Positions 1-64,000 of a DNA stretch of 64,000 nucleotides are shown piece after piece. Every line of letters begins with the position of its first letter. Within the stretch, counting starts at the first letter, position 1. The notes below the pieces were generated by a model. It searched no databases. It was given only the letters and a program-made list of their open reading frames with translations, and was not told where the DNA came from. This DNA comes from Dendrobates tinctorius (lineage: Eukaryota), in the NCBI RefSeq assembly GCF_039654945.1, contig NW_027361867.1:124001-188000 (forward strand), read 5' to 3'. Made by a program: the position numbers and the translations under genes.

Positions 1-1149
1 TTTGGATATGTTCGGATGAAAATGGAGAATTTTGATTACTTGGTGGAGCGCATTGCACACCATAAGAAAAGCGGACACCTATTGCCGCTTCTCTGTTTCA
101 CCCGCAGAGCGTCTGATGGTGACTTTAAGGTAAGCCACATTTATTGGATGTGATCGCATCACTGCAATCTTGTTGGTGGTAGTTTGTATCTCCAAGTGTT
201 ATAGGTCAGTTTTGGTATGTAATGCCGTGATTTAAAACTAATTGATTGTTTTTTAATTCCCCACAGATTTCTTGCAACTGGAGAATCCCTTTCGTCACTG
301 CATTTCCAGTACAGACTCGAGATTTCCACCATATCTGGAATAGTGAAGTACACATGCCGTGCACTGTGGGACTCCTTAGCTGAAGAGTTTTTACCAGAGC
401 CCACAACAGAGAGGTGGATTGAAATTGCTGACAAGTTTCAACAGATATGTCAGTTTCCAAACTGCTTGGGCGCTGTAGACGGGAAACATATCCGCATTGT
501 AAAGCCAGCCGGATCGGGATCGGAATATTTCAATTACAAGAAATATTTTTCAATTGTCCTCATGGCCATCGCTGACGCGGAATACAAATTTATTGCGGTT
601 GATATTGCGGCCTATGGCCGCTCCAATGACTCTCAAGTTTTCAAACTGTCTGCCATGGGGCGTAAACTGTATGGAAACACCTTCCAGTTCCCACCACCTA
701 GACCGCTGCCGCAAACATCTGGTCCACCTATGCCATTTGTCTGTGTAGGGGATGAAGCCTTCCAGCTGTCAGAACACCTTTTGAAACCGTACGCTAGCAG
801 AGGATTGACAAGACCAAAACGCATTTTTAATTACCGCCTCACAAGAGCAAGAAGAATGGTTGAATGTACCTTTGGTATTCTGACAGCCAAATGGCGGGTC
901 CTATTGACTGCGATCAACCTCAAGACAGAAACTGTGGACGAGGTGATCAAAGCGTGCGTGGTACTCCACAATTTTGTTATCTGCAAGGAACCCATTTCCA
1001 TTGAGGACACCTCTGAAGAAACCACCTTGCAAGATTACCATGACATTACCACTAGAAGTTCTGTGACGGTTTCAGTAATGAGGGACAATTTTGCACTATA
1101 CTTTATGTCACCTCAAGGCAGAGTACACTGGCAGGATGACAGAGTGTGA
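1..1149 (+). CDS. Harbinger (HARBI1/ALP1-like, DDE_Tnp_4) transposase, 5'-truncated by the window; intron 130-266; apparent frameshift near 58-62
   Basis: Catalytic motifs GAVDGKH, GDEAF and VECTFG are in ORF 343-1149. The GTAAGC...CCACAG intron joins AERLMVTL-R-FLATGESLSSLHFQYR. Upstream YVRMKMENFDYLVERI is in frame 1 while IRKADTYCRFSVSPAERL is in frame 2. Confidence 0.92.
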
Positions 1150-1651
1150 AAGATTTGTGCCCAAACCAAACTTGTGTACCTTCTGTACCAACAGTATATA
1201 CCTTTGCCAACCAAAGTTGGCTATCTTGTCATGGTCTTACTATTTTTAGCTTTAGGCCACAGGTGTGTACCTGGTTGTGTTTTATGCAAAGTATTTCACC
1301 TTTTAACAAAAGTTGTGTACATTGTTAGGAAATCACCAACAATAAACACAACTTTTTAGGTGAAATACTTTGCTTCAAACACAACCAGGAACACAACTGT
1401 GGCAAAAAGCTAAAATTTACCCACAGTTATATACCTGGTTTTGAATACCTTTTTACCTTTTAAATACCCTGTATTTAACCTTTTTTTTAAACATATTTCG
1501 CCGCAGAAAGAAATGACAGACAACCAGTGTAAACAATAATTTAACTTTTATTTAAAATATTTTTTTTTTGTAAACTGGTTTTCAAGTTAAAAAAAACTTT
1601 TTTAATAAAGGTTTGAAACCAACCAAATGGGCATTTTTATTAAAAAACACA

Positions 1652-4259
1652 TCATAAATCTGTGTAGTGTGGGGTGGAAATACTGCTGGAGGGGCTGCGG
1701 GACACTTCGACAATGGGAGTGTGGAGAGAGGACTGGGATCGTGGTGGGGAAGGAACAGTTAGAGGTGAAGGTGTGGAAAAAGCTACAGAATGGGTGGACA
1801 TGTGGGAGGCAGAAGAGGTGGTGGGCGGTGGAGTGGAGGGTTGGGCAGGGACTGTAGGAGCAGATGATGTTGATGGAAAGTTGTATGGGGAAGGAGTTTG
1901 GTACGGGGAAGGAGTTTGGTACGGGGAAGGAGTTTGGTACGGGGAAGGAGTTTGGTACGGGGAAGGAGTTTGGTACGGGGAAGGAGTTTGGTACGGGGAA
2001 GGAGTTTGGTACGGGGCAGGTTGCTGGAAGTGGGGAGATGTCTGGTACTGGGGAGGTTGCTGGTACTGGGCAGGTTGCTGGTATGTAATAGGAGGGGGAG
2101 GATGGAAAGTGGCTGGAGGGGGTGCAGATGTAATAGGAGGGGGAGGATGGAAAGTGGCTGGAGGGGGTGCAGGTGGAGGAACTACAGTGGTGGGAGGTGG
2201 AGGTTGGGAGGTAACCTGCTGTAGAGCACCGTGGCATGAATGCATTACATGCATCTGCTGGGTAGGAGATAGTGTTGCCATGCGCTCCACAACAGACCTG
2301 AAAAAGGTGTGGTTTGGCGAAGATCTTGCTTCTGAATGCATGGTTTGCAGAAGTGTCTTCACCTCCAGAATGCTGGAGTTGATCTGCTGAAAGCCTGCGG
2401 AGATTTGCTCTGACAAGACTTTTAGACAGTTCTGGAAAGATGCATTCAGATGCAAGAACTCTGGTGCATAAGTCTTTTCCTGACCCCTCTGCCGCCCAGT
2501 ACCCGCAGGTGTACTAGAGGTGGCAGGGGCAGAAGGGTGGGGTAAAGGGAAAGCGATCTCCTCACCAGCAGCTTCATGCAATGTAGGCGGCCACGATGCT
2601 CCTGTGCTGGTGGATGGGACAGATGGGTCGAATGTGTGGGAAGGCTGGGAAGGTGCAGATGTACCGGGGCGGTCGAAGTGTCCCTCGGTGCCGGTCTCCT
2701 CAGGGATCGCCTCAGAAGGGTCCAATCGTGCAGGCTCCCGAGTGCTGCTCACCATGCTGTGGAATAAAGAGAAAAAAAAAACAATTAAAATACTGACATG
2801 GTATGGCCCTGGCTGAAAAAAAAAAGTTACATCTAAACATTTTTTTGTCACATGTGGTGTGTAATATTTACCTTCTGGTGACCATTGTATCCCGGAGGAA
2901 CGACAGGGCTTGTGCGTACTTGTACTTGCTCCTGCGTCCTCCAGATCCACTCGGGGCCCGCATCTCTTTATTGAACTCCTTCTTGAAACGATCTCTCACA
3001 GACCGCCACCGCTTCACAATTCTGTCCCCTGAAACGAGAAAGGACAAAGTGGTTAGTATACAACATCAGTGTTTCCCAAACTCCAGTCCTCATGGTCCCC
3101 AGGGGTCATGTTTTCAGGATTTCCATAGTAAATAGAAATCCTGAACACATGATCCGTGGGGACCACGAGGACTGGAGTTCGGGAAACACTGGTTTACATC
3201 AAGCAACCGGTACTGTATATACTTACGCTCTGTAATCTGGGCCCGAACATCGAGGTCCTCCCAGCGGGTCACAAGGAGCGAACAGATTTCCCCCCAGAGT
3301 CGTCGGGTAACGATCAGGTCAGCGTGGCGGCGGTCAGCCATATTCCAGAGCGGCTCCCTTTCTCTGACGAGATCGATGAGGTGGTCCACATCAATCCCTC
3401 CATCCTCACCGTCAGAGTCGGGAGCACGCTGTGAAGGCTGTTAAAGAAAAAGACAAAAATAACATAATTAGCCTCCACAAAAGAAATGAAATAAAAAGTG
3501 CAAAAAAACAAAGCAAAAATATTTATACTTATACGCTGGTGACCGCCGCGTTGCTGTCGCCGACGACCCTGGGAGGCACTGCGAGGACCTCTTGGGCGAG
3601 CACCAGATTGGGAAGACTAGAGAAGAAAACAAAAAATGTTATGTCTTTGGATGTAGGCATTTGTTTGCTGTGTGTGGTCTGCAGAACATTGTTTTCTATG
3701 TGTTGTGTGTAGTGTGATGTTGTGTTTCTGCGTTTGATGCAAAAAACTTACCAATTGTGAGCCCACTCCAGGTGTCTGTCCACCCCTTCCTTCTTCTTCT
3801 GGGAGCTCCTCTTCATCTTGTGATTCCTGTTTTGAAATAAAAGGCAATGAATAGACATATATTACAGAGATGATGGATTTTGGAAATAAAAACTTACCGT
3901 CAAACGCTGACGATGCGAGGGAGGGCTCCCAGAAGAAGATGTGCTATCTTCCTGCTGGCCAGACTCCATGCCTGTGGGTGGTGCTGCTGCTGCAAGTGCT
4001 GCCAGTGCTGCCACTGTTGCTGCTGCTGCATCTCTTGGGCGGCTGTTGAATAAAGAGAAACAAAGGGCCAATGAATATCTTGATATTCCATGGCCCTAGT
4101 TTGGAGGAAGGGGGGATTTGATAATTACCATCTCTCATCTGCTGCTGGACTCCCCTCCCGTTGTTCAGCATGCTGCTCCATTTGGGGTGGTGCTGATGGT
4201 GCTGCTGCTGCAGTGGTCTCCTGCCTTCTCCTGCGCCTGGTTGCTGTCTTGGGTGGCAT
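1652..4259 (-). CDS. Harbinger Myb/SANT-like (MADF) DNA-binding partner with BESS-like motif, ~635 aa; exons 4129-4259, 3898-4042, 3752-3826, 3533-3616, 3227-3437, 2872-3028, 1652-2756
   Basis: Exons join in phase (1908 nt). MADF: LIDLVREREPLWNMADRRH...W...W...IVKRWRSVRDRFKKE. BESS-like: NHTFFRSVVERMATLSPTQQMHVM. All introns are GT-AG except the exon-4 donor, which reads ATAAGT (3527-3532). Confidence 0.82.
1885..2015 (-). repeat. 18-bp coding tandem repeat x7 encoding (YQTPSP)7
   Basis: GGGGAAGGAGTTTGGTAC repeated 7 times inside the last exon of the MADF gene. Confidence 0.97.
3067..3191. mobile_element. 125-bp palindromic hAT-type MITE inside an intron of the MADF gene
   Basis: CAGTGTTTCCCAAACTCCAGTCCTC...GAGGACTGGAGTTCGGGAAACACTG; nearly fully self-complementary. 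TSD imperfect (TACAACAT / GTTTACAT). Confidence 0.8.
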
Positions 4260-4290
4260 GTTGGGTGTGGCTGAGGGTCCCACTGTCATG

Positions 4291-4300
4291 CTTTTATATA
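4291..4300 (-). promoter_or_regulatory. TATA box of the MADF gene
   Basis: TATATAAAAG on minus, about 30-40 nt upstream of the ATG at 4259. Confidence 0.6.
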
Positions 4301-4609
4301 TGTGTCTTGTGGGCAGAGCTACTGAGCATGCTCAGACCAAAAAAACCGGATCCGGCGCATTGCGGCGCTCATAGGCTTTCATTGTGTGAAAAAGCCGGAC
4401 GCCGGATTGCGACACATTGCCGGATCCGGCGAAAACCGGATGAAACGCATGGCCATCCAGCGCGATCCGGCGCAAATGCAAGTCAATGGGGGGGAAACCG
4501 GATCCGGCATTGCATTTCGCCGGATCCAGTTTTCGTCAAAAGCGCCGGATCACGCCTGACGGCGAAAACCTGATGTGTGAACGAGGTCTAAGGAAAAAGG
4601 TACCTGAGA

Positions 4610-4654
4610 GTCTGGGCAACCTCCTGAATAGTTACCCAGACTTAGGCGTTTCCC
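4610..4654 (-). promoter_or_regulatory. -1 ribosomal frameshift signal (G GGA AAC plus downstream stem-loop)
   Basis: Slippery heptamer at 4648-4654 in the gag frame, a 6-nt spacer, then an 11-bp stem GTCTGGGTAAC/GTTGCCCAGAC. The -1 frame is open (GKRLSLGNYSGGCPDSQVPFSL) up to the Harbinger insertion. Confidence 0.8.
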
Positions 4655-5549
4655 GGCACATTGGGAAGGGAGGAGGGGCAGTCCATTTTCCAGTGTCCCG
4701 AACTACCACAGTAGAAGCAGAGTCTCTCTTTCCATAGTCGTTTCCTCTCCTTTTCCTTGACGGTGGTGGCCCCCAACTCCATGGGCTCGGAATGTAGTGT
4801 AACGTTGAGATTACTTAGAAGTAATGGAACTTCTAGCTGCATAACACCCCTCTCCCATAGTCTTCGATCTATCCGGATGACCCGAGACATAGCCTCCTCC
4901 AAGGAACTAGGTGGTGGATGGAGAGCCAGAGCATCCTTCAGATGATCAGACAGTCCCCTCAGGAACTGGCACCTGAGAGCAGAGTCGTTCCAGGACACCT
5001 CGGGGAACTATCGTCTAAACTCCGAGCAATACCACTCGGCTGAGCGCTTTCTCTGAACAAGACCCATGATAGTGTCCTCTGCCAACCTGACATGGTCCAG
5101 TTCGTCATAGATAAGTCCTAAGGACTCAAAAAACCTATCCACCGACATCCGTTCAGGGGCATTAGGGGGCAGCATGAAAGCCCCGGAATGAGGATCCTCC
5201 CAGAGCAAGGATATAATTATCCCCACCCGCTGACTCTCATCCCCACAGGATCGAGGTCAAATAATAATTTGTAACTCTCACTGAACGTACGAAACTTATC
5301 CTTCTCACCAGAAAAGGTGTCAGGTAGCTTGACTGAGGGTTCGGGAGAGTGCAAGGCGACATCTACAGAATCACCAGTCCTACCAACAACATGGGGGGAC
5401 ACCCAGCACAGTCTTTTAGTCTGCATAAACTCTTTCTGCAATTGAGTATGGGACGTGGCCAGGGCCTGGTGTTCTACCAACAATTCCCGCAACATCTGCG
5501 TCAAACTGGACACCTGATCCGCCAAGTTACGAAGCAGATCCATAACCAT
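4642..5549 (-). pseudogene. Gypsy gag (RTL1/PEG10-like capsid plus CCHC knuckle), frameshifted
   Basis: Homologous segments are split across ORFs 5217-5549, 5008-5226 and 4642-4998. Confidence 0.85.
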
Positions 5550-6524
5550 GGGAAAAAAATGATAAACACCTTTAAATATTCTGGTCAGTTATAATGTAAT
5601 GCTGCTGTAGCGCAGTAGTGCTTAACCTCCACCAGGGGGTGCTGATGAGAGAAGAAAGGTTGCACTCACAGCATAGCACCACAGTGCAGCAGCACAGGTG
5701 CCACTACATGGCAAGAGATTAGTCAGACGAGCCGGGTCAATAATGGACAGGGAACACAGTACAAAGAAAGAGCAATACATGTGGTCAGCTACAAGCCAGA
5801 GAAGTCAGAGCCAGTCGGGAGCAGAGATGCCAGAGACGTGAGACAGTAACACAGGTCAGAGGACAAGACGGGTCAAATACCAAGAGATCACAGCACTGGG
5901 AGCAGACACTAAGATGAGCAGGGTAGCAGGAGTGGGGAAGGCATGGGAGCTCAGGAAACGGGCAGAGAACAAATCAGGGTGTAACGGAGTCAGCCGGTCA
6001 AGCCAGGGGCAGGAACTATAACTGACGCTGCCTGCAGGCAGCAGGGAACTGAAATAGTCAAACAGATCCCAAAACGAGGCAGAGAAAGTTAACCCCCACA
6101 CGACCAGGCCAGGGAGAGAATAGCAAGAAACAAACCCCGACTTTGATCATGACATCAGACCTGCCACACCATTTTAAAATGGTGATAAGTGTCCTATCAA
6201 CAATAAAACTTCCTCATTCTTCTGATCGGTGCAGTTTCTAATGGTTGGATCTAAGTAATCACCTATCTTGTGGAGCCCATGGATCAATAATAACTTGTTT
6301 TAACCAAAGAACCCCATTACTGTAATCTACCACAATTATACATCCCAGTTATGGGGGCGCACAATAGATGTGCAGGAGCCGCCTGCATTTTACAGTCAAT
6401 GGTCCACTATAATCAGGACAACGACTGACAGATATTTGCATATAGCTGTAGGGTGGGCTCCTAGGGTCCATTCCCACTGTGGGCCCCAGACACACCAGTC
6501 CGACCCGGTATATACATATATATA

Positions 6525-7185
6525 TTTGGAGGAGTCATATCTCCCGACTCTGCAGATCACATGCTGGTGTTGTACTTGACAGACCCGGACCAGAGGTTAT
6601 GGAGATGAATGAGGGAGACCAAAAGTTCAAAAATAAACTTTACATTACTTAACAAGAACTTGATGAGAAGTATATACATCACATTGCAGTTGTCACACTT
6701 TATGAATGCTTCTTCTGCATTATGCAGAGTCAGGAACTTTCCGGTTTCCTGTGGCGGTACATAACTTTTGTTATAAGTCACAATAGTCCAGCAAACCTGA
6801 GCTAAGGACCTCACCCTACTCTTCGTAATCCAGGCCTGGAGCGTAGCGGAGACAAATTCCCAATTCTCATTTTTGCTTTCCTTCAGAGCTAATGACCTCT
6901 TCCTGCTCTGTGTCTCCACTATGCTCCCTGCCTGGAATCCAGATTCCCACTGCCATTATATCTTTGCTTCACATCAGAACGCACTATCTGATGTCTCCCT
7001 CCTGGCACACAACACCATATCAATTCAAGTCTGCAATCAGATAGACCAAAGGTCACTAATCACAAGGAATTAGTTCTCCTGTGTGCCCATGTAGCTCAGT
7101 ATGAGGGCTCCCACACAGTATGGTGGCCTCCACAAATCCCACACAGTATCACGGCCCCCACAGCACCTCACACAGTATTATGGCC
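6525..7185 (+). repeat. Low-copy segment with an inverted diverged copy at 34950-35515
   Basis: Shared strings include GGAGATGAATGAGGGAGACC, TGATGAGAAGTATATACATC and CTCCTGGCACACAACACCATATCAATTCA. Confidence 0.85.
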
Positions 7186-7970
7186 ACCACAACCTGCTAC
7201 AGAAAATAAGGACCCCCAGTCAGTATGGAGGAACTTACAGTCCACCACAACCCCTTACTCAGTATAATGGCCCGTACCAGCCACACATTCAGTATGAGAG
7301 TCCCAACAGCTCTTCTCTTCATATTAAGCCTCCAGAATTCCTGATTTTAAAAAAACACACACTACTCACCCAACCCCGTTCCCGAGGTGACCTGCTCCAG
7401 TCTGTGCGGTGTGAGTACTGAGGCTCCATACTACAGGTGTGATGTAGTGACGCCATTGTGCCTGCAGTGCACGGAGTCTCAGACTCACAGGTGAAGGCTG
7501 AATGGGGGAGCAGGAGCTTTTGACTCCCTGACTCACTATTCTATTCAATGGTATCACTGTCATGGGAGTGTGGATATCTCTGAAATTGTGATGATGGGAA
7601 GGAGAGGGTGACCAATACCAAACCCCACGAGCCCTCTCAATGTATGGGCGTCATAGCAACCGAGTGGGCTACCTTTATGGATGATACACTCCTGCCTATC
7701 CAACTACTGTATGGTAAATATCTCATAGATCCTGGGTTCATTAGTATCTGCACCAAGAATGAGGCGAAGTGAGTATATGATAATTAGCTGTAAGGTTGTC
7801 GGTGGGGTAGATGGTACCATCTTGTGCATGTAGGGGGCAATACTGTGGGAACATTAGAAAGTGGGGGGATGGCAGTACTGTGGGAACAATATACTGTGTG
7901 TATGGCAAGCTGCTCTTGTGGGAACATTTTAATTTTACTATGTAGGGGGATGGCGGTACTTTCGGAGCAT

Positions 7971-10900
7971 TATACTGTGTGTGGTGGGATGGTGATACTG
8001 TGAGAAGATTATACTGTGTGTGGTGGGATGGTGATACTGTGAGAAGATTATACTGTGTGTGGTGGGATGGTGATACTGTGAGAAGATTATACTGTGTGTG
8101 ATGAGATGGTGATACTGTGAGAAGATTATACTGTGTGTGGTGGGATGGTGATACTGTGAGAAGATTATACTGTGTGTGGTGGGATGGTGATACTGTGAGA
8201 TTATACTGTGTGTGGTGAGATGGTGATACTGTGAGAAGATTATACTGTGTGTGGTGGGATGGTGGTACTGTGAGAAGATTATACTGTGTGTGGTGGGATG
8301 GTGGTACTGTGAGAAGATTATACTGTGTGTGGTGGGATGGTGGTACTGTGAGAAGATTATACTGTGTGTGGGGGGATGGTGATACTGTGAGAAGATTATA
8401 CTGTGTGTGGTGGGATGGTGGTACTGTGAGAAGATTATACTGTGTGTGGTGGGATGGTGATACTGTGAGATTATACTGTGTGTGGTGGGATGGTGGTACT
8501 GTGAGAAGATTATACTGTGTGTGATGAGATGGTGATACTGTGAGAAGATTATACTGTGTGTGGTGGGATGGTGATACTGTGAGAAGATTATACTGTGTGT
8601 GATGAGATGGTGATACTGTGAGAAGATTATACTGTGTGTGGTGGGATGGTGATACTGTGAGAAGATTATACTGTGTGTGGTGGGATGGTGATACTGTGAG
8701 AAGATTATACTGTGTGTGATGAGATGGTGATACTGTGAGAAGATTATACTGTGTGTGGTGGGATGGTGATACTGTGAGAGGATTATACTGTGTGTGGTGG
8801 GATGGTGATACTGTGAGAAGATTATACTGTGTGTGGTGGGATGGTGATACTGTGAGAAGATTATACTGTGTGTGGTGGGATGGTGGTACTGTGAGAAGAT
8901 TATACTGTGTGTGGTGGGATGGTGATACTGTGAGAAGATTATACTGTGTGTGATGAGATGGTGATACTGTGAGAAGATTATACTGTGTGTGGTGGGATGG
9001 TGATACTGTGAGAAGATTATACTGTGTGTGGTGGGATGGTGATACTGTGAGAAGATTATACTGTGTGTGATGAGATGGTGATAGTGTGAGAAGATTATAC
9101 TGTGTGTGGTGGGATGGTGATACTGTGAGAAGATTATACTGTGTGTGGTGGGATGGTGATACTGTGAGAAGATTATACTGTGTGTGGTGGGATGGTGGTA
9201 CTGTGAGAAGATTATACTGTGTGTGGTGGGATGGTGATACTGTGAGATTATACTGTGTGTGGTGGGATGGTGGTACTGTGAGAAGATTATACTGTGTGTG
9301 ATGAGATGGTGATACTGTGAGAAGATTATACTGTGTGTGGTGGGATGGTGATACTGTGAGAAGATTATACTGTGTGTGGTGAGATGGTGATACTGTGAGA
9401 AGATTATACTGTGTGTGGTGGGAAGGTGATACTGTGAGATTATACTGTGTGTCGTGGGATGGTGGTACTGTGAGAAGATTATACTGTGTGTGGTGGGATG
9501 GTGATACTGTGAGAAGATTATACTGTGTGTGGTGAGATGGTGATACTGTGAGAAGATTATACTGTGTGTGGTGGGATGGTGATACTGTGAGAAGATTATA
9601 CTGTGTGTGGTGAGATGGTGATACTGTGAGAAGATTATACTGTGTGTGGTGGGATGGTGGTACTGTGAGATTATACTGTGTGTGGGGGGATGGTGATACT
9701 GTGAGAAGATTATACTGTGTGTGGTGGGATGGTGGTACTGTGAGATTATACTGTGTGTGGTGGGATGGTGGTACTGTGAGAAGATTATACTGTGTGTGGT
9801 GGGATGGTGATACTGTGAGAAGATTATACTGTGTGTGGTGGGATGGTGATACTGTGAGAAGATTATACTGTGTGTGGTGGAATGGTGATACTGTGAGAAG
9901 ATTATACTGTGTGTGATGAGATGGTGATACTGTGAGAAGATTATACTGTGTGTGGTGGGATGGTGATACTGTGAGAAGATTATACTGTGTGTGGTGGGAT
10001 GGTGATACTGTGAGAAGATTATACTGTGTGTGATGAGATGGTGATACTGTGAGATTATACTGTGTGTGGTGGGATGGTGATACTGTGAGAAGATTATACT
10101 GTGTGTGGTGGGATGGTGATACTGTGAGAAGATTATACTGTGTGTGATGAGATGGTGATACTGTGAGAAGATTATACTGTGTGTGGTGGGATGGTGATAC
10201 TGTGAGAAGATTATACTGTGTGTGGTGAGATGGTGATACTGTGAGAAGATTATACTGTGTGTGGTGGGAAGGTGATACTGTGAGAAGATTATACTGTGTG
10301 TCGTGGGATGGTGGTACTGTGAGAAGATTATACTGTGTGTGGTGGGATGGTGATACTGTGAGAAGATTATACTGTGTGTGGTGAGATGGTGATACTGTGA
10401 GAAGATTATACTGTGTGTGGTGGGATGGTGATACTGTGAGAAGATTATACTGTGTGTGGTGAGATGGTGATACTGTGAGAAGATTATACTGTGTGTGGTG
10501 GGATGGTGGTACTGTGAGATTATACTGTGTGTGGGGGGATGGTGATACTGTGAGAAGATTATACTGTGTGTGGTGGGATGGTGGTACTGTGAGATTATAC
10601 TGTATGTGGTGGGATGGTGGTACTGTGAGAAGATTATACTGTATGTGGTGGGATGGTGGTACTGTGAGAAGATTATACTGTGTGTGGTGGGATGGTGGTA
10701 CTGTGAGAAGATTATACTGTGTGTGGTGGGATGGTGATACTGTGAGATTATACTGTGTGTGGGGGGATGGTGATACTGTGAGAAGATTATACTGTGTGTG
10801 GTGGGATGGTGATACTGTGAGAAGATTATACTGTGTGTGGGGGTATGGTGATACGGTGAGAAGATTATACTGTGTGTGGTGGGATGGTGATACTGTGAGA

Positions 10901-12130
10901 AGATTATACTGTGTGTGGTGGGATGGTGATACTGTGAGAAGATTATACTGTGTGTGGTGGGATGGTGATACTGTGAGAAGATTATACTGTGTGTGGTGGG
11001 ATGGTGGTACTGTGAGAAGATTATACTGTGTGTGGTGGGATGGTGGTACTGTGAGAAGATTATACTGTGTGTGGTGGGATGGTGATACTGTGAGAAGATT
11101 ATACTGTGTGTGGGAGGATGGTGATACTGTGAGAAGATTATACTGTGTGTGGTGGGATGGTGGTACTGTGAGAAGATTATACTGTGTGTGGTGGGATGGT
11201 GATGCTGTGAGATTATACTGTGTGTGGTGGGATGGTGATACTGTGAGAAGATTATACTGTGTGTGGTGGGATGGTGATGCTGTGAGAAGATTATACTGTG
11301 TGTGGTGGGATGGTGATACTGTGAGAAGATTATACTGTGTGTGGTGGGATGGTGATGCTGTGAGATTATAGTGTGTGTGGTGGGATGGTGATACTGAGAG
11401 ATTATACTGTGTGTGGTGGGATGGTGATATTGTGAGAAGATTATACTGTGTGTGGTGGGATGGTGATACTGTGAGAAGATTATACTGTTTGTGGTGGGAT
11501 GGTGATGCTGTGAGAAGATTATACTGTGTGTGGTGGGATGGTGATACTGTGAGAAGATTATACTGTGTGGTGGGATGGTGATACTGTGAGAAGATTATAC
11601 TGTGTGTGATGGGATGGTGGTACTGTGAGAAGATTATACTGTGTGTGGTGGGATGGTGATATTGTGAGAAGATTATACTGTGTGTGGTGGGATGGTGATA
11701 CTGTGAGAAGATTATACTGTGTGGTGAGATGGTGGTACTGTGAGTAGATTATACTGTGTGTGGTGGGATGGTGGTACTGTGAGATTATACTGTGTGTGGT
11801 GGGATGATGATACTGTGAGAAGATTATACTGTGTGTGATGGGATGGTGGTACTGTGAGAAGATTATACTGTGTGTGGTGGGATGGTGATACTGTGAGAGG
11901 ATTATACTGTGTGTGGTGGGATGGTGGTACTGTGAGAAGATTATACTGTGTGTGGTGGGATGGTGATGCTGTGAGAAGATTATACTGTGTGTGGTGGGAT
12001 GGTGATGCTGTGAGAAGATTATACTGTGTGTGGTGGGACTGTGAGAAGATTATACTGTGTGTGGTGGGACTGTGAGAAGATTATACTGTGTGTGGTGGGA
12101 TGGTGATACTGTGAGAAGATTATACTGTGT
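7971..12130. repeat. 39-bp minisatellite, about 105-110 copies
   Basis: Unit TACTGTGTGTGGTGGGATGGTGATACTGTGAGAAGATTA, with 36-bp variants. Degenerate precursor units at ~7800-7970. Confidence 0.98.
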
Positions 12131-12639
12131 GAGCGGCATCATATATATTGCATAAGGAGTGTCATAAGAAAAAATCCTCAGGGCTGTGCGGCATTTGTAC
12201 ATAGACTGCCATCTGCCGTCCAGACGGGACCATGTGGAATCAATGGGAAGAGGGAGAGTTTCAGGGAGGAAGAGACCTGGTGCACCATCTAGACAGGTGA
12301 CCTTGATGACGCAGCTTCCTGTTATTATAAAGGCCATAGCCCCAAAGGAAAGGGGTGCGGGGAGGAATCTGAGGAACCGGCCATGGTAAAGTGCCGAGGC
12401 AGCTGGGTGTGGGGCAGAACCCTGCTTACAGGGGCATAATGGGGGCATTACACTGTGTGGGGCCAAGAAAGGGACCCTGTACTATGAGAACACTCCGTCT
12501 CCTCACTGCCTGTCTTCCATAGTGGGGTCGTATGTATCTATTACAGGAAACAGAAACGTGATGATTCTTATAAAGAGTCTCAGTGCAGAAGGGGTTAATG
12601 TCCCCCGCGCTCAGTAATGGGGAATCTCCACATCCCTCC

Positions 12640-12731
12640 ACCTGCAGAGCCGCACTCCACATATATGGCTCCTCTGTGCACAGGACCTGTGATGAGGTCA
12701 CAGGAGGTGAGGAGTCAGGGGTCACATGATC
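12640..12731. repeat. Interspersed ~92-bp repeat; inverted partner at 16227-16317
   Basis: ACCTGCAGAGCCGCACTCCACATATATGGCT...GGTCACATGATC versus its reverse complement at 16227-16317. Confidence 0.85.
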
Positions 12732-13016
12732 TCCGGAGTGCAGACCTCCACGGAGCCTTCTCCTCAGTCAGTGACATTCCCGCCATTATTTGCCCCTCAC
12801 TACTGGCACAATTACCCCGCGCCGCCTTCTCTACACAGTGTTATGTGTGGAATGTAACGTGTGATTTCTCTGGAGGGAAAAAGACCCCACACGAGGGAAT
12901 TATTGCCAGTTACCGGCCGTCTACTATATGGCGGCATATGATTGTGCTATCGACTCCACACAAGGAGCTAAAATGCCCAAATCTCGGTTATTTCCCCCCT
13001 TCCCGAGTCCGGCTGA

Positions 13017-13203
13017 GGCCGGGGTGAGACATGAGAGAAACTCGCACGAGGCGCACACCTCAATCCCCGGCAATGCCGCCGGCCCTCGGACCACAGCACA
13101 TAGAAATCCATGGAGCTAAATGCTCCGGTCCCGAGTGCCGGCGGCAGTGCCGGGTATTGAGGTGTGCGCCTCGTGCGAGTTTCTCTCATGTCTGACCCCG
13201 ACC
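13017..13203. mobile_element. Palindromic Harbinger/Tourist-type MITE
   Basis: GGCCGGGGTGAGACATGAGAGAAACTCGCACGAGG...CCTCGTGCGAGTTTCTCTCATGTCTGACCCCGACC. Relatives at 37846-37990 and ~62120-62235. Confidence 0.75.
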
Positions 13204-13349
13204 TATATGTGATTATATGCTAATGTCAGAATTTATATGTGTGAAGGACGACCCAACCCGGTGCCGTATTTGGCAGTGATGCTGCCCGAGGCGCTGTGAG
13301 TGGTCGCTCCCCCTATTGGGAAGTCAGACAACAGTCTCCTGCAGCCGTC

Positions 13350-13810
13350 AGTGTCACACGGACAAATTCTATCGGGAGTTTTCACACCTACAGGACACCA
13401 TTATAGTCTATGAGGCCACATGGATGTGATTTCTCACTGTGCGCCTGGGCAAAACTTACAGAGATTTCTCCGTTTTTTTACAGTACAACAAAAGTGCTAA
13501 TACAAGTCTATGGGTCCAGAAAACCCATCACATGGGTAGTATTAGTATACAGCGTGTGCGCCATCCGTGTGCTGCCTGTGATTAACACTGCAAAGTATAA
13601 CAGAGGCGCCATCATTTATTTATCCAGCTGTGAAAACCACTGACGATAACTGATGGTAAAAACGGGCACACGGACCGTACACGGATGATGCGCGGACTGT
13701 ACACTGATGGCAGACGGACCGTGCACTGATGACTCGCGGACCGTACACTGATGACGCACGGACCGGACACTGGTGACATTGGCACCATCTTACACGTACG
13801 TGGTTATACA
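13350..13810. mobile_element. Degraded Harbinger-type MITE with CACGGACCGTACAC repeats
   Basis: Repeated ACGGACCGT/CACTGATG motifs and an ending ...ACACGTACGTG; termini decayed. Confidence 0.5.
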
Positions 13811-14721
13811 CAGCTGAGTGACAGATGCTGGTAAGAGCCGTTCCCATTACAGAGTAGTTACTGTCCCCATACACATTAGACTACGGTCAGCCACACCGGC
13901 AGATCTCAGCGCGCTCGGCGACACTCTGACCCCTAGATTAGCACACCGTGTGTCACTATCTGAGAGAAGCCACTGATTGTTCTCTCACGGGTCATCCACG
14001 TTGTTACATTGTTTCTCTCCAGTTTTGTGTCACTGACGAGGCGTCACTTCACCCAATACAAAACCCTCGGAAGGTCACGGGTTATTCAAGGTCATCACTG
14101 AGAAACAAATGCCATCAATTCACTATTACTGAGAGACGCCGGATACATGGGACCGGCCTGTGACCCCAGGTAGGAAATCACATGTGTAAGGGCACGGGGT
14201 CGCTCTCTGGTACCAGGGAACCGTCACAGCGTGAATACAGACTTCTAAGTCTGAGCGCCCCTTTATGGTATTGGCGGGATGTTTGGGCTCGCTGTACAAT
14301 CTGGAGCCAGACGCCTCCTTGGTCATCACCTGCCTGAGCTAGGTGTATCCAGCCAAAAATGATGGAGGACCGCGCAGAGGCCGACTCTGCCCCATTATAG
14401 TCACTGACCCCATCAGCCACATCACTGACCGCTGCTCGAGGAGTCAGATCTAAGCCCGACAGCCCCGAATGCACAGAACAGCCTGTCACTCACACACTGC
14501 ACGAGCAACATGTCCGACCACTGAGCGACAGACAGGATAAGATTGTGTACGGAGGCCACGACTTTACCACTGATGACCGATCCGTATCCTTAGGATGGGT
14601 GATCAATGTCTGATCAGTGCAACACCGCCACTCCCATCACTCACCTGTCACTGGCAGCTGGAACTGCACACACCCTGCACCCCTCCATCTCCCGCACCCT
14701 GCACCCCTGTCCCCTGCAGCC

Positions 14722-16042
14722 TCCTGCTCCCCTCTATCACACACCCCCTGCACCCTCCTGCTCCCCTCTATCACACACCCCCTGCACCCTCTCGCTCCCC
14801 TCTATCACACACCCCCCTGCGCCCTCTCGCTCCCCTCTATCACACACCCCCCTGCGCCCTCTCGCTCCCCTCTATCACACACCCCCTGCGCCCTCTCGCT
14901 CCCCTCTATCACACACCCCCTGCGCCCTCTCGCTCCCCTCTATCACACACCCCCTGCGCCCTCTCGCTCCCCTCTATCACACACCCCCTGCGCCCTCTCG
15001 CTCCCCTCTATCACACACCCCCTGCGCCCTCTCGCTCCCCTCTATCACACACCCCCTGCGCCCTCTCGCTCCCCTCTATCACACACCCCCTGCGCCCTCT
15101 CGCTCCCCTCTATCACACACCCCCTGCGCCCTCTCGCTCCCCTCTATCACACACCCCCTGCGCCCTCTCGCTCCCCTCTATCACACACCCCCTGCGCCCT
15201 CTCGCTCCCCTCTATCACACACCCCCTGCGCCCTCTCGCTCCCCTCTATCACACACCCCCTGCGCCCTCTCGCTCCCCTCTATCACACACCCCCTGCGCC
15301 CTCTCGCTCCCCTCTATCACACACCCCCTGCGCCCTCTCGCTCCCCTCTATCACACACCCCCTGCGCCCTCTCGCTCCCCTCTATCACACACCCCCTGCG
15401 CCCTCCCGCTCCCCTCTATCACACACCCCCTGCGCCCTCTCGCTCCCCTCTATCACACACCCCCTGCGCCCTCCCGCTCCCCTCTATCACACACCCCCTG
15501 CACCCTCCCGCTCCCCTCTATCACACAGCCCCCTGCACCCTCTCGCTCCCCTCTATCACACGCCCCCTGCGCCCTCTCGCTCCCCTCTATCACACACCCC
15601 CTGCGCCCTCTCGCTCCCCTCTATCACACGCCCCCTGCGCCCTCTCGCTCCCCTCTATCACACACCCCCTGCGCCCTCTCGCTCCCCTCTATCACACGCC
15701 CCCTGCGCCCTCTCGCTCCCCTCTATCACACACCCCCTGCGCCCTCTCGCTCCCCTCTATCACACACCCCCTGCGCCCTCTCGCTCCCCTCTATCACACA
15801 CCCCCTGCGCCCTCTCGCTCCCCTCTATCACACACCCCCTGCGCCCTCCCGCTCCCCTCTATCACACACCCCCTGCACCCTCTCGCTCCCCTCTATCACA
15901 CAGCCCCCTGCGCCCTCTCGCTCCCCTCTATCACACACCCCCTGCGCCCTCTCGCTCCCCTCTATCACACACCCCCTGCACCCTCCTGCTCCCCTCTATC
16001 ACACACCCCCTGCACCCTCTCGCTCCCCTCTATCTCACCCCC
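14722..16042. repeat. 34-bp C-rich minisatellite, about 39 copies
   Basis: Unit CACACACCCCCTGCGCCCTCTCGCTCCCCTCTAT; the opposite strand carries several G3-G5 runs per unit. Confidence 0.98.
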
Positions 16043-16354
16043 TGTCCTCCCCATGTTCCCTCCATTACCTCTCACAAGTTTCCTATCTCCTGCAGCTTCC
16101 AGCATGCTAACTCTCTGGCTCCTCCCCTTGTGGACGTAATCGTGACGTCACCGCAGGTCCTGTACCATCCAGTCACATGTCATGTCTTCTGGTTAGGCGG
16201 GGATGTGGCAGACAGTGAGGCCCCTGATCATGTGACCGCTGACTCCTCCCCTCCTGTGACCTCATCACAGGTCCTGTGCACAGAGCAGCCATATATGTGG
16301 AGTGCGGCTCTGCAGGTTAGTGATGGGCAGTCCGGCTCCTTTCCCCACTTTTCT

Positions 16355-19300
16355 CCCTCCTGTCCCTTCACTATAAAGCCTGAGCCTCATTATACAGCTG
16401 TACAGGGGTCTAGTGAAGGCTTTTTAGCCCTTTCCTCAGACTGTAGCTCCTGGGAACAGACCCTCACTCCTGTCCCTTCACTATAAAGCCTGGGCCTCAT
16501 TATACAGCTGTACAGGGGTCTAGTGAAGGCTTTTTAGCTCTTTCCTCGGACTGTAGCTCCTGGGAACAGGCCCTCACTCCTGTCCCTTCACTATAAAGCC
16601 TGGGCCTCATTACACAGCTGTACAGGGGTCTAGTGAAGGCTTTTTAGCCCTTTCCTCAGACTGTAGCTCCTGGGAACAGGCCCTCACTCCTGTCCCTTCA
16701 CTATAAAGCCTGGGCCTCATTATACAGCTGTACAGGGGTCTAGTGAAGGCTTTTTAGCCCTTTCCTCAGACTGTAGCTCCTGGGCACAGGCCTTCACTCC
16801 TGTCCCTTCACTATAAAGCCTGGGCCTCATTATACAGCTGTACAGGGGTCTAGTGAAGGCTTTTTAGCCCTTTCCTCAGACTGTAGCTCCTGGGAACAGA
16901 CCCTCACTCCTGTCCCTTCACTATAAAGCCTGGGCCTCATTATACAGCTGTACAGGGGTCTAGTGAAGGCTTTTTAGCCCTTTCCTCAGACTGTAGCTCC
17001 TGGGAACAGACCCTCACTCCTGTCCCTTCACTATAAAGCCTGGGCCTCATTATACAGCTGTACAGGGGTCTAGTGAAGGCTTTTTAGCCCTTTCCTCAGA
17101 CTGTAGCTCCTGGGATCAGGCCCTCACTCCTGTCCCTTCATTATAAAGCCTGGGCCTCATTATACAGCTGTACAGGGGTCTAGTGAAGGCTTTTTAGCCC
17201 TTTCCTCAGACTGTAGCTCCTGGGAACAGACCCTCACTCCTGTCCCTTCACTATAAAGCCTGGGCCTCATTATACAGCTGTACAGGGGTCTAGTGAAGAC
17301 TTTTTTGCCCTTTCCTCAGACTGTAGCTCCTGGGAACAGGCCCTCACTACTGTCCCTTCACTATAAAGCCTGGGCCTCATTATACAGCTGTACAGGGGTC
17401 TAGTGAAGGCTTTTTAGCCCTTTCCTCAGACAGTAGCTCCTGGGAACAGGCCCTCACTCCTGTCCCTTCACTATAAAGCCTGGGCCTCATTATACAGCTG
17501 TACAGGGGTCTAGTGAAGGCTTTTTAGCCCTTTCCTCAGACTGTAGCTCCTGGGCACAGGCCCTCACTCCTGTCCCTTCACTACAAAGCCTGGGCCTCAT
17601 TATACAGCTGTACAGGGGTCTAGTGAAGGCTTTTTAGCCCTTTCCTCAGACTGTAGCTCCTGGGATCAGGCCCTCACTCCTGTCCCTTCATTATAAAGCC
17701 TGGGCCTCATTATACAGCTGTACAGGGGTCTAGTGAAGGCTTTTTAGCCCTTTCCTCAGACTGTAGCTCCTGGGCACAGGCCCTCACTCCTGTCCCTTCA
17801 CTATAAAGCCTGGGCCTCATTATACAGCTGTACAGGGGTCTAGTGAAGGCTTTTAGCCCTTTCCTCAGACTGTAGCTCCTGTGCACAGGCCCTCACTCCA
17901 GTCCCTTCACTATAAAGCCTGGCCTCATTATACAGCTGTACTGGGGTCTAGTGAAGGCTTTTTAGCCCTTTCCTCAGACTGTAGCACCTGGGAACAGGCC
18001 CTCACTCCTGTCCCTTCACTATAAAGCCTGGGCCTCATTATACAGCTGTACAGGGGTTTAGTGAAGGCTTTTTAGCTCTTTCCTCAGACTGTAGCTCCTG
18101 GGATCAGGCCCTCACTCCTGTCCCTTCACTATAAAGCCTGGGCCTCATTATACAGCTGTACAGGGGTCTAGTGAAGGCTTTTTAGCCCTTTCCTCAGAAT
18201 GTAGCTCCTGGGCACAGGCCCTCACTCCAGTCCCTTCACTATAAAGCCTGGGTCTCATTATACAGCTGTACAGGGGTCTAGTGAAGGCTTTTTAGCCCTT
18301 TCCTCATACTGTAGCTCCTGGGAACAGGCCCTCACTCCTGTCCCTTCACTATAAAGCCTGGGCCTCATTATACAGCTGTACAGGGGTCTAGTGAAGGATT
18401 TTTAGCCCTTTCCTCAGACTGTAGCTCCTGGGAACAGACCCTCACTCCTGTCCCTTCACTATAAAGCCTGGGTCTCATTATACAGCTGTACAGGGGTCTA
18501 GTGAAGGCTTTTTAGCCCTTTCCTCAGACTGTAGCTCCTGGGAACAGACCCTCACTCCTGTCCCTTCACTATAAAGCCTGGGTCTCATTATACAGCTGTA
18601 CAGGGGTCTAGTGAAGGCTTTTTTGCCCTTTCCTCAGACTGTAGCTCCTGGGAACAGGCCCTCACTCCTGTCCCTTCACTATAAAGCCTGGGCCTCATTA
18701 TACAGCTGTACAGGGGTCTAGTGAAGGCTTTTTAGCCCTTTCCTCAGACTGTAGCTCCTGGGATCAGGCCCTCACTCCTGTCCCTTCATTATAAAGCCTG
18801 GGCCTCATTATACAGCTGTACAGGGGTCTAGTGAAGGCTTTTTAGCCCTTTCCTCAGACTGTAGCTCCTGGGAACAGGCCCTCACTACTGTCCCTTCACT
18901 ATAAAGCCTGGGCCTCATTATACAGCTGTACAGGGGTCTAGTGAAGGCTTTTTAGCCCTTTCCTCTGACTGTAGCTCCTGGGCACAGGCCCTCACTCCTG
19001 TCCCTTCACTATAAAGCCTGGGCCTCATTATACAGCTGTACAGGGGTCTAGTGAAGGCTTTTTTGCCCTTTCCTCAGACTGTAGCTCCTGGGAACAGGCC
19101 CTCACTACTGTCCCTTCACTATAAAGCCTGGGCCTCATTATACAGCTGTACAGGGGTCTAGTGAAGGCTTTTTAGCCCTTTCCTCAGACTGTAGCTCCTG
19201 GGAACAGACCCTCACTCCTGTCCCTTCACTATAAAGCCTGGGCCTCATTATACAGCTGTACAGGGGTCTAGTGAAGGCTTTTTTGCCCTTTCCTCAGACT

Positions 19301-21564
19301 GTAGCTCCTGGGAACAGGCCCTCACTACTGTCCCTTCACTATAAAGCCTGGGCCTCATTATACAGCTGTACAGGGGTCTAGTGAAAGCTTTTTAGCCCTT
19401 TCCTCAGACTGTAGCTCCTGGGAACAGACCCTCACTCCTGTCCCTTCACTATAAAGCCTGGGTCTCATTATACAATTGTACAGGGGTCTAGTGAAGGCTT
19501 TTTTGCCCTTTCCTCAGACTGTAGCTCCTGGGAACAGGCCCTCACTCCTGTCCCTTCACTATAAAGCCTGGGCCTCATTATACAGCTGTACAGGGGTCTA
19601 GTGAAGGCTTTTTAGCCCTTTCCTCAGACTGTAGCTCCTGGGATCAGGCCCTCACTCCTGTCCCTTCATTATAAAGCCTGGGCCTCATTATACAGCTGTA
19701 CAGGGGTCTAGTGAAGGCTTTTTAGCCCTTTCCTCAGACTGTAGCTCCTGGGCACAGGCCCTCACTCCTGTCCCTTCACTATAAAGCCTGGGCCTCATTA
19801 TACAGCTGTACAGGGGTCTAGTGAAGGCTTTTAGCCCTTTCCTCAGACTGTAGCACCTTGGAACAGGCCCTCACTCCTGTCCCTTCACTATAAAGCCTGG
19901 GCCTCATTATACAGCTGTACAGGGGTTTAGTGAAGGCTTTTTAGCTCTTTCCTCAGACTGTAGCTCCTGGGATCAGGCCCTCACTCCTGTCCCTTCACTA
20001 TAAAGACTGGGCCTCATTATACAGCTGTACAGGGGTCTAGTGAAGGCTTTTTAGCCCTTTCCTCAGAATGTAGCTCCTGGGCACAGGCCCTCACTCCAGT
20101 CCCTTCACTATAAAGCCTGGGTCTCATTATACAGCTGTACAGGGGTCTAGTGAAGGCTTTTTAGCCCTTTCCTCAGACTGTAGCTCCTGGTATCAGGCCC
20201 TCACTCCTGTCCCTTCACTATAAAGCCTGGGCCTTATTATACAGCTGTACAGGGGTCTAGTGAAGGCTTTTTAGCCCTTTCCTCATACTGTAGCTCCTGG
20301 GAACAGGCCCTCACTCCTGTCCCTTCACTATAAAGCCTGGGCCTCATTATACAGCTGTACAGGGGTCTAGTGAAGGATTTTTAGCCCTTTCCTCAGACTG
20401 TAGCTCCTGGGCACAGGCCCTCACTCCTGCCCTTCACTATAAAGCCTGGGCCTCATTATACAGCTGTACAGGGGTCTAGTGAAGGCTTTTTAGCCCTTTC
20501 CTCAGACTGTAGCTCCTGGGATAAGGCCCTCACTCCTGTCCCTTCACTATAAAGGCTTGGCCTCATTATACAGCTGTACAGGGGTTTAGTGAAGGCTTTT
20601 TAGCTCTTTCCTCAGACTGTAGCTCCTGGGATCAGGCCCTCACTCCTGTCCCTTCACTATAAAGCCTGGGCCTCATTATACAGCTGTACAGGGGTCTAGT
20701 GAAGGCTTTTTAGCCCTTTCCTCAGAATGTAGCTCCTGGGCACAGGCCCTCACTCCAGTCCCTTCACTATAAAGCCTGGGTCTCATTATACAGCTGTACA
20801 GGGGTCTAGTGAAGGCTTTTTAGCCCTTTCCTCATTCTGTAGCTCCTGGGAACAGACCCTCACTCCTGTCCCTTCACTATAAAGCCTGGGCCTCATTATA
20901 CAGCTGTACAGGGGTCTAGTGAAGGCTTTTTAGCCCTTTCCTCATTCTGTAGCTCCTGGGAACAGGCCCTCACTCCTGCCCTTCACTATAAAGCCTGGGC
21001 CTCATTATACAGCTGTACAGGGGTCTAGTGAAGGCTTTTTAACCCTTTCTTCAGACTGTAGCTCCTGGGATCAGGCCCTCACTCCTGTCCCTTCACTATA
21101 AAGCCTGGGCCTCATTATACAGCTGTACAGGGGTTTAGTGAAGGCTTTTTAGCTCTTTCCTCAGACTGTAGCTCCTGGGATCAGGCCCTCACTCCTGTCC
21201 CTTCACTATAAAGCCTGGGCCTCATTATACAGCTGTACAGGGGTCTAGTGAAGGCTTTTTAGCTCTTTCCTCAGACTGTAGCTCCTGGGAACAGGCCCTC
21301 ACTCCTGTCCCTTCACTATAAAGCCTGGGCCTCATTATACAGCTGTACAGGGGTCTAGTGAAGGCTTTTTAGCCCTTTCCTCAGACTGTAGCTCCTGGGA
21401 ACAGCCCCTCACTCCTGTCCCTTCACTATAAAGCCTGGGCCTCATTATACAGCTGTACAGGGGTCTAGTGAAGGCTTTTTAGGCCTTTCCTCAGACTGTA
21501 GCTCCTGGGAACAGGCCCTCACTCCTGTCCCTTCACTATAAAGCCTGGGCCTCATTATACAGCT
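16355..21564. repeat. 110-bp satellite, about 47 copies
   Basis: Period 110 (CTGTAGCTCC at 16441 and 16551). A final partial unit resumes at 22641-22666, after the hAT insertion. Confidence 0.98.
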
Positions 21565-22640
21565 TAGTGATGGGTAAAATGTGATTTTTTTGGTGAGCCG
21601 GTTCTTTTGGATCGGCACACCAAAAAAAGACGGCTCTATTGGCTCCAAAAACGGCTCTTCATTTCATATTACCTTTGGCTTTCAAATTGAAGCCAAATTC
21701 TGGTATGTGTTAACCCATGATTGTATACCTTTTAGTAAAAATCTACACGTGCCAATTTATGACATAAAACAGAATAGTTTCCAGAATAACCAGATTTTAT
21801 ATTATTTGCTGTAAAAACTTTAACAAACACAAAATGAACATGCAAAATAGCAACAAGATCCTAATTATCAGTGCCACATTTTAAAGCTACCTTCACACTT
21901 GGCAAGTTCGCTGTGGGCTGTCTGCTGCAAACAGTCTGCAGCAAAACTGCAGTGTCACATGTCGCATCTGCATCCAGGCGGATTTAGATAAGGAATTTGT
22001 GCCGTTGTGGGTCGGGCGGTGACAGCACGGAGCTGTGCGATCGGTCCCCGGAGGTCAATCACGGAGTTCTGTGCGCATGTCATGCGTGCGCACAGAACTG
22101 CCTGTCGCATCTCCGGCCCCGCCCCCTGAGGCAGGGGCATAAGAGAAAATGCAGCGCTGGAGCCGGGAAAGGTAAGAATTGAGCCTACCCCTTTAAACCT
22201 GATAATTTCCAAAATAACATTTTGTGTATTCTGTTTAGTATGAAAATATTAACAAATATAAAATGTGCAAAAATATAACAAATGCTCAAAACAGCAGCAG
22301 AAAACCATTTTTAAAAGTGCAACATGTTAACTGTGTGTGTGTTAACTTAAAAACAATCACAAGAGGGCAAGGAATGCTTGTCACAGATTGGAGGGGGGCG
22401 GGGCTGTGAGTCAGTGCTATGTGTGGCAGCAGGAGGAGCATGCATTCTTTCTCAGTCTCCTGGATAAGATCAGAGTGACTACTGCCGGGAGGGGCGGGGC
22501 AAGAGGGGACTGACTGTGGAACGTGAACTGGCAAAGAGCCGTTTAAATTTCAATTGGCTCCATGCCAGGAGCCGGCTCATATGATTCACTATAAAGAGCT
22601 GGCTCTTAGAGCCGGCTCCTTCGGGAGCTACCCATCACTA
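21565..22640. mobile_element. Non-autonomous hAT element (1076 bp) inserted in the last satellite unit
   Basis: 12-bp TIR TAGTGATGGGTA / TACCCATCACTA; perfect 8-bp TSD ATACAGCT (21557-21564 and 22641-22648); subterminal GAGCC/GGCTC repeats. Confidence 0.93.
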
Positions 22641-22699
22641 ATACAGCTGTACAGGGGTCTAGTGAATGTTTTTTGAATATTTAAAAAAAAATGAACATC

Positions 22700-25600
22700 T
22701 AACTTTTTTTCATAAAAAAAATACTTCAGGTTCAATTTTTTTTATTTTACCAAGGGTAACAGGAGAAATTGAACTGCAAAAGTTATTGTGCAATTTGTCC
22801 TGAGTACGCAGATACCTGATTTGTGGGGGGGAACGACTGTTTCGGGAGCATGGCAGAGCTCAGAATGGAAGGAGCGCCGTTTGACTTTTTCAAAGCAAAA
22901 TTGGCTGGAATTCAGATCGGACGCCATGTCACGTTTGGAGAGTCCCTGATGTACCTAAACAGTGGAAACCCCCTACAAGTGACCCCATTTTGGAAACTAG
23001 ACCCCCCAAGGAACTTATCTAGATATGTGGTGAGAACTTTGAACCCACAAGGGCTTTACAGAAGTTTATAACGTACAGCGGTACAATTAAAAAATCATAT
23101 TTTTTCCACAAAAATGATCTTTTCACCCCAATTTTTATTTTCCAAGGGTAACAGGACCCTAAAAGTTATTGTGCAATTTGTCCTGAGTATGCTGATACCC
23201 CACATGTGGGGGTAAACCACTATTTGGGAGCATGGCAGAGCTCGGAAGGGAAGCAGCGCCATTTGACGTTTTTGGCTGGAATTGAGATCGGACATCATGT
23301 CGCGATTGGAAAACCCCTGATGTACCAAAACAGTGGAAACCCCCCACAAATGACACCATTTTGGAAACTAGACCCCCTAAGGAACTTATCTAGATGTGTG
23401 GTGAGAACTTTGAACCCCCAAGTGCTTCACAGAAGTTTATAACATAAAGCCGTACAATTAAAAAATCATATTTGTTCCACAAAAATGATCTTTTCACCCT
23501 CAATTCTTATTTTTCCAAGGGTAACAGCACCCTAAAAGTTATTGTGCAATTTGTCCTGAGTACGCTGATACCCCACATGTGGGGGTAAACCACTATTTGG
23601 GCGCATGGCAGAGCTCGGAAGGGAAGCAGCGCCATTTGACGTTTTTGGCTGGAATTGAGATCGGACATCATGTCGCGATTGGAAAACCCCTGATGTACCA
23701 AAACAGTGGAAAACCCCCACAAATGACACCATTTTGGAAACTAGACCCCCTAAGGAACTTATCTAGATGTGTGGTGAGAACTTTGAACCCCCAAGGGCTT
23801 CACAGAAGTTTATAACATAAAGCCGTACAATTAAAAAATCATATTTTTTCCACAAAAATGATCTTTTCACCCTCAATTCTTATTTTTCCAAGGGTAACAG
23901 CACCCTAAAAGTTATTGTGCAATTTGTCCTGAGTACGCTGATACCCCAAATGTGGGGGTGAACCACTATTTGGGCGCATGGCAGAGCTCGAAAGGGAAGC
24001 AGCGCCATTTGACGTTTTTGGCTGGAATTGAGATCGGACACCATGTCGCGATTGGAGAACCCCTGATGTACCTAAACAGTGGAAACCCCCCACAAATGAC
24101 ACCATTTTGAAAACTAGACCCCCTAAGGAACTTATCTAGATATGAGGTGAGCACTTTGAACCCCCAAGGGCTTCACAGAAGTTTATAATGCCAGGGCATG
24201 AAAATAAAAAAATCGTATTTTTTCCACAAACATGATCAATTAGTCCACAATTTTTTCATTTTCCCAAGGGTAACAGGAGAAATTGAACCCCAAAAGTTGT
24301 TGTCCAATTTGTCCTGAGTACGCTGACACCCCATATGTGGGAGAAAACTACTGTATGGACACACGTCAGGGCTCGGAAGGGAAGTAGTGACGTTTTGGAA
24401 TGCAGACTTTGATGGAATGGTCTGCGGGTGTCATGTTGCCTTTGGAGAGCCCCTAATGTACCTAAACAGTGGAAACACCCACAAATGACCCCATTTTGGA
24501 AACGAGAACCCCTAAGGAACTTTTCTAGATGTGTGGTGAGCACTTTGAACCCCCAAGGGCTTCACAGAAGTTTATAATGCCCGGGCATGAAAATAAAAAA
24601 ATCGTATTTTTTCCACAAACATGATCAATTAGTCCCCAATTTTTTAATTTTCCCAAGGGTAACAGGAGAAATTGGACCCCAAAAGTTGTTGTCCAATTTG
24701 TCCTGAGTACGCTGACACCCCATATGTGGGAGAAAACTACTGTATGGACACACGTCGGGGCTCGGAAGGGAAGCAGTGACGTTTTGGAATGCAGACTTTG
24801 ATGGAATGGTCTGCGGGTGTCATGTGCGTTTGGAGAGCCCCTGATGTACCTAAACTATTGAAACTCCCCACAAGTGACCCCATTTTGGACACTAGACCCC
24901 CCCACGGAACTTATCTAGATGTGTGGTGAGCACTTTGAACCCCCAAGTGCTTCACAGAAGTTTATAACGCTTGGACGTGAAAATAAAAAAAATCATTTTT
25001 TTCCACAAAAATGATATTTTTGCCCCCAATTTTTTATTTTCCTAAGGGTAACAGGAGAAATTGGACCCCAAAAATTGTTTTGCAATTTGTCCTGAGTAGG
25101 CTGATACCCTATGTGTGGGGGTAAAACACTGTTTGGGCGCATGGCAGAGGGCGCATGGCATGGAAGGGAAGGAGCACCATATGACTTTTTCAACTCAGAA
25201 TTGGCTGGAATTGAGGTCAGACGCAATGTTGCATTTGGAGAGCCCCTGATGTGCCCAAACAGTGGAAACCCCCAATTCTAACTCCAACCCGAACCCCAAC
25301 ACACCCCTAGCCCTAACCCAAGCCCTAACCCTAGCCCTAACCCTAGCCCTAATGGAAAAATGGAAATAAATACATTTTTTTTTATTTTATTATTTTTCCC
25401 TAACTAAGGGGGTGATATCGGGGGGTTTGATTTACTATTTATGGCGGGTTTTTATATTTGGCAGCTGTCACACGCTAAAAGACGCTTTTTATTGTAAAAC
25501 TAGTTTTTGCATCACCACATATTGAGAGCTATAATTTTTCCGTATTTTGACCCACCGAGTCATGTGAGGTCTTATGTTTTGCGGGACAAGTTGACGTTTT

Positions 25601-26802
25601 TATCGGTACCATTTTCGGGCATGTGACATTTTTTGATCGATTTTTGGGACGCAGAATGAACAAAAACCAGCGTTTCATGAATTTCTTTTGGGGGAGTGCG
25701 TTTACACCGTTCCGCGTGCGGTAAAATTGATAAAGCGGTTGTATTCTTCGGGTCAGTACGGTTACAGCGATACCTCATTTAGGTCGTTTTTTTATGTTTT
25801 GTCGGTTTTATGCAATGAAAACTATTTTATATAAAAAATAATTATTTTTGCATCGCTTTATTCTGCGAGCTATAACTTTTTTATTTTTTCGCTGATGATG
25901 CTGTGTGGCGGCTCGTTTTTTTGTGGGACAAGATGACGTTTTCAGTGGTACCATGGATATTTATATGCGTCTTTTTGATCGCACGTTATTACACTTTTTG
26001 TTTGGCGGTATGATAATAAATCATTATTTTTTGCTTCATTTTTTATTTTTATTTTTTAAGGGGTTCGCTAAAGGGGTTAACTAATGGGACAGTTTTATAG
26101 GGCGCGTCGTTACGGACGCGGCNNNNNNNNNNNNNNNNNNNNNNNNNNNNNNNNNNNNNNNNNNNNNNNNNNNNNNNNNNNNNNNNNNNNNNNNNNNNNN
26201 NNNNNNNNNNNNNNNNNNNNNNNNNNNNNNNNNNNNNNNNNNNNNNNNNNNNNNNNNNNNNNNNNNNNNNNNNNNNNNNNNNNNNTTTTTTTTTTACTTT
26301 ATTACATCGTCCCAGGTGGGACATCACTGTCCTGTGACAGCGATCTGTCACTGGCAGTGCCGAAGGCTTCCTCATGCCTGCGCTTTGCAGGCATTGAGGA
26401 AGCCAGATTCCTGCAGGCCCCCGAAGGCCCCCGTCGCCATCTTGGATCCGGGGGCCTGTAGGGAAAGAGCCCCCTGCAGCAGCGCTGCACATTGCGCTGC
26501 CGTGGGGGGCTCAGGGAAGCACGGAGGGAGCCCCCTCCCTGCCGATGCTTCCCTTTAACTCCCGGTACACCGCGATCATGTTTGATCGCGGTGTGCAAGG
26601 GGTTAACGTGTCGGGGGCGGTCCGTGACCGCCCCTGACACATTGTGCCGGGTGTCAGCTGTGATAATCAGCTGACACCCGTCCGCGATCAGCGGCGCTCA
26701 CTACGTGGGCGCCGCTGATCGCGGTAGACGTACTATCCCGTCCACGGTCATACGGGCCCGGGTACCGTGGACGGGATAGTACGTCGGATGTCAGGAAAGG
26801 GG
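22700..26802 (+). mobile_element. piggyBac-family non-coding element remnant with ~7 tandem 373-393-bp repeats, a telomere-like tract and a right terminus
   Basis: AAGGGTAACAG recurs near 22752, 23144, 23517, 23890, 24266, 24655 and 25044. (CCCTAA/CCCTAG)n at 25280-25352. Terminus ...GAAAGGGG then TTAA (26803-26806). The same repeat family follows the piggyBac transposase at 60430-61730. Confidence 0.8.
26123..26285. other. Assembly gap (163 N)
   Basis: Run of N. Confidence 1.
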
Positions 26803-26835
26803 TTAAGTGTTCCCTTTATATTTTTGAACAGTGTA
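26803..26835. mobile_element. Tc1-like TIR stub whose TTAA was the piggyBac target
   Basis: Reverse complement TACACTGTTCAAAAATATAAAGGGAACACTTAA resembles a TA-flanked Tc1 terminus. Confidence 0.55.
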
Positions 26836-27169
26836 TATAGATAGATTTTTCTTTTCTTTACATTGGAGGGTCCAATTCCAGCTATTGCTGTGGGACCTGT
26901 GATTTCTATCTACTCCACTGTGTACAGGATAATAGAGTATAATAAAGTAGTTATGGACGCGACGTAACTAACATTGTGCAGTGACTCTGCTTTCCATATA
27001 GTGATGGATATTTCTTGTTGCTGAAACTGTGATTTTTTTCCACTTTAAATCTTTTTTTAAACCCCTCTGATCAGTGCGATCACACAACATACAAGCCTCT
27101 GATGGCTCCGGTGATGCCCTGTACTACTGTAGTGCCGTGTATCATCACTGCCTGTCAGTGTAATACTAA

Positions 27170-27479
27170 CGGCCCCATACGCATGAGATCAGAGTTGGCT
27201 GAAAGGTCATTTGGCAGACGGTGATCTCTCCCGACTCCCCCATACACACAAATATTCCAGCTTTCCTGTGGTCTGTATGAGAGAGTCGCCTCCAGACTCC
27301 TCCAGCGGAGGATTATCTACAGGAAGAACAAACGGATTATCCTCTGAAATTCAGGATGTCAGATCCTTCTCTGCCCTGACATCATCTGTCGGGAGGCCCC
27401 CAAATACATTATATGGTCGGCCAAACCCCCCGAAATCAGTGCTTTCATGGAACTTTAGTCTAATGTGTATGGGGGCGTT
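27170..27479. mobile_element. Harbinger-type MITE, diverged
   Basis: Inverted ends CGGCCCCATACGCATGAGA / CTAATGTGTATGGGGGCG flanked by TAA/TTA. Confidence 0.65.
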
Positions 27480-28566
27480 ATAAGGTAACTTATTGGACGC
27501 TGCCTCTGGCCCGGCCTAATAGACCTTCATACATTGCAGCCCAGACCCCATTATTAGGCATGTAAGTATCGGAGTAACTAGGCCGCCCCATACTATCGAG
27601 TACTTGGAGGCGGGGGGCATTCAGCCAAACTCTGTCACACCTTCTTAGATGCCATGTTTGCTTTTCAGGGTTATTGTTGAAGCCTCCTCTGTGTCGTCCC
27701 TGCGGTGTACATGTATGTTCTGGGGCACAAAGAGATTAATTTCTTTTTAATAAATCTTTATCATGTTTAAAAATTATAAATTGTGTCTTCTGCTTTTTAC
27801 ATATTTTTTTCTTTTTACAAGAATTGTTGGAGCCAATTTTCTTTAGAAACATTTTAATATCGGCTTTTTCTGGAGTTTTTCCAGTAATATAGGAAAGCCT
27901 AAGGCCAGAAATAAACCCCATAAATCACTGTACATGGAGACTTTGGGATCAGATCATTTCTGTCCGTTGTGTTTGTGGAAACAAAAAATCTTTTCTAAAA
28001 GCCTCAAACTTCTGTGTGTGACTCAGAGCTGAGATCTAACGTGATAGAAGATTCCAGTGCGGGGAAGACGGGAAACCTTCATATAGACGGCCGGTGGGGA
28101 TGGAGGCAGTGACCGACTCTGGCCACATCTGTCTCTAGAGCCGTAGTAGAAGATGAAGATGTCGTCCTCATCATGAAGGAGTTATTTCTCATGTCGCGTG
28201 TAATGAATCTCTCCTGCAGTATTGCTAATGTCGATTCCAGTGTCGGTAATGAGACGAGAATTAGCGTTATGGAAGATGAGTCTATGAGGAACATGTTCAG
28301 CTGCCGACTCCGAGGAGGAAACTGCTTGTTGTCTGTGGCCTAAATATATAGGTTTTATTAGTAGATGTCAGGGAAGAAAACTAAACCCTGTAAGATAATA
28401 AATCTCCTCATATGTTTCCCTTATTATCTCCAGTAATTGTATTATTACACAGGATTCTTATGATGTTACATCGGATCATCTTCTTCTCATTCAGGTCTCT
28501 ACAATATCGGATCCTCTCAGGGAAGATCTTCTACAGAAGAGAATTTTCCTGATTTACCCACCAAGG

Positions 28567-31500
28567 ATGGATATGGACAGAGACAAGATGGCGGAGAGGA
28601 TATTACACCTCACCCTAGAGATCCTCTTCCGTCTCACTGGAGAGGTGAGAGATTCTGATGACGTCACATTACTGTCTTGATCCATGCTGGATCAGGACAT
28701 ATGAGAGCACAGGTAACCTTTTTTTTTCCCAAAGCTGTGCTTAAGTTTGGTTTTTGCCCCCGGTGGCCATTAGGATTATTGCACTGTGGTGTCGTTTGTT
28801 TTAAGTTTGCCCCCCGGTGGTGGTGAGCGTCATTGCACTCTTGTTTCTTTAGTTAAGTGCACATGATTATAATGCAGGTGTGATTGCTGGCTCTGCTATA
28901 AAAGAGTCACAGGTGTTGCAATCAGTGTTGGTGATAGTGTTCATTTCAACCATCCTTGGTGGAGGAAGGATCTAGAGCGAGGTCCTGGCAACACTGTCTT
29001 AGCCCTGGTGTGAAAGGAGTTATAGGGGATTTCCCTAGCTCTGACAGAGCTTGGAGGCAGCGATTCAGTAGGAGAGCTGCGGTGTAACAGAGTAAAGCTA
29101 AGTGGTGTTTCCCTGTTTGTGTTTTTCCTTAGTGTGTATTAGTACAGCGGGGGGGCCAGTGCCTGCGCCACCCAGCTCCCTAGCAAGGGATAGGTGTAGG
29201 GTGTGCTGGGGCGACAGGTTCCTGATCGGCGCCCGGTGCGGAACCGGTATAGGGAACTTTAGGGACACTGACTCAGGGGAGTGCAGGAGGTCTCCACGTC
29301 CCCTTTCCCTATCGCAGGGCCCACCGTTGAAACTGTTTCCCTACCCCTTGTCTTGTTTTAGTTACCGGCCTGCGAGCCATGTCACACAGGACGGGTCCAT
29401 GTGACAATTACATCATTTTTATCTATGGGAATAACAAATGGACAGAACTGGAGAGGTGAGGACTCTGGAAATGTCTAGTGATTTATTAATGTTTCTCTCC
29501 ATTACCAGGATTACACAGTGGTGAAGAAGACCTCTAGTGATCGCTGTCAGGACCCTGTGTCTGAGGGATGTGGAAGACCCCTGAGCCCAATCACGGGGCC
29601 TCCACCTCACCCCCTGATCCATGAGGACATCAATCATCAGAAGAACCTAGACCTCATCTACAAGATGATTGAGCTGCTGACTGGAGAGGTGACACTGCTG
29701 GGAATGCTGGAACATTATTATTATTTATTTATAAAGTACCATTGGTTCCATGGTGCTGTACATGAGAAGGGGTTCCATACAAATTACAGATGTCACTTAC
29801 AGTAAGCAAACTATCAATGACCGACTGATACAGAGGGGAAAGGACCCTGTCCTTTCGGGCTTACATGCTACAGGATGGTGGGGAAGGAGACAGTAGGTTG
29901 GGGGGGTTGCAGCAGCTCCAGTGATGGTGAGGTGATATCTCCGGTAGTGGTGAGGAGGCAGCGGGGATCATTGTAAGCTGTAGGCTTTCCTGAAGAGGTG
30001 GGTTGTCAGGTTCCGTCTGAAGGATCCGAGTGTGGATGATAGCCGGACGTGTTGTGGCAGGGAATTCCAGAGGATGGGGGCTATTCGGGAGAAGTCTTGG
30101 AGGTGGTTGGGTGAGGAGCGAATAAGTGTGGAGGAGAGAAGGAGGTCTTGGGAGGACCAGAGATTACGTGATGGAAGGTATCGGGAGATTAGTTCAGAGA
30201 TGTATGGCGGAGACAGGTTATAGATGGCCTTGTAGGTCAGTATTAGCAATTTGAATTGGATACGCTGAGGGAATGGGAGCCAGTGAAGAGATTTGCAGAG
30301 GGGAGAAGCGGAGGAGTAGCGAGGAGAGAGATGAATTAGTCAGGTGCAAAGTTAAGGATGGACTGGAGAGGTGCAAGGGTTTTAGCAGGGAAGCCACAGA
30401 AAAGGATGTTGCAGTAGTCGAGGCGGGAGATGATGAGGGCATGCACAAGTAGTTTAGTAGATTGAGGGTTCAGGAAGGGACGGATTCTGGAAATATTTGA
30501 GCTGGAGGCGAAAGGAGATGGAGAGAGTTTGAATGTGAGTTTTTTTTTGGTTTGAAGAAAAGGGTAGAGTCAAGGGTTATTCCAAGGCAGCGGACCTCCG
30601 GTAGGGGGGAAAGCGTGATGTCAATTGTTATGGAAAGGTCGGGTAAGGAAGATCTGTGAGATGGGGGGAAAGATGATTAGTTCAGATTTGTCCACGTTGA
30701 GTTTGAGGAAGCGAGAGGAGAAGGAGGATATAGGTGATAGACACTCCGGGATTCTGGAGAGCAGAGAGGTGATGTCTGGGCCAGAGAGGTAGATCTGAGT
30801 ATCATCGGCATAACGGTGGTACTGGAATCCGTGGGACTGAGTTGCCCCAGGCCAAGTGTATAGATTGAGAAGAGTAGGGGTCCTAGAACAGAGCCTTGGG
30901 GGACTCCAACAGAGAGAGGGTGGGATGAGGAGGTAGTGTGGGAGTGGGAGACGCTGAATGTGCGGTTGGAAAGGTATGAGGAATTCCAGGATAGGGCGAG
31001 GTCTTTGATGCTGAAGGAGGAGAGGATCTGTAGTAGGAGGCAGTGGTCAACTGTCGAAAGCAGAGGACAGATCTAGAAGGAGGAGTATAGAGTATTGTCC
31101 GTTAGCTTTGGCTGTAAGTAGGTCGTTGGTAATTTTGGTCAGGGCTGTCTCAGTGGAATGATGGGGACGGAAGCCAGATTTTAGATTGTCAAAGAGCAAG
31201 TTAGATGAGAGGTGGAAGGAAAGTTCAGCGTGGACATGCTGCTCCAGGAGTTTACAAGTGAATGGGAGCAGCGATATTGGGCGATAGCTGGACGTGACTG
31301 TTGGGTCGAGGGTTGGCTTTTTAAGGATAGGCGTGATTGTGGCATGTTTGAAAGCGGAAGGGAAGGTACCAGAAGTTAGTGATAGGTTGAAGAGGTGGGT
31401 TAGGGATGGGATAAGTGTGGTGGTGAGGTTGGGGAGGAGGTGGGATGGCAATGGGGTCAAGTGCACAAGTGGTGAGGTGTGATTTGGAGAGAAGATGAGC

Positions 31501-34500
31501 AAGCTCCCCTTCAGTGATGTTGGATAAGGAGGTTATGGGGTTTGGGCATTGGTCTGGTGTGCAAAAAGGTTGTGGTAGTTGAGCAATAAAGACTTGCCAT
31601 GTTTGGTCTATCTTGTTTTTGAAGTGTGCGGCAAAGTCCTCGGCAGAGATGAGGGAGGTTGGAGGGGGCAGTGGTGGGCGGAGGAGGGAGTTAAAAGTAC
31701 TGAACAACTGTTTGGGGTTGTGGGATAAGGAAGATACAAGGGATGTAAAGAAGGCCTGTTTAGCAGATGTGAGGGCAGATTTGAATGCGAGTGTTGCTTG
31801 TTTGAGTGCAGTGAAGTCGTCTTGCGAATGCGTTTTCTTCCAGCGCCGTTCAGCAATTCTGGATGCTTGCCAAAGCTTTTTAGTGGTGTTATTGTGCCAG
31901 GGTTGTCTGTTGATTCGTCGCACTCTGTTATGCATGATAGGGGCGATCGAGTCGATGGCTGATGCAAGAGTGGCATTATAGAAAGTAGTGGCATTGTCAG
32001 TGTCGTGGAGTAAAGATATGGAGGACAGTGGTAAAATAGAGTCAGAGTGTGAGCGAGTGTCTAGATGTGAGGTTTCTGCGGGGGTGCGCATGCTGCTGGA
32101 CATGGGTGACAGGAGGAGGACAGGGATGAGAAAGTGCATAGATGGTGGTCAGATAAAGGGAGAGGGGAGGTGGTGAAGTTAGAAAGAGCAGAGGCGGGTG
32201 AACACCAGGTCTAATGTATGTATGTCCGTCTGTGTGGGTGGCTGAGGAGGACCACTGAGTAAGTCCAAAAGATGAAGTAAGGGACAGGAGTTTGGAGGCT
32301 GCTGAATGGTGGGTGTCATTGGGGATGTTGAAGTCACCCATGATGATGGTGGAAATGTCAGCAGAGAGAAAGTGAAGGAGCCAGGTGGAGAATTGGTCAA
32401 TGAAGGCAGTGGTCGGGCCTGGAGGTCGGTATATGACGGCCACTTGGAGGTTGGAGGGAAAGTAGATGCAGACAGAGTGGACTTCAAAAGAGGGGACGAT
32501 AAGGGGGGGTAGAGGTGGGATTGGGTTGAAGGTGCAGTTGGAAAAAGGAGAAGGCCCACTCCTCCCGCATGTCTGTTGCCAGGGCGAGGAGTGTGGGTGA
32601 AGTGGAAGCCGCCGTAACACAGCGCAGCAGGGGAGGCTGTGTCAGAGGGTGTCAGCCATTCTTCGGTGAGGCCAAGGAAGGAAAAATTATGAGAGGTAAA
32701 GAGGTTGTGAATCACATGGAGTTTATTGCAGATGGAGCGGGCATTCCAGAGTGATCCAGAGAGTGGGAGCAGGGTGGTGGGTGTCAAGGGCACGGATTTG
32801 AGGTGGGAAAGATTTCTGGTGTTTGTGTTGATTTGGGAACGATAGAAAGGGGTAATAATGGGAGGTATGGGCTGTTGGGGTCCAGGGTTGGGAGATATGT
32901 CGCCAGCAGTGAGGAGAAGCAGAAAGAGGGAGAGCATGTGGGAGGAGGGTGGGTGGCTTGTTTTGTATTTTATTAGGAGAGCTCTGAGGTCGAGGAGCAG
33001 GTCAGCAGAGGAGGTCAGGTGGGGAGGCAAGAGGGAAGAAGAGATTATTATTTGGTTAGCGGGTGCTGGGGTTTGCGGATAGCGGAGAGTGAGGAGTAGT
33101 GGAGCCAAAACTGTTTGTGCGTATGTCAGCATGGTGAGAGTAATTTAGAAGGCAAAAGAAATTTAGAACATGTAAACGCAGCGGTTAGTCGTACCTTCTG
33201 GTCACTTCAGGCTCATTTCAGATGTTATCCTTAGAAGACATCCTTGGAATAACAGACCGAGGTCAGGCTGACCTCTTAAGCCCCCGTCACACACAGCGAG
33301 ATCGCTGCTGTGTCACAAGTTTTGTGACGCAACAGCGATCTCATCAGCCATCTCGCTGTGTATGACGTATCAGCGACCGCCCCCCCCCGCCGGGTATCGC
33401 TGATCGTGCTCGAATGCCCTGGACATTTTTTTGATCGTTGGTCTCCCGCTGGCCAGCACGCATCGCTGCGTGTGGCAGCGGGAGACGATCCATCAGCGAG
33501 CTGGTATCCAAGGTAAACCGCGGGTAACAAGCGCGCATGTCGCTTAGTTACCCGCTGTGTACCTTGGATACCAGCTCCCAGCGCCAGCACGCTGGTATCC
33601 AAGGTACACAGCGGGTAACTAAGCGACGCGCATGCTTGTTACCCCCGTGTCGCTGGTCCTGATCGCTGATGAGATCTGCCTGTTTGGCAGCTCACCAGCG
33701 ATCATATAGCAACACATCAGCGATCCTGACAAGGTCATATCATTGTCGGGATCGCTGGTGCGTCGCTATGTGTGACGGGAGCTTTAGTCTGTATTTATAC
33801 TAACTTAACAGCACCTGAAAGGGCCCAGGTGTGATCAGAAAGTGAGGAGCAGTAGGGGGACTGGATCCAGACACAGGAGATGATTAATTAGAAGTCACAA
33901 GAGGAAATGCAAAGGGAGATAGTATTGCAGCCAGAACACATACCAGTGATAGCAGACAGATACAGGGGTGATTGGGGTTCAGGAAAGATGGGTGATGATG
34001 GTTTTGCAGCCAGAACACATACCTGTGGATGAAGCAGATCGATTGTCAGAGTGATAGTAATAGTGAAGCATAGTAATAATAATAATGAAGCATCTATAGC
34101 AGGGAGTCATTTTCAGGCATATTTCAGATGTTATCCTTAGAACGACATCCTTGGAATAACAGACCGACATTATACAGTAACACTATGAAGGGATCGGGGG
34201 GATGACGGTATCATTGTATGTGTCAGGTTCCTATAAGGTGTCAGGATGTCGCTGTCTATTTCTCCATGGAGGAGTGGGAGTATTTAGAAGGACACAGAGA
34301 TCTGTACAAGAACGTCATAATGGAGGTTCCCCAGCCCCTCACATCTCCAGGTAATAGACAGGACTAAATACACACGGCCTATAATTATCTGTATGTAGAG
34401 AATGAATTCAGTCCCTGTATGTGTTTCCTCCAGATCTATCCAGTAAGAGGACAACACCAGAGAGATGTCCCCGTCCTCTTCTTCCACAGGACTGTAACCA

Positions 34501-34531
34501 AGAAGATCCCAGTGCTCCTCAGGATCATCAG
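28567..34531 (+). CDS. Upstream KRAB module without a zinc-finger exon: exons 28567-28644, 29509-29688, 34227-34350 (KRAB-A), 34434-34531; truncated paralog or alternative 5' exons of gene A
   Basis: [26 protein letters not shown] / [10 protein letters not shown]...IELLTGE / [33 protein letters not shown] / [15 protein letters not shown]...QDHQ. All splice sites intact and no stops. Homology to gene A ends at ~34677. Confidence 0.85.
28673..29406 (+). mobile_element. Solo LTR (734 bp) in intron 1 of the upstream KRAB module
   Basis: TGTC...GACA termini, perfect 5-bp TSD ATTAC (28668-28672 and 29407-29411), TATAAAA near 28897. The empty site is visible in gene A at 36418-36430. Confidence 0.92.
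29968..33132 (-). pseudogene. L2 ORF2 (2A-like peptide, APE endonuclease, reverse transcriptase), multiply frameshifted
   Basis: [59 protein letters not shown] and YADD (30801-30812), ending FRKAYSLQ*. Confidence 0.9.
33279..33783. mobile_element. Harbinger MITE (505 bp) nested in the L2 5' region
   Basis: TIR AGCCCCCGTCACAC / GTGTGACGGGAGCT; TTA TSD (33276-33278 and 33784-33786); many CAGCGA/TCGCTG motifs. Confidence 0.88.
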
Positions 34532-34677
34532 GTAGATGGAGAGAAGGTGTCAGGAGATCTCCCCTATGATGTGTAGACGGCTGTGAAGGTCTTGTGCTCA
34601 GTCTTGTTTTATCCACCAGTATTATATGTTTTATACTTGTGTAATGAGAGCGGTGGAGATGGCAGGATTACAGCTGA

Positions 34678-34946
34678 CACCAGTGACCGGAGGTAAACTT
34701 TTTACCTCCGATCACAACTGAGCAGTCATGCTGTGTTCTGACAGCGTGGGAACCGCGGCTCTGTGACCGGCAGGGAGGATTTTACCACCAATCAGAAGTG
34801 CTACACCGGTGTTTACCACACTGCCACACAGCTTGGGAAACACCGGCTTTTGTGCTGTGCATATTTGGCTATATTCTGCGATTAAATCAGCAAATATTGC
34901 AAATTAGGCGATCGTGAACCGAGCATCGAAATATTCGCTCATCTCT
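34678..34946. mobile_element. hAT-type element end fragment at the truncation point of the upstream KRAB module
   Basis: Ends ...ATTCGCTCATCTCT (reverse complement AGAGATGAGCGAAT, a hAT-type TIR). Confidence 0.55.
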
Positions 34947-36317
34947 CGCCATAATACTGTGTGAGGTGCTGGGGGGTCGTCATACTGTGTGGGAGACCTC
35001 ATACTGAGCTACATGGCCACACAGGAGAACAATTTCCTTGTGATGAGTCAGATAGAAAGTGAGAAATCCAGGCCTTTGGTCTATCTGATTGCCGTCCTCC
35101 TGAATTGATATGGTGTTGTGTGCCAGGAGGGAGACATCAGATAGTACGTTCTGAAGGAAAGCAAAGATATAATGGCAGTAAGAATTCGGATTCCAGGCAG
35201 GGAACATAGCGGAGACACAGAGCAGGAAGAGGTCATTAGCTCAGGTTTGCTGCACTATTGTGGCTTATAGCAAAGGTTATGTACTGCCGCATGTAACCGG
35301 AAAGTTCCTGACTGCATAATGCAGAAGAAGCATTCATAAAGTGTTGTGCCTGCCATCTGATGTATATACTTCTCATCAAGGTCTTGTTAAGTGAAGGAAA
35401 GTCTATTTTTGAACTTTGGTCTCCCTCATTCATCTCCATACCATCTGGTCTGGGCCTACTACGACAGCATGCAATCTGCAGAGTCGGGATATATGACTCT
35501 GCCAAATATATATTTAACGGGTGGTGTAGAAAATTGCTTTCGAAAGGCTTCTGGGATCGACTTTGAGATTGCCCCTTGCAGACCGGGGGGGCTGGACCCT
35601 CATCTGACCTTGTTTTCCATGGGCACACCGCTGGTGAAGGTTCCGTGTCTGCCTGCTGCACGCGCCATCTTCCTTCTCTGTGGTGACATCACCGCTACCC
35701 GGTGTTCGGGCGGTGTGGAGATTTCCTTCTGAACAGCATCTGCGTCCTGCCTTAGGCTTGCCCCTTGCTGACCGGGGGTTTTTCGCCCTCCTCTGCTCAA
35801 GTTAAGGCAGGGCACATCGCTGGAGTTTCTGTGGAGGACTGCTGCGGGTGCCATCTTCCTCCACCTTCAGTGATGTCCCCAGGCGTGACCAATCAGCAAC
35901 GCGGGATTTCCGTTACAGACAGAATTAGACGATTATATAGAGCTAACCCGTGGAAGCGCTGTTAGGCTGTCGTCAGTTTGCTCACTCCTTTCTTCAGCCT
36001 CCCGGCCATGAAGTTTTACACTTTTGCTACAAATAAACTATGTACTTTCAATATGGATCAGTGAGTGTTGCAGTCCTTACTTTCTTTGGTGAAATTATAT
36101 ATAGATAGATAGATAGATATGTGTGTGTATGTATATATATATATTTGGCAGAGTCATATCTCCCGACTCTGCAGATTGCTGCTGTCATTGTATTATTACA
36201 CAGGATTCTTATGATGTTACATCGGATCATCTTCTTCTCATTCAGGTCTCTACAATATCGGAACCTCTCAGTGAAGATCTTCTACAGAAGAGAATTTTCC
36301 TGATTTACCCATCAGGG

Positions 36318-45811
<9,494 letters not shown>

Positions 45812-45958
45812 CCAGAAAGCGAGTCTTGTTCCACACCAAATAACACACAGGGGAGAAACTTCTTTCTTGTTAAATGGAAAATAAATCTTGATCACATCAG
45901 AGAAGCCATTTTTCCTGTTCATAATGTGGAAATGTTTTAACCAGAAATGGAATCTTAC

Positions 45959-46335
<377 letters not shown>

Positions 46336-46859
46336 TAATGTGGGAAATATTATACTTGGAAATCAGCTGTTAATAAACATCAGAGATGTCACATAGGGGA
46401 GAAGCCTTTTTTATGTTCATAATGTTGGAATAGTTTTAACCAAACTTGAATTTTGTTAAATGGGTTGTCTCTTGTCATTCCTCATGTTTGCTGACAAAGG
46501 GATAAAACGAAACTTTATTAATTCCAAATGTAAAACTATACCCATAATTCACCCCCTGAATATTAGTCAGTAGATGACTAAGAGAAAAAAAACATATACC
46601 CCACATTTCAGTATATAGGGTGAGGTGATGTATACACACTCACTCTCCAAGTCTCTTATTTCTATGCGTTTCATCGTCCTCACCAAAGGAGACTCATCAG
46701 GTGACTATTTAATATTGACCTATATTCAAGCGAGACTGGACAAAAAAAAATTAAAATCGTGTATCATGTTATCTGAAACAGAAAGCTAGCCACATATCGG
46801 CAGATCCCAGACTTCAAACTATATACTTCATAGTTTTTACATCACGAGGGACACGGATC

Positions 46860-47335
46860 TATCATTCTACAGGAAACAACCTAGGGGTTTTTAGCCTCGG
46901 TTGGAAGAACACAGATCTGCTCCATTCACCATCGCTGAACCATGGATATGTTTGGAGATGCCAGGTTGTGATCCTCGGATCAACTGGCCTTTTACCTTGT
47001 ATGGACTGAATGGATTGTCATCTTCCTACACTTGTCATTACCTCCTCTCTGTGCGTGCCACAGGTGGGGTAGCGACCCTGGGAGCGAATCAGCGGAAGGG
47101 TGAGACTCTGTAATGTGCACTCTGTTGGGTATTTTGCTGGGACTGTTCTATGTGTTAGCTGCCTGTTTTGTGGTACAATAAAGCATTGCCACACTGTTTT
47201 ACCCTCACTGTGTGTTGTCTGAGTAGCGTTATGCCCATGTTAAAGGGAGATCTGGCGCTCGGTGGGCAATCCCTGATTCATGTGGTTTCAGCCAGCGGAC
47301 CGCGGCACCCGCTGACCACCCCATGTCTCCACCGG
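46860..47335 (+). mobile_element. Probable LTR 3' fragment
   Basis: AATAAA at ~47177 in an LTR-like context; termini not resolved. Confidence 0.4.
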
Positions 47336-47339
47336 CATG

Positions 47340-47686
47340 CTTCAATAGTCTCAATGGGAGGCTAGAAGCTGCTATAACCCGATCGGTTCTGCTACATACA
47401 GGCAATGCTCAGATCACCTGCATGTAGCAGAGTTGCTCACTTGCTATGAGCGCCGACCACTGGGCTGCGCTCATAGGATCCGGAAGTGACAACCATACAG
47501 GTCTGCTGGAGACCTCTGGTTGTCATGCCAACTCATCGGTGACCAGCGATCACGTGACAGGGTCACCAATGTGCGGGGTTTCTGGCCCATCATGTGTGAG
47601 AAAAGATGTAGGCTCAGTGCCGGAGCCCACATCAAAAGGAGGGAGTCCGGCATCAGCGTACATTTACACCCGATGTCAGAAAGGGG
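47340..47686 (+). mobile_element. piggyBac-type MITE right end
   Basis: ...CCGATGTCAGAAAGGGG-TTAA, matching the terminus at 26786-26806. Confidence 0.7.
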
Positions 47687-47937
47687 TTAAAAGGGATTGT
47701 TTTTACAGAGACAGAAGTGGTAATCAATCATGTATATATACAAATAATTACAAAAATACACAGCTTCTAATGTTAAATAGTATAGAGTTAAGACAAGAAA
47801 ATATAATTTATGTAAACCATGTGTAGATATAAAAATTCAGGCAAATGTCAAATGTTCAAAAACAGCAAAAAGCAGAGATGCTGACCTGCCCAGACCTCCG
47901 AACAAACGCACTATCAGGGTGAGTGGGCCCATATAGT

Positions 47938-50900
47938 TTTTTTTAAATAAGATAAATTTTTATTTAACCAAATTTAAGGTACAAAACAAAAGAACAAAAA
48001 TCGCAATGAGAACAGCATTAACAATGGGCATTAGTTTCAGAAATTCCTTCCCCTCCCCCCATTACATACAAGAGCAGCAAATAATGCATGGTGTAACCTA
48101 AGTTCAGGGTCATCTTCTCTCCACCCAAGCTGTCCACAGTGTCTCAGATGTTCTTATGCCTTTTCTCTTAATGTAAATGTTTTTCCATATTCACAATATA
48201 GTCAGACTAAAAAAAACAAAAAAACTGAACTGGAGTAGACTTGAATGAGATGCATGATGTAAAAGCATGTTCACACTGGCCATAAAAGCAAGCAAAACAA
48301 AGGAAAAAACAATGTGTGTATATACCCTAATGAAAATAAGTAAAAAAGCAAGTGCATTACATAACATAGGGTACTTGGTAAACACTGTTTTGATCAAAAA
48401 AATATACTGAGCTGTGTAGTTCACTTATAGTCCCTCTGAAGCTGGGTGTCCGTGGGGACCCAGAGACTCTGCCACTGTTCACACTAGGTAGGTTTTAACC
48501 GTTAGTGTAGTTACTGTCTCAAATGGGTACACCTTGCCGTGGTGGGACAGCTTTATACTTTTTTGATCAAAATAGTGTTTACTAAGTACCCTATGTTATT
48601 TAATGCACTTGCTTTTTTACTTATTTATTTTCATTAGGGTATACACACATTGTTTTTTCCTTTTGTTTTAATATAGTCAGACTGTCTGAAAAATTCCCTC
48701 AGTGTCGGCGGATCTTCATTTATCCAGTGTCTGACGATCAGTTTTTGCGCAATATATAATAATCTAGCTATAGCCACCTTATATTTATTATGTACCTGGA
48801 CCTCCTCCACATATCCCAGTATACACACCACAGGATCCCTCTCAATCCTACAACCATACGCGCCTCCTATGGCATTACGCACCGCCGTCCAATATGGGTT
48901 CAGATTTGGACACTGCCATAACATATAGAGAACTCCAGCCCCCTCCATTCGGCACCGAGGACACCCAGAAGTCTGTCTCAGACCCGCTCTATACAGCCAT
49001 CCAGGAGTCCTATATACTCTATGGAGTACATATATCTGCGAGAGTCTGCCCGGTTCACTCAGCGATAATTGGGGTATATATTCCATAATCACTTCCCATT
49101 TATCTTCCTCTATTTTACCCAACTCCTCCTCCCATTTCCCCTGTGCTCTAATAGGATAATTATTTAAAAAAGTATGCATTAGATCCTTATAAATGCCCGA
49201 CACTACCCCTTTTGTTCCCCCCTCTGCACAGACATAATCAATATATCCTTGTGAATCTCCATATTCATCGTCCTACTCTGCGTAACATAAGCATGCCTAA
49301 ACTGCCCATATTGAAATCTGCAGACCTCCCGTAGCCCATAATCTTCCTGGAACTTTCCAAACGGCACCAGTCTCTGTGCGTCCTGCACCTGAACCATGTA
49401 CTGTATTCCCAGTCTCATGCATTTTTTAAATTCTCCCATTTTAACAAATTCCGGTAGAGTCTCGTTTTGCTATATCGGGGAAAAATTTGTCAAGTGTTCC
49501 AAACCCCTCATCTTTTTAATTGCCTCCCAGACTTTATGTATCAGCGCTAAAGTAGGATACATCAAACCCAACTTCCTAAACCTTCCTGCCTCCAACCCCT
49601 GAACCAAGGGATCCCTCCCCGTCACCTGGACCAAGACCCTTTGTATTGAACCAGCCCCAGACACATCCTTCCACCCCCTCATCTGTTGGCCCTGAGCAGC
49701 TAAGTAATAAATCCAAGGGTTCGGAAGCACCTGTCCCCCTCCATCCTTGGGCCTCTGTAATATCTCAAGTCTGATCCTTGGCTGCTATTTTCCCACACAA
49801 GATCCCTAAATATAGAGTCAATAGTACGAAACCACCGCTTAGGGAACCAGATAGGGGCATTGTGCAAGATGTATAGCAGTTGGGGCATCAAAATCATCTT
49901 AATCAGATTAATTCTTCCCACTACTGAAAGATACAGTTTACACCACGCCCCTACTTTACTCCAAAACTTACTCAGCAGTGGAATCAGATTCAAATCTGCC
50001 TAGCTCAAAATCAGAAGTGCCACCTGAATGCCCAGGTATTTAAAGTGTCACACCACTGCCAACCTACTACCCTCCCCCAACACTGGCAAATCAACAATAC
50101 AATCATCTACAGCCATGACAGTGGATTTTTCCCAGTTAATTTCTAATCCCGATATGGACCCAAATGTTTTAATAATATCCATTGCTCTCAACAACGACTC
50201 TCCGGAATCCTCCAAAAAAAGCAACACATCATCTTCATACAGTTATACTTTTTCTTCTACCAAGCCATATCTGAACCCTTTAACCGAAGCCGTCCTCCTA
50301 ATTGTCTGCTCCAGGGGCTCCACTGCCAATACAAAAAGTAGGGGGACAGTGGACACCCCTGCCTAGTCCCCCTATGAAGCGAAAAACTCCCAGACATTTG
50401 CCCGTTAACTTTGACCCTAGCGGTCGGGAAAGTATATAGCAACCGTATCCATGAAATAAAGGTTGGCCCAAAACCAAAGCGTTCCAATACCCTGCAAAGA
50501 TACTGTCACTCAACACTATCAAATGCTCTACGCGCATCCAATGATACCACAACCCTACTGCCCCTATTGTGTGACGGCAGCTGCAAGTTCAGAAAAATTC
50601 TACGCAAATTAATCGCCGTAGACTTTTTTGGCATAAAACCGTATTGGTCCGGATGGACAAGATCCTGAACCACACTCGCCAAACGGCTAGCCAAAATTTT
50701 AGCCAAAATCATTACATCCACCGTCAGCAACGAGATGGGCCTATAAGATTCTGCCAACCCCGGATCTCTTCCCTCTTTCGGAATAACCACCACCACCGCC
50801 TCCCTCATGGACGCCAGTAATTCACTCTGCTGAAGAGTCTCTTCAAAAACCTTTTGCAGTCTGAGTGTCACCATCTCAATTGTTTGTAGATTTCACTCGG

Positions 50901-52220
50901 ATACCATCTGCCCCGGGGCCCTATTATTAGCCATAGATGTAATAGCCATTTCTATCTCTTCTTTTGTTATGGGCAGCTCCAGTCTCCCCCTATCACTGTC
51001 TTTAATCCTCGGGAGCCCTGCTTCCTGAAGAAAACCCTCTATGTCCCTAAATGAGTCCCCCGATCCCGAAGAATATAACTGATTATAGAATCGTCTAAAT
51101 TCCTCCAAAATACTCTGTGTCCCCCACCTCCCTTCCCTCATCAGTCTTCAATTTATATACATAAGACGATTCCCTCTGCGCCACCACCACCACTGACAAC
51201 AGAGCCCCGCTTTTTCACCTTCATCATAAAATTGTGTTTTCTGGAAGGCCCTCCTCCTCTCTGCTTTCCTCAGATACACCTTATTAACCTCTTCCTGTGC
51301 ACCCCTTGGCCTACTCTGATTTTCTGCTGACGGTCCAGTACCACATCCCTCTCCACCCTCTCCCAAGTTTCTATTATTTTCCTGTCTTCTAGCTGAGATT
51401 TCGACCTACACCTGGACATCTCTTGAAACAAAAGACCCCTTAGGACCACTTTCATAGCGTCCCACACCACCCGACTATCAGCACTGCCTTCAGTAATCCG
51501 CCAGTACTCCTCCAGTTCTTCCTTTATAGTATTCATATCAATATATTCCAGCCACACTGGGTTCAACTTCCACCCACCTCCCTTCCCATTCTTCCCCCCC
51601 ATCAGTCTAATGGACAATTCTATAGGCTTATGGTCTGGAATCACCCTTGGGGGGTATTCCACTCCACAGACCAGTTGTGTCATTAGTTCATGTCCCAGTG
51701 CCATATCTATTCGTGAGAGAGACCCATGTGTCGCCGAATAACAAGAGTAGCACACCGCGTTCTCATTACTCACCCTCCACAGGTCCATCATTCCAATCTC
51801 TGTAATATAATTCCCAAATGCTGTCAGTTTCCTAATGCTTTTACCTGCACTCTGTTTAGGTCTATCCCACCCCTCATCTATAACATTATTGACATCACCA
51901 ATAATAAGTAGTGGTAATCCCGTACCCCGCTTACATAATTCCATAACCTCACATAGCTTTTTCCCGCTATATGGCGGTGGTATGTACATAGCTGCTATAC
52001 ATAGTGATTGCCCATAGATTCTACAAATAACAAAAATATACTGTCCTTCACTATCAACATGGCTTTCAATTTCTTCACATGGCGTAGAAGCTCCTATTAA
52101 TGGCGAGACCCCTCTAGCATATGAAGAATACGTGGAATGATAGGCTCTCCCAATCCACCTCCTCTTCCACCTCCACCTTTTCCCTCTGTAAATGAGTCTC
52201 CTGGAGGCATAGAACTCTGT
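47938..52220 (-). mobile_element. L1-clade LINE, 5'-truncated within the endonuclease; ORF2 pseudogene
   Basis: LCLQETH, YIPPP, GDVN, SRIDM, YRPISLL, QYGF, SLDARRAFDSV, GTRQGCPLSP, YEDD, KYLGI, GRINLIKM and a C-terminal CPRC...WQC; A-rich tail with AATAAA near 47960. Confidence 0.92.
48209..48669. mobile_element. 461-bp fold-back insertion in the L1 ORF2 C-terminus (Penelope-like architecture)
   Basis: 14-bp TSD AATATAGTCAGACT (48195-48208 and 48670-48683); ~115-bp inverted arms 48294-48410 / 48552-48669. Confidence 0.75.
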
Positions 52221-52429
52221 TTTTTTCCATAAGATTTTATTTAAATTTAAATAAAGTCACATTAACAACAAGGTAAAACAAACAAAAAAATTAGCCTCAC
52301 TGTGTCCTATATTAGGATTCAGTCCGTCTTGCAATGTAGTGGGTCTCCAGCCAATAGTCGTGACTTGCGACTTATCACAAGAAAGAAATCTTGGCGAGTC
52401 CCAAAAATGGACAAAATCCTCAAATTTAT

Positions 52430-54850
52430 TTCAAATATTTTAAAAGCTCATACAGGTTGGGGATACATCTCAACGCGTTTCTGGCAAAAGCCCTTATTCA
52501 CTGAGATACAGATTCCTTATGATACATGGTCTAAAAACAAATGGTAACCAACCGCTGATCAATGAACACACATGTTAGCAATCAATCACATTTTGAGAAT
52601 AATTTGCATAATCAGCAAGCTAGATCCCAAGGAAAAAAAAAATCACACTCCATAATCAAACCACCGGAATTTAATCTAGATAGTGTCATTTCTATCACTC
52701 TTACCATTGGGGCATTTTGTGTCACGTCTGATGATCCAAAATCGTTCCCTTCGGAGGAGTTTTTCTTCCACTCACCGCCTCTGATAGGATTCTCCACTCT
52801 TTCTATCCCATAGAGTGAAACATTGGTTGTTCCCCCTTCTGTCTCTCTGTACAGTGTTTCCTGCTCCTGAGTAGGAGGCCTTCTTATCTCTGATGTTGGT
52901 AACATGTTCTGTGTCCTTTTCTGTAATTTACGCATTGTGCGGCCCATGGATTTCATTTTACGTTCTTTGCAGAATATACAATACACAGCATGGTTTGTGC
53001 TACAATTGATGAATCGTTTGATCTCATTGGCGGCATCAATCTTTGGCGTTTGCAGGGTATACTGACACATGGCGCATTTGGGACATGCACATTTAATAAA
53101 CCTCCGCAGCTTAGCCAAGGTTCTTTATCACTTATTGGAGGCCTGTATAGACTTGGGGAAAGAGTAGCACCTACTGACCGCCCTATTCTCGGCACACATA
53201 CTAATCCATTTTCCAGGATTTTATATAAGTCCTGACCTTGGAATAATATAGGGACATATCTATGTACAATGTTTTTATTTCCTGAAATTGGCCACTATAT
53301 GGAGAACTAAAAATGGTTTTATTTTTCATGTTATTAGTTTGTTATTACTATTTATACCGTCATCTCGAGTGTTTCTTACAAGAACTTTTGTTATTGCTGT
53401 ATCAGTTTGTTTCTTCCTGTGTCCCCATCAGTCTCGATGTCGCTGTCTCTGCTTGCTCATGGCGTAGTGTGATGTCAGAGCGGTTTCTATAGATTCTATT
53501 TAGTCCCCATAAGGGATGAATTCGCAGTGTGTGCAGGGTGGCAGCTGTCCGCTCTAAGGGTGGTGTTCCCACTGGTTTTCTATAGTTCCGATATCTGACT
53601 TTTTGTTGTTTTACATCTCCCATAAGAAACAAATCCAAGAGACTGATTTTACCCTGTGGTTCGGTATATGTAAATTTTACATTTACATCATTGGCATGGA
53701 TATAGGATACAAAATGTGGGATTTTCTCCACTTGCCCGACCCATATTAATAGAACATCATCCAGATATCTCACATATAGTTCAAGGTCAATTTTGAATGG
53801 ATTTTTGTCTGTAAAAATAATGTTTTCTTCCCACCACGATACAAAAAGTACCGCTAAAGATGGAGCGAAGCACGAGCCCATTGGGCAACCTCTGATTTGG
53901 AAGTAATATTCCTCATTGAACATAAAGTTATGCTCTAACAGATATTCAGTGCTGCGGAGAATAACTTCCTTTGTTTCATCCGTGTATCCGCTGTATTTTT
54001 GTAGGTTATGGAACACAGCAGTGCTAAATTCTGTGGAATAGATGAGAACAGGTTCACCACATCACACAGCGGGCATTTAGACTTTTCAGACCATTTTACA
54101 TCTTTCATATAATCGATTACTGATGACGGATCTTTTATAACCTGGGCTTCTGGGAATGAATGGCTGTAGATAAAAATCAAGGAAGAAATGCTGGATATAA
54201 TGGGACGCAGGGTGTAGGAAATCTAATTTATGGAAGCCCATGGAATATTGGTGTTATCGGATTATCAGGTATAATACTGCAACTTATTTTATTAGAGAAC
54301 ACCCCCATTTTCCCTCCATCTTCTACCAGTTTACCCAGGGTTTTTCTGCACGATTCTGTAGGGTCAAATTGAATCCAGGATATCATAAACCCATTTTCCA
54401 TAAAGTTTCTTATCCATAAGGACCATGCAGTCGGCTTTATCGGATTTCTTAATCACCAGGTCATCTCTTTGGGATAAGCTGGTGATTGCTTTTTTCTTAT
54501 TTTACCGAAAAGATTCCAAGGTAGAATGTATTTCAACTTTTCAGTCTTTAATTGAAAGAGATTTGATAGAACTTTCTCCAAAAAAATAAACAGAATGTAT
54601 CACTCAAAAGAAATAATCTAACCATAGAGGAAAAACACCAATATTTCATGGGCTTCCAAAAACCCATAAATTAGAATTTCCTACACCCCTGCGTCCCATT
54701 ACTTCAAGCATGTCTTCCTTGAATGAGAATTTAAGCCGATGGGTAGATTTTTATCTACAGCCATTCATTCCCAGAAGCCCAGGTTATAAAAGATCCGTCA
54801 TCAGTAATAGATTATATGAAAGATGTAAAATGGTCTGAAAAGTCTAAATT
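52430..54850 (-). mobile_element. Penelope-like element (Neptune-type: RT, Cys-rich linker, GIY-YIG), decayed, with an inverted 5' segment
   Basis: CDVVNLFSSIP, YFQIRGCPMGSCFAPSLA, RYLDDVLLIW, KCACPKCAMC and FINCSTNHAVYCIFC...GRT.R.LQKR. Segment 54636-54850 is an inverted copy of ~54076-54255. Confidence 0.88.
52466..52508 (-). ncRNA. Degenerate minimal hammerhead ribozyme in the Penelope 3' repeat
   Basis: TATCTCA-GTGAATAA-GGGC TTTT GCCA-GAAAC GCGT-TGAGATG. Stems I and II and the palindromic stem III are present; the CUGANGA box is mutated. Confidence 0.65.
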
Positions 54851-54904
54851 CACTCTAGGTATAATAATACCTATATAATGACTTTTCCCTTTGTGGGATT
54901 TTTG

Positions 54905-55343
54905 ATAAAAAGGTTGACAACTAGTTGGACAACCCCTTCTCATTCCTCATGTTTGGTCCTGTTAGAATAAAAACACTTACACAAACCTCCCATGCTGGCA
55001 CCGTCTCAGTGGTGTCGGCACTTGCGTTCTTTGGTCTCTTTTGAGGTTTTTACGTCATGTGAGCCCTGTGCCCAATCAGCGCTGACGTCACTGTCCCCAC
55101 CTTCGGACAAATCAAGCATCATGAGGCCGTCAGAGAGCAGCCGCAGCCCTGGCTTCATGTTCATGTTCAATACGTCCGAAGGAAGGAACAGTGAAGCTGC
55201 CGCTGATTGGGTGCAGGGCTCGTGTGATGTGAGAACCTCACATAGGCCCCGGGACAGTGAGTCTCAACACCACTGAAGTGGAGCCGGCACGCCAGCGGAG
55301 TATGTGTGTTTTTATTTTAAAGAGGCCAAACATGAGGAACGAG
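54905..55343. mobile_element. T2/Kolobok-type palindromic MITE remnant
   Basis: Inverted arms CTCATTCCTCATGTTTGG...AATAAAAACAC / GTGTTTTTATT...CCAAACATGAGGAACGAG. Confidence 0.55.
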
Positions 55344-55372
55344 TTCACTGAGAAAAAAAAAAGATGTATATA

Positions 55373-55915
55373 CCGTATTTTTTGGACTATAAGACGCACT
55401 TGGTTTTAGAGCAGGAAATTAGGAAAATAAATTAATGCAAAAAATGTGGTCAATTCTGTACTTAATATCCCCCATCCTGGTATATATGGTCCCCTCACCC
55501 CCATCCGATACACAACCCCCCCATCCCTATCCTGGTATGCAGGGCCCCCATCTCGTCCTAGTATGCAGGGCCCCCATCTCGTCCTGGTATGCAGGGCCTC
55601 CTCCCCCATCCTGGTATGCATGGCACCATCAGAAAACATTAAAAAAAATTACACTTACCTACCCGGCGCTCCCTCACAGCGTCCTGCTCCAGTGTCAGTA
55701 ACTGCTATATGCTTGTAAGCAGCACATGGCAGGGACATCATACGCTGCTCACAAGCAGAGCACAGCTGCCGGAGTACTCGCCAGGACTGTTCATCGGAGA
55801 TCGCAGTGAGTACTCATTGCTCTTCAGTAGCGTGCAGAGTCAGCCACCGGCATCCTGCTGCTGCCGGTGGTCATGTGTGCCGCTACTTATGAGAAATGAA
55901 TATTCATTGGATTCA
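55373..55915 (+). mobile_element. Tc2/pogo-like MITE, left end only
   Basis: TA-CCGTATTTTTTGGACTATAAGACGCAC terminus followed by short CCTGGTATGCAGGGCCCC repeats. Confidence 0.55.
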
Positions 55916-55921
55916 TTGATC

Positions 55922-56617
55922 AGGAGACTATTTAATATTGAACTATATTCAAGCGAAACTAGACGAAGAAAACCCTAAAATCATGTATCATGTTATCTGA
56001 AACAGTCAGAAAACTAGCCACATATTGGCAGACTCCAGCTTCAAACTATATACTTTGTAAGTTTATAAGCCCCTCCAGTGTCAGGAATAGATAGTATGTG
56101 AGAATACAGTATATACTGCTCAGGGAACACTTACCTTTCAGAGATAATTTCCATATTCATACTAAATAATGGCACAGATCTCCCAGACATTATGATTGCA
56201 CATATCCCTAGTCTTTATACCGATATTGCACTCATTCCCTGACAGACCGCAGCATGGCCATTAGTTAGAAGCTGCTAATGATCTTTGGAGCAGGTAAGTT
56301 TTCCCTGAGTGGTACATATTGGGCCGTCTGAAGACTGAGTTTAGTCTAGGACAATTTGTCTGCACTACTAATTAACAGCAGTTACATTACCAAACTAGGG
56401 CAGTCCCTATAGGAGAAAAACACAAGAATTATACTGTATTGTCACATACTATCTATTCCTGACACTGGAGGGGCTTATAAACTTACACAGTATATAGTTT
56501 GAGGTCTGGGATCTGCCAATATGTGGCTAGTTTTCTGACTTTTTCAGATAACATGATACATGATTTTAGTTTTTTGTCTAGTCTCGCTTGAATATAGGTC
56601 AATATTAAATAGTCTCC
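55922..56617. repeat. ~180-bp inverted repeat (55922-56101 / 56442-56617) downstream of gene B
   Basis: Arms share AGGAGACTATTTAATATTGA...AAGTTTATAAGCCCCTCCAGTGTCAGGAATAGATAGTATGTGA. Confidence 0.9.
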
Positions 56618-56975
56618 TTATGAGTCGCCTTTGGAGAGGACGATGAAACCCATAGAAATGAGAGGCTTGGAGAGTGAGTGTGTATACGTCACCTCACCCT
56701 ATATACTGAACTGTGGGGTACATGTTTTTTCTATTAGTCACCTACTGACTAACCTTCAGGGGGTGAATTATGGGTATAGTTTTACTTTTGGAATTAATAA
56801 TGTTTAGTTTTATCCTTTTGTCAGCAAACATGAGGAATGACAAGAGACAACCCATTTAAGAAGATTCATTTTGGTTAAAACTATTCCAACATTATGAACA
56901 TAAAAAAGGCTTCTCCCCTATGTGACGTCTCTGATGTTTATTAACACTTGATTGCCAAGTAAAATATTTCCTATC

Positions 56976-58330
56976 TTAAGAAAATGAAAAAGGCTTCTCC
57001 TCTGTGTGACTGCTCTGATGTCTTACAAGAAGCGCTTTCTGGTTAAAACATTTCCCACATTCTGAACATGAATAAGGTTTCTCCCCTGTGTGACTTCTTT
57101 GGTGCCTAGCCAATTCTGATTTATTGATAAAACATTTCCCACATTTTGAACAGGAAAAAGGCCTCTCTCCTGTGTGAATTCTCTGGTGACTAAAAAGATG
57201 ACATTTCTGGTTAAAAGTTTTCCCACATTCTGAACAGGAAAAAGGTTTCTCCCCTGTGTGAGTTCTTTGGTGATTAACCAATTGTGATTTCCGGTTAAAA
57301 CATTTCCCACATTCTGAACAGGAAAAAGGCTTTTCCCCTGTGTGAGTTCTCTGGTGATTAACCAATTGTGATTTCCGGTTAAAACATTTCCCACATTCTG
57401 AACATGAAAAAGGTTTCTCCCCTGTATGAGTTCTTTGGTGATTAACCAATTGTGATTTCCGGTTAAAACATTTCCCACATTCTGAACAGGAAAAAGGCTT
57501 CTCCCCTGTGTGAGTTCTCTGGTGAGTAATAAGATGCTCTTTCTTGTTAAAACATTTCCCACATTCTGAACAGGAAAAAGGCTTCTCCCCCGTGTGAGTT
57601 CTATGGTGATTAAACAAATCTGATTTCCGGTTAAAACATTTCCCACATTCTGAACAGGAAAAAGGCTTCTCCCCCGTGTGAATGCTCTGATGTCTAACAA
57701 GAATCGCTTTCCGGCTAAAACATATCCCACATTCTGAACAGGAAAAAGGCTTCTCCCCTGTGTGACTGCTCTGATGTCTAACAAGAATCGCTTTCTGACT
57801 ATAACATTTCCCACATTCTGAACAGGAAAAAGGCTTCTCCCCCGTGTGACTGCTCTGATGTCTAACAAGAATCACTTTCTGGCTAAAACATTTCCCACAT
57901 TCAGAACATGAAAAAGGCTTCTCTCCTGTGTGGATTCTCTGGTGCTTAACACATTCTGATTTACTGTTAAAACATTTCCCACATTTTGAACAGCAGAAAG
58001 GCTTCTCCCCTGTGTGAATTCTCTGGTGAGTAACAAGAGATTTCTTGTTAAAACATTTCCCACATTCTGAACATGAAAATGACTTATTTACTTTAGGAGA
58101 AGTTTGTTTTTTACTGCTTTTTTTGTGACCTTGATTTCCCTTAGTAATCAGTAATGAGTCAAGAGATGGGACCTGTTTCATAGGACCAGATGACAGATCT
58201 TTGCTGTAAATAGATGATGATATATCTGGAGTAACAGCAATCACTTCACTTGTATCTTGTAGGATCTCAAGATTATCAGATTTAAAAATTGAAGATGTCA
58301 GCTGTCCATCTGATCTCCTGTTATAGTCAT
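56976..58330 (-). CDS. Zinc-finger exon of gene B (13 C2H2 fingers; finger 1 is one residue short)
   Basis: ORF 56976-58412. Confidence 0.96.
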
Positions 58331-61300
58331 CTGCTAAGATAAAAAAACAATTTTTTTTAATAAAATATCCTTGAGTTTTATATTTTTGAACATTTCTACT
58401 TAAACTGTCCATAAAAATTGCAAGCTATGTAAAAAACTTTAATTATTTACCAAGACAATGACAGTTCACAGTCTAATAGAAAACCGTGTTGGATGAGCCA
58501 GTAGTTTGTGGTGTTCAACTGTTTGTTCATTCTGCCTCCCAAATATCGAATAAAAAGAAACCAATCAATGTTATGTAGTCGAAAGTAATACCAATTCTCA
58601 TCTCACAAAAAACAAGTCCCCACTCAGGTCCATCATTTGTTAATGGGAAAACAGATAAGGCAGGTTACAGTTAATGCTATAGATAGGGTTAGTGTTGGGG
58701 CTAAAGTTAGGGTTACTGTTAGGGTTACTGTTAGGCTAAAGTTAGGGTTTATTCTAAAGTTAGGGGTAGGCTAAAGAATTAGGCTTTTCTCAATTGTCTC
58801 CCAAATAATTTGGTCACGTCAGTCATGTCAGAGTTTTCTATTTCCAGAAAAAAAAAATAAAAACAAATAAAATGTCCCGTCAGTATTATAGTGCAGAGGA
58901 GGCTTATGCACTTTTATGTTCTGACAGTGAAGAAAGTGCAGTGTCAGATGGGGATGTGGATTTCGAGGGTTTTAGTAGCAGCGACAGTGATAGCTCAGAA
59001 ATGAGCAGTGATTCTGGTCCATCCTCACACACAAGGACCAGTACAACAAAAAGGACAAATAGCGCTTCTGGAGAAATGTCTCCAACTCAGGGAACAATGC
59101 CCAGTACTAGCGCTGTCCCTAGTGCTCGTGAATTGGCGCACACCAATGTCCAAGGGGCTTTGCCTCTTGATGTAGCATTTCCCAGATGGGAGGCTTCAGA
59201 TTCGGCTACTCCATTCATCCCTAATTTTAATGCCATTCCTGGTATAAATGTGGAGGTGGAACATTTTGGACCAATTATTTTTTTTAATTTGTTTATGACA
59301 GATAGCTTGCTAGAGCATATTGTCCTACAAATTTATATGTGTCCCAATTCATCAGCCAGAATCCACGATCCTATTATGCTAGATCAAATTTATGGACACC
59401 AACTAATTTCCTAGAAATGAAAACATTTTTAGGACTTACATTCTCTATGTGGCTTGTTAAAAAAACGAGCATTCGGTCCTATTGGTCCAACCGCCCTGTT
59501 CAAGCCACCGCTATGTTTTCTTCCATTCTTCCTAGGACCTATTATGAAAGCTTTTCGTATTTATGAGGGGAATGATAGCCAACTAAACCCACCAGGATGC
59601 CCTACTTATCTGTGGACATCTGGAAAAATCGTTTGGGAGCGGATAACTCCATTTTTACAAGAAGGCTACATTCTGTATGTTGATAACTATTACACCAGCA
59701 TATCTCTATTAAAAAGTCTGGTTGAACATTAGGGGCTTGTGGGACCATTCGCAAAAACCATCAGGGGTTTCCACAATCAATGGTCAGCAAAAAGTTCTGA
59801 AAGGGGCAGTCAGGGGCTTTCCGCAATGGACAGCTGCTTGCCATTAAGTATAAGGATAAAAAAGATATTTTTATCCTGAGCTCGATCCACACAGATGCCA
59901 CAAGTGCCACTTCAGACCAACAGGGATCCACTACTCCAAAACCTGTGTCTGTCACTGACTACAACAAATATATGGGGGTGTGGACCTTGCAGATCAGGTT
60001 CTACAGCCATACCAGGTATCAGACAAATCATATCTCTGGTATAAAAAGTTAGTCATGTATTTGTTGCAGGTGGCCACATATAATTCTTTTGTGTTATACA
60101 AAAAAGCCGGAAATGCAGACACTTTCCTTGATTATCAGGAAAAGGTCACTGAAAATCTTGTTTTTGATAATTCTTTCCCCGCCAATCCTTTAGAATGTGA
60201 AGATGTCAGAAGACTCACTGAGCGACATTTTATTGCACTCATCCCAGTAACTGAGACAAGAAAGAACCTCAGAGAAGATGTCGTGTATGTTCCTAGAGAG
60301 GAATGAGGCATGATACCCGCTATTATTACCCACAATGCCCATCACTGCCAGCCTTATGCCTCCATGACGGCTTTACAATCTTCCACACAGAACCACGGTT
60401 TTGAACTGTTTTGAGATTCAAGCATTTGGTTTATTTAGTGACAGACACATTTGAGTGGAGCTGACTTAACAATTTCCGGGGGTAGGTGGGGGGAGGTCTC
60501 CAGAGACACAAGCTGGGCACAATATATTGGGCACTACCATAACATTGCTGCAATTTTTGCTCTGAAACTTCTACGTGTTTCTGGAAATCATCCATGTAGT
60601 GAAAATGGTCACTATATCCATAGATGAATTCCCAGAGGGGTGTCATTTCCAAAATGGGGTCACTTCAGGAGGTAATTCATCTCTGGGTGTAGTGACCATT
60701 TACCTATCTACCTATTTTCCAATGTAAAATCTGGGGTTAAAAACATTTTAGTGGTAAAAATGTAATTATTTTTTCTTCACTGCCCAATGGTATAATTTTC
60801 TATGGAACAGCTGTGGGGTCAGTATGCTCACTGCACCACTAGAAGAATTCATTCAGGGAAGTATTTGGTAAAATGCAGTCACTTTTGGGGGCTTATGCTG
60901 TTCTGGCACCTCAGGGGCTCTGACAATGTGACATGTCACCCACAAACAATTCCAGCAAAATCTGCTCTCCAATATGGCGCTCCTTCCCTACCGAGCTCTG
61001 CCATGCGCCCAAACAGTGGATTACCCCCACATATGGGGTGTCAGCATACTCAGGACAAATTGCAAAACAACTTTTTGGGTCCAATTTCTACTGTTACCAT
61101 TTTGGAAAAAACATTTGAGGTCGAAAAGTTCATTTTTTGTCCAAAAAATATGATTTTTTATTTTCACAACTCTATGTAACTAACTTCTGTGAAGCACTTG
61201 GGGCTTCACAGTGCTCACCACACATCTAGATAAGTTCCTTGGGGGGGTTTAGTTTCCAAAATGGGGTCACTTCACTGTTTAGACACGTCATTGTCTCTGA

Positions 61301-63411
61301 CAATGTGACATGTCACCCACAAACAATTCCAGCAAAATCTTCTCTCCAATATGGTGTCTCCCTAACTTCCAAGCTTTGCCATGCTCCCAAACAGTAGTAT
61401 TCTCCCACATATGGGGTATCTACGTGTTCAGGAGAAATTGCATGGAGCAATTTCTCCTCTTACCCTTATGAAAATGCAAAATATGGAGATGAAAAGATTT
61501 GTGAAAAATTGTATTTTTTATTTCCACGGCTCTACGTTATAAACTTCTGTGAAGCACCAGTGGTTTCAGCGTGCTCCATACACATCTATATAAGTTTCCT
61601 AAGGGGTCTAGTTTCTAAAATGGGGTCCCTTGTTGGCGGTTTCCACTGTTTAGGCACATTAGGGGCTCTCGAAATGTGACATGGCAACCGCTAATTAGTC
61701 CAGCATATTTTACATTCAAAAGTAAAATGGCGGCGCCTGCGCAGTAGCATATATAAGTAAGAGATAGAGGCTACTGGACAGGCGCTGCTGGTGTCATTTT
61801 GCTAGATGTAATTTTTTTCTAAGCATCACAATAGCCACAATATTATAGGAATTATCACCAATAATATCAATGCTATTATATGCATTATGTAATAATGGGG
61901 GCAGGTCAGTGAGGGGTCAGCGACCTGTCATAAGCCAATACAGATGAATATGTAATCAGAGCACCACATAAAGCCCCACCCACAGCCCCGCCCCAGAGCA
62001 CGAGAATCTCATTAACTGAAAACTACAAATGCAAATTAAACAACAGTAAACCAGAGTTGCTCTCATTTATGGTGGATCATTGGAGCTACTATGGATCCTG
62101 AGCAGAAGATTAAGTCTGCTGATTTCTATGCAGCCGCATCTCCGGTCCTGAGTACCAGCGGTAGCACCGGATGTTGATTACGAGAGATTCGTGCGAGTTT
62201 CTCGTATCACACAAGGTAGTGTGAATCCGGCCTAACTCTGTGTTCGGTGTGACTCTTTAAGCGCGCACTCGGCCTATATTGGGTCAGATACAAGCAATCA
62301 TATAGATCTCGCTTTAAGGGATCACCCTCACACTAATACCAGGGAGTAGGTGGATCCTCCAGGTTGTAAGTTCTATAGAAAAGGGCTTTCACTGCCCAAA
62401 GTCATTTGAACAGTTTTGGGTGGAGGAGAATGTTGTGGTCTAGAGGCAAAATGGTGATCATGGTAATACGGCCGGACAACCACACCGATAAAGCAGCCAC
62501 AGCCGGTGACTGAGAGGAATCTGTGACTTCTCTGCATTCAGTGGTTACTACTCACCTGGGTAGTCATATGTGGGAATCTCCTCTTTACACCACTCATCAC
62601 CCCTCACATATGTCTCTGTAGTATTAATATGGGTCAGATCTTCACCCTGAAACAAATATTGTAAAAGTCACAGACAGATGGAGAAGTCCCATCTATGATC
62701 AGCTCTAATCCTGCCATCTCCACCGCTCTCATTACACAAGTATAAAACATATAATACTGGTGGATAAAACAAGACTGAGCACAAGACCTTCACAGCCGTC
62801 TACACATCATAGGGGAGATCTCCTGACACCTTCTCTCCATCTACCTGATGATCCTGAGGAGCACTGGGATCTTCTTGGTTACAGTCCTGTGGAAGAAGAG
62901 GTCGGGGACATCTCTCTGGTGTTGTCCTCTTACTGGATAGATCTGGAGGAAACACATACAGGGACTGAATTCATTCTCTACATACAGATAATTATAGGCC
63001 GTGTGTATTTAGTCCTGTCTATTACCTGGTGATGTGAGGGGCTGGGGAACCTCCATTATGACATTCTTGTATAGATCTCTGTGTCCTTCTAAATACTCCC
63101 ACTCCTCCATGGAGAAATAGACAGCGACATCCTGACACCTTATAGGAACCTGACACATACAATGATACCGTCATCCCCCGATCCCTTCATAGCGTTACTG
63201 TATAATGTCCCAGCATTCCCAGCAGTGTCACCTCTCCAGTCAGCAGCTCAATCATCTTGTAGATGAGTTCTAGGATCTTCTGGTCATTGATGTCCTCATG
63301 GATCAGGGGGTGAGGTGGAGGCCCTGTGATTGGGCTCAGGGGTCTTCCCCATCCCTCAGACACAGGGTCCTGACAGCGATCACTAGAGGTCTTCTTCACC
63401 ACTGTGTAATC
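56976..63411 (-). CDS. KRAB C2H2 zinc-finger gene B, 13 fingers; exons 63232-63411, 63026-63149 (KRAB-A), 62845-62942, 62556-62646, 56976-58330; exon 1 outside window
   Basis: Same exon sizes (180, 124, 98, 91) and phases as gene A, intact splice sites and an open frame. Confidence 0.92.
58660..61735 (+). mobile_element. piggyBac element remnant in gene B intron 5: TTAGGG-like tract, transposase pseudogene, ~380-bp repeats
   Basis: TAGGGTTAG/AAAGTTAGGG tract at 58684-58770; repeats at 60430-61730 homologous to 22700-25270 in opposite orientation; termini lost. Confidence 0.8.
58872..60404 (+). pseudogene. piggyBac (PGBD4-like) transposase, internally deleted and frameshifted
   Basis: [12 protein letters not shown], acidic tract, [49 protein letters not shown] and a cysteine-rich tail (RRCRVC...CPSLPALC). 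The first catalytic-Asp block appears deleted near 59540. Confidence 0.9.
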
Positions 63412-63522
63412 CTGGTTATGGAGAGACACATTAATAAATCTCACTAAAGACATTTCCAGAGTCCTCACCTCTCCAGTTCTGTCCATCTGTTATTCCCATA
63501 GATAAGAATGATGCAATGTGAC

Positions 63523-64000
63523 TGTGGTGCCCCTGAGGGTTCAGTCGTCACAGAGGTACTGCACCTCCTCCTGAGGTGTGGTGCCCCACCATCCAGGTAA
63601 GGTGGAGACACCTGACCACGCTCCAACACCTGCATCCCACACAACATAGTAGTGTAGCAAAGCACCTTTGGTGGCTCCCTGCTTGGAACACGAACAACAT
63701 GGGTGGTCCTAAGAAAAGCGCGCAAACTGTTCTGGGCCTCCCCTGCCTAAACTTCTATGCTACAGCAACATGGCCCACCCCCAGAGGGGTTCGTATACTG
63801 GCCTGTTATGGAGGAGTAGGAAGAAGATGCCGCCCCCAGAAGGAGGAGTGAAGCCCCATGGTGGGAAAGGAGCCCAGGAAGGAGAGAGAATGCCAGGACA
63901 CCATGATGGAAGAAGGATGGAGGCCAGGAGAAAACGGTGGAGAAAAACAACTCTCTCCGAGACAGCACCTGCGGAGCCCACGGCCGCTGCGATACCAGTT
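63523..64000. mobile_element. LTR-like insertion in gene B intron 1, running off the window
   Basis: Abrupt end of intron homology at 63522, followed by TGTGGTGCCCCTGAGG, a Gypsy-type LTR start. Confidence 0.7.

What the first reader, a model, noticed from the sequence alone, without database searches (positions are those of the whole stretch)
16318..22666. 110-bp satellite built from hAT-TIR mimics and bracketed by real hAT ends
Seen: every unit has an inverted pair CCCTTCACTA (e.g. 16364-16373) and TAGTGAAGG (16411-16419). Each differs by one base from the TIR of the hAT at 21565-22640 (CCCATCACTA / TAGTGATGGG). The array therefore reads as ~47 copies of a 73-bp TIR-to-TIR mini-element plus a 37-bp spacer. 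The first unit starts with the exact TIR TAGTGATGGG (16318) followed by the hAT subterminal motif CCGGCTCCTT, and it truncates the older repeat at 16227-16317. The unit also shares TTCACTATAAAG with the hAT right subterminus (~22585). A true hAT with an 8-bp TSD landed in the last spacer. Inference: the satellite arose from this hAT family's ends. It could act as a ~95-site transposase sink or landing pad, or as a small-RNA or KRAB-ZFP target next to a KRAB-ZF cluster. Chance similarity of 9-10-mers is not excluded.
Basis: partly seen in the sequence, partly recalled or inferred. Interest (0 to 1): 0.72.

Follow-up and report, generated by a model that had tools for sequence, protein, structure and literature searches.

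The report
Frog satellite attached to hAT transposon end
A very abundant 110-base tandem repeat of a poison-frog-like genome starts here right behind a genuine end of a hAT "cut-and-paste" transposon and was later hit by a second copy of that transposon family. This fits the known way transposons breed and carry satellite DNA; nothing shows that the repeat units themselves act as decoy transposon ends.

Summary
There are 47 full 110-bp units plus one interrupted unit, about 96% alike. Almost every unit has the inverted pair CCCTTCACTA / TAGTGAAGG. A 1,076-bp non-autonomous hAT (12-bp TIRs, perfect 8-bp TSD ATACAGCT) lies in phase inside the last unit. An exact copy of its TIR sits at 16318.

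Three points need correction:
- 16318-16352 is a 35-bp non-satellite leader (TIR plus the family's CCGGCTC motif), not a first unit.
- The repeat at 16226-16317 is not truncated. It is one arm of a 92-bp inverted repeat, and its partner at 12640-12731 stops at the same base.
- Beyond the 9-10-mers and one 12-mer, the monomer does not align with the hAT arms (p 0.07-0.75).

Public contigs add that the satellite is roughly 1,000 times more abundant than the hAT in organisms A and B and also far more abundant in C. Other arrays begin with the same leader, and one organism-B contig runs from hAT left-arm sequence into leader and array.

Best reading (0.55): the satellite was born in, or is carried by, a non-autonomous hAT of this family, and this copy has lost its right end. 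The sink, landing-pad, small-RNA and KZFP ideas have no support. This is a new member of a known kind. The scan's earlier notes report other hAT elements carrying arrays in this genome.

The parts
16318..16352 (+). Leader, a hAT-family left end. It holds the exact 10-bp TIR (16318-16327), the CCGGCTC subterminal motif (16332-16338), and an 18-nt stretch (16335-16352) that also precedes other arrays of the satellite.
   Evidence: Loose ends and a joint, aligned (17 of 18 identical to an organism-B contig).
16353..21564 (+). 110-bp satellite array of 47.4 units, mean pairwise identity 96.1%, with no CpG. Each unit holds CCCTTCACTA, a 37-bp stretch with the palindrome TACAGCTGTA, and TAGTGAAGG.
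21557..21564 (.). Left copy of the 8-bp target-site duplication ATACAGCT.
21565..22640 (+). Non-autonomous hAT element of 1,076 bp. It has 12-bp TIRs, arms rich in GGCTC/GAGCC, no ORF above 85 aa and no Pfam domain. It inserted in phase into unit 48.
22641..22648 (.). Right copy of the target-site duplication ATACAGCT.
22649..22668 (+). Tail of the array: the rest of unit 48, ending inside the next TAGTGAA word.
   Evidence: The break point at 22669 is shown by 19 (X1) and 22 (X14) contigs that diverge there.
22669..25149 (+). A different and even more abundant repeat that cuts the array off on the right. It continues as a 373-bp tandem repeat (22738-25149).
16226..16317 (+). Right arm of a 92-bp inverted repeat, with its partner at 12640-12731. 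It abuts the hAT TIR and is not truncated by it.

Best explanation
The 110-bp repeat is a major, genome-wide satellite shared by at least three related organisms. Its arrays sit behind a conserved leader that is the left arm of a non-autonomous hAT transposon of the TAGTGATGGG family.

The most likely history has four steps:
1. A short stretch inside or next to such an element was duplicated in tandem.
2. The array grew and was homogenised by unequal exchange.
3. Array plus leader were spread, by transposition of the carrier and/or by segmental duplication, and the satellite then far outgrew the transposon.
4. At this locus the carrier keeps its left terminus, with a shortened left arm, but has lost its right end where another abundant repeat begins at about 22669. 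Later a separate 1,076-bp member of the family inserted into the last unit by ordinary hAT transposition, leaving an 8-bp TSD.

The pseudo-TIR pair in each unit may be a relic of hAT terminal sequence, but it is not shown to be one and is not shown to do anything.

Shown: the anatomy, the abundance, the shared leader and the later insertion. Inferred: birth inside the element, spread by transposition, and loss of the right end.
For: - Exact TIR at 16318, one of only three in the window. CCGGCTC follows 5 bp after it; 7 of the 9 window copies lie in hAT-family sequence. The orientation puts the array inside the element.
- Contigs of other loci start the array at the same phase, behind the same leader. 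X14: 17 of 18 bases identical. X1: four contigs with a more diverged version. One X14 contig joins hAT left arm (to 21660), 30 letters of leader and the array.
- The window's leader equals the other leaders minus 9 bases that sit between two GCTC words. This is my reading.
- Summed word depth is 2e5-5.7e5 over the satellite against about 207 over the hAT in X1. The same holds in X14, and X17 has both.
- Block duplications at lags of 17-18 and 23 units show growth by unequal exchange.
- Perfect TSD and phase continuity show that the 1,076-bp element came later.
- Precedents: MITE-borne satellites in Xenopus (Xstir, miDNA4; PMC9659126) and hAT MITEs built of 167-bp tandem repeats in cod (PMC12368964).
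- The scan's earlier, unchecked notes report several hAT elements with internal arrays in this genome.
Against: - No right end with a matching TSD (CTGCAGGT) was found in the window, so a complete carrier is not shown here.
- The left flank is itself the tip of a 92-bp inverted repeat, so the locus is rearranged.
- The evidence from other loci is a handful of short contig ends of 30 letters or fewer, plus one joint at depth 7.7. I could not see whether a TIR lies upstream of those leaders.
- Monomer and hAT arms share no significant similarity beyond short words. Birth of the unit from hAT sequence is therefore not demonstrated.
- Contig depths are sums over variants and are not copy numbers.
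Confidence: 0.55

Rival explanations
1. There is no kinship. The satellite arose from unrelated sequence. A relic hAT end merely lies beside this array or a few duplicated arrays, and the 9-10-mer resemblance of the unit to the TIR is chance.
For: Local alignments of the monomer against the hAT are no better than shuffles over the full element (p 0.08-0.27) and only weakly better against the arms (p 0.01-0.04). Extension beyond the 12-mer gives p 0.07-0.09 and the interiors give p 0.09-0.75. Words of 11-13 bases shared by chance are common in this window. hAT makes up about 3.9% of the dyeing poison frog assembly, so neighbours are frequent (PMC11152451).
Against: An exact TIR plus the subterminal motif sits exactly at the array boundary and faces inward. 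The same leader occurs at other arrays and in a second organism, one of them continuous with hAT left-arm sequence. Only 0.55% of shuffled units hold a 10-mer within one mismatch of the TIR.
Confidence: 0.2
2. The unit is a hAT mini-element (TAGTGAAGG to CCCTTCACTA, 73 bp) plus 37 bp of flank. It was amplified by unequal crossing-over between two related MITEs inserted 37 bp apart, or by aberrant (reversed-ends) transposition between facing ends.
For: The pseudo-TIRs have the orientation and spacing of an element. The leader plus the first 21 array bases form a 56-bp unit that runs from a true TIR to a pseudo-TIR. Array homology begins at CTCxCTCCTGT, as expected if two elements shared only their 3' parts. 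TIR-derived satellites are known: Xstir from the Xmix TIR and Tetris TIR-220 (PMC9659126). Tandem TE dimers as seeds of satellites are also known (PMC5932611).
Against: There is no TSD around the 73-bp unit or around the 56-bp first unit: CTGCAGGT or CAGGGGTC against TAAAGCCT. The unit has no subterminal GGCTC/GAGCC motif. Its interior is not significantly like the hAT arms. In other loci the leader is longer and runs on into the hAT arm rather than starting at a TIR at that distance.
Confidence: 0.15
3. This is the functional reading. The roughly 95 pseudo-ends per array bind the family's transposase (as a sink or landing pad), or the array is a small-RNA source or a KRAB zinc-finger target that silences the family.
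For: One family member has landed in the array. C2H2 zinc-finger arrays lie 22-36 kb away. In listed contig variants, the pseudo-TIR words show no variant at 10% or more in three organisms, though that list is cut short.
Against: The units lack the subterminal motif that marks the arms of this family. In hAT elements generally, subterminal repeats are the main transposase binding sites; that is my own knowledge, not tested here. The units also carry a mismatch in the TIR word. A single insertion into a satellite that fills a sizeable share of the genome is expected by chance. The hairpin formed by the pair is no more stable than shuffles (z 0.07). There is no Rfam match. The library type of the runs guessed to be RNA is unknown.
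Confidence: 0.05

Closest known systems
miDNA4 of Xenopus tropicalis, a MITE that contains and drives a satellite (Scalvenzi and Pollet 2014, as summarised in PMC9659126)
   Same: It is a frog element. A satellite unit of about the same size (119 bp by my memory of the abstract) sits inside a non-autonomous DNA transposon, either as a single copy or as an array. The satellite expands by unequal exchange and inflates the genome.
   Different: miDNA4 is Tc1/mariner, whereas this case is hAT (8-bp TSD, TAGTG ends). Complete TIR-array-TIR copies are documented for miDNA4. Here only the left end is seen.
gadMor-hAT-1784 / -8043 of Atlantic cod (PMC12368964)
   Same: They are hAT-derived non-autonomous elements built largely of tandem units (167-169 bp). 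They occur in tandem accumulations and have related subfamilies that overlap each other.
   Different: In cod the tandem units form long inverted arms of a MITE and were studied at inversion breakpoints. Here a one-directional array follows a short leader, and the satellite is about three orders of magnitude more abundant than the element.
Xstir satellite from the Xmix MITE (Hikosaka and Kawahara 2004) and Tetris TIR-220 of Drosophila virilis (both listed in PMC9659126)
   Different: In those cases the unit aligns with the TIR region over its length. Here only 9-10-mers and one 12-mer match, and the rest is not significant.
Tandem TE dimers from double insertion (McGurk and Barbash 2018, PMC5932611)
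   Same: A DNA transposon inserting into its own kind gives end-to-end junctions that can seed arrays. Here a family member sits inside an array attached to a family end.
   Different: Double insertion gives units of whole element plus TSD. Here the 37-bp stretch between pseudo-ends is far longer than a TSD and the unit is not an element.

Membership tests
hAT superfamily, non-autonomous element (21565-22640) | 8-bp target-site duplication | tested here: met
   ATACAGCT on both sides, and the satellite unit continues in phase across the element.
hAT superfamily, non-autonomous element (21565-22640) | Short terminal inverted repeats beginning YARNG | tested here: met
   12-bp perfect TIR TAGTGATGGGTA.
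hAT superfamily, non-autonomous element (21565-22640) | Short repeated motifs in both subterminal arms | tested here: met
   GGCTC/GAGCC occurs 4 times in the left 100 bp and 7 times in the right 110 bp, against 0.23 per 100 bp in the middle.
hAT superfamily, non-autonomous element (21565-22640) | No transposase of its own (this makes it non-autonomous). Kinship to an autonomous hAT with a DDE/hAT dimerisation domain would complete membership. | tested here: inconclusive
   The longest ORF is 85 aa and there are no Pfam hits.
Transposon-carried satellite (MITE or non-autonomous element with an internal array, as in miDNA4) | Array enclosed by both TIRs of one element, with a TSD | tested here: not met
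   The left TIR is present at 16318. No right end followed by CTGCAGGT exists in the window. The array is cut off at about 22668 by another repeat.
Transposon-carried satellite (MITE or non-autonomous element with an internal array, as in miDNA4) | The same element sequence flanks independent arrays | tested here: met
   The shared leader lies directly before the same unit phase in four X1 contigs and two X14 contigs. One of them is continuous with the hAT left arm. The sample is small.
Transposon-carried satellite (MITE or non-autonomous element with an internal array, as in miDNA4) | Copies with one or few units dispersed with TSDs | not testable with these tools
   This needs the whole assembly.
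   CAGGGGTC lies before the unit and TAAAGCCT after it. For the first unit the flanks are CTGCAGGT and TAAAGCCT.
   p 0.07-0.75 in anchored and local tests, including versions that allow for CpG decay.
Satellite DNA | Head-to-tail homogenised units at high copy number across the genome | tested here: met
   47 units at 96% identity. Thousands of contigs and a summed word depth about 1,000 times that of the hAT in two organisms, with presence in a third.

The most novel reading that the evidence does not exclude
The pseudo-ends in every unit are true descendants of the family's TIR and are still recognised by its transposase. The satellite would then have been amplified by transposase-driven aberrant joining of facing ends (reversed-ends type duplication). 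It would now act as a genome-wide reservoir of hundreds of thousands of decoy ends that titrates or attracts the hAT family.
Probability: 0.06. Interest if true: 0.75.

Novelty: new member of a known kind. Interest (0 to 1): 0.32.

Why it matters
Amphibian genomes are large and full of repeats, and how satellites are born is still argued case by case. Here an apparently undescribed, very abundant satellite of poison-frog-like genomes can be tied to a specific hAT family through a conserved leader. That gives a concrete, testable example of a DNA transposon seeding or carrying a major satellite in a 6-Gb-class genome. It does not change the picture already drawn from Xenopus MITEs and cod hAT MITEs. 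For annotation it matters that such arrays should be masked together with their hAT leader, and that the TIR-like words inside the units should not be called as element ends.

Tried and rejected
1. Homology of the monomer to the 1,076-bp hAT. I tried local, anchored and CpG-decay-tolerant alignments against dinucleotide shuffles. Only short words match, so homology is rejected as not demonstrable.
2. Homology of the leader interior to the monomer. It is not significant, so I treat the leader as flank and not as a first unit.
3. A right end for a carrier element. None has a matching TSD. Pairing 16318 with the right end at 22640 gives only 5 of 8 TSD bases and is overruled by the perfect TSD of 21565-22640.
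4. A hairpin or cruciform of the inverted pair (z 0.07) and known RNA families. Nothing was found.
5. Other copies in the window of the hAT, the leader or the satellite. There are none.
6. More loci from public data. Findings search by sequence was blank. Read laying allows one call, so the array start at 16318 could not itself be laid.
7. An ORF trick to fetch arrays through predicted proteins. The unit has stops in all frames.
8. A described satellite of dendrobatid frogs in the paper library. None was found.
Full report
**What is there.**

TRF finds one array of period 110 at 16353-21564, with 47.4 copies, 96% matches and no indels to speak of. Phasing on the word CCCTTCACTATAAAG gives 47 full units (42 of 110 bp, 5 of 109 bp). 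A 48th unit is interrupted at 21564, resumes at 22649 and fades at about 22668. Mean pairwise identity is 96.1%. Identical units recur at lags of 17-18 and 23 units, the mark of growth by unequal exchange of multi-unit blocks.

CCCTTCACTA is exact in 44 of 48 units and TAGTGAAGG in 45 of 48. No unit carries the exact TIR word. The unit has no CpG at all: 1 in 5.2 kb against 323 GpC, while the hAT has 32.

**The inserted element.**

21565-22640 is a 1,076-bp element with a perfect 12-bp TIR (TAGTGATGGGTA) and a perfect 8-bp duplication, ATACAGCT, at 21557-21564 and 22641-22648. The satellite unit continues in phase once the element and one duplication copy are removed. Its arms are dense in GGCTC/GAGCC, with 4 in the left 100 bp and 7 in the right 110 bp against 0.23 per 100 bp in the middle. 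Its longest ORF is 85 aa, with no Pfam hit. It is an ordinary non-autonomous hAT that landed in an existing array. The window holds no second copy.

**The left boundary.**

The exact 10-mer TAGTGATGGG occurs three times in 64 kb: at the two ends of that element and at 16318 (0.28 expected by chance). Five bases after the word at 16318 comes CCGGCTC. That motif occurs nine times in the window, six of them inside the hAT. The TIR is oriented so that the array lies on the inner side.

From the expected counts, I estimate the chance of both words falling within 35 bp of an array edge at well under 1e-3, even allowing for hindsight. I therefore take 16318-16352 as a genuine end of this family.

It is not a first satellite unit. 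TRF starts the array at 16353, and the interior of the 35 bp does not align with the unit better than shuffles do.

Its partner lies at 12640-12731, at 96.7% identity. Both arms stop at the same base, so nothing is truncated. The TIR simply abuts the tip of that inverted repeat, and no target duplication is visible at that junction.

**The right boundary.**

The array ends inside a TAGTGAA word at about 22668. From 22669 onward the sequence belongs to another repeat, which continues as a 373-bp tandem array. In public contigs, 19 (X1) and 22 (X14) records match from 22669 rightward but carry different letters to the left. No right hAT end followed by the expected duplication CTGCAGGT exists anywhere in the window. 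If the array lies inside a carrier element, that element has lost its right end here.

**Evidence from other loci.**

Run names and organisms are coded. Twenty runs from ten studies hold part of 21400-22760, in organisms A to E. I laid Logan contigs of four runs on 21309-22760.

Summed word depth over the satellite is 2.0e5-5.7e5 in X1 (organism A) against about 207 over the hAT. In X14 (organism B) it is 1.7e5-3.7e5 against 10-210. In X17 (organism C) it is about 1e4-2.6e4 against 4.5. These sums are not copy numbers. They do show a satellite roughly three orders of magnitude more abundant than the element in organisms A and B, and both repeats present in a third organism (C). Among the listed variants at 10% or more, none falls in the two pseudo-TIR words, but the list is cut short.

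The most useful rows are the loose ends.
- Four X1 contigs and one X14 contig enter the array at exactly the phase where the window's array starts (CTCACTCCTGT).
- Before that point they carry a pyrimidine-rich leader. In the X14 contig, 17 of its last 18 bases are identical to 16335-16352.
- Upstream, these leaders read GG(C/T)TCTTCTTG.
- A further X14 contig aligns to the hAT left arm up to 21660 (which ends in GGCTCTTC), then has 30 letters of the same leader, then the array from 21409.

By my reading, the window's leader equals the others minus nine bases that sit between two GCTC words, and it has a much shorter left arm. So arrays of this satellite share a leader, and that leader is continuous with the left-arm sequence of this hAT family. 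The sample is small: contig ends of 30 letters or fewer, and one joint at depth 7.7. I could not lay the locus at 16318 itself because read laying allows a single call.

**Is the unit itself made of hAT ends?**

The resemblance is real but short. CCCTTCACTA matches the TIR at 9 of 10 bases. TAGTGAAGGc matches at 8 of 10. TTCACTATAAAG is shared with the right arm, 45 bp from the end.

Only 0.55% of shuffled units have a 10-mer within one mismatch of the TIR. A separated 9-bp inverted pair in a 110-bp unit has a chance of about 2% by my calculation. The 10% figure is inflated by short palindromes.

Against kinship:
- Local alignment of the unit with the whole element is no better than shuffles (p 0.08-0.27) and only weakly better against the arms (p 0.01-0.04).
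- Extension beyond the 12-mer gives p 0.07-0.09.
- The 40 bases next to either pseudo-TIR do not resemble either arm or the leader, even when CpG decay is allowed for (p 0.09-0.75).
- Words of 11-13 bases shared by chance are common in this window.
- The supposed 73-bp mini-element has no target duplication and lacks the subterminal motif.
- Arrays begin inside it rather than at a pseudo-end.

I conclude that derivation of the unit from the TIR is possible but not shown. His second criterion, arrays unlinked to hAT ends, is not met.

**Function.**

Nothing supports a sink, landing pad, small-RNA source or KZFP target.
- The inverted pair folds no better than shuffles (z 0.07).
- Rfam finds nothing between 12000 and 26000.
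- One insertion into a satellite of this abundance is expected by chance.
- C2H2 zinc-finger arrays do lie at 44.6-45.8 kb and 57.0-58.4 kb, but their nearness is no evidence.
- In X13, a run guessed to be RNA, the satellite is only a few-fold deeper than the hAT, instead of about 1,000-fold as in X1 and X14. If that run is RNA, this would mean little transcription per copy. The library type is not on record.

**Comparison with what is known.**

Transposon-born or transposon-carried satellites are well documented. Examples are Xstir from the TIR region of the Xmix MITE, miDNA4 in Xenopus tropicalis and Tetris TIR-220 in Drosophila virilis (review PMC9659126). Others are hAT-derived MITEs built of 167-169-bp tandem units in Atlantic cod (PMC12368964) and tandem TE dimers as seeds of arrays (PMC5932611).

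Earlier notes of this scan are unchecked by me. They name the genome as the dyeing poison frog and report several hAT elements with internal arrays in it. The genome paper gives hAT as 3.9% of that assembly and does not discuss satellites (PMC11152451). I found no described satellite of dendrobatid frogs in the held library.

This is therefore a new member of a known kind. Its points of interest are the sheer abundance of the satellite, its presence in several species, and a leader that ties it to one hAT family.

**Limits.**

- No frog genome was searchable.
- The metagenome scan was blank.
- The window has 373 N, which I left alone.

Noticed in passing
window 12640-12731 and 16226-16317: A 92-bp inverted repeat at 96.7% identity encloses about 3.7 kb. 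The enclosed stretch holds a 34-bp x 39 array (14711-16042), a 22/44-bp repeat (13665-13777) and a roughly 190-bp palindrome (13016-13204). No target duplication is seen, and its right tip abuts the hAT TIR at 16318. It could be a foldback-type element or an inverted duplication.
   Followed up: partly
window 22669-25149: A 373-bp tandem repeat of about 6 units at 88-90% identity. Its sequence has an even higher word depth in public contigs than the 110-bp satellite (about 1e6 in X1 and X14). In other copies the stretch left of 22669 reads differently, so it is truncated here.
   Followed up: partly
window 25278-25352 and 58663-58776: Short interstitial telomere-like runs: CCCTAA/CCCTAG on the + strand at 25.3 kb and degenerate TAGGGTTA-type runs at 58.7 kb. 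With five different arrays in 18 kb, the region looks like a repeat-rich, perhaps subtelomeric, zone.
   Followed up: no
window 7969-12131: A 39-bp minisatellite of 108 copies at 93% identity, GT-rich.
   Followed up: no
window 16353-21564: The satellite unit has no CpG at all (1 in 5.2 kb against 323 GpC), while the inserted hAT keeps 32. This is consistent with long-standing methylation decay or with a unit that never had CpG.
   Followed up: partly
window 44585-45811 (+) and 56976-58412 (-): Two long C2H2 zinc-finger ORFs (408 and 478 aa, 8-12 fingers) lie on opposite strands. A weak reverse-transcriptase remnant lies at 53402-54016 (-).
   Followed up: partly
X13 contig ending at window 22644: A contig of another hAT copy runs past the right TIR into sequence that starts with an ACGGCTCTTTTGCC-like hAT-arm motif. 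This hints at family members nested in or next to each other elsewhere in the genome.
   Followed up: no
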